Shown piece by piece: positions 1 to 64,000 of a stretch of 64,000 nucleotides of DNA (within the stretch, counting starts at the first letter, position 1; the number at the start of each line of letters is the position of its first letter). The DNA lies in NCBI GenBank assembly GCA_039028615.1, contig JBCCHT010000003.1, forward strand, positions 192,001 to 256,000, written 5' to 3'. The notes beneath the pieces are model-generated. The model saw nothing but the letters and a program-made list of their open reading frames with translations. It had not been told where the DNA came from and searched no databases. The DNA is from Myxococcota bacterium (GTDB lineage: Bacteria; Myxococcota_A; Polyangia; Nannocystales; Nannocystaceae). The position numbers and the translations under genes are program-made.

Positions 1-113
1 TGGTTGTCCTGGTGCTCATCGGGTGCTCGAGCGATGCCCACGCGCTGTCCAAACGGCGCTCAGGCGCGGTTTGTGGCCTGGTAGAGCTGCTGGTCGTTGG
101 TCACGCTCGAAGC

Positions 114-953
114 ATGACCACGTTTCGTGCCCCCGGATGCTCGCTCGTTCTCGCCATGATGACCACGACCGCGTGCGTGGTGATCGACGGTGGCGACGAC
201 GATGGTGCGGCGGCGACCGAGGCCGCACCCACCACGACCTCCACGCCTTCGCCGAGCTCCGACGGGGGTGACACGGAGATCACGGGGTCGCCCACCCCCG
301 AAGACTCGACGGCCGACGAAGGCACGAGTGCGGACACGAGCGGGGGGCAGACCGATGGCGTCGACTCGGGCAGCTCGACCACGGGCATCGAGTGCACGCG
401 CTTTCTCGAAGGGGAGATCGAAGGCTGTCGCTGTCATGCCTTCGGCGGGCAGGGAGCGGGCCCGTTCTACTGCGGGGCCGATCTGCTCTGCGACGCGACG
501 ACGGGCACGTGCACCAGCTCCACCGCGTGCGAGACGGTCGAGGCCGACCCCGAGCCGAACGACGGCCCGGACACGGCCACCGACTTCGGCATGGTGTGCA
601 ACTCGTTGCCCTGGCAGGGCCAGCTCGAGCCGGGGGGCAGCGACTGGTTCACCTGGCGTGGGTTCCACCCCACGGCCGGCTGCGGCGATCCGGGGGGCGT
701 GCAGACCTACGACCCGAACATCGAGGTCTGCTTCTATCACGCGTGCATCGACGGGCAGGGCGATCTCGGCGAGCTCAGCTGCGGCGGGACGTCGGTCACG
801 CTCCCCGACGGCACGCCCGGCTGTTGCTCGCCGTCGGCCCAGGGCGACTCGCTCACCGCGTATGCGTGCGACCAGGGCGTCGAGGTCTGGGTCGAGCTGC
901 GCAACACCACCGAGATGTGCATCGGCTACGAGGCGCAGCTGAACCTGGTCTAA
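114..953 (+). CDS. Cys-rich putative lipoprotein (myxobacterial type)
   Basis: Hydrophobic N-terminus ending TTACV, Ser/Thr/Asp-rich linker, Cys-rich C-terminal part with EPND motif; ATG at 114 chosen within ORF 12..953. Confidence 0.6.
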   Translation: MTTFRAPGCSLVLAMMTTTACVVIDGGDDDGAAATEAAPTTTSTPSPSSDGGDTEITGSPTPEDSTADEGTSADTSGGQTDGVDSGSSTTGIECTRFLEGEIEGCRCHAFGGQGAGPFYCGADLLCDATTGTCTSSTACETVEADPEPNDGPDTATDFGMVCNSLPWQGQLEPGGSDWFTWRGFHPTAGCGDPGGVQTYDPNIEVCFYHACIDGQGDLGELSCGGTSVTLPDGTPGCCSPSAQGDSLTAYACDQGVEVWVELRNTTEMCIGYEAQLNLV

Positions 954-963
954 CGCGAGCGGC

Positions 964-1467
964 TCAACGCTGCTCGCGTTCTTTGAGGTACTCCTCGAGG
1001 TGCGGGACGATGGGTCGCCGCAGGATCTGCTCGGGAGACTCGAAGCCGGCCCACACGACCTCGCGATTGTCGACGTCGAAGGTCGGCTTCTCGTCGACCT
1101 CGATCTCCACGATCGTGACCTTGTCGTGACGGTTCTCGAACGAGTGCGTGCGGCTATAGACCTCGCTCAGGCGCTCGACGGGGACCCGGAGATCGACCTC
1201 TTCGATGAGCTCGCGTCGCGCCGCCGCGGAGGCGGACTCGCCCGAGCGCACGTACCCGCCGGGCAGCGAGTAGTGGAAGCGGTACGAGTTCTTGATGAGC
1301 AGCAATTTGCCCTCGTGCCACACCGCGACGAGCGCCCCGTGAGTATTCGGATGGCGGACCGCCCAGTACGCGCGGAGCATGCGATGGGCCACCCGGTAGG
1401 CGGTGCGGAAGCCGAGATCGACCATGGAGTCGATGCCCGTCGAGGCGTTGGGGTTGTTGTCGGTCAT
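964..1467 (-). CDS. NUDIX hydrolase
   Basis: Nudix box LPGGYVRSGESASAAARRELIEE. Confidence 0.85.
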   Translation of the reverse strand: MTDNNPNASTGIDSMVDLGFRTAYRVAHRMLRAYWAVRHPNTHGALVAVWHEGKLLLIKNSYRFHYSLPGGYVRSGESASAAARRELIEEVDLRVPVERLSEVYSRTHSFENRHDKVTIVEIEVDEKPTFDVDNREVVWAGFESPEQILRRPIVPHLEEYLKEREQR

Positions 1468-1617
1468 GCGCAGGCCGGCCCCATGAAGCCACAGCCATCG
1501 CGATCCGCCAAGTGATTGCCTGACATGGGCCGCAGCGCGTGGCGCGGCCATGGGCGTGTGAACGAGCGCTCACCAGATGCCGACCCCGGGTGCAGGTAGC
1601 CGTGCTAAATCACCCGC

Positions 1618-3207
1618 GTGCCCCTGGATTTCGTACGAATACGCCCCTTTGCCGCCGTGGGGATCGCGCTATTCAGCGGTGCTGCATGCCCGTCCCCCGA
1701 GGGAGACCCCATCGATTTTTCGGGCACGGGTTCGACGGGTGCGACCGACGACGGCGCGGTCACGACCACGGGCGAAGTCTCGGCCGACAGCACGGGGCCC
1801 GGCAGCCCCTGCGAGACCGACGAGGACTGCGTCGGCGATCCGGCGGGCGAAGTTTGTGATCTCGGCGAGGGCCAGTGCAGCCCGCCCTGCGTCCCGGGCC
1901 AGACCCGAACTTGCTACTCCGGCCCCGAGGACACCCAGGATATCGGCGCGTGCATGTCGGGGACCAACGAGTGCATGGAGGACGGGCGCTGGAGCGTGTT
2001 CTGCAGCGGCGAGGTCCTGCCCGGCGCCGAAGAGTGCGGCAACGGGCTCGACGACGACTGCGATGGCATGGTCGACGACTCCGACGTCGACGGTGACGGC
2101 TTCGGCGTCTGCAGTGGTGATTGCTGCGATGTCGACGGGGCCGGCTGCACCGAAGCCGCGCTGGTCAACCCGGGCGCGTACGAGGTCGTCGGCAACGAGC
2201 TCGACGACGATTGCGACGACGAGATCGACGAGGCTCCGGTCGATTGCGATGCCGGCCTGGCGAGCGACTCCGCCGATCCCCTTCAGTACGCGCAAGCGCT
2301 CGAGCTGTGCGAGACCACCGAAGAGGACCCTGCCGATCCCAACGACCGCACCTGGGGCGTGATCAACGCGACGTTCTCGCGCGCCGACGGCAATGGCACG
2401 CCCGTCCCCGTGCAGCACTCGCTGCGGGCGGAGTTCGGTGACCTGGTCAACGCGCAGCAGGGCGATCGCATGGTCGTGCTCAGCTCGGGCCACGCCGCCG
2501 CCACCAATCAGACCAACCCCGACTTCGCGCCGTTCGAAACCGGGCAAGACCTCGGCTCGGGCGGCTCCGTGCCTTCCGACTGGTTGGATGCCAACGGGGG
2601 CGTCATGCCGAACCCCGCCGGGTGCCTCGAGCCGTGGAACACCGACGCCAACGACTCGGTGATGCTCACCCTGCGGGTTCGCGCGCCCACCAACGCCAGC
2701 TCGTTCAGCGTGCGCACGTTCTTCTACTCGGCCGAGTACCCCGAGTGGGTTTGCAGTGAATTCAACGACTTCTTCGTGGCGTTGGTCGACTCGACGGCCG
2801 AGAACCCCGAAGACAAGAACATCGCGATCTACGACGACAACGGCACGCCCTGGCCGCTGGGCGTCAACCTGGTGATGGTGGCCGAGGGGCTGTTCACCCA
2901 GTGCGAAAACGGCGAAGTCGGTTGCGCGCGCGACCTCGGGACCGATTACTTCGGCTGTGTCGGGGACAACCTGCTCGCAGGAACCGGGTTCGACGCAACC
3001 GACTCGGAGGCCTGCGAACCGACCCAAGGCATGGCCGGCGGCGGAACGGGCTGGCTGCGCATGAGCGGCAACGTCACGCCCGGAGAGGTGTTCGAGATTC
3101 GTTTTGCGATCTGGGATACCAGTGGTCACCTCTATGATTCGCTGGTGTTGCTCGATGACTGGGAATGGTCGGTCGAAGCGGCCGAACCTGGGGTCGCACC
3201 CGGTTGA
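1618..3207 (+). CDS. Cys-rich lipoprotein with DDDCD repeats and C-terminal choice-of-anchor-L-like domain
   Basis: Signal/lipobox LFSGAAC; repeats GAEECGNGLDDDCDGMVDD and GAYEVVGNELDDDCDDEIDE; SAEYPEWVCSEFNDFF ... FAIWDTSGHLYDS. Confidence 0.7.
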   Translation: MPLDFVRIRPFAAVGIALFSGAACPSPEGDPIDFSGTGSTGATDDGAVTTTGEVSADSTGPGSPCETDEDCVGDPAGEVCDLGEGQCSPPCVPGQTRTCYSGPEDTQDIGACMSGTNECMEDGRWSVFCSGEVLPGAEECGNGLDDDCDGMVDDSDVDGDGFGVCSGDCCDVDGAGCTEAALVNPGAYEVVGNELDDDCDDEIDEAPVDCDAGLASDSADPLQYAQALELCETTEEDPADPNDRTWGVINATFSRADGNGTPVPVQHSLRAEFGDLVNAQQGDRMVVLSSGHAAATNQTNPDFAPFETGQDLGSGGSVPSDWLDANGGVMPNPAGCLEPWNTDANDSVMLTLRVRAPTNASSFSVRTFFYSAEYPEWVCSEFNDFFVALVDSTAENPEDKNIAIYDDNGTPWPLGVNLVMVAEGLFTQCENGEVGCARDLGTDYFGCVGDNLLAGTGFDATDSEACEPTQGMAGGGTGWLRMSGNVTPGEVFEIRFAIWDTSGHLYDSLVLLDDWEWSVEAAEPGVAPG

Positions 3208-3243
3208 ATCGAACGCTGTTAGCTGTGCTATAGACGGGCCGAG

Positions 3244-4110
3244 ATGTCTCGCTTGGCTCCCGTCACGATCCCGCTCGCCCTGTGTTTGGGCTTCGGGTGC
3301 ACGCTGCTCACCCCGTATCCCGGTGGCGAGGATCCGGCCGAGGTCCTCGCTGGTTCGGGGGGCGGCTTCGAAGGGGGCGAAGGGCAAGAGCCCCTGGTCG
3401 ACCCGGCCGAGGATCCGTCCATCGGGGTGATCCGCAACCTGACCAAGGTCGTCGCCCATCCCGGCTCGGCCTTCCCCATCGACCTCGAGTTCGACGCGCC
3501 CGGCATGAACGTGGTGGGCGGCGGCATCAGCTTCCCCGGCTCCGACGAGGTGCAGTGGACCTTCATCGAGGGGCTCGACGGCGAGACCACGGGCAACATC
3601 CGGTTCGGGTTCGTGGTCGACCAAGACATCTGCGGCCAGGTCCCCAACCTCTGCCACGAGATCAAGACCCAGCAGTTCGCGGTCGCGCGCAACACCGTGG
3701 GCGACGTCGACGGCGACGGCCAGACCGACGGCGACTTCGTCGTCTCGCGGCCGGTCGAGGTCACGGTGGTGCTCCAGTGCTCCACCTGCGAGTCGCCGAG
3801 CTGCTCCGAGCTGCTGCCGGAGGACGAGTGCCAGTCCTGCGCTCAGCCCCCGGTCTGCGACGACTACTTCGCGCGTTGCCTCGATCCCACCACGAACCCG
3901 GACGTGACCGATGCCGACGTCGCGTTCTTCGAGGGCATCTTCGGCCCGTCGGGTGCGCTGTGGACCACCCCGGCCGGCTGCGTCGCGGGCGAGCAAGCCT
4001 GTGAAGGGGCCGAGGCCGACGGTACCGAGTGCCGACTCGGTGGCGGCGGCGAAGGTGACGACGGCGGCAGCAGCTCGGGCGGCGACGAGTCCGGAGGGAC
4101 GGGCGCATGA
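3244..4110 (+). CDS. Cys-rich putative lipoprotein, unknown function
   Basis: Signal peptide ending LGFGC; Cys-rich acidic C-terminus; stop overlaps next start (ATGA). Confidence 0.6.
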   Translation: MSRLAPVTIPLALCLGFGCTLLTPYPGGEDPAEVLAGSGGGFEGGEGQEPLVDPAEDPSIGVIRNLTKVVAHPGSAFPIDLEFDAPGMNVVGGGISFPGSDEVQWTFIEGLDGETTGNIRFGFVVDQDICGQVPNLCHEIKTQQFAVARNTVGDVDGDGQTDGDFVVSRPVEVTVVLQCSTCESPSCSELLPEDECQSCAQPPVCDDYFARCLDPTTNPDVTDADVAFFEGIFGPSGALWTTPAGCVAGEQACEGAEADGTECRLGGGGEGDDGGSSSGGDESGGTGA

Positions 4111-5165
4111 GCACGGTACACAACGGCAATCGCGTGGTGTCCCTCGTCGTGGCCGCGGCCATGACCACGGCGCCCACGCTGGCGATGGCGCAGCCCGCCG
4201 ACGGGTCCGCGGAGGAGCCGGCCGAGTCCGCGCCCGCCGAAGAGTCCGCCGAGCCCGGCACCGAAGCGCCCGCCGAAGGGTCGACCGAAGGCTCGGGTGA
4301 AGACGGCGAGCCCGAGGTCGTCGACGACGGCAGCGAAGGGGCCACCACCGAGGGCTTGGTTCTCGATCAAGCGGCCGCCGATCGGGAGAACGCCAAGCAG
4401 GCGTACCTCGAGGGCAGCGACTACTACGAGACCGGGCAGTACGCCAAAGCGGTCGAGCAGTTCACGCGCGCCTGGGAGCTCAGCAAAAAAGAGCTGCTGC
4501 TCTACAACATCGGCCAGGCGTACTGGAAGTGGTACGACATCGATCCGAACATCGACCACCTGCGACAGGCGGCGCTGTTCTTCCGCAACTTCCAAAAGCG
4601 GATGCGCCTGACCGAGGACTACGACCCCACCGAGGTCGACAACATCCTCAAGGCCATCGAGGCGCAGATCCAGGTCCACGAGCAAAAGGAGACCGAGGCC
4701 AATCGCCCGGTCATCGTGCAGCCCGGCGGGCCCACCGAAGAAGAGCTCGCGTGGGAGCAGCGGCAGCGCACCACCAAGGGGCTGGTGATCTCGGGGACCA
4801 CCATCTCCGTGCTCGGCGGTCTGACCTTGGCGGCAGGCGTGGCCGCGGTGCTGTCGCGCACCACCTTCAAGGTCCTGCTCGACAACTCCACCAGCAGCGA
4901 TGGCGGCATCAACCTCGCCACGGCCGAAGAAGACGCGCGTCGTCGCAACGGCTACTCGGTCAGCGGTGAAGTGGCATTCGGGGCCCTCATCGCTGCGGCG
5001 GCGGTGCTGCCCATCGGCATCGGCCTGCGCGTGGCCGGGGCCATACGCGAGAAGAAAGACCGCACCAAGGCCCGCGAGCGCGACGAGATTCGCGAGCGGA
5101 ACGAAGCCAAGGCCAAGAAGGTCGCCATCCAGCCCACGCTGGGCGGCCTGCAGATCCGCTTCTAG
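4107..5165 (+). CDS. Secreted/membrane TPR protein
   Basis: Signal peptide (AMA-Q), TPR-like AKQAYLEGSDYYETGQYAKAVEQFTRAWEL...LLYNIGQAY, two hydrophobic segments, C-terminal GLQIRF. Confidence 0.7.
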   Translation: MSTVHNGNRVVSLVVAAAMTTAPTLAMAQPADGSAEEPAESAPAEESAEPGTEAPAEGSTEGSGEDGEPEVVDDGSEGATTEGLVLDQAAADRENAKQAYLEGSDYYETGQYAKAVEQFTRAWELSKKELLLYNIGQAYWKWYDIDPNIDHLRQAALFFRNFQKRMRLTEDYDPTEVDNILKAIEAQIQVHEQKETEANRPVIVQPGGPTEEELAWEQRQRTTKGLVISGTTISVLGGLTLAAGVAAVLSRTTFKVLLDNSTSSDGGINLATAEEDARRRNGYSVSGEVAFGALIAAAAVLPIGIGLRVAGAIREKKDRTKARERDEIRERNEAKAKKVAIQPTLGGLQIRF

Positions 5166-5217
5166 CCCGCGCGGGAGAAACGAGCGGCTCGCCGCTCCAC
5201 GGTGCGACGACGCCTGC

Positions 5218-5880
5218 CTACCACGGCAGGCGTTCGCCGTTGGCGTGCCAGAAGCCGCCCGTGGTCTCCATGCTCAGCTCGTCGATCCGCGCGAGCAGGC
5301 CGGCCGCGGCTTCGGCCGGGTCGGCGTTCCCCGTGCCCTGCGTCATGCCGGTTCGAATCCAGCCGGGATGCAGCAAGCCCACCGCGATCTCTCGCGACGC
5401 GAGGTCGTGGGCGAGCGAGGCACCCGCGATGTTCACCGCGGCCTTCGACATTCGATAGCCGTAGTGCGAGCCCGAGCTGTTGTCGGTGACCGAGCCCATG
5501 CGGCTGGTGACGATCGCGACCTTCGAGCCCGCGTGCAGGTTGCCGAGCAGGGCCTGGGTGACGCGCAGCGGGCCGAGCGAGTTGACCTCGAACTGACGCC
5601 GCATGCTGTCCCAGTCGAGGCTATCGAGCGACGTGCGACCGAGGATGCCCGCGTTGTTGATCAGCGTGTCGATGGAGAGATCACCGAGCCGACTCTGCAG
5701 CAGCGGGATCACGTCGTCGTCGCCGACGTCGATGCCTTGCTCGACTCGGACTTCCAGCGCCTCGAGCTCCAGCGTGACCGAGCGGCACAACGCGATCACG
5801 TCGTCGCCGCGGCGGCGCGCCTGTCGACACAGCTCGAGCCCGATTCCGCGGTTGGCTCCCGTGACGACCGTCGTGCTCAT
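5218..5880 (-). CDS. SDR family oxidoreductase, CsgA (C-factor)-like
   Basis: TGANRGIG, INNAG, SRMGS...YGYRMSKAA, LHPGWIRT. Confidence 0.9.
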   Translation of the reverse strand: MSTTVVTGANRGIGLELCRQARRRGDDVIALCRSVTLELEALEVRVEQGIDVGDDDVIPLLQSRLGDLSIDTLINNAGILGRTSLDSLDWDSMRRQFEVNSLGPLRVTQALLGNLHAGSKVAIVTSRMGSVTDNSSGSHYGYRMSKAAVNIAGASLAHDLASREIAVGLLHPGWIRTGMTQGTGNADPAEAAAGLLARIDELSMETTGGFWHANGERLPW

Positions 5881-5921
5881 CGAGCGGAGAATCGCATGCC
5901 CGTTTGGCGTGAACCTGTGTG

Positions 5922-5988
5922 GAAAATCAAGCTGCCCGCCGCACCCGGGGTTGCGGAGTGGGTGGAGGGGGTGGATGCGGCGGGCAGC
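5922..5988 (-). terminator. Intrinsic terminator-like hairpin with C-rich loop
   Basis: Minus-strand GCUGCCCGCCGCAUCC / GGGUGCGGCGGGCAGC (one G-U) then UUGAUUUU. Confidence 0.6.
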
Positions 5989-6042
5989 CGGAAGGAAACA
6001 GGAACTACATGCGCCGGGAACGGACAGGCCGACGCATCGTGC
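5922..6042 (-). ncRNA. Candidate ~120-nt small RNA
   Basis: Upstream sigma54-type promoter; 9-bp 5' hairpin; pyrimidine-rich linker; 16-bp hairpin (5931-5946/5973-5988) with C-rich loop followed by UUGAUUUU. Confidence 0.5.
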
Positions 6043-6052
6043 TCACTAGTTC

Positions 6053-6069
6053 TTCAAGGGCCGTGCCAA
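6053..6069 (-). promoter_or_regulatory. sigma54-type -24/-12 promoter
   Basis: TTGGCACGGCCCTTGAA; GG-N10-GA versus consensus TGGCACG-N4-TTGC. Confidence 0.6.
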
Positions 6070-6292
6070 CCTGCAATGGCTCGAAATCGACGATTGGAGG
6101 GGGGCGGTCGTTGCGGCGATGGCTACTGTCGTTGCCGATCGCAGGCGGAGGTAGCCAGATCGCGTAGGTGAGTGTGCGGGATGCCACCACCAGCAAGACT
6201 CTCGGTGCAAAGACCGCGAAGCCACGGGACAGGGGTGTCGAATCGGGTACATTCCGCCGGACGTGCTCCTACCTGCTGGTCAACGAAAAACC

Positions 6293-7387
6293 ATGGTGAA
6301 TCCGATCAGCTACGAACAGTTCAACGCGAGCTTGCTCGACAGCGCGGGGCGCAAGCGAGTTCTTCGGGTCGATGGCCGCCCCTTCTACGTCTTGCTGAGC
6401 CAGCAGTTTGGCCGGCCGGACATCGAGTCGCTCTGCGATACCGCGACCGCGATTCGCCGGCTCGACCGTCACCGCGACGGGCGGGCGTTCCTGCGCAGCG
6501 TGCTGGCGGGCTATCGCATCATGCACCTGTTCGCGCAGCCGAGCACCCGGACCGCGCAGTCCTTCTTGGCCGCGGCCGACAAGCTCGGCGCCACCAGCCG
6601 GACGGTGACCAACCTCAGCACCTCGTCCTTCGCCAAGGGCGAGTCGATCGAGGACTCGGTGCGCACGCTGTCGAGCTTCTTCGACGCCATCGTCACTCGG
6701 CATCACCAGGACGACTTCGCCACTCGAGCCGCCTGGGCGCTGTCGCGGAGCGACCGGCCGATCCCGGTCATCTCGGCCGGCAGCGGTCGGAGCCAGCACG
6801 TCACCCAGTCGCTGCTCGACGTCTACACGCTGCGCTACTCCTTCGCCGAGCGCGGGGGCATCGACGGCAAGACGGTCGTCATCATCGGCGACATCGCCCG
6901 TAACCGAGCGGCGCGCTCGCTGGCCTACTTGATGACCAAGTTCGACCAGCCGCGGGTGCACTTCGTGTCTCCCCAAGAGCACTCGCCCGACGACGAGCTG
7001 CTCGACTACCTGGGCAAGCACGGCATCGAGGTCCGGGTGCACGAGCGGCTCGACACCACCCTGCGCGAGCACGGGCGCCAGATCGACGCCATCTACGTGA
7101 CGCGGCTCCAGCAAGAGTGGGACGAAGGCGGGCCCCCGAAGGAGCTGGGCAGCAGCGATCCCTACGTGCTCAAGCCCGAGTACCGCGAGCTGATCCGGCC
7201 CGACTGCGTGCTCATGCACCCGCTGCCGCGCGTCAACGAGCTGCCCGAGGACTGGGAGGACCACCCCGGCTTCGTCGTGTGGCGACAGGTTCGCAACGGC
7301 ATGTGGATCCGCGCCGCGGTCTTTGCCGCGGTGCACGGGGCCGACGACGAGATCCGAGCTCGCGCCAAGCGGCTCGGCCTGCTCTAG
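6293..7387 (+). CDS. pyrB: Aspartate carbamoyltransferase catalytic subunit (divergent)
   Basis: PSTRT, SSFAKGES, RH, HVTQSLLD, YVTRLQ, MHPLPR, WRQVRNGMWIRAA. Confidence 0.8.
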   Translation: MVNPISYEQFNASLLDSAGRKRVLRVDGRPFYVLLSQQFGRPDIESLCDTATAIRRLDRHRDGRAFLRSVLAGYRIMHLFAQPSTRTAQSFLAAADKLGATSRTVTNLSTSSFAKGESIEDSVRTLSSFFDAIVTRHHQDDFATRAAWALSRSDRPIPVISAGSGRSQHVTQSLLDVYTLRYSFAERGGIDGKTVVIIGDIARNRAARSLAYLMTKFDQPRVHFVSPQEHSPDDELLDYLGKHGIEVRVHERLDTTLREHGRQIDAIYVTRLQQEWDEGGPPKELGSSDPYVLKPEYRELIRPDCVLMHPLPRVNELPEDWEDHPGFVVWRQVRNGMWIRAAVFAAVHGADDEIRARAKRLGLL

Positions 7388-7398
7388 AGCCCCGTGGC

Positions 7399-10398
7399 CT
7401 ACTGCCCCTTGCCGCCCAGCCAGTCGCGGACTTCGGCGCGGTAGGGGCTGTCTTCGCTGAGCCCGGCGAGCGCATCGCGGGCGAGGCGGAGGGCTCGGTT
7501 GCGGGTGTCTCCGTCGGGCTTGGTGCTGAGCAGGGCGCGGGCCAGCGCAAAGCGAGCGCGGGCGAGGGGCTCGCTCAGCGTGGGTTGCTGGGTGAGCAGC
7601 GGGATCGCTTCTTCGAGCGACGCCCGGGCATCAGCGGCCTGCCCCAAGTCGAGCAGCGTGATCCCGAGGTCGAGCAGGGTCTCACCGCGCCGTGGATTGA
7701 GCGGCTCGCCCAGGCCCCGGTACACCGCGATGGCCTCGCGCAGCAAGGGGAGAGCGCGATCGTTGCGACCCTGCTGGTTGAGCAAGCGGCCGAGCGCGCG
7801 CGCGGTGTCGGCCGAGACCAGGGCCGCCTCGGGGGGCAGGTGGCCGCGGAGGCCTTCGGCGCGCTCGAGCGTCTCGCGGGCTTCGTCGACGTGACCGGCC
7901 TCGACCAGGGTGGTGCCCAGCCGGGTGAGCAGGTCGACGTGGTCGGGGTGGGTAGGCCCGTGGGCATCCTTGATGAGGGTGACCGCCTTGCGCAGGTGCT
8001 CGACCGCCGCGTCGTACTCGCCCGCGTGGCGTAGGGCCTCGGCCAGGTTGCCGCGCAGGCCCACGCGCTCGGTCGAGCCCGTGCCCTCGTTGCTCTCCAT
8101 GATCTCGAGCGCGCGTTCGAAGAGCTCGCGGGCTTCGTCGTGCCAGCCCAGGTCGTCCCGAAGCGCCCCCAGGTTGCCCAGCATGGCTGCGACGCGCGGG
8201 TGCTTGCTGCCGTGGACCTGCTCGAAGATCGACAACGCGCGCTCGAGGTGGGGCAGGGCCTTGGAGAGCTTGCCGCCCGCGTAGAGGGTGGCGCCGAGGT
8301 TCTGGTTCGCGCGCCCGACATCGGGGTGGTTCTCGCCGAGCAGCTTGCGGCTGAGCTCCAGGACCGCGGTGAACTCGCGCTGCGCTTCGTCCACCTCGCC
8401 CAAGGCCATGAGCGCCAAGCCCAAGATGCGATGCGCCTCCAGCAGCGCGGTCTCGTCGTGCTCGTGGTCGTCGAGGGCATCGACCGCTCGCTCGAAGGCG
8501 ACCCGGGCCTCGTCGAGGCGACCCGCGACCCGATACAGCTCGCCTTCGGCGACCAGCAGCTTGGTGCGCAGCGGGTCGTCGTCCTCGCGCCCGCGCAGCC
8601 ACGCCTTGGCCTGCACGACCCACTGCTCGGCCTCGGCCGTGCGCGCGTGCTGGACCCCCAGCCAATGCACCAGTCGCGTGCTGGCGGTGACCGCCAGCGG
8701 GGCGTGCCGGGCCTGCACCGCGTCGGAGTAGGCCCGCTGGTACCACCGGGCGGCATCGGCCGCGTCGCGGGCCTTCTCGGTGAGGTCCCCCTGCAGCAGC
8801 ATGACTTCGCCGTGCAGCAGCGGGGCCTCGAGCAGCCTCGCCTGGTCTTCGATCTGGTCGGCGAGCAGGCTGGCCTCCGCCGTTCGACCGGCGCGACGCA
8901 GGGCCCGGGCCCGGGCCAGGCGCTGGTCTTCGGCCTCGACCTTGCCCGCGACCTCGGGGGCGGTGGAGCGCCCGCGGTCACGCAGGGCCTCGAGGTCGGC
9001 GCAGCGCTCGGTGGGCGGCAGGGCGGTCACCATCCCCGCCGCGCGCTGGAGCGTGCTGACGCTGACGTCGCCCGAGAGCGTCTCGACGGTGGCGTCGAAC
9101 TCGGCCTGGTGGCGGCGCAGGCAGGCCATGCGCAGGTCGAAGGCCTCGGCCGATTGCTCTCCGCGTACCCGAGTGGCCTCGCAGCTGTTGACGTAGCCGT
9201 CGGCCCACGTGTTGGCGTAGGTCTCGAGCTGGGCCGAGATCCGCTGCGAAGTATCGGCGGCGTAGCCGAGGTTGGTCGCCATCAACGACTCGTGCACCGT
9301 CTGCTGACGGGTGGTGCCCCACAGCTGGGCGCTGAGGGCCTCGACCTCGGGGCAGGGAGGCTCTTGCGAGTTGCTGGCCACCTGCACCACCACGACGGTG
9401 CCGGCCAGCACCGCACCCACGCCGAGCCAGGCCCAGCGCATCCGGGCCTGCCACGGGTCGTAGCCGAGCGCATGCAGCAGCTCTTCCATCGAGGCGTAGC
9501 GGTCGTCGGCACGCGGGCAGAGCCCGCGCTGCACGATGCGGTAGAGCCAGCTGGGGACCTGGGCCGCGGCCTCGGGCTCGAAGGCGGCTTCTTCCTTGGC
9601 ATCGAGCAGCAGGCGCGGATCCTTGTGTGCGAAGGGGCGCCGCCCGAACAGGCCCTCGAAGAGCGCCACGCAGTAGGCGTATTGATCGGAGCGAGCGTCG
9701 ACGGGGTCGCCCCGCAGCTGCTCGGGGGACATGTACGCGGGCGTGCCGACGACCTCGCCCGACTCGGTGACCGTCTCGCCTCCGACCTCACCGGGCTCGC
9801 CCGAGCTCCAGTGATCCATGATCTCCTCTTCGCCGCGGGCACGGGCGAGCCCGAAGTCGGTCACCATCACTCGCCCCTTGTTGCCCATGAGGACATTGGA
9901 GGGCTTGAAGTCGCGGTGGATGATCCCTGTCTGGTGGGCGGCGAGCAGGCCCCGGCCCGCCTGGATGAACACGTCCACCACCTCGCGCCAGGGGCGACTC
10001 TTCTTGCGCAGCCACTTGCTCAGCGTGGTGCCGTCCACGTACTCCATCGCGATGTAGACCAGGCTGCCCACCGGCTCCACGTCGTACACGGGCACGATGT
10101 TGGCGTGGCTGAGCTGGGCCATCGCGCGAGCCTCTCGCAGGATGCGAGTCTCGGCTCGGGGTCCACTGGAGCCTCCGCGTCGATCGAAGCGGAGCATCTT
10201 GAGGGCGACCTCGCGGCGAAGCTTGGGGTCGTAGGCGCGGTGCACCACGCCCATGCCTCCTGCGCCGATCTGCTCGAGAACCACGTAGCGATCGAGACTG
10301 CCGCTGGCTTCTTCTGCCGGACCGGTCGTCTCTCGCTCTCGGGGCACGACGGCGAGGCCCTGGGTGACCTCGTCGTCGACATCGATGCTCGTCGACAC
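7399..10398 (-). CDS. Ser/Thr protein kinase with TM segment and C-terminal TPR repeats
   Basis: IGAGGMGVV, VALK, HRDFKPSN, DFG, GTPAYMSPEQ; TM segment; TPRs such as LGENHPDVGRANQNLG. Confidence 0.92.
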   Translation of the reverse strand: MSTSIDVDDEVTQGLAVVPRERETTGPAEEASGSLDRYVVLEQIGAGGMGVVHRAYDPKLRREVALKMLRFDRRGGSSGPRAETRILREARAMAQLSHANIVPVYDVEPVGSLVYIAMEYVDGTTLSKWLRKKSRPWREVVDVFIQAGRGLLAAHQTGIIHRDFKPSNVLMGNKGRVMVTDFGLARARGEEEIMDHWSSGEPGEVGGETVTESGEVVGTPAYMSPEQLRGDPVDARSDQYAYCVALFEGLFGRRPFAHKDPRLLLDAKEEAAFEPEAAAQVPSWLYRIVQRGLCPRADDRYASMEELLHALGYDPWQARMRWAWLGVGAVLAGTVVVVQVASNSQEPPCPEVEALSAQLWGTTRQQTVHESLMATNLGYAADTSQRISAQLETYANTWADGYVNSCEATRVRGEQSAEAFDLRMACLRRHQAEFDATVETLSGDVSVSTLQRAAGMVTALPPTERCADLEALRDRGRSTAPEVAGKVEAEDQRLARARALRRAGRTAEASLLADQIEDQARLLEAPLLHGEVMLLQGDLTEKARDAADAARWYQRAYSDAVQARHAPLAVTASTRLVHWLGVQHARTAEAEQWVVQAKAWLRGREDDDPLRTKLLVAEGELYRVAGRLDEARVAFERAVDALDDHEHDETALLEAHRILGLALMALGEVDEAQREFTAVLELSRKLLGENHPDVGRANQNLGATLYAGGKLSKALPHLERALSIFEQVHGSKHPRVAAMLGNLGALRDDLGWHDEARELFERALEIMESNEGTGSTERVGLRGNLAEALRHAGEYDAAVEHLRKAVTLIKDAHGPTHPDHVDLLTRLGTTLVEAGHVDEARETLERAEGLRGHLPPEAALVSADTARALGRLLNQQGRNDRALPLLREAIAVYRGLGEPLNPRRGETLLDLGITLLDLGQAADARASLEEAIPLLTQQPTLSEPLARARFALARALLSTKPDGDTRNRALRLARDALAGLSEDSPYRAEVRDWLGGKGQ

Positions 10399-10510
10399 CA
10401 GCCACGATTGTACGCCCGGTGATGCAGTGCGTGCGCTCGGCCGCGGACCAAAGGGTCAGACCAGCGTTTTGCCGGATGGCTCGTGGCCGAGACCACGACG
10501 GATCGTCGAT

Positions 10511-11365
10511 CTACGCCGTGCGGTTCGTGTTTCGCCCGCGAAGGTTCCAGGGCCGGGTGAGGGTGGCCCCGATGCATGCGGACCAACCAACGGCCCAGGA
10601 TTGGACACTTGTCTCTCCGCCGAGCGATGCGGCCGAGATCGCGACCAGGGTGATGACCATGGCTCCCTGCACACGATCTCGGCGAAGCAGGGCATGAGGG
10701 CTGGTATCGCACTCGGAGGACGGGGCAGGTTGGGTCGCGATCACGACCGCGAAGAGCACCGCGACGACCCACGCTCCCATCGTCCAGGTGCCGAGTTCGC
10801 CCACCGTAATCTCTGGATGCCCGGTGGCCATGGCGACGGCCGCCACGACGGCGGCGAGGCCTGCCCACAACCAACCGCGCGCGGCCGCGGTCGGAAGCAG
10901 GGCGTCGAGTCCAAACGCAGCCACGGCCGCGAGTCCTAGCGCAAGGCTGTGCGGGCCGCGGCCCACGGCGAGCAAGAACACCAAGATCGCGATGCGGTCG
11001 CCGGTCTTGGCGGGGGGACCCACCGTGCGGTTGACCAGTCGGGCCAGCACCAGCACGAGCATCGGCTCGAAGAACAGCGGGTACACGCCGACCACGATCG
11101 CGGCCGTGACCGGGGCCAGGGCCACGAACGCGGCGACGTTGTCGTCGGGGGCGATTTCTCGCGTCAGCGCCCAGGTGGTGAACAAGATCAGCGAGCCCAG
11201 CAAGCCGCCCAGCAGTGCGTCGGCCGGGCCCGCGCCGCGGATCAACGAGGTGACGCTCAAGGCGACCACGGTGACGCCCATGACGAGCAGGATCGCCAGG
11301 TTGGTGGGATAGCGGGGCTCCACCGGGCGCGCGACGGCGGAGTAACGATGAATCGGATGGCCCAC
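10511..11365 (-). CDS. Multi-pass membrane protein, unknown function
   Basis: About 8 hydrophobic segments; WALTREIAPDD motif. Confidence 0.65.
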   Translation of the reverse strand: MGHPIHRYSAVARPVEPRYPTNLAILLVMGVTVVALSVTSLIRGAGPADALLGGLLGSLILFTTWALTREIAPDDNVAAFVALAPVTAAIVVGVYPLFFEPMLVLVLARLVNRTVGPPAKTGDRIAILVFLLAVGRGPHSLALGLAAVAAFGLDALLPTAAARGWLWAGLAAVVAAVAMATGHPEITVGELGTWTMGAWVVAVLFAVVIATQPAPSSECDTSPHALLRRDRVQGAMVITLVAISAASLGGETSVQSWAVGWSACIGATLTRPWNLRGRNTNRTA

Positions 11366-11425
11366 GATGCAGCCTGGATCGTGGACGCGTGTTCGGGCGC
11401 GGTCAACCGGGGGCGGGCGACCGCG

Positions 11426-12721
11426 TCAGGGCAGCACGCGCCCCATCCACGACTCGAGCACGGGGACGGGCTCCTCGTCGATGATCTGCTCGGCGATGAC
11501 GCGGGTGCCCGTGGCCAGCACGCCGCCGTCGGGCTCCACGCGAACGCCCTGGATCTGGGCGAACTGGGAGACCAGCGGCACCGCGACGTAGTGGCCCCAG
11601 CGCAGCTCGGCCTGCCGGTCGACCTTGGCGATCCACGGCTGTCCCCAGTTGCGCGGGCCCAGGTCACCGCCTCCGCCGAACACGATGCTTCCGCAGGGAT
11701 CGAAGGCCACGGTGGCGATCGTCTCGAGCCAGCCGATGTCGATGCTGCTGCGGCTCCACCGGACGTTGCCGCCGCGGCCGAGTAACACGATGAGGTCGGG
11801 CTGATGGGGCGGGGTGGGATCGCGACCCGCCAGCACGACTTCGCCCTGCGGGTCGGCATCCATCGCGAGCAGCCGCAGCGGCGAGCCGAGGTCGACGAGG
11901 CTGTCCCACGACCAGACCTCCTTGCCCTGCGCGTCGAGGCCGAGCAGGACGACGTACTCGATGCCGTTGTCGGTGCGGCGCTGCTCGGCGTGCACGATGC
12001 CGCCGTCGCCATCGACCGCCACCTTCGGAGGCGCGCTGACCCCTTCGTCGAAGCTCAGGCTCCACAGCGCCTGGCCGTTTTCGTCGAACTTGGTGACCCA
12101 CGATTGATCGGGGGCTTCGCCGGGCTCGTCGGTGGAGCGTCGTCCCACCAGCACCAGCTCGCCCCAGCGGTCGATCGCCAGATCGGTCGCGACGTCGTCG
12201 GTGAGCGGCGAGTCCTCGAAGGTCGCCTTCCACTTCAGCTCTCGCTCGGCATCGTAGCTGTGGAGCAAGGGGACCCGCCCGTAGGCGGCGAGCGAGTGGC
12301 CGGCGACGATGGGGTGCCCCTGCGCGTCGAGGACCATCGAGTTGCAGGTCCAGCTGGGATCGGAGACGAGCCACTGTCGCAGGCCGTCCTCTTCCCAGCG
12401 GCTGAGGCAGCCGTCGACCACGAACAGGTCGCCGTCGACCCCGCGCGCGATGGCCTGGCCACCCCCCACCGCGACCGTGGTGACCACGGTGGACGACCAG
12501 TCGGGTTGCCCGGTGATCACCTCGGAGCACTGCGACTGGTCCCAGGTGTCGGCGGTATCCACCGCCGTGGTGCTCTCGTCGGCGCCGTCGCTGGAGCTGC
12601 TGGAATCGGTGCTCGGCAGGCCCGTGCTGCTCGATCCTGCCTCCGGGGCGCTGCCCGAGGACGACGACTGGCCGCACGCGATCAAACACGCGATCGCGGA
12701 CGCTGCGAGCCGACGGGGCAT
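11426..12721 (-). CDS. Lipoprotein with beta-propeller-like repeats
   Basis: Lipobox CLIAC, Ser-rich linker, repeated D-x-x-G...W motifs (KFDENGQALW, GLDAQGKEVW). Confidence 0.6.
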   Translation of the reverse strand: MPRRLAASAIACLIACGQSSSSGSAPEAGSSSTGLPSTDSSSSSDGADESTTAVDTADTWDQSQCSEVITGQPDWSSTVVTTVAVGGGQAIARGVDGDLFVVDGCLSRWEEDGLRQWLVSDPSWTCNSMVLDAQGHPIVAGHSLAAYGRVPLLHSYDAERELKWKATFEDSPLTDDVATDLAIDRWGELVLVGRRSTDEPGEAPDQSWVTKFDENGQALWSLSFDEGVSAPPKVAVDGDGGIVHAEQRRTDNGIEYVVLLGLDAQGKEVWSWDSLVDLGSPLRLLAMDADPQGEVVLAGRDPTPPHQPDLIVLLGRGGNVRWSRSSIDIGWLETIATVAFDPCGSIVFGGGGDLGPRNWGQPWIAKVDRQAELRWGHYVAVPLVSQFAQIQGVRVEPDGGVLATGTRVIAEQIIDEEPVPVLESWMGRVLP

Positions 12722-12804
12722 GGATCATTGATAGCAGACTCGTCGGAGCGATGCCCGCGGACCGACGCTCGGGTCGAGCGGTTCGGGCGCGTCCGAGCAC
12801 GGGC

Positions 12805-14007
12805 TCAGGGGGTCTTCATCGTCACCACGACGCTCAGTCCGCCCAGGTCGCTGGTGGTGGCGACCACCGAGCCCTCGGCGGCGTCGACCATGCGCGACAC
12901 GATGCTGAGCCCGAGCCCGTGCCCGCCTTCGGCCCGCTGGCGGCTCTCGTCCAGGCGCACGAAGGGCTCGAAGATCCGCTCGCGATCGGCTTCGGGCACT
13001 CCAGGGCCGTCGTCGTCGACCCGCAGCTCGACTCCTTCGTCGTTCGCCTGAAGCTTTACGCGCACCGTCGAGCTCGCGTAGCGCAGCGCGTTGTCCACGA
13101 GGTTGTCGATCACCCGGGCGAGCAGCGGCAGGTCGCCCGCAAAGGGCAGCTGCTCGGGTGCCTCGATGCGAACCTCGGTTCCCGCCGGGGTCTCCAGTCG
13201 AGCCACTCGGCTCCGGACGAGCTCCGCCAGATCGATCGTCTCATGCTGCGGTGCTTCGCCGGCCCGAGCGTAGTAGCGAACCTCGTCGGCCAGCCGCTGC
13301 AAGTCGTCCAGCGCGTGCTCGAGCCGCTGGACCTGCAGCCGTCGGTCGTCCTCGTCGACCGCCTCCAGCACCAACGCCGACGCCACCCGGGCCGCGGCCA
13401 GCGGGGTCCGATACTCGTGGGCAATCGCCTGCACGAGCGCGCGCTGAGCCTCGAAGTTGGCCTGGACGCGATCGGCCATGCGGTTGAAGTGTCCCGCGAG
13501 CTCGGCGACTTCGTCGTGTCCCCCCAGCCGGGCCCGGGCGTCGTAGCGCCCCGCCGCAAACTCTCCCACGTGACCCGCCAGCTTCCGTACCCGTCGTACC
13601 AGCGGAAGCGTGAGCAACACGGCCGAGCCCAGCGCGATCGTCAGCGACAGGGCCAGGGTGATCTGCAAGGTCGAGCCGGGCGCCCAATCCCAAACGAAGC
13701 GGCCGGCCTCGATCTCCTGCCCCCGCCCCGCATCGATGGTGACCAAGTAGTAGTCCTCGACGGTGTGCACCCGGGTCCGTCCCACGCGGGCGACCTCTTC
13801 GTCGTCGTTGCGCGCGGGCAGCAGGTCTTCGGGCGCGGCCGAGTCCAGCAATCGCTCGGAGATCCCGTCGAAGGCCAGCGCCAGCTGGTGGGTCTCCTGG
13901 CTCGTCATGGCCTCGTCGGTGAACCAGACGACGAGCACGCTCGCGGCCAGCAGCGCAGCGAAGACGACGGTGGTGGTGAGTCCCAGTCGATACGTCGTGG
14001 GCTTCAT
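12805..14007 (-). CDS. Sensor histidine kinase (HAMP-HisKA-HATPase)
   Basis: AHEYRTPL, NLVDNALRY, VDDDGPG, FEPF, GHGLGL; start overlaps regulator stop (ATGA). Confidence 0.92.
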   Translation of the reverse strand: MKPTTYRLGLTTTVVFAALLAASVLVVWFTDEAMTSQETHQLALAFDGISERLLDSAAPEDLLPARNDDEEVARVGRTRVHTVEDYYLVTIDAGRGQEIEAGRFVWDWAPGSTLQITLALSLTIALGSAVLLTLPLVRRVRKLAGHVGEFAAGRYDARARLGGHDEVAELAGHFNRMADRVQANFEAQRALVQAIAHEYRTPLAAARVASALVLEAVDEDDRRLQVQRLEHALDDLQRLADEVRYYARAGEAPQHETIDLAELVRSRVARLETPAGTEVRIEAPEQLPFAGDLPLLARVIDNLVDNALRYASSTVRVKLQANDEGVELRVDDDGPGVPEADRERIFEPFVRLDESRQRAEGGHGLGLSIVSRMVDAAEGSVVATTSDLGGLSVVVTMKTP

Positions 14008-14687
14008 CGGCGGACCGCCCACAGGTAGCCCGTGCCTCGAACGGAGCGCAGCCAGGCGCTCGCGGCCTCGCCGAGCTTCTTGCGGACCCGAGACACCCGC
14101 AGGTCGATGGAGCGATCGATGCCGTCGTAGGGCACGCCGCGGAGCTGCTGGTGGAGCTGCTCGCGGGTGACCACTTCACCCGCTCGGGACGCCAGGGTCC
14201 ACACGAGCTCGAACTCGGCCGTGGTGAGCTGACGATCGATGCCGCCGATGGTCAGCTCGTGGCGCCCCGCGTCGATGACGATGTCCTCGAAGGTGAGGCG
14301 CTGCGCCTGCCCGGCCGGGGTCTGGGTGCGGCGCAGCGCGGTGCGGATGCGGGCCACCAAGACCCGTGGATCGACCGGCTTTTTGATGTAGTCGTCGGCG
14401 CCCGCTTCGAGGCCCACGATCTCGTCGACATCGTCGACCCGGGCGGTGAGCATGAGGATCGGCCCGCGAAAGTCGGGTCGTACGCGGCGGCAGACCTCGA
14501 GCCCGTCGAGGCCCGGCAGCATGAGGTCGAGCAGCACCAGGTCCGGTGCATCGCGGGTGATGGCCTCCGCGCCGCGTAGCCCGTCCGACTCGTGCCGCAC
14601 CCCGAACCCGTGGCGCTGCAGGTAGTCGACGAGCAGCGTCGCCAGGTTCTCGTCGTCCTCGACGAGCAACACCATGGTGGGAGCCAT
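14004..14687 (-). CDS. OmpR-family response regulator
   Basis: VLLVEDD, LLDLMLPGLDG, GADDYIKKP, winged helix RSIDLRVSRVRKKL...VRGTGY; C-terminal part of ORF 14004..15812. Confidence 0.92.
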   Translation of the reverse strand: MAPTMVLLVEDDENLATLLVDYLQRHGFGVRHESDGLRGAEAITRDAPDLVLLDLMLPGLDGLEVCRRVRPDFRGPILMLTARVDDVDEIVGLEAGADDYIKKPVDPRVLVARIRTALRRTQTPAGQAQRLTFEDIVIDAGRHELTIGGIDRQLTTAEFELVWTLASRAGEVVTREQLHQQLRGVPYDGIDRSIDLRVSRVRKKLGEAASAWLRSVRGTGYLWAVRR

Positions 14688-14752
14688 CGTCTCCACGATA
14701 GCGTGTCGCTGGGGCGTGCGAAGGGGGAGATACGAACGGATACGAAGTCGGC

Positions 14753-16273
14753 TCAGATGCCGCGACCTCGCCGGATCGGGGCGCGCGCGGTGGCGACCCG
14801 TGCTGGCGTTCGGTCGCCGCGGGGAGTGACGGCGGCGCGGCGTCGCGCCCTCGAGCCGGGCACGGTTGCGGTGGGGTCGATCCGCTGCGCCTCGCGGAGT
14901 CCCGAGCGGAACGCACCGTGGACGGTCGCCGGCGAGGCTGCATCGGTGGCTTCGCCGGCAAAGAGGACCCGCCCGTCGACCGGCTCGGCGAGGACGCCGA
15001 CGTCTCGTGGTTGTTGCCCGAGCTTGGCGTAGCTGTAGCTCCCGCGGGCAAAGGGGTCCGAGCTCCAGCGCGTGACCACGCTGTCGGTGGGCGCGGGCAG
15101 CTGTACCCCGGCCGCCTCGCTCAGCACGGCCAGCGCCCGCTCGACGAGCTGCGCGTCGGTCATGGTGTCTTGAGCGACCTGCGCCCAACGTCCCGAGTAC
15201 AGGCACGCCAACGTCGGCACTCCGGTCGGCGCCGACATGTCGAACCAGGACGAAAACCGCCGCGCCCCACCCGTGCCCGCGTAGTAGAGCAGGTCGAACG
15301 ACTCGTCGCCCCACCACGGCTCGTCCCAGGCGAGCACGATCTTCTCGAAGGAGCCGAAGCCCGTGCGGGCGATCGCGTCCCGCTTGGCCGGCGGCAGCGG
15401 GGGCTCGAACTCGATGCTCCCGGCCTGCAGTACCCCGAGCGGCACCGTGACGATGACGTGAGAGCCCACCACGGTCTCGCCTTCGAGCTGGACCTCCACG
15501 CCATCCTCGGCGCGGCGAATCGCCCGTACGGGAGCGCCCGTGCGGATCTCGAGCCCGGCGGCGAGCCGCTCCACTACCACCCCGTAGCCTCCTTCGATCA
15601 CCTCGTCGCCGCCGCGGGTGGGGTCTTCTTCCGAGTGAATCCATAGCCATGGCGACAGCTCGTCGATCGGCCCCGACGACGCACTGAGCACCAGCTCGAG
15701 CACGAAGCGGGCGCGCTCCCGGGCCGCGCCGCTCACCGATCGCGTGTCGAGGTACGCTTCGATGAGGTCGCTGGCGCTGGCTTCCGGGTCGTTGGCGATC
15801 TCCAGGGACCACGCATCCCGCTCGAAGCGCTCGACCGTTCTCAGCAACGCGAGCAGCTCGTCGTCGTCCACCGAGCGCCCGTCGATCGCGTCATAGATCC
15901 AGCCCGGGTCGAGATCGTGGGGCGTGCGACGTAGACCGATCGCGTCGGCATAGTCCGCGACCGGGTTGTTGGTCGCACCGTGGATCCACGCCCCGCCCAG
16001 GTCGGCTCGGCCTCCGCCGAAGTTCGCGGTGAAGGTGCGCCCACCCAAGCGATCACGACCCTCGACGACGACCACCTTCCAGCCCGCGTCGTGCAGCGCG
16101 CGGGCGGCGGTCAGACCGGCCATGCCCGCGCCCACCACGATGATCGACTCATGGGCACTCGGCGGCTCTGCGCCCCCGAGGGGCTCCGGTTGCCGACATC
16201 CACCGAGGGCGGCTGCACCCGCGGCCCAGGCGACCGTCTTGCCGAACAATGCGATGAAATCTCGACGCTCCAC
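14753..16273 (-). CDS. Tat-exported flavin amine/polyamine oxidase family lipoprotein
   Basis: (M)ERRDFIAL twin-Arg signal ending GGC; VVGAGMAGL, RLGGR, LGGAWIHG, GSYS, FAGEAT...TVHGAFRSGLREA. Confidence 0.88.
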   Translation of the reverse strand: MERRDFIALFGKTVAWAAGAAALGGCRQPEPLGGAEPPSAHESIIVVGAGMAGLTAARALHDAGWKVVVVEGRDRLGGRTFTANFGGGRADLGGAWIHGATNNPVADYADAIGLRRTPHDLDPGWIYDAIDGRSVDDDELLALLRTVERFERDAWSLEIANDPEASASDLIEAYLDTRSVSGAARERARFVLELVLSASSGPIDELSPWLWIHSEEDPTRGGDEVIEGGYGVVVERLAAGLEIRTGAPVRAIRRAEDGVEVQLEGETVVGSHVIVTVPLGVLQAGSIEFEPPLPPAKRDAIARTGFGSFEKIVLAWDEPWWGDESFDLLYYAGTGGARRFSSWFDMSAPTGVPTLACLYSGRWAQVAQDTMTDAQLVERALAVLSEAAGVQLPAPTDSVVTRWSSDPFARGSYSYAKLGQQPRDVGVLAEPVDGRVLFAGEATDAASPATVHGAFRSGLREAQRIDPTATVPGSRARRRAAVTPRGDRTPARVATARAPIRRGRGI

Positions 16274-16350
16274 GCCTACACCGTGAACGACCCCGACCGA
16301 TCGCCCAGGCGAGTCGTGTCGTCGTTTCGTGTCGGAGTGTATCCGCGGCC

Positions 16351-17895
16351 CTAGGGCGTCGCGACCGGGGCGTCCTGCTGTCCGCGGCCGGCCAGCGGCG
16401 GCAGGGTGCTGCAGAACAGCTCTTCTTCGTAGAAGTAGCCGACGAACTCGACCGCGCTGCTGCCCACGTCGACGAGCATGAGGGCCAGCGGGAGCGGAGA
16501 GAAGCCGCCGTTGCACTGGGCCTTTTGGTCGATGGTGCGTGAGAGCTCGCCGAGCTGGGCCTTGGCCACGGCGGCGTTGCTCTGGCGACCGGGCTCGTAG
16601 CGCGACAGTTGCTTGAGGGCGCCGCGATCGTCGGTGCGGAAGGAGCCGGGCTCGGTGGCCCAGGTGCCGGGCGACTCGTTGGCGCTCGGCTGGCGCAGCT
16701 GCTCGACGACGCCCGCGACCATGGAGCGAACCGCGGTCAGGTCCTGCTCGGCGTAGCGGCGCCGCGAGGGCTGACAGACGGACTCGAGCGCGCCCCCGAG
16801 GGCGGACAGGGCCCCGGCTCGGGCGGCGAGATCGAGCCACTGCGGGTCGAGGTGGCCGCTGGCGGCCGCGACCGCGCGAGCGCCCGCGTCGGCGAGCTCG
16901 GCCGGATAGTCGCGACCGAGGTCGGAGGCGCAGGAGGACGGGATGTGCACGGCGGGCTCGACCACGCCGATGCGCAGGCCATCGGCCATGTGCAGCTGGG
17001 GCGAGGGGCACGCGCCGCCCGGCTCGGTGCAGGACTCGACGGTCGCGAGGTACTCCCACGCCTTGTTGCCGCACTCGTATTGATCCCACGCGGCACCGCT
17101 GCCGAAGTCGGCGCGTTGCTTGGGCTCCCGGAAGGCGCGCAGCTCCTGTCGCCAGCCCCGGAACGAGCGCTCGAGCTCGGCGCGATAGGCATTGGCGAGC
17201 AGGCTGTCGGCGTGGCTGACGAAGGGCGCGAGCTTGGCCTCGGAGGCGGTCAGGCCCTCGTCGATGGAGGTCATCAGGGGCTCGCAGCTGCCGACCGAAA
17301 ACCTCCGCAGGTCCGCCCAGGTGCGGCGATCGAGCGAGGGCTCGGTGAGCACCATGATCGCGTCGGCCCCCAGCATGGCCTCGTCTTTTCTGGCCCACTG
17401 GGTGTTGAGGGTCGTGTCTTGGACGGAGTAGGTCGGGCGTCCGAAGACGTCGCGGGACCCGTCGGGCACGACCCGCTGGTACATCGGAAGCTCGCCGCGC
17501 TCGGTGAGCAGCGCGTCGAGCATCTTGCCGCCGCGCGCGACGACCTTGGTCTCCGGGCTGAGGGCGGTGACCAGGTCAACGCCGCGTTTTTCCCACATCG
17601 CGCCGCGCATCGAAGCGCCGAACATGAGGGCGACGGCGGGGCGACCCTGGAGCTGCTGGGCGAGCGCATCGACGTCCCCGGCGACCTGCATGGGCGGGGT
17701 CCAGTCGGTGGGCGTCGGGGGCACGGGCAGCGTGGCGTCGGCCAGGGCGGGAGCGGGAGGAACGTCGCCGAGCTCCACCGGGGCGAGCGTCTGGGAGCCG
17801 GGCCCGGCGGCGGGCGTGCAGGCCGAGGTCATCGCGGCCAGCGGCGCGGTGATGGCGAGACCGAGCAGGGCACGATGACGACGTTCGATCGACAT
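16351..17895 (-). CDS. Putative lipoprotein, unknown function
   Basis: Signal peptide ending TSAC; 514-aa ORF with protein-like composition. Confidence 0.6.
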   Translation of the reverse strand: MSIERRHRALLGLAITAPLAAMTSACTPAAGPGSQTLAPVELGDVPPAPALADATLPVPPTPTDWTPPMQVAGDVDALAQQLQGRPAVALMFGASMRGAMWEKRGVDLVTALSPETKVVARGGKMLDALLTERGELPMYQRVVPDGSRDVFGRPTYSVQDTTLNTQWARKDEAMLGADAIMVLTEPSLDRRTWADLRRFSVGSCEPLMTSIDEGLTASEAKLAPFVSHADSLLANAYRAELERSFRGWRQELRAFREPKQRADFGSGAAWDQYECGNKAWEYLATVESCTEPGGACPSPQLHMADGLRIGVVEPAVHIPSSCASDLGRDYPAELADAGARAVAAASGHLDPQWLDLAARAGALSALGGALESVCQPSRRRYAEQDLTAVRSMVAGVVEQLRQPSANESPGTWATEPGSFRTDDRGALKQLSRYEPGRQSNAAVAKAQLGELSRTIDQKAQCNGGFSPLPLALMLVDVGSSAVEFVGYFYEEELFCSTLPPLAGRGQQDAPVATP

Positions 17896-18016
17896 GCGGC
17901 GAGCCTAGGCGCGTGAATCCGCGACCGTCAATGGCTCGGGGGTGCCGGGGGGCGGGGAGTGGTCGAGCCCACGGGCCGATGCACCGATTCGTGCCGAGCG
18001 TGCGCCTTCGCGCCCT

Positions 18017-18673
18017 CTACCCGCGCCCGCTCGGCCGGGCGAACCACGTCGACCACGTGATCGCGACCATGATGCCCACGAAGCCGCCGAAGTCCCGCGT
18101 GGAGGTGAACGCCGCCAGCGCGGCGACGATCTGCAGCGGCACCAGCCAACGCGTGGGGATGGGCAGCCCGAACAGGAAGGGCGTGTGCGCGACGGTCGAG
18201 TGCCGGTTGCGGGCGGCGAAGGCCGGCAGGGCGAGGGCGAGGACGACGGCTTGGCCCTGCATCATCCAAAACGGGTACGCGCTGCTCGGGCCGCCGACGG
18301 ACTCGGTGATCGCGTGGGCGAACAGGGCCGACGCCCCGGCCACCACGATGCCCCCGAGCATCAGCACTCGCGTGGCGCGTTCGCCCAGCAGCGTCACGAC
18401 TTCCATCACGGACCAGTAGACCAGCACGAGCTGAAAGACCGACCACATCGACAAGGGGCCGGAGCCGACCAGGCCATAGGTGACCACGCGCCACACCTGG
18501 CCGCTGCGCCATGCCTCGGTGGAGAGTCGAAGCCGGGCGATCAGCGGCTCGAGCTCGAAGAGCGAGTCGGCCAAGACCCCCGCGGCCAGGGTCGCCATGA
18601 GCACGATGACCGAGGGCGGGGGGTTGCCTCGCGCACCCGCGATGAACTCCCGCCACGGATCGCGATTGAACAC
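18017..18673 (-). CDS. Membrane protein, possibly rhomboid-like
   Basis: Several TM segments; GQVWRVVTY resembles the rhomboid WR motif; catalytic Ser/His not evident. Confidence 0.45.
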   Translation of the reverse strand: MFNRDPWREFIAGARGNPPPSVIVLMATLAAGVLADSLFELEPLIARLRLSTEAWRSGQVWRVVTYGLVGSGPLSMWSVFQLVLVYWSVMEVVTLLGERATRVLMLGGIVVAGASALFAHAITESVGGPSSAYPFWMMQGQAVVLALALPAFAARNRHSTVAHTPFLFGLPIPTRWLVPLQIVAALAAFTSTRDFGGFVGIMVAITWSTWFARPSGRG

Positions 18674-18870
18674 ACCCCGATGGTAGCCCCCGCCGACCGA
18701 CGTGACGGGGGCTCACGGAGGGCGCGGCCCAATGCCAACGAAATCAAATGCTTGAACCGACGGGCGGTGCTCGTCGATTGTTGCTCTGGCCGCACAGGTC
18801 CATCCCAGCGCGCGTGCCTTGTAACCGGTTGAGAAGGATCCATGGTCTGTGGGCCACCAGGAGAACCGCA

Positions 18871-19515
18871 ATGTCCAATCCCGAGTCCTCGAAGACCATC
18901 CTCTACTACCGTCCCGGCGCGTGCGCGCTCGCTCCGCATATCGCGCTCCACTGGACGGGGCTCGAGCACGAAGCTCGCGTGGGCAAGCGAGACGACCCCG
19001 AGTTCCTGGCCGTGAGCCCGCGCGCGGTCGTGCCTGCCCTCGTCACCCCCGACGGCACGATCCTCAACCAGGCCGGCGCATTGCTGGCCCACATTGCGCG
19101 ACAAGCCGACCGTCCCGACCTCCTGGGCGCGGGCGTTGCTCATGGCGAGTCCATCGTCGGCATGTGGAGCAACTTCTTCGGCTGCGATTTCCACCCCGCG
19201 TTCTGGCCTTACTTCGCGGCCCCGCGCTTCACCGTGTCGGAGTCGGAGCAGGCTCGCGCCGACGTCAAGGCGGCCGGCGTGCTGCAGGTGAAGCAACTGC
19301 TGAAGCGGCTCGACGCGCACCTCGAAGGGCGCACGTTCTTCGTGGGCGAGAGCAAGACCGTCGTCGATGCCTACGCGGTGCCGATGGTCCGCTGGTCCAA
19401 GAACATCACCGCGATCGGGCTCGACGAGTTCCCGCATGTCCGCGCGTGGTACGACAACATCGTCACCGACGAGGGCGTGAAAGCGGCGATGGCCGTGCAG
19501 GGCATCGAGCACTAG
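18871..19515 (+). CDS. Glutathione S-transferase (beta-class-like)
   Basis: LYYRPGACALAPHIAL, VPAL, TVVDAY; SD AGGAGA upstream. Confidence 0.9.
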   Translation: MSNPESSKTILYYRPGACALAPHIALHWTGLEHEARVGKRDDPEFLAVSPRAVVPALVTPDGTILNQAGALLAHIARQADRPDLLGAGVAHGESIVGMWSNFFGCDFHPAFWPYFAAPRFTVSESEQARADVKAAGVLQVKQLLKRLDAHLEGRTFFVGESKTVVDAYAVPMVRWSKNITAIGLDEFPHVRAWYDNIVTDEGVKAAMAVQGIEH

Positions 19516-19683
19516 CGCTTGCTTCGAGCACGGCCGTCGTTTTGCCCATCGGCGCAGAACTACGGCCTGCTCGCACCGAAACGGCGTGGTGGAGGCGGTC
19601 TGGCAGAACGGACCAACCTTCAATGAAATTCGCTGCTTACAGACCATGGATCGCAGACTGCTAGACTTCGATGCAGCTGCGCG

Positions 19684-21078
19684 ATGCCCGATTCGGACAA
19701 GTCCAAGCCCGGTGCGCCCCAGGTCGTGGGTACGGAGGTCTCCGCCACGTTGCCCGTGTCTCGGTCTGCGTCGCGCCAGGGTCGAACCCTGGTGGTGATC
19801 GCGGGAGACCGGGCCAGCTCGCATCAGCTGCCGGACACCGGTCGTTGCACCGTGGGTCGCGGCGACGAGGTCGACGTGCGCATCGATCATCCATCGGTCT
19901 CGCGAGAGCACGCGTGCCTGCACCTCGGGCGTCGCAAGGAGCTGCACCTCAGCGATACCGGCAGCTCCAACGGGACCCACGTGCGAGGCAAGCGTCTGGG
20001 ATCGGGGGAGCGGGTCAAGCTGGCGGCGGGCGAGACCTTCGAGGTCGGCTCGGTGCTGCTGATGGTGCAGGAGCCCTTCGGGCCCGAGACCGCCCTCGAT
20101 CCCAACCCGGCGGTGATCGACGACCGCGACATCGTGGTGCACGACCGCGCGATGACCAGCCTGTATCAGCTGGCGGAGCGGGTCGCGAAGAGCACGATCA
20201 ACGTGCTGCTGCTCGGTGAGACGGGCGTGGGCAAGGACGTGATGGCGCGCAAGATCCACGCGATGTCACCGCGCGCCGACAAGCCCTTCCTGCCGCTCAA
20301 CTGCGGTGCGCTGGCGGAGCAGCTGCTCGAGAGCGAGCTATTCGGCCACGAAAAAGGAGCGTTCACGGGGGCGGTCGAGGCCAAGCAGGGGCTGCTCGAG
20401 GCGGCCAACCACGGCACGGTGTTCCTCGACGAGGTCGGCGAGCTGCCGATGACCGTACAGGTCAAGCTGCTGCGCGTGCTCGAGGAACGCCAGGTGCGTC
20501 GGGTGGGCGGTCTGCGGGCCAAGGCCTTCGACATTCGCTTCATCGCGGCCACCAACCGCGACCTGGCCCAGGCGATCGAGGAGGGGGGCTTTCGCTCCGA
20601 CCTGTTCTATCGCCTCAATGGCATCTCGCTGGTCATCCCTCCGCTGCGGCAGCGGGTGGGAGAGATCGAGGGGCTGTCGCGGCGCTTCATCACCGAGGCG
20701 TGCGAGCGAGGGGGACGCGACTCGGTGCCGACGCTGTCGCCCGAGGCTTCCGCGTGGCTCGAGCGCAACCCGTGGCCGGGCAACATCCGCGAGCTGGCCA
20801 ACTGCATCGAGCGCGCGGTGCTGCTGTGCTCGGGCGATCAGATCACGCTGGAGCACCTGCCCGCGACCGACGGGCTCGTGTCGGTGGGGGCACCGGGGCC
20901 GACGGCTGCGCCCGCGTCCGCGAGCAAGCCCGAGCACCCCGAGCGCCGACGCATCCTCGAGGCGCTCGAGGAGTGTGCCGGCAACCAGACCCGCGCCGCG
21001 AAGCTGCTGGGGATCTCCCGCAACACGCTGCTGTCGCGGCTCGATCAGTACGACATCCCGCGGCCCCGCAAGCGCTGA
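19684..21078 (+). CDS. FHA-domain sigma54-dependent enhancer-binding protein
   Basis: FHA (VGR...SVSREHA...SSNGT), GETGVGKD, ESELFGHEKGAFTGA, FLDEVGEL, WPGNIREL, Fis HTH GNQTRAAKLLGISR. Confidence 0.93.
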   Translation: MPDSDKSKPGAPQVVGTEVSATLPVSRSASRQGRTLVVIAGDRASSHQLPDTGRCTVGRGDEVDVRIDHPSVSREHACLHLGRRKELHLSDTGSSNGTHVRGKRLGSGERVKLAAGETFEVGSVLLMVQEPFGPETALDPNPAVIDDRDIVVHDRAMTSLYQLAERVAKSTINVLLLGETGVGKDVMARKIHAMSPRADKPFLPLNCGALAEQLLESELFGHEKGAFTGAVEAKQGLLEAANHGTVFLDEVGELPMTVQVKLLRVLEERQVRRVGGLRAKAFDIRFIAATNRDLAQAIEEGGFRSDLFYRLNGISLVIPPLRQRVGEIEGLSRRFITEACERGGRDSVPTLSPEASAWLERNPWPGNIRELANCIERAVLLCSGDQITLEHLPATDGLVSVGAPGPTAAPASASKPEHPERRRILEALEECAGNQTRAAKLLGISRNTLLSRLDQYDIPRPRKR

Positions 21079-21102
21079 GCAGGACGGCGGGCGCCCGCGC
21101 GA

Positions 21103-22095
21103 TCAGTCGCAGGGGATGTGCACGTCGATGACCGTGCCCGTGCGGGCCTGGCCGTCGAAGGACGAGAACGCGAACTGGCTGCGCTCGATGCCGCAGTTGC
21201 CCCGCGCGTCGCAGAGTCGCTCCACGCGATGCTCGAGCTCGATCTCGGTCAGCCCGCTGTGCTGAAGCGGCGTCAGCTCCCACGGCGAGGAGGCCCGGTT
21301 GCGGTCGTGGTCGCTCCACAGCAGCAGTGAGCTCCAGGCGGAGTCGGCGGGGGAGATCCGCCCGTCGTGGTTTTCGTCGAGGTCGCGCAGGGCGTCGAAG
21401 CCATCGGTGGGCAGCCGGCCGTCGAGGGTGGGGCTGGCCGAGCCGAACAGCTCGCGGCCGTTCTCGATGCTGCCGCTGTGGTCGAGGTCGATGGCCAGCC
21501 AGGGGGTCTCGGCCCCGGGCCACTCGCGCGCGAGGCAGGCGTTGGAGCCGTCGCTCAGCTCGAAGGCCTCGACGCCCGCGTCGAAGCGGGGCTCCTGGCC
21601 GTCGAAGGACAGCACCAGCGGGGTGAAGCCACACTCTTCCCACACGGGCACGCCGTACTCGAGGCGGCAGCCGAGCTCTTCCTCCCCGAAGCCGCAATCG
21701 TCGAGGTAGGTGTCGCCCAGCTCGCACTCGACCTCGGTCACGCACGGACCCCAGCCGGCTGCGTTGGCCTCGCAGTACTGCACGCCGTACTGCTCGTCGG
21801 CCCAGCAGACCGAGGTGGCGCCATGCTCCTCGCAGGGCCCCTCGAGCTCGGCGACGGGGAGGCGAGGCGGGGGATCGACGTCCTCGCCTCCGTCGCTGCC
21901 CTCTTCCCCTTCGCCGTCCATGCCCTCGGTCTCGGCTTGGTCTTCCTCGGCGTCCTCGCTGCCGTCGCTGTCGGCCTCGTCCGCCTCGGCCATGGCGTCC
22001 TCGGGGAGGTCGTCGGACACGGGCGGGTCGCAGGCGAGAATCGAGGAGATTGCGCAGAGTCCGCAGAAACGAAGGATCGTGGCGTCGAAGGTCAT
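21103..22095 (-). CDS. Acidic lipoprotein with EF-hand-like Ca-binding domain
   Basis: Lipobox ILAC; TPLVLSFDG...WLAIDLDHSGSIENGRELFG...DGFDALRDLDENHDGRIS. Confidence 0.65.
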   Translation of the reverse strand: MTFDATILRFCGLCAISSILACDPPVSDDLPEDAMAEADEADSDGSEDAEEDQAETEGMDGEGEEGSDGGEDVDPPPRLPVAELEGPCEEHGATSVCWADEQYGVQYCEANAAGWGPCVTEVECELGDTYLDDCGFGEEELGCRLEYGVPVWEECGFTPLVLSFDGQEPRFDAGVEAFELSDGSNACLAREWPGAETPWLAIDLDHSGSIENGRELFGSASPTLDGRLPTDGFDALRDLDENHDGRISPADSAWSSLLLWSDHDRNRASSPWELTPLQHSGLTEIELEHRVERLCDARGNCGIERSQFAFSSFDGQARTGTVIDVHIPCD

Positions 22096-22265
22096 GGCGA
22101 GGCTCGGTCATCGGGGAAGTAACCGCGCCCGGAGGATCGATCCTCGACCTCCTTCGATTTGTTCGGGGCCGGCGGAAATGGCGTCGAATCCCGGCTCGGG
22201 GCGTTCCCAGAGGCGGGTTTGACCGGAATTCTAGACGTCCCGCATGCTCGGGAGGGTTGTCGAGC

Positions 22266-25040
22266 GTGGCACAGGGTCGGGGTCGAAGCGGGGGCGGGAG
22301 CGCTCGCGGGATCGGGCTGGCGGTGACGCTCGTGGTCCTGCTCGGCTGCCAGGTCGCGGATCAACCCACGCTGGCCGAGTGCGGCAACGGCATCGTCGAG
22401 CCGAGCGCGGGCGAGGACTGCGAGCCGCTGCAAGACCCGGCCGCCTGCGGGGCGGCGGGCTCGGGCGCGAGCGCCTGCCGCTTCATCTGCACCGCGCAGT
22501 CGTGTCCGAGCGGCTTTCGCTGCGGTAACGATGCCATCTGCCGCCAGCCCTGCCTGGGCTTCGAAGGCGAGCCCGCGTGCAACCCCTTCGAGGTGCTCTC
22601 CGAAGACGTCAGCGAGGCCGCGATCGCTCAGGTCTCCGTCGTCGACGTGGTCGGAGATGCACGACCCGAGATCATCGCGGTCGAGTACGACGACGCGCAG
22701 GGACTCGACGCGCAGGTCCAGGTGTATCGCGTCGAGCCCGACGAGATCGTCACGGGCGAGTCGGCGATGGTCGGCGAGTTCCCCGGGGTGGTGCGGCTGT
22801 CGAGCGGGGGCGTGCACTACCTGGTGGCGCAGCGCGATGCCCTGCCGCTCGCGCCCGCCGAGGCCACCGCGAGCCAGCGGCAGGCGATCTTGTCCGTGCT
22901 CGAGCCCGATCTCGGGTTTCGTGAAGTCATCATCCAGGGACCCACCGTGGTCGACCCCGGCCCGCTGCGCTTGGCCTCGTATGCCCCGTCGGACGAGCTG
23001 CCGGGTGAGAGCGTCGAGCCGCTGCTCTTCGGGTTCGGCGAGGACCAGGTGTGGCAGCCCGAGGCCTCGGCGGTGGAGCCTGCGGCGGCGGGGCATCCCG
23101 ACGACCTGCTCGGTCCCTCGATCGGACAGCCCTTCGATGCCGATCAGGCCGCGGCCGCCGGGGCGTTGGCCTCGCAGGTGTGCCCGGTGATGGTCTACGG
23201 CTACCGCGGGCAGACCCAGCTCTTCGCCGAAAACCCGTGTGAGGACCTGGTCGCCACGTGGACGGCACTGCCGCTCTTGTTGCCCGAGCTGCCCGCCGAT
23301 ACGCGCCTCGGCGACGGTCTGGTGGTGGGTGACGCCAACGGCGACGGCCTCGACGATCTGGCCATCACCACCGATGCGGGGCGGATCCACGTGGCCTACG
23401 GGGTCGGGGACGGCAGCTTCCACTCCGTGGCCAGCGAGCTACCCCTGGAAGGAGGCGACGGGCGCTTCGACGATGGCGTCGGGTTCGCGTCCGAGCTCGG
23501 CACTTCGCTCGGTGTGATCGCGGTGGGGGACTTCAACGGCGATGCGCGGCCCGACTTCCTGACGCGCTCCACCTGGATCCGCAGCTGCACCACGGAGGGC
23601 TGCGGCACCTGTGACGTCGAGGGCTACCGCTGTGAGCTCGGGGCTTCGTCGGCCCCGGCCTACTCGGGCACGGCGGCGAGCGTGGCCGACTACGACGGCG
23701 ACGGCGAGATCGAGCTGGCCGTGCTGGCGCGCGAGGCCGACGATCCGCTCTTCCCCGCCGACCAATGGGGCGGGGTCCCGCCGAGCCCGGGGGACTTGGT
23801 GATCATCGACCGCCCCGGCTCCGAGCAGTGGTCGGCGCGGGTCATCCCCATGGTCGGCGCGCCGCGACTGCTCGCCAGCGGGGACCTCGACGGCGACGGA
23901 GCGGACGAGGTGATGCTGGCGCGCTCCACCGAGGGGGGCGACGAGCTTCACGTGACCTACGGCGAGACGGGCGAGGTCGAGTCGCTCGGTGGCCTGGGCC
24001 TCATCGTCGATGCGCACGTGGTGGCGGGCACCCGCACGCTGGCGGTGGTCTCCGAGGGCAGCGAGGGGCAGGGCCGTCGGCTCACCCGACTGACGGCCAC
24101 GCACGAGCGACAGCTGCGGAGCACGGTGAAGCTGGCCCTGGAGGTCGTGCCGCGGAGCTTCGTGGTGGGGAACTGGACGCCCAGCAACCCCGCGGAGCGG
24201 GGCCTGGCGGTGATCGGTGAGACGGCGACGGGCGAAGTGGGGGTCGAGCTGCTGACCCGTGGAGGCGACACTTTCTTCGATGCCTCCACGCGCAACCACG
24301 CGCTGACCTCGTTGCAGCTGGCCGCCGATCAGGCCGCGTCGGCCCAGGCGGTGGCGATCGATCTCGATGGCGACGACATCGACGAGCTCGTGGTGCTCGC
24401 GGCCGATGGAGCCGTGCGCACGCTTCGGGTCTCCGATGCCGGGGGCGCGCCTGCTTTCATCGACCCCACGCTGAGCCCGGCGCTCGAGCCCTTTGCCGGC
24501 CCCGCGTGGCCGGGCGACGATCGTCCGCGCTCGCTGCTCGGCCTGCGGGATCTCGACGACGATGGCGATCTCGATCTGTGGGCACTGAGCGCGGAAGATT
24601 CGCCACAGCTCGTAGCGTTTCGAAACCTCGGCGACGGCACGCTGGACGTGGCGGGCCGGGCGGTCAGTCCCATTCCACCGCTGGAGCTTTCGTTCTGCGA
24701 AGAGGGAACCGGCGACTGCTCGGTACACGTGCGCGCGGTGGCTCCCTTCCGGGTGCGGAGCGACCGGAGTCGCTCGGTCTCCCCGACCGGGATCGACCTG
24801 CTGCTCGCGTCCCGCCGGGCACTGTTCTTGTGGACGCTCGATCCGCTCGATCCCTCGACGGCCACCGCGTTGCCCGTGGCCGAGCTGGCGGTGGTGCGCG
24901 GGGGACGGTTGCCCCTGAGCCCGGAAGGAGGCCAGGTTCTGGCCGCGATCGGGGACATCGACGGCGATGGGGTCGACGACGTCGTTGCGGCGGGCCGCAA
25001 TGGCATTCGGTGGTTGAACGGCCTGGCCGTCAATCCGTGA
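22266..25040 (+). CDS. FG-GAP/VCBS repeat lipoprotein
   Basis: Lipobox LLGC, CGNGIVE motif, repeats GDANGDGLDD, GDFNGDARPD, DYDGDGEIE, GDLDGDGADE, GDIDGDGVDD; start uncertain. Confidence 0.8.
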   Translation: MAQGRGRSGGGSARGIGLAVTLVVLLGCQVADQPTLAECGNGIVEPSAGEDCEPLQDPAACGAAGSGASACRFICTAQSCPSGFRCGNDAICRQPCLGFEGEPACNPFEVLSEDVSEAAIAQVSVVDVVGDARPEIIAVEYDDAQGLDAQVQVYRVEPDEIVTGESAMVGEFPGVVRLSSGGVHYLVAQRDALPLAPAEATASQRQAILSVLEPDLGFREVIIQGPTVVDPGPLRLASYAPSDELPGESVEPLLFGFGEDQVWQPEASAVEPAAAGHPDDLLGPSIGQPFDADQAAAAGALASQVCPVMVYGYRGQTQLFAENPCEDLVATWTALPLLLPELPADTRLGDGLVVGDANGDGLDDLAITTDAGRIHVAYGVGDGSFHSVASELPLEGGDGRFDDGVGFASELGTSLGVIAVGDFNGDARPDFLTRSTWIRSCTTEGCGTCDVEGYRCELGASSAPAYSGTAASVADYDGDGEIELAVLAREADDPLFPADQWGGVPPSPGDLVIIDRPGSEQWSARVIPMVGAPRLLASGDLDGDGADEVMLARSTEGGDELHVTYGETGEVESLGGLGLIVDAHVVAGTRTLAVVSEGSEGQGRRLTRLTATHERQLRSTVKLALEVVPRSFVVGNWTPSNPAERGLAVIGETATGEVGVELLTRGGDTFFDASTRNHALTSLQLAADQAASAQAVAIDLDGDDIDELVVLAADGAVRTLRVSDAGGAPAFIDPTLSPALEPFAGPAWPGDDRPRSLLGLRDLDDDGDLDLWALSAEDSPQLVAFRNLGDGTLDVAGRAVSPIPPLELSFCEEGTGDCSVHVRAVAPFRVRSDRSRSVSPTGIDLLLASRRALFLWTLDPLDPSTATALPVAELAVVRGGRLPLSPEGGQVLAAIGDIDGDGVDDVVAAGRNGIRWLNGLAVNP

Positions 25041-25060
25041 CGTACCATCACTGGTGAGTC

Positions 25061-26548
25061 GTGACGCCCCCCGAACAACCCTCCGCTTCGCCCACGCTGC
25101 CCAGCGTGGACACGCCGGGCGAGCCCCGCCGCGGAACGGGGACGCCTCTCGAGGCGGGCGCGGTGCTGGCCGATCGGTATCGCCTGGTGCGGATCCTGGG
25201 CCGCGGCGGCATGGGAGCGGTGTGGGAGGCCGAGCACACCTCGCTGGGGACTCCGGTGGCGGTCAAGCTCATCAAGCCCGAGCTGGCCGACGGCGAGCGC
25301 ACCCGGGCCCGGTTTTTACGGGAGGCGAGGTCCGCCGCGGGTCTGCGTAGCCCTCACGTGGTGCAGATCTTCGACTACGGGGTGCAGGACGACACGCCCT
25401 ACATCGCCATGGAGCTGCTCGAGGGGGAGTCGCTCGCCGAGCGTCTGCGTCGGGTCGGGCGGCTTCCGCCCGCGCAGGTCATGGCCATCGTGGCGCAGGT
25501 GGGGCGGGCGGTGAGCAAGGCCCACGATCGCCGCATCGTGCATCGCGACCTCAAGCCGGACAACATCTTCATCGTCGAGGACGACGACGCCGAGCTGTGC
25601 AAGGTGCTCGACTTCGGCATCGCGAAGGTGCTGCCCGGCGACACGACCCTGGAGGCGGACACCCGCAGCAGCGCGATGCTGGGTACGCCCTACTACATGA
25701 GCCCCGAGCAGGCGATCGACGCCAGCGATGTCGACGGGCGCTCGGACCTGTGGTCGCTGGCCGTGATCGCGTTCGAGTGCGTGGTGGGGGGCCGGCCCTT
25801 CGATGCGTCCACCGTGCCCGCGTTGTCGGTACAGATCCTCGTCGACCCGATCCCCGTGCCCTCCGAGCGCGGCAAGGTGCCGCCCGGCTTCGATGCTTGG
25901 TTCGCCCGCGCGACCCAGCGCGAGCCCGGCGATCGCTTTCAATCGGCGAGGGAGCTGACCCAGACCCTGGCCGAGGCACTGGGGGTGGATGCGCCGTCGA
26001 TGGCGACGCTGTCGTCGACGGCCATGGCGAGCCGGCCTCGAGCTCGCTCCTGGTGGCCCGGGGCCGCGCTGGTGCTGGCCGGCGTGGGGGCCGTGGCGTG
26101 GTGGCAAACCCGGCCCGGTGACGAGCCCGAGCCGCCCGAAGCGAAGGCGGCAGTCGAAAGCGAGAAGAAGGCGGCGAGCGACGAGCCGCCCGAGGACGCA
26201 GACGCAGGCGAAGCGTCGGCGGCCTCGAGCGCAACGCCGGAGCCTCCCGTACCGGACCATGCCGCGATCCAGGTCCAGCTGCAGGGTCCCGCGGGCGCCG
26301 AGGTCTACCGGGGTCAGCTCAAGCTGGCGACCTTGCCCGAGACCTTCCGCGTCCCCTGGGGCGAGCAATCGGTGGTGCTGCGGGTCGTGGCTCCGGGATA
26401 CGAAGACTACGAGCTCGAGCTGACGCCGAGCGAAGACCGGCAGCTCGAGCTGGAGATGAAGCCCCAGCGCAAGACCCCGCGGCGCGACCCCAAGCCGAAC
26501 CCCAAAAACCCCGAGCCGGGCGCGTCCGTCGACGACCTGGAGTTCTGA
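25061..26548 (+). CDS. Membrane Ser/Thr protein kinase (C-terminus VDDLEF)
   Basis: LGRGGMGAV, VAVK, HRDLKPDN, DFG, GTPYYMSPEQ, TM segment, PEGA-like C-terminal domain. Confidence 0.92.
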   Translation: MTPPEQPSASPTLPSVDTPGEPRRGTGTPLEAGAVLADRYRLVRILGRGGMGAVWEAEHTSLGTPVAVKLIKPELADGERTRARFLREARSAAGLRSPHVVQIFDYGVQDDTPYIAMELLEGESLAERLRRVGRLPPAQVMAIVAQVGRAVSKAHDRRIVHRDLKPDNIFIVEDDDAELCKVLDFGIAKVLPGDTTLEADTRSSAMLGTPYYMSPEQAIDASDVDGRSDLWSLAVIAFECVVGGRPFDASTVPALSVQILVDPIPVPSERGKVPPGFDAWFARATQREPGDRFQSARELTQTLAEALGVDAPSMATLSSTAMASRPRARSWWPGAALVLAGVGAVAWWQTRPGDEPEPPEAKAAVESEKKAASDEPPEDADAGEASAASSATPEPPVPDHAAIQVQLQGPAGAEVYRGQLKLATLPETFRVPWGEQSVVLRVVAPGYEDYELELTPSEDRQLELEMKPQRKTPRRDPKPNPKNPEPGASVDDLEF

Positions 26549-26554
26549 GCGCGC

Positions 26555-27823
26555 ATGGGTGGTCTGGCGTCATTGTTGCTATGGGGGGTGCTCGCCCCGG
26601 CCGCGCCCGCGTCCGAGAGCGCGGCTCGGCCTCCTGCGCCCACCGTGCGGCCCGAGCATCGCGAGGAACTCGATGTCCTGCCCGACGATCAGCTCGATGT
26701 CGAGGAAGCCAAGCGCCTGTTCCTGGCGGGTAAACAAGCGGCGGAGCACGGGCGCTGGGACGAGGCCATTCGCTACTTCGCCGAGGCCTACCGCCACTCG
26801 GGCAGCCCCGGGCAGCTGTACTCGATGGGCCGAGGCCATCGCGAGCTGTACTTCAACCAGGGGCGCGACCCGGTGCAGCTGCGGCTGGCGCTGTTGCGTT
26901 TCGAGCAGTACCTCGAGCGCAGCCCCCAGGGGCGCAACCGGGCGAACACCAAGAAGTACATCGAAGAGCTGCGGTCCTACGCCACGGTGCTCGAGGGCTT
27001 CGATCAACCCGAGCTGATCACCCGGCTGATGGTGCACGGGCCCGTCGATGGGGCCACCGTGTCCATCGACGGCGGACCGCCGAGCGCCGCCCCGGTCACC
27101 TTCGATGTGGAGCCCGGCAGTCATCGCGTGCAGATGAGCGCGCCTGGCTATCACGAGGCCGACCGTCGCGTGGAGGTCCCCGAAGGCGCCACTGTGCCGC
27201 TGGAGATCGTGCTCGAGGAGCGCGCGGCCGAGCTGCGCGTCACCGGTCCCGCGGGCGCCGAACTCTACGTCGATGGCCAACGCAACGGGCGCTTGCCGTT
27301 GACCACCCCCGTCGAGCTCGAGGCCGGGCCGCATCAGGTCGCGGTGGCGCAGCGCGGGCATACCCCCTTCGTTCGCGAGATCGAGCTGACCCGGGGGGAG
27401 GCGCGGACTCTCGAGGTCGACCTGCCGATCACCTTCCAGCGCAAGCTGTCGTTCGTGGCCATGGGACTGGGGGCGGGTAGCTCGGTGGCGGCCATCACCC
27501 TCGGTGCCCTCGCCGTGCGCAGCCAGAACCAGGCCCAGCAGATCGAGGACGAGCGGCTGACGGTGGGGGTGAGCGAGGCTCGCTTCGCGCAAGGGCAGGC
27601 GGCATGGCAGCAGCGCGACACTCGGAGGGTCGCCGCGCTCAGCACGGGAGTGGTGGGCGTCGTGCTCATCGGGGCGGGGCTGGTGGCGTATTTCACCGAC
27701 GACCCGCGGCTCGCCGATCGCCTCTATCGCCCCGATCGGGCGCCCAGCCGCGCCAGACCGATCGCCATCGTGCCGGTCGTGGGCGCGGGTCTGGCTGGAA
27801 CCTCCGTGGTCGGACGCTTTTAG
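26555..27823 (+). CDS. TPR + PEGA domain protein
   Basis: Signal peptide, N-terminal TPR, two PEGA-like repeats (GATVSIDG...VEPGSHRV...APGY; GAELYVDG...LEAGPHQV), C-terminal GRF. Confidence 0.85.
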   Translation: MGGLASLLLWGVLAPAAPASESAARPPAPTVRPEHREELDVLPDDQLDVEEAKRLFLAGKQAAEHGRWDEAIRYFAEAYRHSGSPGQLYSMGRGHRELYFNQGRDPVQLRLALLRFEQYLERSPQGRNRANTKKYIEELRSYATVLEGFDQPELITRLMVHGPVDGATVSIDGGPPSAAPVTFDVEPGSHRVQMSAPGYHEADRRVEVPEGATVPLEIVLEERAAELRVTGPAGAELYVDGQRNGRLPLTTPVELEAGPHQVAVAQRGHTPFVREIELTRGEARTLEVDLPITFQRKLSFVAMGLGAGSSVAAITLGALAVRSQNQAQQIEDERLTVGVSEARFAQGQAAWQQRDTRRVAALSTGVVGVVLIGAGLVAYFTDDPRLADRLYRPDRAPSRARPIAIVPVVGAGLAGTSVVGRF

Positions 27824-27844
27824 GGCTACGATTGTGGGGCCGGC

Positions 27845-29119
27845 GTGACGAGCGACGAGCCCGACGATCTCCAGAGCCTCGAGGCCCAGCGTGTCTTCGC
27901 CAGTGTGGCGCGGTCGCTGCTCGGGGAGACCGTCTCGCTGCCCACCATCGGTCGCTTCGAGGTACGAGAGCGCCTGGGCTCGGGGGGCATGGGCGAGGTG
28001 TATGGGGCTTTCGACCCGGAGCACCGCCGAGACGTCGCGCTGAAGTTTCTTCGCAACGACTTGGGGGCGGACTCCGAGGCGGTGACGCGGCTCAAGCGAG
28101 AGGCCCGGGCGCTGGCGCGGCTCGAGCACCCCAACGTCGTGAAGGTCTACGAGGTCGGGGTCAGCGAGGACCGGGTATTCATCGCCATGGAGCGGCTGCG
28201 GGGGCAGACGCTGTCGGCCGAGCTCGAGCGCGACGGAGCCCTCTCCGTGACCCGGGCGTGGTCGGTGCTCTCACAGCTGTGTGCCGCCGTCGGCCGGGCC
28301 CACGCGGAGGGCATCATTCATCGCGATCTCAAGCCGGCCAACATCTTCTCGCACGAGGGGCCGCCCCCGCGCGTCAAGGTGCTCGACTTCGGCATTGCCA
28401 AGGGGGTCGGCAAGGGCACGCTCGAGGCCTCCACCGCGAGCGGCACGGTGATGGGCACGCCATTTTACATGAGCCCGGAACAAGCGCGGGACTCGACCAA
28501 GATCGATCACCGCTGCGACCTGTGGGCGGTGGCGATCATCGCCTACGAGTGCGTGGTGGGGCGGCGGCCCTTCGTGGCGGACAACCTGGCCAAGCTCGCG
28601 GTGGAGCTGTTGACCAAGGACTTGCCCGTGCCCTCCGCGCAGGCCGATGTGCCCCCCGGCTTCGACGCGTGGTTCGCTCGTGCGGCCCATCGGGACCTGG
28701 AGCAGCGCTACGGGTCGGCGGCCGAGCTGGTGCGGGGCCTGGCCGAGGTCTTCGGTCAGTCGCCACCCGCGTGGGCACAGCAAGACGCGCCTCGAAGTCG
28801 GGTGCCATGGATCGCGGGCGTCATCGTGGTGGCGGTCGGCGTCGGGGCGGCATTGTGGCTGGCGGGTGGGAATGAAAGGCAGGCTCCGCGCCCGCCGAAG
28901 GCCCCGTCGCCTGTCGTTTCGCCTCCCGTATCGGCTTCGACGTCGGGCTCGGCGGCAGAGCCCGCCTCGGAGGCCGATACATCGACCCCGTCCGCAGCGT
29001 CGACCACCGCGGCGACCCCCGCCGACTCCACGGGCTCCGACGCACCCCGCCCTCAGCCGCGCCCGCCTCGGCCCACCAAGCCCAAGCCGAAGCCCGACGT
29101 CGACGACCTCGAGTTCTGA
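27845..29119 (+). CDS. Membrane Ser/Thr protein kinase (C-terminus VDDLEF)
   Basis: LGSGGMGEV, VALK, HRDLKPAN, DFG, GTPFYMSPEQ, TM segment, Pro/Ser-rich tail. Confidence 0.92.
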   Translation: MTSDEPDDLQSLEAQRVFASVARSLLGETVSLPTIGRFEVRERLGSGGMGEVYGAFDPEHRRDVALKFLRNDLGADSEAVTRLKREARALARLEHPNVVKVYEVGVSEDRVFIAMERLRGQTLSAELERDGALSVTRAWSVLSQLCAAVGRAHAEGIIHRDLKPANIFSHEGPPPRVKVLDFGIAKGVGKGTLEASTASGTVMGTPFYMSPEQARDSTKIDHRCDLWAVAIIAYECVVGRRPFVADNLAKLAVELLTKDLPVPSAQADVPPGFDAWFARAAHRDLEQRYGSAAELVRGLAEVFGQSPPAWAQQDAPRSRVPWIAGVIVVAVGVGAALWLAGGNERQAPRPPKAPSPVVSPPVSASTSGSAAEPASEADTSTPSAASTTAATPADSTGSDAPRPQPRPPRPTKPKPKPDVDDLEF

Positions 29120-29120
29120 C

Positions 29121-29744
29121 TCAGGAGCTCGAGCCGCCGCCGGCCGCTTCGCGCAGCGACGCCGCCCAGCGCTCGAGGTTGCCCGTGGTCGAGGCCAGCG
29201 GATCGGCGTTGCCCCGCAGCTGCTTCATGCAGGTCCCCAGCGCCTCTTTGGCCCGTCGCAGCCGGCTGCGCACGCCCGGCTCGCCCAGGCCCAGCACCTC
29301 GGCCATCTCCGGCCCGGTCAGGCCTTCCCACAGGTGCAGCTCCAGCGCGATCTGGTAGTCGAGCGGGATGCGACGCAGCGCCTCGAGCAACAGCCGCTGC
29401 TCCACCTTGTCGGCGATGATCGAGCTGGGCGAGGGCGCCAGGTCCATGGCGCTGTGGTCGGTGAAGTCGATGGGGTCGTCCTTGCGGCGGCGACGGCGAA
29501 ACTCGTTGTAGAGCACGTTGCGGGCGGTCCCCAGCAGGAACGCGCGGAAGCTGGCGTCGCGACGAAAGCGAGTGTGGGTCTCGACGCAGGCGAGGAAGGT
29601 CTGCTGTACGAGGTCTTCGGATCCGGTGGTGATCTTGTTGTTGAAGAAACGAAACACCGCACGGAAGTGCCGGCGAAAGAGCTGGCCTCCCGCCTCCCGG
29701 TCTCCGGCTGCCCAGGCATCGAGCAGATCGAAGTCACTCGTCAC
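29121..29744 (-). CDS. ECF RNA polymerase sigma-70 factor
   Basis: DLLDAWAAGDREA, EDLVQQTFL, FRAFLLGTARN, region 4 EGLTGPEMAEVLG...VRSRLRRA; GTG start at 29744. Confidence 0.9.
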   Translation of the reverse strand: MTSDFDLLDAWAAGDREAGGQLFRRHFRAVFRFFNNKITTGSEDLVQQTFLACVETHTRFRRDASFRAFLLGTARNVLYNEFRRRRRKDDPIDFTDHSAMDLAPSPSSIIADKVEQRLLLEALRRIPLDYQIALELHLWEGLTGPEMAEVLGLGEPGVRSRLRRAKEALGTCMKQLRGNADPLASTTGNLERWAASLREAAGGGSSS

Positions 29745-29827
29745 CCCGCGATCGTAGACCAACCCGGCGCGCGCAAGGCGAGTTCGGCCGACAAGGCCCT
29801 CCAACGGGCGATCAACCCGCCAAGCGG

Positions 29828-29850
29828 GCATTGGGCGAACTGCCCAATGC
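29828..29850. promoter_or_regulatory. Inverted repeat between divergent genes (putative operator)
   Basis: GCATTGGGC-N5-GCCCAATGC. Confidence 0.4.
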
Positions 29851-29928
29851 GGTCGCGGCCCGGCGCGCAGCGGGCCGAGATCATTATCGTCGCCGCGATG
29901 GAACGCTTCGTGCTCTTGCGTAGCCCCG

Positions 29929-31020
29929 ATGGCGACCAGGGGTTTGTGCGGAGTGATGGCGATCGGTTTGGCCTTGGCCTGCGGCGGCGACGAGTCCCGC
30001 CCGGTCGCACCGCCGTGGGGCGGTCTCGATGGCAGCGGCCTCGATGGTGCGGCCGACGACCAAGACGGCGGCAGCGTGGGCGAAGACCCCGCGGGAGGCT
30101 CGGGCACCGCCAGCACGCCCGGCACCGGTCCGGCGGGGTCCTCGGGCACCGCGGCGGACGACGATGGCACGGCGGGCGACGGGGCGGACGACGGCAGCGG
30201 GCCTCCCTCGGGCGACTGCCCTGCGAACTGCTACTGCGAGCCCTTCGACGCCACCGCGGACATCGCCGATCTCGAGGCGTCGTTTGCCAGCGACAATTGG
30301 GCGGAGGTCATGATCGGGGTGCTCGCCCGGCGCTACCCGGCCGGCGCCGACCTGCTGGTGGAGATGCAAGATGACCCCTGGTTCGGCGCGTTCACGGACA
30401 CCAGCAGCTTCACGGGATTGATGGACTCGGTCATGACCGAAGTGCACGAGGGTACCCATGGCTGGGACTACGACCATGCGTTTGGCCAGCCCTACTTCGG
30501 CTACTGGCTGCGCTCGGACCTCATCTTCGAGCCCACCAAGATCGACGGATTTCCCCGCGCCGAGATCGCGCCCATGCTCGTCGACGACTCGACCTCGCTG
30601 TACGCGGGCACCTATCTCACCGGTACTCAGGGCACCTACGGCTTCTATGAGCTGCTCGACGAGATGAACAGCTACATCAACGGCATGGGGGGCATCGCGG
30701 CGGTGGGCGAGCACATCCCGTGGGGCATCAGCGGTCGCGATGGCGCTGTGGCCTTCATGTACTACCTGGAGCTGTATCTGCGACGGGCTCGGACGACATA
30801 CCCCGAGCTTTATGCGCAGATGCAGGCCGAGTCCGAGTACGTGGACCTGATTCGGACGCAGTGGCTGCGCCTTCACTTCTTGCTCGAGCAGGCGGACGGA
30901 CATCCCCACCTGGGCATCCACGACGCCGAGATCCGCGCCCACATGCACGAGCCCAGCAATATGGCGGAGATCGAGATGTTCGTCGGCCAGCCGATCGACG
31001 CCTCGAACTGCCTTCCGTAG
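29929..31020 (+). CDS. Lipoprotein with HExxH zinc-metallopeptidase-like motif
   Basis: Lipobox LALAC; TEVHEGTHG plus downstream LLDEMNSY (possible third Glu ligand). Confidence 0.6.
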   Translation: MATRGLCGVMAIGLALACGGDESRPVAPPWGGLDGSGLDGAADDQDGGSVGEDPAGGSGTASTPGTGPAGSSGTAADDDGTAGDGADDGSGPPSGDCPANCYCEPFDATADIADLEASFASDNWAEVMIGVLARRYPAGADLLVEMQDDPWFGAFTDTSSFTGLMDSVMTEVHEGTHGWDYDHAFGQPYFGYWLRSDLIFEPTKIDGFPRAEIAPMLVDDSTSLYAGTYLTGTQGTYGFYELLDEMNSYINGMGGIAAVGEHIPWGISGRDGAVAFMYYLELYLRRARTTYPELYAQMQAESEYVDLIRTQWLRLHFLLEQADGHPHLGIHDAEIRAHMHEPSNMAEIEMFVGQPIDASNCLP

Positions 31021-31055
31021 CGCTCGGTCGCCCAAAAGTCTGTTAGGGTGGTGGT

Positions 31056-31643
31056 ATGACAGTGCCGCCGTCTGACGACGAGCCCCGCGACGAGGACGGC
31101 ACCTCGGCGTCCGCCGATCCCGATCGCGCCGCGATCTTGGCTCGTCGTCAGCGTTTCATCGCGCTCGCGCTGACCGGCCTGGCCTCCACCGGTTGCGAGA
31201 AGCCGACCAAAAAACCCGGCGGCGAGGTGCACCAAGGCCAGGACGACGCGGGCAAGGCCTGCCTGAAGGTCGCCGCGCCCATTCTGGACGTGGGCACGCC
31301 CCAGCCGTGCCTCGAGGTGGCCGAGCCGCCCGCGCCCGAGCCCGGGGGCGAAGACGATGCCACGCCGCAGCCGTGTCTGATGGTGATCCCCGATCCGCCG
31401 CCCAAGGACGACGGGGGCAACGACGACGACGCCGCACCCCGACCCTGCCTCAACATCGCACCGCCGCCCGATCCAGAGCCCGGCGGTGACGACGATGCCA
31501 CGCCGCGCCCGTGTCTTCGGGTCGCGCAGCCACCCCCCGATCCCAAGCCGCAGCCGTGCCTGCGGGTGGCGCCTCCGCCCGAGCCCGAGCCCGCCCCACC
31601 GCGGCCCTGCTTGAAGATCGCCAAGCCCAGACCCGACAAGTGA
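31056..31643 (+). CDS. Pro/Asp-rich protein with 7 (P-x-P)-C-L-x-[VI] repeats; candidate multi-core modification substrate/lipoprotein
   Basis: ARRQRFIALALTGLASTGC signal/lipobox, then KACLKVA, PQPCLEVA, PQPCLMVI, PRPCLNIA, PRPCLRVA, PQPCLRVA, PRPCLKIA. Confidence 0.75.
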   Translation: MTVPPSDDEPRDEDGTSASADPDRAAILARRQRFIALALTGLASTGCEKPTKKPGGEVHQGQDDAGKACLKVAAPILDVGTPQPCLEVAEPPAPEPGGEDDATPQPCLMVIPDPPPKDDGGNDDDAAPRPCLNIAPPPDPEPGGDDDATPRPCLRVAQPPPDPKPQPCLRVAPPPEPEPAPPRPCLKIAKPRPDK

Positions 31644-32512
31644 TCGCGGCCCCAGCGAGCGACTTTACCGAGCTGGTCCTCCACTGCCTGGCGCACCTCC
31701 GGTCGCCCGGGCCGGAGGACGTCTTCGATGCTGGTTATGTGGAGTGGGTGGGTCACCACGCGCCGACGGCCCACCTCGCGGCATTGGATGTGGGTCTCGG
31801 TCGACTCCAGCGTCATTGGAGCACGGGAAAGGTGCCCGTGGTGGTCCAGGCCTGGCCCGAGCTGTTCCCCACGATTGCGGCCTTTCGCGAGGTCGGGCCA
31901 GGGCCGCTGAAGTCGTTGGCCCCCTCGCAAGTCGCCGGGGCGTCGGTCTTGGGCTGGCTGCAGCGCGCCGACGAGACGATCGTGGAGTCCGTGCACGCGA
32001 CGCTGCTGGAGCTGATGCCCACGTTCGAGGGATGGCATCGGGACGTCGTGCGGCCGCAGCTCTCGGCGGCGATGCAGAGCACGGCGCCGTGGCTCGAGCA
32101 GGCGGTCCAGCTCATGCCTTCGCTCGCGCAGCGAACCATCGAGCAGACCTCGGCCCTCGGTCGGCACGGTCGTGGCCTGCCTTCGCGCATCCTCATCGGG
32201 GCGGCGCTGCCCTTCAACGGCCTCGAGCCCCAGGTGCCCGCGATCTTGGCCCTGCACGAGGAGTCGGTGCACCGCGCGGGCTCGGGCGACTACCACGAGG
32301 TCGAGTGGCGAGCGCTGGTCGGACTGACGCATCGCATGCAGGGCGCCGAGCCGTCGCTGCGGGCGGCGCATGCCCAATGGCTGAGCTCGTTGAACCTCGT
32401 GTCGGTGCTCGACGCCGCCGTGGCCCGGGACGAGCTCGACGCGGCCGGGCGCCAGCAGCTGCTCGCCGAGCCGCTAGCTCGGGCCCAGCGGTTGCTGACC
32501 CTGGGCGGGTGA
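31640..32512 (+). CDS. Hypothetical protein coupled to the repeat protein; HExxxH-like motif
   Basis: GTG start overlaps upstream TGA (GTGA); LALHEESVH...YHEVEW. Confidence 0.55.
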   Translation: MIAAPASDFTELVLHCLAHLRSPGPEDVFDAGYVEWVGHHAPTAHLAALDVGLGRLQRHWSTGKVPVVVQAWPELFPTIAAFREVGPGPLKSLAPSQVAGASVLGWLQRADETIVESVHATLLELMPTFEGWHRDVVRPQLSAAMQSTAPWLEQAVQLMPSLAQRTIEQTSALGRHGRGLPSRILIGAALPFNGLEPQVPAILALHEESVHRAGSGDYHEVEWRALVGLTHRMQGAEPSLRAAHAQWLSSLNLVSVLDAAVARDELDAAGRQQLLAEPLARAQRLLTLGG

Positions 32513-33811
32513 GGGGCGAGTGTCGCGACCGCGTCGACCACGGCGAGGCTCGGGGCCCAGCGTCGGCAGCATGAAGTTGTGCACCGTGGCGGCATCGATG
32601 AGTTCCTGCTTCAACCCGCGCCTCCCCTCGTGCAGCTTGCGTTGACGGAGTCGCTGGGTGATCTGTGTTTCCAAGGCTTCGCGAGGCAGGTCGCCGGCCG
32701 GCCAGCGACCGGTGAGCATGATGATGTGGAAGCCGAACTTGGTCTTCACCGGCTTGGAGACCTGGCCGACCTTCATGGAGAAGGCTTTGTCGGAGAACGA
32801 CTCCACCATGCGGTTGTGGGTGAAGACGCCGATGTCGCCGCCCTTGCGCGCGCTGGGGCCCTCCGAGTGCTCGCGGGCGAGCTCGGCGAAGTCGGCCTTG
32901 GGCTGGATTGCCCGCTTGTAGAGCTTCTGGGCCTTGCGACGCGCCTCCTTGGTCCAGCGGGCGATCTCGGCATCGCTGGGCGGAGGGCCGTTGGTCCCCC
33001 GGCGGCTCTCGGGTCCGATGGGCACGAGGATGTGTGACGCTCGTACTCGAGGCTGGTCCGAGTGCCAGTTGTGTCGGACCCTCTCGTATTCCTCGTCGAT
33101 TTCGGCGTCGGTGACGGTGACGCGGCCCATCTGCTCGAGGAGCGCCACTTCCCGCAGCTCCGCGATGTTGATCGCACGGAGCGACGCTTCGGTTTCCCCG
33201 CGCCGCTCGAGGTGTTTGAGCCAGTCTCGAATGCCGCGCTTTTGCTCTGCCGTGCGTGCCTCGAGAGCGGCCTGGTCGTAGTCGACCCCCGCTTTGGCGA
33301 CGCGTTGGGCCAGGATCTCGTGATAGACGAGCCGCTCGGCGATCGACTTGCGGTAGCGGCGGTCGGCCGACGGTGGAATCGTGCGGCCGCGGTCGGCGTA
33401 CTTCTTGACCTTGAGATCGTAGATGGCCGAAAACTCGGTCATCGGAATCTCGACCGTGTCGACGATGGCCAGCGTCCCCACGGGCATCGGGCCGAGGGGC
33501 GGAGAGGCACGACGGGACGAAGCGCGGGGCAGCTCGGCCGGGGCGGGGCGGGGGTCGAATCGCTCCGGTTCACCGGGCTCGGCAACCGCACCCGGGCTCG
33601 CGGGGGGCTCGGGTGAGGCCGGTGTGGGCTCGGAGTTCGTGACCTCGGGTTCGGGCTCGGGCTCCGCAGTCGCGGGCTCGACCGACGCGGTGGTCTCGGG
33701 CGAGGTGGTCTCCTTCGGCGTGGCGGAGCACGAGATCGTCAGCGACAGCGCGATGATTGCGGGCCCGTGGACGAACGCGAGGCGAGCGGGGAACACAGCC
33801 ATGACGATCAA
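32474..33811 (-). CDS. Parvulin/PpiC-type peptidyl-prolyl cis-trans isomerase (SurA/PrsA-like lipoprotein)
   Basis: RVRASHIL, DFAELAREHSEGPSARKGGDIG, FSMKVGQVSKPVKTKFGFHII; signal ending TISC. Confidence 0.9.
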   Translation of the reverse strand: MIVMAVFPARLAFVHGPAIIALSLTISCSATPKETTSPETTASVEPATAEPEPEPEVTNSEPTPASPEPPASPGAVAEPGEPERFDPRPAPAELPRASSRRASPPLGPMPVGTLAIVDTVEIPMTEFSAIYDLKVKKYADRGRTIPPSADRRYRKSIAERLVYHEILAQRVAKAGVDYDQAALEARTAEQKRGIRDWLKHLERRGETEASLRAINIAELREVALLEQMGRVTVTDAEIDEEYERVRHNWHSDQPRVRASHILVPIGPESRRGTNGPPPSDAEIARWTKEARRKAQKLYKRAIQPKADFAELAREHSEGPSARKGGDIGVFTHNRMVESFSDKAFSMKVGQVSKPVKTKFGFHIIMLTGRWPAGDLPREALETQITQRLRQRKLHEGRRGLKQELIDAATVHNFMLPTLGPEPRRGRRGRDTRPSPAQGQQPLGPS

Positions 33812-33868
33812 TCATCGCCCCTGCCTTCGAATCGAGCAAAGCGGTGATGCGGCCGGAAGGGGTCCCGA

Positions 33869-36100
33869 TCAGTCGAGCACGCGCAGGTGGGTCGCTGGCT
33901 TCGTTGCGGTCGGCGGCGGCTCGACGATGGGCTCGGGCCGGGCGGGTGCCTCGGTGCGGGCCGGCACGTAGCGAACGGCGTGCAGCCAGGTCTGCTCTGG
34001 GCCTTCGGGCGAGAGCACCGTGCGACACATCCGCAGGACGCCCTCGTGGTGAATGGGGGCGACGATGACCGTGCCGGGCTCGAACACCTCCAACCACGCG
34101 GTCGGGAACTGTTCGAGAGCAAAGCCCACCGTGACCTTGCGAAGCCGTCGGGCGCCGGGGGGCCACTGCTCGGGGTCCAGCGCATTGGCGGCCACCGCCT
34201 CGATCCCGCGGGCCTCCATCTCGGGCCGCGTGCGCTCGACGAGCTCGGGGTCGATCTCGATGGAGATGATCGTGCCTTCGTCGCCGACCAGCTCGCGTAG
34301 CAATGCCGCGCCGTAGCCCGTGCCCGAGCCGAGATCGAGCACGCCATCGCCTGGTTGCAGATCGAGCTGGGCATAGGCCAGCGCATAGGCATGCATCGCG
34401 CTGACGGTGGAGGCCCCGGTGTCGTCGAGCCGAATGGCGATGTCGCGGGTGCTGTCGTCGAGTGCCTCGACGGGCACGAATCGCTCCCGCGGCACCTTCA
34501 CGATCGCATCCAAGATCGCGTGGTCGGGGGGAAGCTGGGCGACCTTGGCAATCGCCTTGCGACGGGCCGCGCGTCGACGCTGGGCGACCTCGGCCAATGC
34601 GACGTGCTCCCGCCGTTGTCGCTGAGCGTCGCGCCGCCGACCGAGATAGCCGTGCCACGCGTAGTAGCGCTCGAACGAGTGCATGCGCGACGCGGGCCCC
34701 GAGTACGCGAGCTGGTCTCGAATTGCCCGCATGAAGTAGTCGCGCGCCGAGCCCTGGTAGACGAAGTGGGACTCCATCTCGGCCAAGATCGGCGTGAACA
34801 GCTCGTGCTGAAGCGACTCGCGCTGGGCCCAGGTGAGCTCGGAGCTGGGGTCGACCCACTCGGCGAGGAACTCGGGATCGCCATCGTCCCACCAGTGGGG
34901 GCGATGAAAGCGGGTGCCGTAGCGTTGCTCGTAGGTGGTGCGCTCGGCATCGATGGGCGAGCCGGGGTAGAGCCGGAACGGATCGATCGACAAAAAGCCC
35001 GTGGTGCCCTGCGGCTGCAGGAACAGCTGGCGCAGGTAGTCGGCGCTGCGCCGCATGGAATCCGGGGTCTCGCCCGGGTGTCCGCAGATCACGTTGGCGC
35101 CCCACGGCACCTGATGACCACGCGCCTGCTCGGCGATGTCGAGCATCCGCTCGAGGTAGCTATCGAGGCGTCCCGACTTGCGGATGATCGACAAAAGCCC
35201 CGGGTCGCCGGACTCGAGCCCGAAGCCCAGGCCACAGTTGGCGGCGGAGAACAGCCGCAGGTCCTCGTCTTCGACCAGATCGACCCGGATCAGCAGCCAG
35301 TACTTCTCCACCGGGTAGCCGCGCTGGGCCAGGCCCTCGAGGAACTGCCGACGCCAGCGCTTCTTCATGCCGAACAGCGCGTCGCCGAAGTACAGGGTCC
35401 AGCTGCGCAGGTCGATGAAGCGGTGCAGGCTGTCGATTTCCTCGAGCGCGCGGTCGACCGAGAGGCTGCGCCACGAGACCTCTCGCTTCGCTCGCTCCAT
35501 GCAGAACGCACAGTCGAAGGGGCAGCCGCGCGACAGGTAGACTTGGGCCTGCGAAGCGTAGCTACGGGCCACGTCGCGGTAGCGGGCGAGCAGAGACCAG
35601 TCGGAGGGCGGGAGCTCGTCGAGGTCGTCGATGGCCTCGGGGCCGAGCATGACGCCGCGCAGGGGCTCGCCCCCGGCCACCGACTCCACGATGCGGGCCA
35701 GCGGTTTCTCGCCTTCGCCGACCACCACCACATCGAAGGGCGAGGCCTCGTCGATATAGCCCAGCGGCCGTGCGCTCGGGTGATAGCCCCCGGCCACGAT
35801 GACGGTGTCGGGCCAGCGGGTACGGGCAAGCTGAGCGATGGCCTCGCAGGGGAGGTGGTCGAAGCTCGAGTAGATGCTGATGGCGATGACGTCGTAGCCG
35901 TGACCCTCGTCGCCGTCGATGATGGTGTCGAGCGAGGTCCCCAGGCGCCGCTCCATGGCGAGGTCGCGGATCTCGACCTCCACGTTGCCCTGCGTGCGCA
36001 GGTAGGTGCCCAGCAGCACCAGCTGAGGGACGCCGAAGTTGCCCGCCGCAGCGCCCTCGCTGCCGGGCCACAGCAGCAGCACGCGGACCGGTCGGCTCAT
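33869..36100 (-). CDS. Cobalamin-binding radical SAM protein fused to a C-terminal protein-L-isoaspartate O-methyltransferase (PIMT)-like domain
   Basis: B12-binding N-terminus (VAGGYHPS, DVVVVGEGE), SRGCPFDCAFC, FGLESG, GHPGET; C-terminus VPRERFV...TVSA...VLDLGSGTGYGAALL...SIEID...VRYVP; ATGA-coupled to upstream gene. Confidence 0.88.
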   Translation of the reverse strand: MSRPVRVLLLWPGSEGAAAGNFGVPQLVLLGTYLRTQGNVEVEIRDLAMERRLGTSLDTIIDGDEGHGYDVIAISIYSSFDHLPCEAIAQLARTRWPDTVIVAGGYHPSARPLGYIDEASPFDVVVVGEGEKPLARIVESVAGGEPLRGVMLGPEAIDDLDELPPSDWSLLARYRDVARSYASQAQVYLSRGCPFDCAFCMERAKREVSWRSLSVDRALEEIDSLHRFIDLRSWTLYFGDALFGMKKRWRRQFLEGLAQRGYPVEKYWLLIRVDLVEDEDLRLFSAANCGLGFGLESGDPGLLSIIRKSGRLDSYLERMLDIAEQARGHQVPWGANVICGHPGETPDSMRRSADYLRQLFLQPQGTTGFLSIDPFRLYPGSPIDAERTTYEQRYGTRFHRPHWWDDGDPEFLAEWVDPSSELTWAQRESLQHELFTPILAEMESHFVYQGSARDYFMRAIRDQLAYSGPASRMHSFERYYAWHGYLGRRRDAQRQRREHVALAEVAQRRRAARRKAIAKVAQLPPDHAILDAIVKVPRERFVPVEALDDSTRDIAIRLDDTGASTVSAMHAYALAYAQLDLQPGDGVLDLGSGTGYGAALLRELVGDEGTIISIEIDPELVERTRPEMEARGIEAVAANALDPEQWPPGARRLRKVTVGFALEQFPTAWLEVFEPGTVIVAPIHHEGVLRMCRTVLSPEGPEQTWLHAVRYVPARTEAPARPEPIVEPPPTATKPATHLRVLD

Positions 36101-37173
36101 GTCACCACCGGCAACGACGCCGAGCCGCGCCGGGACTGCCGGAGGCGATCGGCAAAGGCATCGTCGACGTGCTGCGCGACGAAGGGGTCGAGGCCCCGCG
36201 GGTTGCCCAGCACCGAGGCTGCGGCCGCTCCACACCCGCCGAGGCAGTTGCTGCGGTGCGGGCAGGGGGCGCAGAACTCCGGGGTCACGTCGCGGTAGCC
36301 GGTCAGCGCCGGGGCCTCGAGCATCTCGTCGAAGGACTGGGTCCGCACGTCGCCCAGCGACTCGGTGTGCAGCGTGCAGGAGCGCAGCTCCCCGGAGGGC
36401 CCGAGGGCGAGCTCTTGCGCTTCGGTGCCGATGGGGCAGCCGCCGAAGGTGACGTGCGGGTAGTCGGCGTGATCGATGACGCAGGGCGGCACGGGCATGG
36501 TGACCTGCAGGTCGAGCCCGTGCTGCTCACCCCGGGGCTCGGCGTGCTGCAGCGCGGTGATCATGTCGCCCCGCGAGGGCAGCAGGTTCGCCACGTGGGC
36601 GGCGGCGTAGCCTGCGGGAGAAAAGCGCGACAGGGCGATGAGCTGGACGTCGAGTTCGACGAACAGATCGAGGATGTCTCCGACCCGGTCCGCGTTGCGG
36701 CGGGTGACGACGATGCAGCCGGCCACGCGCACGCCGTGACGACGCAGGGCCTTGATGCCTTCGATGGTCTTGTCGAAGTGCTCGCCGCCGACGTGCTCGT
36801 CGTGCATCTGCGCCTCGGCCCCGTTGAGCGTGACCTGGATGCAGCGGATCGGGTACGCGGACAGGCGCTGGGCCAGCGCGTCGTCGACCAGGCCGCCGTT
36901 GGAGATGATCTGCACGTCGACCCCGTGGTCGCGGCACAGGTCGAGCACGTCGAACACATCGTGGCGGGCGAAGGTCTCGCCGCCCGTGAGCGTCACGTGG
37001 TCGAGCTCCAGCTCGGTGAGCGCCCGCGTGACCGCGGCCATGAGGTCTTCGTGGGACAGTGCCCCGATCGAGCGGCCGTTGTCCTCCCGCCAGGCGTTGT
37101 AACAGTAGCTACAGCGCTGATTGCAGTGGCTGGTCAGCTCGATCGCGATCGAGTGGACGGCGCGACGCTTCAC
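36097..37173 (-). CDS. Radical SAM/SPASM domain protein
   Basis: ELTSHCNQRCSYC, TGGE; SPASM GCPIG...GPSGELRSC...CAPCPHRSNCLGGC. Confidence 0.9.
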   Translation of the reverse strand: MKRRAVHSIAIELTSHCNQRCSYCYNAWREDNGRSIGALSHEDLMAAVTRALTELELDHVTLTGGETFARHDVFDVLDLCRDHGVDVQIISNGGLVDDALAQRLSAYPIRCIQVTLNGAEAQMHDEHVGGEHFDKTIEGIKALRRHGVRVAGCIVVTRRNADRVGDILDLFVELDVQLIALSRFSPAGYAAAHVANLLPSRGDMITALQHAEPRGEQHGLDLQVTMPVPPCVIDHADYPHVTFGGCPIGTEAQELALGPSGELRSCTLHTESLGDVRTQSFDEMLEAPALTGYRDVTPEFCAPCPHRSNCLGGCGAAAASVLGNPRGLDPFVAQHVDDAFADRLRQSRRGSASLPVVT

Positions 37174-37201
37174 CGAGCGAGTATATAATACAAAGGCCCC
37201 C
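37174..37201. promoter_or_regulatory. Overlapping divergent -10 elements
   Basis: TATAAT (+, 37184-37189) and TATACT (-, 37185-37180) inside a 28-bp gap. Confidence 0.6.
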
Positions 37202-38557
37202 GTGGACTGGAGCTGCCTCGGACACGCGATGTGGTTGGTCGAAGCGGCCGGCCTGCGATTGCTCTGCGACCCGCTATTGGGCCCTGAGCACCACTGTGGC
37301 GTGTTCGAAACGGTGCCGCGCCGTACGATCGTGGCGGAGCAATTGCGGCCGGATTTCGTCCTGGTCTCGCATCAACACCCGGACCATTTCGACGTCCCCA
37401 GCCTCCATCGCCTCGCGCAGCTCGATCCCGACTCGGTGGTCCTGACGCCCGATTCGCTGGTGGCCTGGGCGGCGCGGACCCTGGGGTTTCGCACCGTGCA
37501 CCAGCTGCCGCCGGCCCAGCGGGTCGAGCTCGACGGGGTCGCCCTGGTCACCACGCCATCGCTCGGGGCCGACGAGTGGGGCGTGCTCGTGGCGGCCGAT
37601 GGCGCGGTGGGGTGGAACCAAGTCGATGCGGTGCTGCGCGACCCGGAGCACGTACGCGAGGTGTTGGCCACGGCCTTGCCCGCGCTCGAGACCCGGCGCG
37701 TGGATCTGGGGATCGTGCGCTGGCAGCCGATGCTGGAGATCGCCGCGGTGCTCGGTCGTCGTACCGGCTTTCCGTACACCACCTATACCGACCTGTTGGC
37801 GCAGGCGGCTGCCCTCGAGGCGGCGGCCATCGTGCCGGGGGCGAACGGGGCCGCCCACGTGGAGGCGTTTCGGTGGATGGACGAGTTCGTCTTTCCCGTG
37901 TCGGAGGCTCGCTTCCTCCGCGACGTGGGCAAAGTGAGCCCGAAGACCAACCCGCTGCCCCTGCACGTGGGTGGTCGCTATCACGTGGAAGCGGGCGCGG
38001 TGACCCTCGATAGGCAGGGCGCGGCTGCGTTGGTGCGGTGCGAGTCGCCGTGGACCGAGCCACGACGCTACCGTCCCTCGTCCATTCCGTCGCTGGTCGA
38101 TCCCAACCCCAACGGGCACGATGAAGCCCAGGCACGCCAGCGCGTGCACGCATGGATTCGGGGTGAGCTCGTCGACGCCTTGGCTCGAGCCTGGCCCAGC
38201 TTTCACGCTACCGCGCCGCTTCGCTTTGCGCTCGAGGTCGTGTTCCCGCGGGCTCATGACGCCTTCACCATCGTGGTGGACGGGCAGGGAGCCCGGGTCG
38301 TCGATGACGTCGACGACGACTGGGACGTGCTCAATGCGGTGGCCGGCTCGTTGCTCTGCGAGGTGATCGAAGGACGTAGACACTGGGGCGATGTCTTGCT
38401 CGCGGGGTGCCTACGGGCGACCACGCGGGCCTACGACGTCGACGAGCGAGGCCTCCGACGCTTGGATGTCGGCGAAATCTTCCTGTACTACGCGCTGCCC
38501 TACCCGGACGCGGTGGAGCGAGCCGTACGCTGGGAAGTGCAGTCCCTCGTCGGCTGA
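37202..38557 (+). CDS. Metallo-beta-lactamase-fold hydrolase
   Basis: LGHA..LV...LLCDP and SHQHPDHFD (HxHxDH); GTG start at 37202. Confidence 0.85.
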   Translation: MDWSCLGHAMWLVEAAGLRLLCDPLLGPEHHCGVFETVPRRTIVAEQLRPDFVLVSHQHPDHFDVPSLHRLAQLDPDSVVLTPDSLVAWAARTLGFRTVHQLPPAQRVELDGVALVTTPSLGADEWGVLVAADGAVGWNQVDAVLRDPEHVREVLATALPALETRRVDLGIVRWQPMLEIAAVLGRRTGFPYTTYTDLLAQAAALEAAAIVPGANGAAHVEAFRWMDEFVFPVSEARFLRDVGKVSPKTNPLPLHVGGRYHVEAGAVTLDRQGAAALVRCESPWTEPRRYRPSSIPSLVDPNPNGHDEAQARQRVHAWIRGELVDALARAWPSFHATAPLRFALEVVFPRAHDAFTIVVDGQGARVVDDVDDDWDVLNAVAGSLLCEVIEGRRHWGDVLLAGCLRATTRAYDVDERGLRRLDVGEIFLYYALPYPDAVERAVRWEVQSLVG

Positions 38558-38565
38558 AGACCGCG

Positions 38566-38601
38566 AAAAAAAAGCAGCCGACACCTGGCGGTGTCGACTG
38601 C
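38566..38601 (-). terminator. Intrinsic terminator
   Basis: Minus-strand 12-bp stem GCAGUCGACACC-GCCA-GGUGUCGGCUGC followed by U8. Confidence 0.8.
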
Positions 38602-39176
38602 TGGGGGGGCAAGGCGAGAACTCATCCCGCCACGATGGCATTGGTTCGGACCCGATCGTCTCGGACTTCGGTCCTCGTCAGGGAGCAAGACGACTCGCGC
38701 TCATGTTCGAGCTCGTGCGAGACCTTCCCCCTCCCCGGACGGGATCAGCCGACTTTCAATCGGTCGTCGGATAGTGACGATGATCGATACAAGCTCGCGA
38801 AGTCCACACAGTTGAGTGGCACGAACTTGTAATGACTATCAATCAATATCCGGACGACGCGGGACTATCGGTCCGCGTTCCGATGATGGCTGCGGTCGCC
38901 CCGCTCTACCATCGTTGATCGGCCGTATCGGCGTGGCCTTTTCGTGCCCTCGGGCAGTTTGCCCAAGCATACGCTCGAGCATTCGACGATTTCCCATGTT
39001 CGACCCCCTCTGCCAGCGACCGATAACTCTCTCCCTTCGTCGCGACCCCCAAGTCCCCCGACTGGGGCCGGACGTCGGTCCCGGCACCGCTCAACTTACA
39101 GCGGTTTCCCCTACCGGGCCATCTCGGAATCTGTGGGGGGATCTATGAAAACACGGTTGTAGCTGCACTCATGTCT

Positions 39177-40532
39177 TCATTCGGGATCAGCCCCGCGATG
39201 TCGACGGAGTTGTTTGGTGATCGACATCGCCATTTCCAGCGCTTGTCGATAGTTGAGTCGAGGGTCGACCTTGCTTCGATAGTCGAGGTGCAACTCTTGT
39301 TCGGTGACCCCGGCTGCGCCACCGATGCACTCCGTAACGTTTTCGCCCGTGAGCTCGAAGTGCACGCCACCGAGTCGTGAACCGAGTTTTGCGTGCACCT
39401 CGAACGCGGCCTGCAACTCTTTGAGGATGCGATCGAAGCGTCGGGTCTTGACCCCCGATGCGGTCGTCTCGGTGTTGCCGTGCATGGGGTCGGCGCACCA
39501 CAAATGCGTGCGACCGGTGGCTCGAACCACCTCGATGAGACGCGGCAATTCGGCCTCGACTCGATCTGCGCCGAGCCGGTGAATCAGCGTCAAACGGCCC
39601 GGTTCATTGTTCGGGTCGAGTCTCTCGAGCAACTGCACGAGCTGCTCGTCGCTCATCGTGGGGCCGACCTTGAGCCCGATGGGGTTACGGATTCCCCGAC
39701 AAAACTCCACGTGCGCGCCATCGGGCTGCGCCGTGCGCATGCCGATCCACGGCATGTGGGTCGACAGATCGTACCAACCGTCGCGGCGCGGAACCTGCCG
39801 GGTCTGCGCCTGCTCGTACTCCAAGCTGAGCGCCTCGTGGCTGGTGTAGATGTTGACGCTCTGGAGCCGCAGGCTCTGCGTGTTGGTCACCGCCTCCATG
39901 AAGCCGATGGAGTCCTTGATGGACTCGGAGATCCGCCGATACTCCTCGTGGTGTTCGTTGCCTTTTGCGAACGAGACGTCCCAGTTTTCTGGATGACGAA
40001 GGTCGGCGAAGCCCCCGTCGGCGAGTGCGCGGACGAAGTTGAGGGTGAGAGCCGCGCGCTCGTAGCCGCGTAGCAGCAGCACGGGGTCCGGCCTTCGGTC
40101 GGACTCGGTGAAGGGCGAGCGGTTGACCAGGTCGCCGCGATACGACGGCAGCACGACGCCGTCGCGCTCCTCGGTGGCGGACGAGCGCGGCTTGGCGTAC
40201 TGCCCCGCGAGTCGACCCACGCGAACCACGGGCCGGCGCGTCGCGTGAACCAAGAGCAGACTCATCTGCAGGAGGATCTTGAAGTTGGTGGCGATGGAGT
40301 TGGAGCCGCAGTCGTCGAACGACTCGGCACAGTCGCCACCTTGCAACAAGAACGCATCACCGCGAGCGGCCGCGGCCAAGCGATCCTTGAGCGCCTCGAC
40401 TTCCCACGACGTCACCAGCGGGGGCAGTCGCGCGATCTGACCTTGAACCTCGGCGAGGACCTCGGGCTCGGGATACGAGACCTGCTGGCTGGCGTCCTTC
40501 GTCTTCCAGGAATTCGGCGTCCAGGGCTGCAT
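39177..40532 (-). CDS. Class II DAHP synthase (3-deoxy-7-phosphoheptulonate synthase)
   Basis: LPPLV, QGGDCAESF, GRLAGQYAKPRS, LPSYRGD, YTSHEAL, WIGMRT, DPMHGNT, GGVHFELTGENVTEC, DPRLN. Confidence 0.95.
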   Translation of the reverse strand: MQPWTPNSWKTKDASQQVSYPEPEVLAEVQGQIARLPPLVTSWEVEALKDRLAAAARGDAFLLQGGDCAESFDDCGSNSIATNFKILLQMSLLLVHATRRPVVRVGRLAGQYAKPRSSATEERDGVVLPSYRGDLVNRSPFTESDRRPDPVLLLRGYERAALTLNFVRALADGGFADLRHPENWDVSFAKGNEHHEEYRRISESIKDSIGFMEAVTNTQSLRLQSVNIYTSHEALSLEYEQAQTRQVPRRDGWYDLSTHMPWIGMRTAQPDGAHVEFCRGIRNPIGLKVGPTMSDEQLVQLLERLDPNNEPGRLTLIHRLGADRVEAELPRLIEVVRATGRTHLWCADPMHGNTETTASGVKTRRFDRILKELQAAFEVHAKLGSRLGGVHFELTGENVTECIGGAAGVTEQELHLDYRSKVDPRLNYRQALEMAMSITKQLRRHRGADPE

Positions 40533-40769
40533 GGCTGCCGGGGACCATAGCAGCCCTGCGCTCGCGCGGGACGGATGATCGAGCTTTCGGGTCGTTGCAT
40601 CGACGTGCATCGCCCTTCACGGAACCGGAGCGGATCGCAGGCTTCCGCGAGGTCCACCCCCGTTAATCGCGAGAATCTCCGGAAATATGCACGGCATGTT
40701 CATACCGACGATTGTCTCGGTGTTCGGGTCTTTATTGCACCGAGCCGGCGTCGGTCCGGCATCGCGGCT

Positions 40770-43157
40770 TCACTCCGCTTCGGCGGCGGGAAGCTGTCGG
40801 GCGAGCAATTCGCGACGTCGTCGCGTCTCGCGGTCGGCGGGGCGCGACAGCAACTCTGGCACCAAGGCGCGCGCGCGGGTCAGCGAGCCTTCGTCGCCCA
40901 GGTCGATCAGCACGCGCAGCAGCTCCTCTTCGATGGCCCCCCGGGCGCGCGTATCGGGCAAGGGGGCGCGCTCCAGCGCGAACTCGAGTGCACGCTGGAT
41001 CTCGGCCAGACGCGGCGGATCGAAGATTCTCAGGGCAGCCACCACCGCGAGATGAGCGGGGGCCTCGTGCGGCACGAGCTCGCGCAGCAGCCGGGCGTGG
41101 TGTAGCGCGAGGGCAGCGCGACCCGAGCCGAGCGCGAGCTGGTGGCGCACGTACAAGGGAGCCGGGTCCTCGGGGTCGAGCTCGTAGCGGACCGAGGCGA
41201 GAGCGTCGGCGTGCGCGGGCGCGACGGACACGAGCGCATCGCTGAGCAGCTTCCACGCCTCGGCGCTCGGGGGGCACAGGGCCGCGAGGTCGTCGGGGTT
41301 GGGGTAGCGCGTCAGCAGATACTGGACGAGGTCTTCGTCGGGAGGATCGTGCAGCAGGGCCAGGCCGCGGGCGTGGTTTTGGTCGGCCACCTCGAGGGGC
41401 TCGCCCCGCTCGGTCTGTGCCGCGCCGAGCACGAACCACGCGTCCACGTTGCCCGGGCGGCGCTCCACCGAGAGGGCGGCCCGAGCTCGGGCGGTGTCCC
41501 AGTCGCGGTCGTTCGCGGCTCGGCGCGCCCACAGCCCGTGGAGGCGGCCGTCGAGGGGGCGCAGGGCGGCCTTGCTCTGCGGGTCGATCTGCCCGGCGAG
41601 CACGGCCGTGTCGACCAGGGGCCGCTGCGAGAACACGTCCCCGCGGTACACGAAGGCCATGGCGAGAGCGCCGACCAGAGCCACGCCGCCCACCCAGCGC
41701 GCGCGCGAGGGAGCCCATCGCCAGCTCGGCTTGGGCGATAGGGCCCCAGCCAGGGCCACGGCGGGGGCGGTGACTCCGAGGAACTCGAAGCCGAAGTCCA
41801 CCAGGTTCTGCAGGCCCACGGCGAGCAGCCCGAGCAGCAGCAGCTGGCGGGCGGCACCGTCTTGGCGCTCGCGATGGGCCACCATCGCATTGAGCCACCA
41901 CGCCATGGCCCCCACGATCAGCGCCCCGCCGAAGACGGGGCCCCACTCGACCAGCGCGGCCATGGGGGCCGACTCGAGGTGGGTGTGCAGGATGTGCGAG
42001 GGCTCGGAGTCGTAGGGCCCGAACACGTCGATGAACGCCCCGCGGCCGATGCCGATCCACGGCGACAGCTGCAGCATGGGCAGCTCGTCGCCGAGGATGC
42101 GGAACTTGCTGTCCTGCGCGACCTCGGGGTCGGCGAGATCGAGCAGGGTGCCCAGCTCCCGCCAGGCCCCGTGCTGGGCGACGAGCAGGAACAACCCCAC
42201 CAGGCCGACGACGACGACGGCGCGGAGCGGGGACATCAGCCGGGAGCGGCGACGCTGGCTCTGTCGTTCGGAGCGCTGGTGCCGAAGCCCCAGCCAAATG
42301 GCGACCGGAGCCAGGAGCAGCAGCACCACGATGGCTCCGCGCGACAGCGACATCACCAGCGCGGGGACCTGCACGGTCAGCGCCGCCATGGCGGCCAAGA
42401 ACCGGTCGCCGTAGCGATCGACCTTGGAGGGATCGCGGGTATTGAGGCCCAGGCGGTGCTGGTCGGCGGCCAAGCTGCCCGCCGCGAAGATGCCCAGCAG
42501 CAGTAACCCCGATTGATGGTTGGGGTTGACGAAGGTCCCCATCATCGAGGGCAGCAGGTGCAGGTCGACGTCGCGGGCGGCGTAGACCCCGTAGATCGCC
42601 TGGAAGCTCATGGCCTCCTGGGCGAAGCCGATGAGCGCCACGGCGGAGCCGGTGGCCGCGGTGGCCGTGGCGGAGGCCCGCCATGACAGCTGGGCGGCGG
42701 CGATGAACAGCAGGGTCAGCCCGGTGAGGCGCGCCACCTCGAACCCGGTGTCGGCGGGCGAGGGGGACAAGCCGGGCCACGCCTGCACGCCCGTGCCCTC
42801 GAGGGCTTGGGTGACCTGGGCGTGCAGCTCGGGCGCGAGCAGGGCCTGGATGCCGGGGATGGGGGCCCACTGCGCGAAGGTCAGCAGGGTCGCGCCCAGC
42901 CCCAGCAGGGCGGCGCGGGGGATGTACAGAGCGGTGCTGGTGCGGGTGCAGATGCGGTGCCACAGCGCGAGCAGCAGCACGAGAAAGGCCAGCATCGCGG
43001 TGGGGGGCACGCCGCCCAGCAGCAGCGCGGGGCTGCCCACGGCCAGGCTCAGCAGGATCCGCGACCACGACCGGCGGTTGCGTTCCTGTCGCCGCCGCGA
43101 GCGTCGAGGAGGCTCGTTGGGCTCGACGTCGAGGTCGTCGTCGAGATCGTCACTCAT
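40770..43157 (-). CDS. O-antigen ligase/Wzy-like membrane protein with helical C-terminal domain
   Basis: GTFVNPNH, SLSRG, PWIGIGRGAF, HTHLES; many TM segments. Confidence 0.75.
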   Translation of the reverse strand: MSDDLDDDLDVEPNEPPRRSRRRQERNRRSWSRILLSLAVGSPALLLGGVPPTAMLAFLVLLLALWHRICTRTSTALYIPRAALLGLGATLLTFAQWAPIPGIQALLAPELHAQVTQALEGTGVQAWPGLSPSPADTGFEVARLTGLTLLFIAAAQLSWRASATATAATGSAVALIGFAQEAMSFQAIYGVYAARDVDLHLLPSMMGTFVNPNHQSGLLLLGIFAAGSLAADQHRLGLNTRDPSKVDRYGDRFLAAMAALTVQVPALVMSLSRGAIVVLLLLAPVAIWLGLRHQRSERQSQRRRSRLMSPLRAVVVVGLVGLFLLVAQHGAWRELGTLLDLADPEVAQDSKFRILGDELPMLQLSPWIGIGRGAFIDVFGPYDSEPSHILHTHLESAPMAALVEWGPVFGGALIVGAMAWWLNAMVAHRERQDGAARQLLLLGLLAVGLQNLVDFGFEFLGVTAPAVALAGALSPKPSWRWAPSRARWVGGVALVGALAMAFVYRGDVFSQRPLVDTAVLAGQIDPQSKAALRPLDGRLHGLWARRAANDRDWDTARARAALSVERRPGNVDAWFVLGAAQTERGEPLEVADQNHARGLALLHDPPDEDLVQYLLTRYPNPDDLAALCPPSAEAWKLLSDALVSVAPAHADALASVRYELDPEDPAPLYVRHQLALGSGRAALALHHARLLRELVPHEAPAHLAVVAALRIFDPPRLAEIQRALEFALERAPLPDTRARGAIEEELLRVLIDLGDEGSLTRARALVPELLSRPADRETRRRRELLARQLPAAEAE

Positions 43158-43178
43158 GGCGATGCCGCCGGCAGGGTA

Positions 43179-45431
43179 CTACGCGGACGCCGAATCGGAG
43201 CCGGTGGCCGGGGCCCGGTACGTGTAGTAGTCGCTGCCGTACTCGTAGCGCTCTTGCCGGGTGTCGACCTCGTTGAGGATGACGCCCATGATGTTGGCGT
43301 CGGCCTGGCCCAGCTGATTGAGCGAGCGCTGCAGCTCGCCGCGGGTGGTCGAGTCGCAGCGGGTGACGAGCACCACGGCGTCGGCCTGCCCCGCCAGCAG
43401 CAGCGGGTCGGTGACGGGCAGCACGGGCGGGCTATCGATGACGACCAGGTCGAAGCGGTCGCGCAGCTCGGCCAGCATGCGGCGGAAGGTGGGCCCGTCG
43501 AGCAGCTCGGCGGGGTTCTCCGGGATGTTGCCGCAGGGCAAGACGGTGAGGTTGTCCGGCGCGTCTTCGGGCGACTCGAGCAGGGCGTCGTCGAGCGTGG
43601 CGCGCTCGGTGAGGACGCCGGCGAGGCCGATGTCGTCGTTGTCCACCGGTCCCGGAAAGATGTGGTGCAGCCGCGGGCGCCGCATGTCGGCGTCGATGAG
43701 CACGACCTTCTTGTTGGCCTGGCAGAACGACAGCGCGAGGTTGATGGCGGTGGAGCTCTTGCCCTCGGAGGAGCTCGGCGAGGTGATCATGATGCTGCCC
43801 ACGGGCTCGCGGCCCTGGGCGAAGGTGAGGGCGGTCCGCACCCCGCGGCAGCGCTCGGCCATGAGCGACTGTGGGAACAGGTGGGCGTACAGGTCGCGCT
43901 GGCGCCTCTGGGCGCGCACGTTGCCCATGCCCAGCCGCGTGTCGTTGGGCAGAAGCGGGAGCTGGCCGAGCACGGGCAGCCCCACCGCGGCCAAGGCCCG
44001 CTCGAGGTCGATGAGCCCGCGGATCCGGTGGTCGCGGAAGTCGATGCTGATCGCCAGCAACGCGCCCAGCCCGAGCCCAGCGACCAAGCCCAGCGCCAAG
44101 AGCATGAGCTTGGGCGGGAACACGGGCACGGTGGGCGGGGTGGCGCGGTCGAGGATCTCGATGCCCTCGGCCTCGACCCGGTTGGTGATGGCGATCTCGG
44201 TGTCGCGGCGGGCGACGAGCAGGTAGTCCTCGGAGCTGGCCTTCGCCTCGCGCTCGAGCTCGTGGTAGCCGCGCTCGAGCTCACCCAGGCGCAAGGCCTT
44301 GTCGTTCTCGCGCTTGAGCGAGCGCTGGAGGTCGCGCTCGGTGTTGCGCACGGCGGCCAGCTGCGACTCGAGCGAGGCGACGAGGTTGGCCGCTTCACGG
44401 TCGATCTTGCGGTTGACCAGGTCGAGGCGCCGCTTGGCCTTGCGGTGCTCGTCGTGCTTGGGCCCGTACTCGATGTCGACGTCGTTGTAGGCCCGCTCGG
44501 ACTCGAGCTGCTCGGTGCGCAGGTTCTCGAACAGGCGCCGGTCTTCCTCGGGCAGCAGGCTGGCCGCGGCGAGGTTGTGCTTGTCCTGCAGGCGCTTGAC
44601 CTGCTCGAGCGTGTTCTGCAGCTCGATGCGCTCGGCCTCGGTCTCTTTGGTGCGGGCGCTGATCGACAGGATGTTCTGGGTGATGACGTTCTGGCGATCG
44701 GACAGCGAGATGGAGGTGATCTCGTGGTCGCGCTTGAAGTCCTCGAGGGCCTTCTCGGCGCCCTGCACCGTCTCGAGCGCCTTGACCCGCTCGGCCCCGA
44801 TGTTGTCCTTGGCCTCTTCGCCGACCCGAGAGCGGCTGCGGCGGACGTGCGCGACGTAGGCGTCGGCCAGCGCGTTGGCGATCTCGGTGGCGATGACCGG
44901 GTCGGGATACTCGGCCGAGATCTCGACGACCCGGGAGCCGCGGACCTCCTGCACATGGGTCAGCTCGCGGAGCCGGTCGACGGGGTCGATCTGCTCGGCG
45001 AGCATCTGCCGCTCGGCTTCGGTCTCGACGTCGTCGATGCCGAGGAACACGGCGTCTTGGGCCAGGCCCAGCTCGGCGAGGGCGCGCTCGGCCACCGCCC
45101 GGCTCTGCATGATGGTGCGCTGCGTCTGGTAGTACTCGCGGTAGCCCAGCACGCGGCCCTCGGCGTCTTCGGCCACGCCCTTGACCTTGTCGAGCACCTG
45201 CGGCCCCGACATGTGCAGGACCACGCTGGCGGTGGCGCTCCACCGCGGCTGCAGCAGCATGATGGCCAGGGCGGCCGCGGCCATGCACAGGGTGGTCGTG
45301 ACGCCGACCACCAGCCACCGCCGCCGCAGGATCGCCAGCAGACGCATGACCTGGGCCAAGACGTCGGCGTGCGCGGGTTCCTCTTCGTGGCGCGGCCCCG
45401 GCGGGCCGGGCAGGTGAGTCGGGCGTGACAT
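43179..45431 (-). CDS. wzc: Polysaccharide co-polymerase / tyrosine autokinase (Wzc)
   Basis: Wzz-like N-terminus, coiled coil, Walker A TSPSSSEGKS, LIDADMRRP, VIDSPP, C-terminal Tyr cluster YEYGSDYYTY. Confidence 0.9.
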   Translation of the reverse strand: MSRPTHLPGPPGPRHEEEPAHADVLAQVMRLLAILRRRWLVVGVTTTLCMAAAALAIMLLQPRWSATASVVLHMSGPQVLDKVKGVAEDAEGRVLGYREYYQTQRTIMQSRAVAERALAELGLAQDAVFLGIDDVETEAERQMLAEQIDPVDRLRELTHVQEVRGSRVVEISAEYPDPVIATEIANALADAYVAHVRRSRSRVGEEAKDNIGAERVKALETVQGAEKALEDFKRDHEITSISLSDRQNVITQNILSISARTKETEAERIELQNTLEQVKRLQDKHNLAAASLLPEEDRRLFENLRTEQLESERAYNDVDIEYGPKHDEHRKAKRRLDLVNRKIDREAANLVASLESQLAAVRNTERDLQRSLKRENDKALRLGELERGYHELEREAKASSEDYLLVARRDTEIAITNRVEAEGIEILDRATPPTVPVFPPKLMLLALGLVAGLGLGALLAISIDFRDHRIRGLIDLERALAAVGLPVLGQLPLLPNDTRLGMGNVRAQRRQRDLYAHLFPQSLMAERCRGVRTALTFAQGREPVGSIMITSPSSSEGKSSTAINLALSFCQANKKVVLIDADMRRPRLHHIFPGPVDNDDIGLAGVLTERATLDDALLESPEDAPDNLTVLPCGNIPENPAELLDGPTFRRMLAELRDRFDLVVIDSPPVLPVTDPLLLAGQADAVVLVTRCDSTTRGELQRSLNQLGQADANIMGVILNEVDTRQERYEYGSDYYTYRAPATGSDSASA

Positions 45432-45546
45432 TCGCGAGGAAGGGAAGCTTAGCAGCGAGGGCCCCGGTCTCCAGGTTTGCGGCGAGTTGCGGGAGGGAGG
45501 CCGGGCCATCGGAGGGAGCGGAGTGAGGCCCCCGCGCGGATCGGCG

Positions 45547-46068
45547 TCAGGGGCGGGGTCGTTCGGGAGGGAGCGCCAGGTCGACGAATGTCCGCAACAA
45601 CGCGTCGCAAGGGCCCGTGGCATGCCTTCGGGCGTACGCACGCAGCCCCTGCCACGCCCGCTCGCGGACGTGTCGGGGGTCCCGCGAGGCGTCGACGGGC
45701 AGCGGTCCCAGGGTTGCTTCGATCCGTGACAGCTCTACACGCTCCGCCGCCAGCTCGGTTGCCTTCAATCCGCGGTACGCCTCCTCCCACGCCGAATCGC
45801 GGTCGCGATCGTGGCCCACGGTGCGGCGCAGACTCCGAACCTCGCGCACCCGGGCCTGGATCGGGGCGATTGCGGCAAGTACGCGCTCGAGGGTGGGCTC
45901 GTCGAGCATGCCGCCGCGGGCGGGGTGCCACACACAGGCGAGGACGACGTCCACATCGAGGTCGTGCTCATCCTGCAGTCGGAGGCAGCAGGCCGCGACG
46001 CCGTCGCGGGCGTAGAGCCGGGTGGCGAAGGCCCACAGCGAGGCGGAGTCGTCGGGTTCGGAATCCAT
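45547..46068 (-). CDS. TIGR02444/DUF2390-like protein
   Basis: LWAFATRLYARDGVAACCLRLQDEHDLDV...KATELAAERVE. Confidence 0.75.
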   Translation of the reverse strand: MDSEPDDSASLWAFATRLYARDGVAACCLRLQDEHDLDVDVVLACVWHPARGGMLDEPTLERVLAAIAPIQARVREVRSLRRTVGHDRDRDSAWEEAYRGLKATELAAERVELSRIEATLGPLPVDASRDPRHVRERAWQGLRAYARRHATGPCDALLRTFVDLALPPERPRP

Positions 46069-46138
46069 GAACGCGTCGCCGAGGCTACCGTCAATCGGTG
46101 GCCCGCGGCGACGCGGTGGGGTTCGAGACCGGGTGGCC

Positions 46139-47938
46139 TCAGGCAGCGCGGCGTCGGCTCAGGCGGCGCAGGCCCAGCGCGGCGAAGAGCATGAGCATCC
46201 AGCCGGGCGCGCCGTCGTCGTCGCTGCGGCAGCCGCAGCCGCCCAGGGCACCGCCCTCACCGTCATCGTCCTGACCCGCGGAGTCGTCGTGGCCGTGGCA
46301 GGAGTTCGAGGGATCGAGGCCGTTGTTCCAGTTCTCGAGCAGGTCGTCGATCTCGGTCACGTTGTTGGCCAGCTCGACCGGGGCGAAGCCGGCCATGTGC
46401 TCGGTCACCCGCTGGGACCACGGCATGTGGTCGGGCGCGATGATCGGCCACTCGGTGGTGCTGGCCAGGCGCACGTTCCGGTTGCCCTCGGGCAGCTGCA
46501 TCTCGACGCGGCCGCCGCAGGAGAAGAACCGAGTCGAGGTGTAGCTGGTCCGGTCCACGTAGTCGAAGGGCATGGGCGGCTCCTCTTCGGCGAAAAAGAG
46601 CGGGTCTTCGGTCATCTCGTGGGGCGACAGCGTGGTGTACAGCCGGGTGACGAAGGGGTTTTCGTCCAGCAGCTCCACCGCGTGCAGGCCGGGGTTGATG
46701 ATGCGCTCGAGGACATCGTTGCCGAAGGCCTCGCCGTCCCACGCGCTGAGGTCGGCCTCGTCCTCGAAGCACTCGATGCACTCGTAGTACTCGGCCGCGG
46801 TCAGTCCCGCGGGGACGGGCAGGTAGCTGGCGAGGATGCCGAGCGTGAGCGGGTGCCCGGTGCAGGGCTCCTCGTCGCAGCGCAGCAGGTCCTGGTAGTA
46901 CAGGATGTCGTAGAGGTCTTCGGGGACGGTGGAGCTGAAGACCGCGTCGTCCCACAGGGGGTTGAAGAGCCCGTCGCGGGTGATGAGGTCGGTCGGCCCC
47001 GCGTACTCGGTGACGAAGCCGTGGCCTTCGACCAGCGGCTCGTCGATCGCCTGGGTGACCACCTCTTTGTAGTTGCTGCCCAGGTCGATCCAGTCGAGCT
47101 TGAGCGGGTTGAGCTCGACGTGGCGGTAGTTGGTCGGGTAGGCGCGGCCCTTGGCGAGGAAGAAGGCCCGGATGTCCATGTCCTCGGCCGCGGCGATGCG
47201 GGTCAACCGAATGGGCAGGCAGGGGCTTCGGCCCTCGTAGCGCAGGCTGATGGGGTGGATCTCGCCGACGTCGGCACCGTTGGTCAGGCGCACGGCCACG
47301 AACTGGGCGCCCTCGTCGACGTACTCCTGCAGGATCGGGGTGGCGTTCGGGTCTTGGTAGAAGTCGTTTTCGCCGAGCCAGATCATCAGGTCTTCGGCCG
47401 TCTGGGACTCGACCACCGCGATGTCGAACGCGCCCAGGGTCTGCTTGCTGATGACTTCGGTGCCGCCGCCCGTGGTGGCCCCATCGTCACCGCCGCCGCC
47501 GGCCGCATCCGAGTCTCCGCCCGGGGCCGCTCCGCCGCCGTCGCAGCCGTCCCAGTCATCCCAGCCCCCTTCGCCGCCCCAGTCGTCGTCGCAGAAATCG
47601 CGGAAGTTGCTGAAGCCGTAGCTCGGCACGGTGGAGTTTTGCAGGTTGAGCATCAGCTGCTGCGAGCTCACCGCGAACTCCGGCGTGTTCATCACCGGGA
47701 TGATCCACGCGAAGCGCTCGGCCTCGGTGGAGGGGTCGTACTCGATCTGGATGTGGGCCTCGACGTGGGTCTCGTCGAGCACGAAGACGATGGTCTCGCC
47801 CGTCTGGTCGACGGGCATCGCCTGGGGTCCGGCGTCGCAGAACGTGCCACCACAGGCATCGGCGGGGCGGGGGGTGGCAGCGACGAGCAACCCGGCGAGC
47901 CCTGCAGCTCCGCCGATCAATGAACCAAATCTACGCAT
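46139..47938 (-). CDS. DUF2330-like exported protein with MYXO-CTERM-type tail
   Basis: Signal ending ADA-CGGTFCD, VDQTGETIVF, FAWIIPV, PIRLTRIAA; C-terminal GGCGC...TM...RRLSRRR. Confidence 0.8.
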   Translation of the reverse strand: MRRFGSLIGGAAGLAGLLVAATPRPADACGGTFCDAGPQAMPVDQTGETIVFVLDETHVEAHIQIEYDPSTEAERFAWIIPVMNTPEFAVSSQQLMLNLQNSTVPSYGFSNFRDFCDDDWGGEGGWDDWDGCDGGGAAPGGDSDAAGGGGDDGATTGGGTEVISKQTLGAFDIAVVESQTAEDLMIWLGENDFYQDPNATPILQEYVDEGAQFVAVRLTNGADVGEIHPISLRYEGRSPCLPIRLTRIAAAEDMDIRAFFLAKGRAYPTNYRHVELNPLKLDWIDLGSNYKEVVTQAIDEPLVEGHGFVTEYAGPTDLITRDGLFNPLWDDAVFSSTVPEDLYDILYYQDLLRCDEEPCTGHPLTLGILASYLPVPAGLTAAEYYECIECFEDEADLSAWDGEAFGNDVLERIINPGLHAVELLDENPFVTRLYTTLSPHEMTEDPLFFAEEEPPMPFDYVDRTSYTSTRFFSCGGRVEMQLPEGNRNVRLASTTEWPIIAPDHMPWSQRVTEHMAGFAPVELANNVTEIDDLLENWNNGLDPSNSCHGHDDSAGQDDDGEGGALGGCGCRSDDDGAPGWMLMLFAALGLRRLSRRRAA

Positions 47939-48044
47939 GTGAACGCTCCAGAAACCAAGCCAGCAAGAGTCGAAAGCCAAGCCCGCGATCACCCTCTGCC
48001 GCCGACACTGCGACTCGAGGCTCTCGCGAGGTGCCCGGGCTTGG

Positions 48045-48061
48045 TGCAAGCATCGCGCCCA
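48045..48061 (-). promoter_or_regulatory. sigma54-type promoter facing the DUF2330 gene
   Basis: TGGGCGCGATGCTTGCA (GG-N10-GC). Confidence 0.5.
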
Positions 48062-48177
48062 ACCCGGTCCCGAGCGATCTATGGGGGTTTCGCCTGGAGC
48101 CAGCCGGGGGTTCCACCCTAGGCCTGACATCGATGTCGCGATCGCAGGGCGAGTCGGACGTCCGTGTCAGTCGTGGT

Positions 48178-48197
48178 CGATTGCAACGTTGCAATCG
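48178..48197. promoter_or_regulatory. Perfect 20-bp palindrome (putative TF/enhancer site)
   Basis: CGATTGCAACGTTGCAATCG is its own reverse complement. Confidence 0.6.
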
Positions 48198-48273
48198 TCG
48201 ACAAACACCCGATTCGTGCCATTTCGGCGATCTCAAGTCGGTGAAATGAAATGCGCGCTCGTGCATCCAAGGG

Positions 48274-48290
48274 TTGGCGCGGGGCTTGAA
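48274..48290 (+). promoter_or_regulatory. sigma54-type promoter facing the lipoprotein gene
   Basis: TTGGCGCGGGGCTTGAA (GG-N10-GA). Confidence 0.5.
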
Positions 48291-48315
48291 CAACTCGCGC
48301 CCGAAGACCACGCGC

Positions 48316-49260
48316 ATGATGCGATTGCCACGACGAACTCCCCGCTTTGCCTTGTTCCTGACCCTGGGAGCGCTTTCGACCGGCTGCCCCAGCGACGACG
48401 CGCCCGCGGACACCGACGAGGCCAGCACGGGCGCCTCCTCGACCGGGGGCATGGTCGAAGACTCGGGCAGCTCGGCCGCGACGCCTCCGGGCACCACGGG
48501 GAGCACCGATCCCGGCTCCACCACCGACACTCCGGCGGACTCCAGCGGAGGCGAGGACGACACGACCACGGGCGAGCCTCCGCCGAGCGGGGTGTGTGTG
48601 GGTATCGACACCGTCGGCGACATCGGCTCGGTCTACACCTCGCTGGGCCCGGGTGGGCCTCCGCCCCCGATGTGTGGCGCGGAGCCGGCCGGCTGCGGCG
48701 GTGATCTGGTGGGCACCTGGCAGGTCCAGCAGGTCTGCGGCTTCGATGCGCTCCCCAACCCGCTCGAGGACGACTGCCCGGGCTCGCAGTTCGACGTCGA
48801 AATTCTCTCGTCCACCGGCTCGCTCGAGTTCTTGGAAGACGGCACCTACGTCCAGGACACGACCATCGCCAACCAGGTCATCCTCACCCTCGACTCCATG
48901 ACCTGCTACGGGGCGACGTGCGAAGAGTTCGCGATGTTCGTGGAGATGGACACCCCGGGGGCGACCTGCCAGGACGTGGGCCCGGGCATGTGCGAGTGCA
49001 CCCTGCCCAACCCCGCCGAAGTCTCCTTGAACATGGGCACCTACTCCACGGACGGGAATACGCTGACGCTCAACGGTGACGACGGGTCGTTCGAGGAGTT
49101 CGAGTACTGCGCCATGGGCAACGCCCTGCAGACTTGGGCACCGCTGTACGACTTCGTGGTGACCGAGCAGGGTTGCGAGCTCGACGAGGAGTGCGAGGCC
49201 GCGCTGGGCGACATGCACGAATTCTACGTGTGCGCCCAAGAAGAGGACCTCGAGGAGTAA
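48316..49260 (+). CDS. Cys-rich acidic lipoprotein
   Basis: Lipobox LSTGC, Thr/Ser/Gly linker, CGGDLVGTW motif. Confidence 0.65.
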   Translation: MMRLPRRTPRFALFLTLGALSTGCPSDDAPADTDEASTGASSTGGMVEDSGSSAATPPGTTGSTDPGSTTDTPADSSGGEDDTTTGEPPPSGVCVGIDTVGDIGSVYTSLGPGGPPPPMCGAEPAGCGGDLVGTWQVQQVCGFDALPNPLEDDCPGSQFDVEILSSTGSLEFLEDGTYVQDTTIANQVILTLDSMTCYGATCEEFAMFVEMDTPGATCQDVGPGMCECTLPNPAEVSLNMGTYSTDGNTLTLNGDDGSFEEFEYCAMGNALQTWAPLYDFVVTEQGCELDEECEAALGDMHEFYVCAQEEDLEE

Positions 49261-49384
49261 TACGACCTCCAACGGGCCGACTGCGGGGGCAGGTCGGCCG
49301 ACGAGAGCAGTGGTCGGGCGGGTTTCGAGGGCGGCGAGACTCGGTGTCCTCGGGCCCGCCCGGCATTTTCGACGACGACGAGGC

Positions 49385-51355
49385 TCAGCCCTCGTCGTCG
49401 TCCTTCTCGGTGGGGCGTCGGCTCGCCAGCGCTTGGGTGAGCGCGGCATCGAGGGCTGCCCCCTGGCTCAGACCATCGATGTTGGCCCGCGCGTGGTCGG
49501 CCCAGACCCGTGCATCGGCGTCGCGGCTGCGGGAGGCCAACAGATCGACCAGGCCGACGGCTGCGGTGGCAGCGAGGCGAGGATGACGGCTGGCGAGGGC
49601 GTCGAAGTAGGCCGCCTGCAGGTCGCGCTCGGCTGCCACGGCGTCACCCTTGCCGAGATCGAGGGAGGCGCGTTCGATGCGAGCCCGCGCCGAGATGCGA
49701 CGATGCTCGCCCGCGTCGGCCTCTTCGACGACGGCGTCGATCTCTCGGCGCGCGGCATCGGGTCGCCCGGTGGTGCGGAGGGCTCGCGCTCGGCCGATGC
49801 GCTCGTTGAGGTCGAGGGCCAGCTCGGACCGGGGCTCGTCGGCGGCGGAGAGCAGGAGGGCATCGTCCTCGCAGTCGGCCAACGAAGGCAGCGCATGCGC
49901 GGCCGAGGCGGCTCGCTGCACGACCACCGTGGTGGGCTCTTCGAGGGCGGCCACGAACGACGCGAGGTCGACGCGGTGTCGCTCGAGGCACGCGGTGCGG
50001 GCGGCGTGCAGGGCCGTGCCACGGGCATCGCCCGCTCGTTTGTCGGCGCAGGCCCGCTCGTGCAGCCGAGTCCACGCCATCGCATGGGTATCGAGTCGCT
50101 CGGCGACGGGCGCCCAGCGGGCTTCGGCATCGACGATGCCCGAGTCCACGAAGGCCTTGCGCAGCTTCTGCTCGGTGGCGTCGTCCCAGCTCCCCGCGAG
50201 CACCTCGCTGGCGTCGCCGCACGTCGCGGCCGCGGCCCCGTTGCTGGCCGGCTGATTGAGCGTCGCCACCAGCAGGCCCGCCGCCGTGACCCCGGCCACG
50301 CTACCCACGGCGGCCCAGGCTCGCCACACGGGCGGAGCCGGCTTGTCCTCGTGGACCGTTCGCAGATCGCGAAGCAGGTCGGGCATCGAGGCGAAGCGAT
50401 CCTTGGGCTTGGAGGCCAGCCCGCGGCGCAGCACCTCGAATAGGCGTCGCGGCACGGGGGAGTTGGCGGGGGGCTCGAGCAGCTGCCCGCGATACTTGGC
50501 CCGGGCCTGCTGCTTGATGGAGCCCACCGCGAAGGGCAGCCGCCCGTAGAGCGCCTCGTACAGCGCGATGCAGTAGCTGTACTGATCGGAGCGAGCGTCT
50601 GCCGTCTTGCCCGCGTACTGCTCGGGCGCCATGTAGACCGGCGTACCCAAGATGGTGCCGTCGGCGGTCAGCGTCTCCGACCAGTGCCCGGAGTCGGTGT
50701 CGTCGTGCAGGACCTCGGGCGCGACCTCGGGCTCGGGCTCGTCGACCGCGGCGCGAGCGAGGCCGAAGTCCAGCACGCGCACGCGACCATCGTCGCCCAC
50801 CAACACGTTGGCCGGCTTGAAGTCGCGGTGCACCAGGCCGGCATTGTGGGCGGCGGCCAGGCCTCGGCCCGCGGCACGAAACACGCCCAGGGTTCGTCGC
50901 CAGGGGGGCTTGACCGCCTTGAGCCAGTCGCGGGCGTCCGCGCCTTCGACGAATTCCATCGCGACGTAAAGGCCCGTGCCGTACTCGCCGACGTCGTAGA
51001 CCGGGATCACGTTGGGGTGCGACAGCTGGGCCATCGCTCGCGCCTCGCGGAGCAATCGCTTGCGTCGCTTCTCCGCGGCCGGGCCCACGGCGCGCCCCGC
51101 CTTGAGCAGCTTGAGCGCGACCTCGCGGCGCAGCTCGGGGTCGTGCGCCCGATACACCACGCCCATACCCCCCGCGCCCACGCGCTCGAGCACGGCGTAG
51201 CGACCGACCTTCGATCCATCGCCGAGGTTGCCGTCGCTCGGGGCGGTGGGCAGCGTCGCGTCGAAGCCCGCGGCCTCGGTTCCAGAGTCCGCGACGGTCG
51301 CTGGATCGCCGGGCTCGGGTCCGTCCGAGCCGGCGTAGGGCATGGTCTCGGCCAC
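49385..51355 (-). CDS. Membrane Ser/Thr protein kinase
   Basis: VGAGGMGVV, VALK, HRDFKPAN, DFG, GTPVYMAPEQ, TM segment; extracytoplasmic region related to that of the 7399..10398 kinase. Confidence 0.92.
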   Translation of the reverse strand: MAETMPYAGSDGPEPGDPATVADSGTEAAGFDATLPTAPSDGNLGDGSKVGRYAVLERVGAGGMGVVYRAHDPELRREVALKLLKAGRAVGPAAEKRRKRLLREARAMAQLSHPNVIPVYDVGEYGTGLYVAMEFVEGADARDWLKAVKPPWRRTLGVFRAAGRGLAAAHNAGLVHRDFKPANVLVGDDGRVRVLDFGLARAAVDEPEPEVAPEVLHDDTDSGHWSETLTADGTILGTPVYMAPEQYAGKTADARSDQYSYCIALYEALYGRLPFAVGSIKQQARAKYRGQLLEPPANSPVPRRLFEVLRRGLASKPKDRFASMPDLLRDLRTVHEDKPAPPVWRAWAAVGSVAGVTAAGLLVATLNQPASNGAAAATCGDASEVLAGSWDDATEQKLRKAFVDSGIVDAEARWAPVAERLDTHAMAWTRLHERACADKRAGDARGTALHAARTACLERHRVDLASFVAALEEPTTVVVQRAASAAHALPSLADCEDDALLLSAADEPRSELALDLNERIGRARALRTTGRPDAARREIDAVVEEADAGEHRRISARARIERASLDLGKGDAVAAERDLQAAYFDALASRHPRLAATAAVGLVDLLASRSRDADARVWADHARANIDGLSQGAALDAALTQALASRRPTEKDDDEG

Positions 51356-51490
51356 GATGGCGGGGACGATATCACTCCGGGCCCCGCGCGGGCACCCGGC
51401 CCGGGAGCCCTCCCAAGCCCCTCTCAGGGTCGTTTTTCGGGCCTGCTCGGGTGGCCCGTGAGCGCCGCCGCAGCCCGTCGGCGGACGGGG

Positions 51491-52429
51491 TCAGGCGCAG
51501 AGCCGAGTGACCACCGCGTCGACCCACGTGAGCAGGTCGGCCGTCACCTCATCGCGGTTGGTCTCGTTGAGCGTCTCGTGTCGCGCGTCCTCGTAGATCT
51601 TCAGGGTGACGTCGGTGAGACCCGCGCTGGCGTAGTCCTCGGCGAGCCCTCGGACCGAGGCTCCGTCGTCGCCCACGGGGTCGCGGCCCCCCGCGAACAA
51701 GTAGACCGGCAGCGACTTGGGCACGCGGGCCTGGTTTTCGCTGCGGGTGAAGACCGCGGTGGCGTCGAGCAGATCGATCCACAGCTGATTGGTGCACATG
51801 AAGCCGCTCAGGGGGTCGGCGATGTAGAGGTCGACCTCGTCTTCGTCGCGGGACAGCCAGTCGAACTCGGTGCGGTTGGGTTTGAACTTCTTGTTGAAGT
51901 CCTTGAAGGTCATCGCCTCGATGATGCTCGACTGGCCGTGGGCGCCCTGTCGCCAGCGTTCGAAGCGCGCGAGGAGGCGGCCGATCTTGGCGATGAACGG
52001 AGGCCGACCGTTGGTGCCCGACAGCACCGCCGCGTCGATGACCTCGGCGTGCTCGTACATGAACTGCTGGGTGAGCAGCGAGCCCATCGAGTGCCCCATC
52101 AAGATCGTCGGCAGACCGGGGTGGAGCTGTCGCTCCCGATCGATGTGGTCCCGTAGGTCCTGCACCGCCAACGCCCACCCGCCTTCGTCGGCGAAGTGCC
52201 CCTGAACCCACTTCCCGTCGATCGTGCGGCCGTGGCCGCGGTGATCGTTGGCATAGACGGCGATCCCCTTCTCCGTCAGCGCCTCGGCCACGCGCTCGTA
52301 GCGGGCGCCGTGCTCGGCCATGCCGTGGGCGATGTGCATCACCGCTCGGACCTCGCCATCGGGGAGCCAGCCGTAGACGTATCGCGGACACCCATCGGCC
52401 GCCGAGTGGGTGGTTGGGGATTTGCGCAT
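51491..52429 (-). CDS. Alpha/beta hydrolase (lysophospholipase-like)
   Basis: HGMAEHGARY, DHRGHG, GHSMGS, D in GGRDPV, H in ARHETLNE. Confidence 0.9.
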   Translation of the reverse strand: MRKSPTTHSAADGCPRYVYGWLPDGEVRAVMHIAHGMAEHGARYERVAEALTEKGIAVYANDHRGHGRTIDGKWVQGHFADEGGWALAVQDLRDHIDRERQLHPGLPTILMGHSMGSLLTQQFMYEHAEVIDAAVLSGTNGRPPFIAKIGRLLARFERWRQGAHGQSSIIEAMTFKDFNKKFKPNRTEFDWLSRDEDEVDLYIADPLSGFMCTNQLWIDLLDATAVFTRSENQARVPKSLPVYLFAGGRDPVGDDGASVRGLAEDYASAGLTDVTLKIYEDARHETLNETNRDEVTADLLTWVDAVVTRLCA

Positions 52430-52490
52430 GCCGCATTCATACGGCCAATTCGAGGGGAGATCACGCGGGCGTTTTGCAGTACAAGGTTTC

Positions 52491-54182
52491 GTGCTCCACC
52501 GTGTACCCCGCAATCCGTGGTGGCTGGGCGTGGTGGGCATGCTGTTCGTGCTGCCGACGCTGGGCGCGGGCATCGTCTTCGACGACGTCCTCGTTCGCAT
52601 GCGCCGCGTCGCCAACCATCCCGCGTGGGGCGAGGCGCGGTGGTGGGACCTTTACACCTTTGCCGATCCCGCGTTGAACGAGGGGCTGCGGAGCGTGGGT
52701 TTTCACCCGTGGTGGGCCGATCCGCAGGTGCAGATGACCTTCTTTCGGCCACTGTCCTCGGCGACCCATGTGCTCGACTACGCGCTGTGGCCCGACGCGC
52801 CGTGGCTGCACCACGCCCATAGTGTGCTGTGGTACGGCGCCGCAGTGGTCGCGGTGGCGGCTCTGCTGCGTCGTCTCGATCCCGAGTGACCGGCCGTCAC
52901 CGCGCTGGCGGGGCTGCTCTTTGCGCTGAGCGTCGGGCACGTGACGGCGGGGGGCTGGGTGGCGGCGCGCAACATGTTCATCTGCACGGTGCTCGGGTGC
53001 GGTGTCGTCGGGCTGCACGTGCGAGGCCGCATCGGGTGGGCCACGGTCGTGCTCGTGATCGGCCTGCTCGCGGGTGAAGCTGCCCTGGCCGCGGTCGGCA
53101 TCGTGGTCGCGTGGCAGCTGTGCCTGGGCGAGCGGCGGCTGCGACCGCTGGTGCCCTACGCCATCGTCGTGATCGGGTGGCGGGTCGCGTATCGGCTCGC
53201 GGGGTTCGGCTCGGCGGCGACGAGCTGCTACGACGACCCCGGCTCCGACCTGCTGGGGGCCATCCGGGCGATCGCCATCCACCTGCCGTCCTTGCTCGGC
53301 GCGAAGTGGCTGCTGGTCCCCGTCGATATGTGGGCTTCGCTGCCGACCTCGATGCACGCCGTGGTGGCGGGCGGCTGTGCCGTGGCCATGCTCGGGCTGG
53401 CGTGGGCGTTTCGCCGCTTGCTACGCGAAGACGCCCACGCGCGCTTCTACGGACTGGCGATGGTGCTCGCCCTCGTGCCCTTCACCCTCACCATGCCGAT
53501 GGATCGCTTGGTGCTGTTCGGGAGCATCGGCGCGTCGGGACTACTGGCATTGGCGGCCGTGTCTCGGCTGGTCGCGCGACCGGTGGTGCTCGCATTGTTG
53601 GTGCTGCACCTGCCAGTGTCGCTCGCGTTCGGCCTGTTCCGCGGGGCGTTCATCGGTCCCACCATGGCCATGTTCACCAACGTGCTCGATCAGGCGCCCG
53701 CCGACGCCGAGGTGCCGCAGCAGACCTTCGTGAACCTCAACGGCACCTTTCATCGCGAGCACTACTTGCTGCTCATGCGACACACGGCGGCCGAGCCCGT
53801 ACCGCGGCGCAGCGTCGTATTGGCGCCGATGGTGGGCGACGTTCGAGTCATTCGAAAGGACGAACGTACGCTGGAGGTGACGCCAACGGATGGCTTCATG
53901 GCCATCGGCCTGGACCGGATCCACCGTCGCGACCCTCGGCTCGCGCTCGGGCACGTCGTGTCGCTGCCCGATGTCGACATCGAGGTGGTCGCGCTCACCG
54001 ATGACGGCCGCCCCGCCACCGTCACCGCCACGTTTCGCGTCCCGCTCGAGGACCCCTCGCTGCGCTGGCTGGTCACCGAGGCCTGCGACCCCGAGGCGTT
54101 CCCCGTCGAGGTCTGCACCCGCGAGCGCGAGCCCCCGGCGGTGGGGCAGACCGTGGACTTGCCCGCGGTCCGCCCCTTCTAG
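52491..54182 (+). pseudogene. Multi-TM GT-C-like membrane protein interrupted by an in-frame TGA at 52887-52889
   Basis: ORFs 52410..52889 and 52941..54182 share a frame and read continuously LLRRLDPE*PAVTALAGLLF; FDD and FFRPLSSATH motifs. Confidence 0.6.
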
Positions 54183-54185
54183 CGG

Positions 54186-55508
<1,323 letters not shown>

Positions 55509-55793
55509 TGTCGTTTCCCCCGGGCCGCATGGGACAACTCTTCACGTCCTGCGGCGATTGGCATGGTGCCGCGGGCTCGCATGCGAGGCAAACGCGGACG
55601 CGCGAAAGCAGTTCGGTACGAGATTTCAGCGGCTTGGGCCCACGTGCGAAGATGTCGCGGCGGTGCATATGCGTTCGACGCCAGGTCGGGCGATTTCGCG
55701 GCGGGTCACCCAGCAAATCGCGGAATCGATCGGCTGCGATCGATCCGCCTCGCGTTGCCCGCGCGGATGCCTGCTAGGCTGAGCCGCAGCCGG

Positions 55794-56495
55794 ATGGAAC
55801 CAGCGGTACGCGAGGTGATCGATCGAGCGGCGGCCCGCCACGGTGGGTGGGAGCGCTGGCAGAACCTCGAGTCGATCACGCTGGACGTCGAATCGCTCGG
55901 CGGCATGGTCCCGTGGGTCAAGGGGCTCGGGCGGACCTTCCCGCAGATGGGACGATGCACCGTCGATCCACGCCGCCGGGTGCTCACCGCCCACGACTTT
56001 CCGAGCGCGGGGCAGTCCGTGGTGTTCGAGCGCGGCCGCATCGTGGGGGAGGAGCCCGACGACTATCGCCGACGCTTCGATGGCCTCGCCAAGCTGCGCC
56101 GCTGGACCCCGGCCGATGCGACGTACTTCTTCGGCTATGCGCTGACCCACTACTTGGCGCTGCCCTTTTCCTTGGCCGACGCGGACGTCGTCGAGCATCG
56201 ACCTCGGCGTGGCGCCTCGGGCTGCGATCGCCTCACGGTTCGCTATCCCCCCGGCGCACACACGCACGGGGAGATCGAGCGCTTCCACTTCGATGCCACC
56301 GGGCTGCTCGTGCGCCACGACTACCACGCCGAGATCCTCGGTCCAGGGACCCACGGTGCGCACTTCAGTCGGGACTACGTGGACGTCGACGGGCTGCCGA
56401 TCGCTCGGACCCGTCGCGTCGTGATGCGGCTGGGCTCGTGGGCGACGCCGATCCCCGTGCTGACGGCGTCGCTCCTGCCCCTCGAGTGCCGCTAG
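55794..56495 (+). CDS. Hypothetical protein
   Basis: MEPAVREVIDRAAARHGGWERW...YFFGYAL...FDATGLLVRHDY; C-terminal part of ORF 54204..56495. Confidence 0.65.
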   Translation: MEPAVREVIDRAAARHGGWERWQNLESITLDVESLGGMVPWVKGLGRTFPQMGRCTVDPRRRVLTAHDFPSAGQSVVFERGRIVGEEPDDYRRRFDGLAKLRRWTPADATYFFGYALTHYLALPFSLADADVVEHRPRRGASGCDRLTVRYPPGAHTHGEIERFHFDATGLLVRHDYHAEILGPGTHGAHFSRDYVDVDGLPIARTRRVVMRLGSWATPIPVLTASLLPLECR

Positions 56496-56908
56496 GGCAC
56501 GCCGGCCGCGAGCCACTGCTCGAGCAGATCGAGTTCTTCTGGCGAGGGCCCGCCCGCGGGCGGCATGGTGGGCGAGTCGCCCGAGGCCCGAGCCTCGATG
56601 CGGTCGGCCAGCGCTTCCACGTCGTCCCGATCGTCGAAGTCGATGCCCTCGGGTGCGCCGCTGCGAGCATCCCCGGTCAGCTCGGACGAATGGCAGCCGC
56701 GGCACCAGTTGCGGATGAACGCGTCGCCGAAGTTCTCGTAGGTCACCAGCTCGGTGTCTTCGCCGCCCGAGCTGCCATCGGCCGCGCCGGTCTCGGCCGC
56801 CCCGGACGAACCCCCGAGGTCGTCGGGCGGCGTGGTCTCACCGCGGCAGGCGACCACGGACAGTGTGAGAGCGAGCGTGCAAATCCAAGTTTTAGGTCCA
56901 AAGGGCAT
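56492..56908 (-). CDS. Small monoheme cytochrome c-like lipoprotein
   Basis: Lipobox VVAC, CRGCH heme motif, MPP axial-ligand-like motif, C-terminal WLAAG. Confidence 0.7.
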   Translation of the reverse strand: MPFGPKTWICTLALTLSVVACRGETTPPDDLGGSSGAAETGAADGSSGGEDTELVTYENFGDAFIRNWCRGCHSSELTGDARSGAPEGIDFDDRDDVEALADRIEARASGDSPTMPPAGGPSPEELDLLEQWLAAGVP

Positions 56909-58157
56909 GCAGAGCGTCTCTTTCGTAGCGGGCGGCGGTATTGCTGGCGCCGAGCATTTCGGCGACGCCGCGGAGCACGTGTTCGGAGTGCAGGGTCACG
57001 CCGTCGGCGGACTGGGCTCCGGTCTGGAGGTCGATGGGCAGCGGCTTGAGCCACTCGTCGGTGTGCCCCAGCGCCCGGCCCCCCCGGACGCTGGGGCCCA
57101 CCACCATGGCACTGGTCCATGGCCAATGGTCCTTGCCCCCTTGGCTGTTGTGACGTGGCGTTCGGCCCATCTCGGAGATGGCGAGCACCACGGTCTCCTC
57201 GAGAACCCCCCGGGCCTCGAGCGCGGCCATCATCGCGTTCATACCCGCGAAGAAGCCCTCGTGAGCCTCGGCTTGCGACGCGTTGTAGCCGTGCGTGTCC
57301 CAGAACAAGTCCGGCTGCACGAGCGCGACCTGACTGAGGCCTTCGGCGAAGGCCCCCGCCACGTGATCCCAGGGCGCCTCGGTCTCCTCGAACAGAGCGT
57401 AGTCCGAGAGCACGCCGCCCTGGCGCGCCGCGGCCTGGAGCTGCTCGACGCGGCGCAGGCTCGCGAGGTAGTCGGCCATGCGTCGGGCGGTGAGCTCGGT
57501 GCCGGGCATGTCGGCCATGCGTTGCCCGCGAGACTCGAGGTACGCGGTCATGGCCGCTCGCTCGGCCGCGTTGGGCGACAGGCCGGCGTCGGGAGTGGCC
57601 TGGCCCGGCTGCGGCCAGCCGAAGTCGGGGGTGGCCAGCGCCATCAGCTGGTTGGTGTCGCCGAACTGACCCGCCTGCGCGGCGTGGCCGTAGGTCTTGG
57701 CGTGCGGCGAAAGGGCCAGGTAGGGCAGGGCCAGCGAGGAGCCGAGCTCGTCCGCCACCTGCGAGCCGAGGTCGGGGTCGTCGCCCAGGCGCCCGGTCAT
57801 CATGACCTTGACGCAGCTTTCGTGGGCGAGGGACTCGACGGAGATGCCGTTGACGACCGCGGTGCGTGACGCCCATTGGGTGAAGAAGTCGGTCACCGCC
57901 GGGCGATCGGCGTGGGTCCAGATCGGCAGGTCACCGAACATCTGCACGTCGCCCGGGATCATGTCGACCTCGGGGGAGTCGGGCTTGGGGTCGAGGGTCC
58001 AGGTGGGGTCCCAGCCGCCGTAGGCGACCATCACCACCAGCTTGCACGTACGGTCACCCGTTCCGCGGGCGGAGGCCGAGGAGCTGCCGCGCAGCCCCAG
58101 GGCTCCCAGCAGAGATCCGGCGGCGCCGAGTCGGAGAAAGTTCCTTCGCGAAGTCAT
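56892..58157 (-). CDS. Tat-exported DUF1501-family protein
   Basis: SRRNFL, GGWD, WDTH, SEMGRTP, GKDHW. Confidence 0.85.
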   Translation of the reverse strand: MTSRRNFLRLGAAGSLLGALGLRGSSSASARGTGDRTCKLVVMVAYGGWDPTWTLDPKPDSPEVDMIPGDVQMFGDLPIWTHADRPAVTDFFTQWASRTAVVNGISVESLAHESCVKVMMTGRLGDDPDLGSQVADELGSSLALPYLALSPHAKTYGHAAQAGQFGDTNQLMALATPDFGWPQPGQATPDAGLSPNAAERAAMTAYLESRGQRMADMPGTELTARRMADYLASLRRVEQLQAAARQGGVLSDYALFEETEAPWDHVAGAFAEGLSQVALVQPDLFWDTHGYNASQAEAHEGFFAGMNAMMAALEARGVLEETVVLAISEMGRTPRHNSQGGKDHWPWTSAMVVGPSVRGGRALGHTDEWLKPLPIDLQTGAQSADGVTLHSEHVLRGVAEMLGASNTAARYERDALHALWT

Positions 58158-58184
58158 GGCTGTTTCGTCCGTTCGTGGCAGGGG

Positions 58185-59945
58185 CTAGTAGTAGAGGACC
58201 GCCGGGTCCTGGAGGAGCGCGGCGAGGGTGATCTCCCAGGCGCGACGGCCATCACCGCTGGCCTCCCAGGCGGCGAGGTACAGCGCCTCGCTGTCGTCGA
58301 GCGCGGGGTCGCCCCCTTGCACGCGCTCGCCTAACAAGCGCAGGTGCAGGGCGATGAGCTGCTCGCGGACGGCATCCGGGTCGCCGTCGATGGCATTGGG
58401 CACGGAGATCAAGGCCCCGTCGCCGCCCGCCCCTTCGACCGCGGTGCGGGCCGAGCGTTCGGCCAGGGCCCGCAGCACCAACAGCGAGCCGGGGTCGGCC
58501 GTGCGCAGGTGGGTGGTGGTGTCGAAGTTGTTGGGCCCGCCCGCGAGGGTGCGATAGCCCCACAGGTAGTCGCGCATCAGCGGGACCTCGCCCACCGTGC
58601 CCACGCCCAGGTCGAAGTCGACCTGCGCCATCCAGCGGAAGCCGGTCAGGTCGAGCATGAGCGTGTCGAGCTGCTGCGGTGTGGCGCGGCGCACCACGAC
58701 CGGGGCCGCGTCGGCCTCCATGCCCGGCTCGGCCCGAACCGCGCCGTACTCCTCCGAGCGCACGATGGCCCGCACCAGCGAGCGCACGTTCATGTCGGTT
58801 CCGGTGAAGACCGGCAGGTAGCGAGCGATGGCCTCCTGCGGCACCTCCTCGACGGGCACGTGCATCAGCTCCGAGTAGAAGCGCCGCACCGCGCAGATCG
58901 AAAAGCGCGGGTCCTCGGCGATGAGCTGGCCCAGGTGGCGAAGGTCGGTGACGGGCACGCCGTACCAGGCGGGCGGCTCGTAGTCCTGGGCGACCTCGGG
59001 CGTGTACTGGACCAGCGGGTAGCTCGTCTCGTAGCCGGGCAGGCGCAGGCCGTAGTGCACCGAGAAGGCCGAGGCCAGCGGGTCGAGGGTCTGGTGGCAC
59101 CCCACGCAGACGTCGTTGTCTTCGATGGCGTTGGCGATGGCCGCCTCGTCGGTGAGGTCGATGTCGGGCGGGATGACGACGGGGCGCCCCGGGTAGTCGT
59201 GGCAGACGAGCGAGTTCGCGACGAGGGCCGCACGCTCGCGGTTGCGGTTGTTCTCGGTGCTCGGCATGCGGGTGAAGACCCAGCCGTCCGAGAGCACCCC
59301 CGCCAGCGGACGGCCGTCTTCGTAGGTCGTCACCTGCCAGCCGCTGCTGTTCCAGTCGTAGGAGAGGCCCCACACGGTGGCCACGATCTCGTCGGCCAGC
59401 GTGTAGTCGGCCGTCACCACCTCGGACCAGGGGCGATCGTTGTCCACGATGTACTCGGCGAGCCGACCCGGGGCCTCGATGACCGAGGTGTTGAGCATGT
59501 GCGTGGGCACCCCCGCCAGGTCGTCCACCGCGGGGAAGCCCGCGGGATAGACGTCGGGCGCCTGATCGAGCTCCATCCACTCGGTGAAGTGCTGGCGCAC
59601 CATGGCCGTGAACGCGGGCTGCTGGAGGTACTCGTCGACGATCGAGTCGTACGCGGCCGGGTCTTGCGCGACCGCGTCGTACTCGGCCACCGAGGGCCTC
59701 GTGCCTCGCAGCGACATGCTGGCGCGGAGCAGGCGTCGCTCGGGGGTCAGGGGCTCGTACTCGACCTCGGGCACCCCGCTGACGGTGGGCGGCGGAGGAT
59801 CGGTGGTCGCCCCGTCGTCTTCGGCGGAGGGGTTGTTCGAGCTGCCGCCGCTCTGGTTGCACGCGGCCATGCCGAGCGCGAGCCCGAGGGCGAGCGAGCG
59901 CATGATGGGACGCCGACGACGCCCCATGGGGAAGATTGAGTTCAT
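58185..59945 (-). CDS. DUF1585/1588/1592-like lipoprotein with CxxCH
   Basis: Lipobox GMAAC, RLLRASMSLRGTRP, NRERA, CVGCHQTLDPLAS, DPRFSICAVRR; start may be 59903. Confidence 0.7.
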   Translation of the reverse strand: MNSIFPMGRRRRPIMRSLALGLALGMAACNQSGGSSNNPSAEDDGATTDPPPPTVSGVPEVEYEPLTPERRLLRASMSLRGTRPSVAEYDAVAQDPAAYDSIVDEYLQQPAFTAMVRQHFTEWMELDQAPDVYPAGFPAVDDLAGVPTHMLNTSVIEAPGRLAEYIVDNDRPWSEVVTADYTLADEIVATVWGLSYDWNSSGWQVTTYEDGRPLAGVLSDGWVFTRMPSTENNRNRERAALVANSLVCHDYPGRPVVIPPDIDLTDEAAIANAIEDNDVCVGCHQTLDPLASAFSVHYGLRLPGYETSYPLVQYTPEVAQDYEPPAWYGVPVTDLRHLGQLIAEDPRFSICAVRRFYSELMHVPVEEVPQEAIARYLPVFTGTDMNVRSLVRAIVRSEEYGAVRAEPGMEADAAPVVVRRATPQQLDTLMLDLTGFRWMAQVDFDLGVGTVGEVPLMRDYLWGYRTLAGGPNNFDTTTHLRTADPGSLLVLRALAERSARTAVEGAGGDGALISVPNAIDGDPDAVREQLIALHLRLLGERVQGGDPALDDSEALYLAAWEASGDGRRAWEITLAALLQDPAVLYY

Positions 59946-59993
59946 TGGGTTGCTCCGCTCGTTCGGATCGCAGTCAGGGCATCGAGGGCGGCA

Positions 59994-60551
59994 TCATCCA
60001 GCCGCGAGACCTCGGGTCAGAGTCCTCATGATCAAGTCGGTGACATCGTTGGGGGCGACGCTTCCGTCGCTCACCGTGTTCCAGGCGGCGTAGATCAGCG
60101 CATCGATGGTGGCGACGATCCACGCGACGGAGACCTCGGGGGCGAACATGCCTTCATCGCGAGCGGCCACGACCAGCTCGCGGAGTTGTTCGCCCTGGCG
60201 GCGCAGCTGGGCGGCGATGGGTCCGTCGTCGCGCTCGCTGATGTTCTGGTACGACAAGAACGCATAGCGAGAGCCCAGAGGTACGATGGCTTCGAGCGTC
60301 TGCCGCAACGACACGCTCGCCGCTTGGTTGTAGTAGTCGATGTGCGAGCACGCCTCGTCGGTCTGATCGAGGGCATGCTTGGCGAGCGTCTGGACGAGGT
60401 CGTCGCGGGACTTGAAGTGCCGATGCAACGTGGCTCGACCCACCCCGGCCGCGGTCGCGATGTCGGCCAAGGTTGCGCGGGGCTTGCGGGACAACACCTC
60501 GGCCGCTGCATCGAGCAGTGCCGTTCGGGTCCGGTCGGAGCGCGCCGCCAT
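59994..60551 (-). CDS. TetR/AcrR family regulator
   Basis: TLADIATAAGVGRATLHRHFKSRDDL. Confidence 0.92.
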   Translation of the reverse strand: MAARSDRTRTALLDAAAEVLSRKPRATLADIATAAGVGRATLHRHFKSRDDLVQTLAKHALDQTDEACSHIDYYNQAASVSLRQTLEAIVPLGSRYAFLSYQNISERDDGPIAAQLRRQGEQLRELVVAARDEGMFAPEVSVAWIVATIDALIYAAWNTVSDGSVAPNDVTDLIMRTLTRGLAAG

Positions 60552-60588
60552 TGAGACAAGAAAGTATCATTTGAGACTTCGGTGTCAA
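60552..60588 (-). promoter_or_regulatory. sigma70 promoter of tetR overlapped by two imperfect palindromes (putative operators)
   Basis: TTGACA (60588-60583)-N16-TACTTT (60566-60561) with TG extension; TGAGAC-N6-GTATCA and TGAGAC-N4-GTGTCA. Confidence 0.55.
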
Positions 60589-60746
60589 TCAAGTTAGATA
60601 GTGCAAAACGATCGAGACAAAATTCGAATATGGCATGCTATCTGCCTACAGAAGGCCGATAGTGGCAATTTGCAACGCTCGATCACACGAGCGTTACGAG
60701 CGCTATTCCGCCTCGACGAGGGTCGACAGCCGCGGCGGGCTCCGGT

Positions 60747-61379
60747 TCAGGCGGAGGCGCTGGGTCGAGCCGACACGGCGTCGTACCAGCGCTGCACGTG
60801 GGCCGGCAGCTCGGGCTTCATGCGCTTGGCGAAGTCGATGGCGACCAGCAAACAGATGTCGACATAACCGAACTGCTCGCCGAGCAAGAACGGCCGCGAC
60901 TCGAGCTGGCCATCGACGCGCTGGAGCAGCCGGGCGAGCAAGCGCTGCGCGTGGTCTCCCAGCGCGGGCACCTGCGGGAAGCCCTCGCGCACGCCCGGAA
61001 TGGCTCGGTCGACGAACCCGGGATGGGTATTGCGCAGGAACATCGCGGCGGCTTGGTAGCCCTCGAGATCGATCCGACGACTCCACTCCACGACCAGCGC
61101 TCGCTCGTAGGCATCGCGACCCATCAGCGGCGGCTCGGGATGGGTGCCTTCGAAGTAGTGGCAGATCGCATGCGAGTCGGCGATCGTCCGTCCGTCCTCG
61201 AGCACCAAGGTCGGCACCGTGCTCTCGGGATTGACCGCCCGGTACTCCGCGGAGAAGTGCTCGCCCGTGGACAGGTCGACGGTGACGCGCGGGACTTCGA
61301 TGCCTTTTTCGGCGAGGAAGATCCGAACGCGGCGAGGGCTGGGAGGACGGGGGGCGTCGTAGAGGCGGAGCTCGGCCAC
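60747..61379 (-). CDS. Glutathione S-transferase family protein
   Basis: PSPRRVRIFLAEKG, NPESTVPTL, DSHAICHY, FGYVDI. Confidence 0.9.
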   Translation of the reverse strand: MAELRLYDAPRPPSPRRVRIFLAEKGIEVPRVTVDLSTGEHFSAEYRAVNPESTVPTLVLEDGRTIADSHAICHYFEGTHPEPPLMGRDAYERALVVEWSRRIDLEGYQAAAMFLRNTHPGFVDRAIPGVREGFPQVPALGDHAQRLLARLLQRVDGQLESRPFLLGEQFGYVDICLLVAIDFAKRMKPELPAHVQRWYDAVSARPSASA

Positions 61380-61441
61380 GGGGTCGAGACAGTAGCAGGC
61401 GTGGCGGCGCCAGGGGTCGGCGTCGCCGCCGGCTCGGCTGC

Positions 61442-61876
61442 ATGGGCTCTGGTACGGTGAGCGCCGTGTCGCCCGCCGTCGAACCCCGCGTGGTCAAGCC
61501 CGGCTTTCATGCGCGGGTCTATGCCGTGGTCCGCCAGGTGCCGCCCGGCTACGTGACGACCTACGGGCAAGTGGCTGCGCTGCTCGGCTCGCCACGCGTC
61601 GCTCGGCACGTCGGTTTTGCCATGGCCGCATGCGCACAGACCGATGAGCCCGTGCCCTGGCATCGGGTGATCAACTCGCGGGGGGAAATCTCGGACCGGG
61701 GTGATCCGGGGCGCTTCAACGAGCAACGCGAGCTGCTCGAAGACGAGGGCGTCGAGTTCAACGCGCGCGGCCGCGTGGACCTGAAGCGGTTTCGCTACGA
61801 GTTCCCCAACTTCAAGCGGCCCCCCGATCCGGCGGCACCCGAGAAGAAGCGGCGCGCTCGCAAGACGAGCCGCTAG
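61442..61876 (+). CDS. Alkyltransferase-like (ATL/MGMT family) protein
   Basis: VPPGYVTTYGQVA, ARHVG, PWHRV (Trp replaces the catalytic Cys). Confidence 0.88.
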   Translation: MGSGTVSAVSPAVEPRVVKPGFHARVYAVVRQVPPGYVTTYGQVAALLGSPRVARHVGFAMAACAQTDEPVPWHRVINSRGEISDRGDPGRFNEQRELLEDEGVEFNARGRVDLKRFRYEFPNFKRPPDPAAPEKKRRARKTSR

Positions 61877-61941
61877 TCGTCGTCGAAAAGCGGGCCGCGA
61901 CCCCCGAAGGGATCGCGGCCCGGAGGGATTGCCACGGGGGA

Positions 61942-62748
61942 TCAGGCCGGGGCGCAGCCGTCGAGGATCTCGTCGCACACTTCGATGGGCTCCCCCGCAT
62001 CGACACACGCGATGAACTCCTCCTCGCAGCCGCCCTCGGGCGGAGGCTCTCCCGGGCCTCCGGGTCCCTCGGGCTCGCCCGGATCTTCGCAGTACATCAG
62101 GATCTCGTCGCACAGCTCGATGGGCTCACCCGCGTCGAGGCACGCCACGAACTCGTCCTCGCACTCCTTGGTGGGCGGCGGCGGCTCGTCGGGACCACCG
62201 CCGGGCTCGCCCGGGTGACACGCCTCGAGGATCTCCTCGCAGACCTCGGGCGGGTTGCCCTCGTCGAGGCAGGTGAAGAACTCGTCGTGGCAGGCGTCGT
62301 CGACGGGCGGGTCTTCGCAGCCGTCGTCGCCCCAACCATCGTCCTCGCCGCCGCCCCAGCACTCGTCGAACGCGGCGAAGCACTCGTCTTCGGAGGCCGC
62401 GGGATCGGCCAGGCACTCGTCGAGCACCAGCTCGCACTCGTCGGGCTCGCCGGGACCGTCGTCGGCTCCCGCGTCGCCACCTTCGTCGCCCCAGCCGTCG
62501 TCGTCGCCCCAGCAGGCATCGAACGCATCGGCACAGTCGTCGGGGTCGTTGCCTTCGCCCTCCAGGCAAGCCTCGAACTCGGCCTCGCACTCGTCGGGTT
62601 CACCGGGCTCGCCGGGTTCCTCACCGCCGTCGTCGCCCGCATCACCGCCGGGCAGGTCGGGCTCGGGAAACTCGAAATCACAGCCGCTCGCCAGCGTCAG
62701 CGGCAAAACAAAGGTCATCAGGCTCGAAACGGAAAAGAGTCTCTTCAT
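61942..62748 (-). CDS. Acidic lipoprotein with five twin-CX6C repeats
   Basis: Lipobox LASGC; e.g. CEDEFVACLDAGEPIELCDEILMYC and CEEEFIACVDAGEPIEVCDEILDGC. Confidence 0.7.
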   Translation of the reverse strand: MKRLFSVSSLMTFVLPLTLASGCDFEFPEPDLPGGDAGDDGGEEPGEPGEPDECEAEFEACLEGEGNDPDDCADAFDACWGDDDGWGDEGGDAGADDGPGEPDECELVLDECLADPAASEDECFAAFDECWGGGEDDGWGDDGCEDPPVDDACHDEFFTCLDEGNPPEVCEEILEACHPGEPGGGPDEPPPPTKECEDEFVACLDAGEPIELCDEILMYCEDPGEPEGPGGPGEPPPEGGCEEEFIACVDAGEPIEVCDEILDGCAPA

Positions 62749-63078
62749 GGCTCGTCGTTCTTCCTTGGCGCGACACCACCCGTCGCTCCAGCGTCGCAGC
62801 GCACCTCGGGGGGGGGTCGTCCGCGGATCTCGACGTCGGTGGGGTGACTCGAGGTCCGCGGCCGACTCGAGGTCCCGTTTCCCGTGGGGTGGGTCGGGGC
62901 TCGGCGTCTGCGGCTGGCGGGCAGCGTCGTTACGCCAGGTCCTTTCCGCGACTGACCTCGGCATTACATCGGCGCGTGACTTTTTATCGACGTTTTGTCG
63001 CGGTTATGGCTGTGCCTAGAACACTTCGCGGTGCACACGAAGGTGCAGGTGCGACAGGGGATCGGGCGCGATGGCATC

Positions 63079-64000
63079 ATGCGTTCGATGTTCCGCCCCC
63101 TGACTCTCGCCTTGTTCTCGATGCTGTCGTTGGCGTGCAACCGTGGCTCGGATGCTGCGTCCGACGGCGGCAAGCCGACGGCCGAGGTCACCCCCGCGTC
63201 CGCGGCCAAGCTCGTCGGTGCTCCGGCGCCGGCCGTGCCCGAGCCGACGGCCAAGCTACTCGCGGCGGTGGGGGAGGGGGCGCCCGCCGTCGTGGTGCTG
63301 CGCGACGAGGCGATCGCGACGCTCAACGAACGCTTGCCGAAGTTGCTGCCCGCGCCTGCGCTGGCCGAGATGGCGGAGCTGACCGGAGCGGTGAACGGGG
63401 TCGACGTACTCGCGAAGCTGGCCGAGACCCTCGACCTGCCCGTACGCAAGGCGGAGCTGAAGGGCCGCGACCCGGCGCGCCCGATCGTGGTGTCGGCGTT
63501 CGAGTCTCCGGTCTCGGGGCCTCCGGGCATGGCGGTGGCGCTCATGCCCGTGGTCGATGGGCACCAGCTGCCGTTGCGTCATCAGGTGGTGCTGCCCGCC
63601 AAGGACGTGACCGCGCTGCTCGGGAGCATGCGGGCGTGGCTGCCCGCCGAGGACACGATCGAGCGCCCCGAGCTGGTCAAAGGCCTCGAAGGCGCGGTCG
63701 GGCTCGAGCTGAAGCGACGCTGGCCGCTGCAGACCTTCATCGCGCTGGTGCCAGAAGACGGACACCTGCGGGTGGTGCTGCTGCACGAGGGCCGGGGAAT
63801 CGACAGCGCATCGGAGCTTCGGTCCCTGGTCGATGTGAAGGTCGGTGACCTTAGCGACACCCCGGCCCTGCGCCATGCGGGACGCGACGAGCATGCGCTC
63901 GCGGTGCTGGTGCGGCCGTGGCATCTGCGGTCGCTCGGGGTCTGGACGGGGCTCAACCAGACGATGCTGGCGGTGGACACCGTCGGCCCCGATCAGCGCT
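63079..64000 (+). CDS. Putative lipoprotein, truncated by window end
   Basis: MRSMFRPLTLALFSMLSLAC signal/lipobox; frame appears open to the end of the window. Confidence 0.6.
   Translation, partial: MRSMFRPLTLALFSMLSLACNRGSDAASDGGKPTAEVTPASAAKLVGAPAPAVPEPTAKLLAAVGEGAPAVVVLRDEAIATLNERLPKLLPAPALAEMAELTGAVNGVDVLAKLAETLDLPVRKAELKGRDPARPIVVSAFESPVSGPPGMAVALMPVVDGHQLPLRHQVVLPAKDVTALLGSMRAWLPAEDTIERPELVKGLEGAVGLELKRRWPLQTFIALVPEDGHLRVVLLHEGRGIDSASELRSLVDVKVGDLSDTPALRHAGRDEHALAVLVRPWHLRSLGVWTGLNQTMLAVDTVGPDQR

Follow-up and report, generated by a model that had tools for sequence, protein, structure and literature searches.

The genes for a repeat-containing precursor, for ORF X, for a radical SAM (rSAM)/SPASM enzyme and for a B12-rSAM-PIMT fusion form one conserved four-gene cassette of myxobacteria, which most likely makes a radical-SAM-made RiPP-lipoprotein. 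The cassette lies in the window analysed here, a 64-kb stretch (64,000 nucleotides) of Myxococcota DNA in which a seven-gene system had been proposed. A coordinate check of the window found all seven ORFs where they had been placed (7/7; Table 1). The proposed system is real, although it is smaller than assumed, its core being these four genes.

Table 1. Genes of the locus, numbered from the first nucleotide of the window
Feature	Position	Strand	Role and context
HExxH lipoprotein, unnamed	29929..31020	+	Passenger; upstream of the precursor
Repeat protein (precursor), 195 aa	31056..31643	+	Core; co-occurs with the B12 enzyme
ORF X, zincin-like, 290 aa	31640..32512	+	Core; translationally coupled to the precursor
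SurA/PrsA-like parvulin PPIase lipoprotein	32474..33811	-	Passenger; between the two convergent units
B12-binding/radical SAM/PIMT-like methyltransferase fusion, 743 aa	33869..36100	-	Core
Radical SAM/SPASM enzyme, 358 aa	36097..37173	-	Core
Metallo-beta-lactamase-fold protein (MBL)	37202..38557	+	Optional accessory; divergent from the SPASM gene

Domain searches confirmed the combinations Radical_SAM with SPASM, B12-binding with Radical_SAM and PCMT, and Rotamase with SurA_N, as well as Lactamase_B, while none of the seven proteins reached the cut-off of any NCBIfam model. The start codon of ORF X, GTG 31640, overlaps the precursor stop codon, and the stop of the SPASM gene overlaps the start codon of the B12 fusion. 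Across loci, cassette genes lie in common operons, have overlapping start and stop codons and occur as fusions; both B12-PIMT-X and B12-X fusions exist, the latter for example at locus L146, which was counted as window type on its window-type SPASM enzyme. No sigma-70-like promoter was found. The convergent arrangement of substrate and enzymes, initially raised as a caveat, is no objection, since the precursor sits inside the enzyme operon in other genomes.

In a class sample of 161 genomes, the RR precursor was present in 10 and the window-type B12 enzyme in the same 10, whereas 3 carried a second subtype, which has GPCL precursors of its own, and 148 carried neither; these counts rest on the scoring of no more than 28 and 6 candidates per genome, kin are not independent, and some of the genomes later counted as positive had gone into profile A8. 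In other genomes, too, the repeat protein and both rSAM enzymes occur together; their failure to co-occur, one of the two outcomes that the original prediction had named as speaking against it, was not observed. The cassette is patchy within genera (4/5, 1/4), and we therefore conclude that its genes are lost together. At the level of loci, a precursor was detected in 47 of 80 window-type loci, compared with 3 false matches in 12.3 Mb, and all 18 genomes with a motif-negative locus had a precursor profile match, 16 of them at E<=1e-10. One genome (G064) had no credible precursor, and the match in another (G007) was discounted on account of three stops. Re-reading of seven precursor-negative loci revealed, in three of them, mini-precursors of 62 to 87 aa inside the operon, carrying one or two repeats. 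CL-repeat precursors lay on the enzyme strand in 7/7 second-subtype loci and in 25 of the 31 metagenome loci that remained after four of 35 (L225 to L228) were dropped for weak or short matches. The cultured strain Paraliomyxa miuraensis SMH-27-4 carries both subtypes.

Outside the core, the MBL is an optional accessory. It likely starts at GTG 37202 rather than at 37121, as judged from the start of a homolog, its HxHxDH motif is invariant, and a comparison with PDB sequences gave 0 matches. Its proposed link to the system was borne out among relatives, 14 of 17 with the system and 0 of 44 lacking it having the gene, but of 28 more distant genomes with the system only 15 had it, and it was present in 24/80 window-type loci and in 4/31 metagenome loci. 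Membership did not hold for the PPIase, seen in 0/80 and 0/31 of these loci but present in nearly all family genomes (23/24), 13 of which lack the system. With a lipoprotein-type N-terminus and a 61% paralog on C22, it is an extra copy of a family-wide gene and a passenger. The HExxH lipoprotein, also put forward as a member, was found in 1/80 and 0/31 loci, is present in 5/44 system-lacking genomes and adjoins the precursor in only two same-genus relatives. Neither pathway genes nor a further enzyme cluster proved to be conserved across loci, and no MNIO/DUF692 protein was found among the seven.

The 195-aa precursor contains eight cysteines. Seven of them centre the repeats already described, six PxPCL and one KACL, and the eighth, Cys47 at the end of the signal peptide, had been left uncounted. 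A conserved RR leader (DPDRAAILARRQRFIALAL) is followed by a hydrophobic stretch, the lipobox-like Cys47 and then the repeat chain, which is disordered and rich in Pro, Asp and Glu (pTM of the Atlas model, 0.14). The 12.3-Mb genome yielded no paralog, and a motif scan in six frames gave four segments, of which only this one is a real ORF. Among 75 precursors, 322 of 323 non-lipobox cysteines are followed by leucine, against a background of 1.7% Leu, in a census that is partly circular because precursors were chosen by their CL motif. The RR is present in 74/75, with a Cys 15 to 32 residues downstream, and a Cys follows the hydrophobic stretch in 75/75; many of the lipoboxes are non-canonical, and a TatFind-like pattern matched 31/75 leaders, that of the window precursor not being one of them. 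The genome encodes Lgt (5 matches) and TatC (1).

The RR leader and lipobox-like Cys fit the suggestion that the repeat protein is a modified surface lipoprotein. Since both are predicted parts of the precursor itself, no dedicated exporter would be needed. The idea that Asp runs serve the PIMT domain fared less well, as 176 of 322 repeats have no D or N within 6 residues, Asp content goes down to 0%, and no conserved target Asp was found in the core.

Decay in the two subtypes is reciprocal. In the window type the methyltransferase motif is intact and ORF X has HExxV (40/40 proteins, HExxH in 0/40), whereas in the second subtype HExxH is kept (113/116; HExxH..H..E in 108/116) and the SAM motif is lost (0/22 enzymes), the PIMT part being decayed or absent. 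In the window-type set of 167, which holds duplicates, the PIMT-like motifs SAM, RExF and TxSAMH were found in 159, 148 and 151 sequences, respectively. Alignment of the two precursor subtypes gave nothing beyond the motif, and the target common to both is (P/A)-C-L. A P(-3)-x-x-C ring, drawn by analogy with NxxC, was demoted and a general Pro(-3)-Cys ring removed because the second subtype does not keep Pro at position -3 and has V, T or I there.

The HExxxH initially read in ORF X is not a conserved motif; what is kept in 40/40 homologs is HExxV..E. Because the second His is lacking, the proposed role of peptidases in core release is not supported in the window subtype. ORF X is present in 40/80 window-type loci (32/51 long loci) and belongs to no Pfam or NCBIfam family. 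Profile searches against PDB sequences and Pfam returned nothing significant, and Foldseek against the PDB returned nothing at E<=0.001. It does match its homolog from the HExxH subtype at 98.3% probability, and the model of the second-subtype protein resembles zincins, namely, YbeY (Z 9.8, rmsd 3.0, 120 aligned), PepN (Z 8.8) and Wss1 (Z 8.4), while the model of window ORF X reached at best Z 5.2. We describe ORF X as a zincin-like protein with a degenerate HExxV..E, a putative fold supported indirectly, via the model of the homolog. A complex prediction for ORF X and precursor residues 22 to 91 scored 0.02, which gave no verdict and was accorded no weight.

The SPASM enzyme (PF04055 and PF13186, radical SAM domain from residue 11) has seven auxiliary-cluster cysteines, with D/E-P in place of a terminal Cys. 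Cx2Cx5Cx3C was found in 76/78 enzymes, and in none of these 76 does another Cys follow within 40 residues. In a PDB comparison its best characterised relative was PqqE (E 1.6e-34), a C-C crosslinker. It scored 99 of the 625 bits required by the StsB model and 55 of the 350 bits for SbtM, and all named maturase models among those listed were far below cut-off. The fusion contains a B12-binding domain and a CxxxCxxC core and scored 77 of 750 bits for ApyD and 112 of 320 bits for FxLD. The best PDB match of its B12 region was an rSAM of the apramycin pathway, ahead of the methylase TokK, and methylation is therefore not assured. No RRE/PqqD-type domain was matched in any of the seven proteins. 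Atlas searches returned only unnamed clusters, and the families comprise 209 GTDB loci for the SPASM enzyme and 801 clusters at E<=1e-60 for the B12 fusion. By these scores, both rSAM enzymes are distant from every characterised enzyme.

We consider it highly probable that the repeat protein is the substrate of these enzymes. The two rSAM enzymes likely modify each (P/A)-Cys-Leu in the cytoplasm, after which the protein is predicted to leave the cytoplasm and to receive a lipid anchor at Cys47. The Cys sulfur is probably, if somewhat less confidently, involved in the modification; a thioether specifically is somewhat less likely than not. With no RRE in the cassette, the over-conserved RR leader would be recognised by another component, the probable candidates being ORF X, as a catalytically degenerate zincin, and the surface of an enzyme. 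The SPASM enzyme would bind the Cys thiol at an open auxiliary-cluster site and make a C-S bond within the unit, our first guess for the product being a short thioether ring and our second a thiooxazole-type oxidation. The B12 enzyme may methylate an unactivated carbon of the repeat unit, to which the intact PIMT-like domain of the window subtype could add a polar O- or S-methyl step. Export by Tat or Sec, lipidation by Lgt and signal cleavage would yield a chain that is tethered to the membrane and modified at several positions, in effect a DAG-RiPP made by radical-SAM enzymes, for which a metal-binding or envelope role is guessed by analogy. A more far-reaching version, which we regard as doubtful, is a new class of membrane-anchored RiPP in which the two rSAMs would install an unprecedented Pro-Cys-Leu cross-link or heterocycle (for example, a methylated Cys-S-Leu-carbon ring), recognition would fall to the zincin, and the class would be split into leader-guided systems (live methyltransferase, dead peptidase) and follower-guided ones (live peptidase, dead methyltransferase).

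The enzymes could instead leave the sulfur of the precursor untouched and act on carbons of Leu or Pro, by cyclopropane formation, epimerisation or iterative Leu C-methylation; Cys would then stay free for metal binding or disulfides, or act purely in recognition. Leu matches Cys in invariance, passages of PMC11002830 describe rSAM cyclopropanes on peptides for TvgB, and the PDB relatives of the SPASM enzyme include YydG, a peptide epimerase. The YydG similarity is, however, low and confined to the core (E 1.7e-7), and the invariant Cys together with the conserved incomplete SPASM Cys set fits thiol binding. We hold modification at carbon alone to be unlikely. It is very improbable that the repeat lipoprotein acts as a scaffold, as a carrier or as a donor of sulfur or metal, with the enzymes acting on a small molecule or membrane lipid and the MBL as a pathway hydrolase. 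One to four repeat genes lie in or beside the operon, spacers and repeat numbers vary, and leader or follower segments differ by subtype, all of which is usual RiPP precursor anatomy; moreover, conserved pathway genes are lacking nearby, and searches of 28 system-bearing genomes left 13 without an MBL match. In favour of this reading are the facts that the SPASM enzyme is closest to the cofactor enzymes PqqE, AhbD and NirJ, that matches of the B12-rSAM include lipid and hopanoid enzymes, all below cut-offs, that the MBL tracks the system in Nannocystaceae, and that some precursors lie scattered away from the enzyme genes.

Cooperation of all seven genes, with proteases freeing multi-core peptides that bear thioethers, C-methyls and aspartimide or isoAsp, is scarcely credible. 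In this genome the genes lie side by side, the HExxH of the second-subtype zincin is intact and so are the window-type PIMT-like motifs, yet neither the PPIase nor the HExxH lipoprotein tracks the system across loci and genomes, window-type ORF X has HExxH in none of 40 proteins, Asp is unpositioned across precursors, and no conserved cleavage site or transporter was seen in the precursors or across loci. If the preferred reading of a radical-SAM-made RiPP-lipoprotein is true, RiPP-lipoprotein hybrids would gain a radical-SAM branch beside the MNIO one. The cassette couples two enzyme families that are uncharacterised to a defined substrate whose target spans three residues, so that direct tests can be made, and enzymes modifying a short motif inside variable disordered spacers would suit site-specific protein tagging.

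A literature search, with most subscription journals outside it, found no description of this system. Ranthipeptide, sactipeptide and protein thioether systems (NxxcB, QmpB, CteB, QhpD and CrpC/CrpA) share with it a SPASM enzyme beside a Cys-repeat substrate and incomplete auxiliary-cluster ligation. NxxcB activates the thiol at the auxiliary cluster (PMC9389541), and CrpC makes SPASM thioethers on a whole protein, according to parts of PMC13692751. In contrast to these systems, the window cassette has no RRE, reaches no family cut-off, has a B12-rSAM-PIMT partner and a predicted lipoprotein substrate, and shows no acceptor residue conserved in both subtypes. The rSAM-SPASM enzyme SbtM converts Cys to thiooxazole with loss of 4 H, as given in sections of PMC11002830, and exported Cys-modified peptides (bufferins and oxazolins) are reported to bind copper (PMC11626156); the cassette differs from them in having no MNIO and another motif. 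Class B rSAM methylases (TokK, ApyD and MgmA) and the PIMT homologs of RiPP pathways (FxLD and graspetide) resemble the fusion in domain content and motifs, but the fusion is unnamed and all its scores are far below cut-offs. Zincin metallopeptidases are matched by the second-subtype ORF X model, whereas window ORF X has no second His; matches of the ORF X models to alpha-KG-HExxH oxygenases (ChlB-H) were weak (Z 4.7 and 5.5). In DAG-RiPPs (DybA/DybH and NedA/NedBC), as described in parts of PMC13056109, a protein with a lipoprotein signal and lipobox Cys is modified in the cytoplasm and then enters the host lipoprotein pathway. The likeness to our cassette extends to the lipobox Cys, the Cys motifs (repeated in NedA), the linked modifying enzymes and, in the host, lipidation and export machinery (Lgt and TatC). 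Those cases use MNIO/DUF692, the term "radical sam" being absent from the main text of that article, whereas the window cassette combines two rSAMs, a PIMT-like domain and a zincin with a (P/A)CL motif and an RR leader.

The seven open reading frames in question lie where the original prediction had placed them and are as it described them. The precursor (repeat protein) and ORF X form a coupled pair overlapping at GTGA, the SPASM enzyme and the B12-PIMT fusion form another overlapping at ATGA, and the two pairs are convergent, with the PPIase between them. The window belongs to contig C3 of genome G000 (12.3 Mb), and close homologs carry Nannocystaceae or Myxococcota labels. Inserted genes in the gap separating the convergent units differ from genome to genome: the PPIase in the window, 3 kb in genome G004 and about 20 kb in G002. 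The divergent starts of the SPASM and MBL genes are only 28 bp apart, and the AT-rich stretch TATATAAT between them, in GC-rich surroundings, may serve both genes as a -10 element; it received no score in the promoter scan. A terminator-like 13-bp hairpin with a T-tail stands between the MBL and DAHP synthase genes, the latter being syntenic with the cassette in five same-genus relatives only. Upstream, two Ser/Thr kinases, an intervening gene that we take to be TPR/PEGA-like and an ECF sigma factor constitute a common myxobacterial signalling block, which is not kept beside the cassette.

Coordinates of the genes and other features discussed (window positions unless a fetched locus, L, or a genome contig is named)
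Feature	Position	Strand
Kinase/ECF sigma factor block	25061-29740	
HExxH lipoprotein	29929-31020	+
Precursor, 195 aa	31056-31643	+
ORF X, zincin-like, 290 aa	31640-32512	+
PPIase, parvulin	32474-33811	-
B12 fusion (B12-binding/radical SAM/PIMT-like)	33869-36100	-
SPASM enzyme (radical SAM/SPASM)	36097-37173	-
Region holding TATATAAT	37174-37201	
MBL	37202-38557	+
Hairpin with T-tail	38573-38602	-
Class II DAHP synthase	39177-40610	
Presumed O-antigen-ligase-type membrane protein and Wzc-type polysaccharide chain-length kinase	40770-45641	
Gap between convergent units	L053:10593-13893	
Gap between convergent units	G002:C2 (about 20 kb)	
Orphan precursor	L185:5809-6219	
Orphan precursor	L187:5132-5485	
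Orphan precursor	L188:2928-3311	
Orphan precursor	L189:5691-6098	
Orphan precursors	L190:64-474 and 6043-6489	
Orphan precursor	L193:4706-5020	
MBL paralog (34%) with the presumed YcaO/TfuA genes beside it	L184:7836-15220 (G005:C155)	

The B12 fusion was matched in 17 of 61 genomes, 11 with a window-type copy (63 to 77% identity in relatives) and six with only a 36 to 41% type; the precursor was matched in 12, the same 11 plus one hit with three stops. A profile test covered 161 genomes of the class, with few candidates scored per genome and kin not independent. It found the RR-leader precursor in 10 genomes and the B12 enzyme in 13, namely, the same 10 and three (G019, G041, and G051) of a second subtype with GPCL-repeat precursors, and neither gene in the remaining 148. 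The expected co-occurrence of the repeat protein with the radical SAM enzymes was thus confirmed, the same 10 genomes carrying the RR precursor and the window-type B12 enzyme; presence is patchy within genera, and the genes are present or absent jointly. Each of the seven second-subtype loci examined has CL-repeat precursors of its own, encoded on the same strand as the enzymes.

The SPASM enzyme is encoded at 209 GTDB loci, of which 80 were fetched; B12 enzyme (73 loci), ORF X (40) and precursor (47, compared with 3 false hits in 12.3 Mb) accompany it. Many of the 33 precursor-negative loci are short contigs. From the negatives, 18 with longer loci were taken; every one of their genomes matched the precursor profile, in 16 cases at E<=1e-10, the match in G064 being judged not credible. 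When seven negative loci were re-read, three revealed a mini-precursor immediately upstream of the gene for the SPASM enzyme. Outside Nannocystaceae, many loci encode the precursor on the strand of the two enzyme genes, either between them or just ahead of them, so that the caveat about convergent operons falls. At 31 second-subtype metagenome loci (from 35, after four weak matches were dropped), the precursor was found 25 times, the B12 enzyme 24 and ORF X 16. Several proteins fuse ORF X to the B12 enzyme; two of these lack the PIMT domain. One window-type locus, L098, comes from a MAG labelled Planctomycetota, a placement that may stem from mis-binning or transfer.

The seven predicted Cys-centred repeats of the window's precursor are present, all Cys-Leu, and an eighth Cys (47) closes an N-terminal signal-like stretch. 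Neither this protein nor ORF X nor the HExxH lipoprotein matched any Pfam or NCBIfam model. Among 75 window-type precursors, Leu follows 322 of 323 non-lipobox cysteines, with Pro at -3 in 97% of repeats and Pro, Ala or Val at -1, counts that are partly circular because precursors were selected by motif. Together with the second-subtype motif [V/T/I]-G-P-C-L (165 repeats), this makes (P/A)-C-L the common unit. Spacers and repeat numbers vary freely, and the Asp runs proposed to serve the PIMT domain are not positioned, D/N being absent within six residues in 176 of 322 repeats. An RR leader with a Cys 15 to 32 residues downstream occurs in 74 of the 75; 31 of the 75, the window's own not among them, fit a TatFind-like pattern. 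Second-subtype precursors carry different signal peptides, and a conserved C-terminal follower is found in 37 of 41. Since TatC and Lgt are present in the window genome, export and lipidation are predicted without need for a dedicated exporter. Orphan precursors, some with Thr/Ser/Gly instead of Pro-rich spacers, are located well away from the enzymes, with as many as 5 copies in G026 and as many as 12 profile matches in G066.

The SPASM enzyme, closest to PqqE among solved structures, has no RRE. It keeps seven auxiliary cysteines, with D/E-P replacing the terminal Cys (0/76), suggesting a cluster site that would be open or carboxylate-held and suited to thiol binding, as PMC9389541 proposes for NxxcB. 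The B12 enzyme retains an intact core, and both the methylase TokK and a non-methylase are among its nearest structures. The PIMT SAM motif is retained in 159 of 167 window-type sequences (a set holding duplicates) and in 0 of 22 of the second subtype after removal of the mis-sorted L146. ORF X is homologous between subtypes (98.3% probability, 218 columns), reading HExxV in 40/40 window-type and HExxH in 113/116 second-subtype proteins; the second-subtype model (pLDDT 97) matches zincins at Z 8 to 10, the window model (pLDDT 96) at Z<=5.2, and R178, H206, E207 and E222 are invariant in the window type. The subtypes decay reciprocally, the window type keeping the SAM motif with HExxV and the second HExxH without the SAM motif. 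We infer that the form with a follower may depend on a live peptidase, and that the form with a leader may retain ORF X as a binding partner and use extra methylation.

The original prediction had also enlisted the PPIase and the HExxH lipoprotein, which are passengers. The PPIase is absent from all 80 SPASM and all 31 second-subtype loci, occurs in 23 of 24 family genomes, 13 of them without the system, and has a 61% paralog in the window genome. The lipoprotein was found at 1/80 and 0/31 loci, and in 8/17 system-bearing versus 5/44 system-lacking genomes. The MBL fared better (24/80 and 4/31 loci; 14/17 versus 0/44 genomes), adjoining the cassette in both subtypes, but it was not found in 13 of 28 more distant system-bearing genomes (found in 15) and is unlinked in three genomes, and we read it as an optional accessory. 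A 34% MBL paralog in genome G005 has neighbors that may form a YcaO/TfuA thioamide cluster.

We hold a substrate-enzyme link to be highly probable; that the repeat protein plays some part other than substrate is very improbable. In the likely scheme, the cassette acts in the cytoplasm on each Cys-Leu unit: the SPASM enzyme would form a C-S bond or oxidize Cys, B12-dependent C-methylation would follow, then, in the window type, PIMT-type O- or S-methylation, and finally export and lipidation. Involvement of sulfur is rather probable; a thioether specifically is less likely than not, and modification at Leu or Pro carbons is unlikely. Least probable is the full seven-gene scheme with released peptides.

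No paper on the cassette was found in a literature search that left supplements and most subscription journals outside its scope. We conclude that the four genes form a genuine protein-modification cassette, hitherto undescribed, which belongs with the RiPP-lipoproteins and whose chemistry is putative. DAG-RiPPs (PMC13056109) work alike, but the cassette lacks the MNIO enzyme of cases described there; ranthipeptide and protein-thioether systems (PMC13692751) are similar, but the cassette has no RRE and falls below every model's cut-off; and SbtM (PMC11002830, PMC12538549) provides a further chemical analogue.
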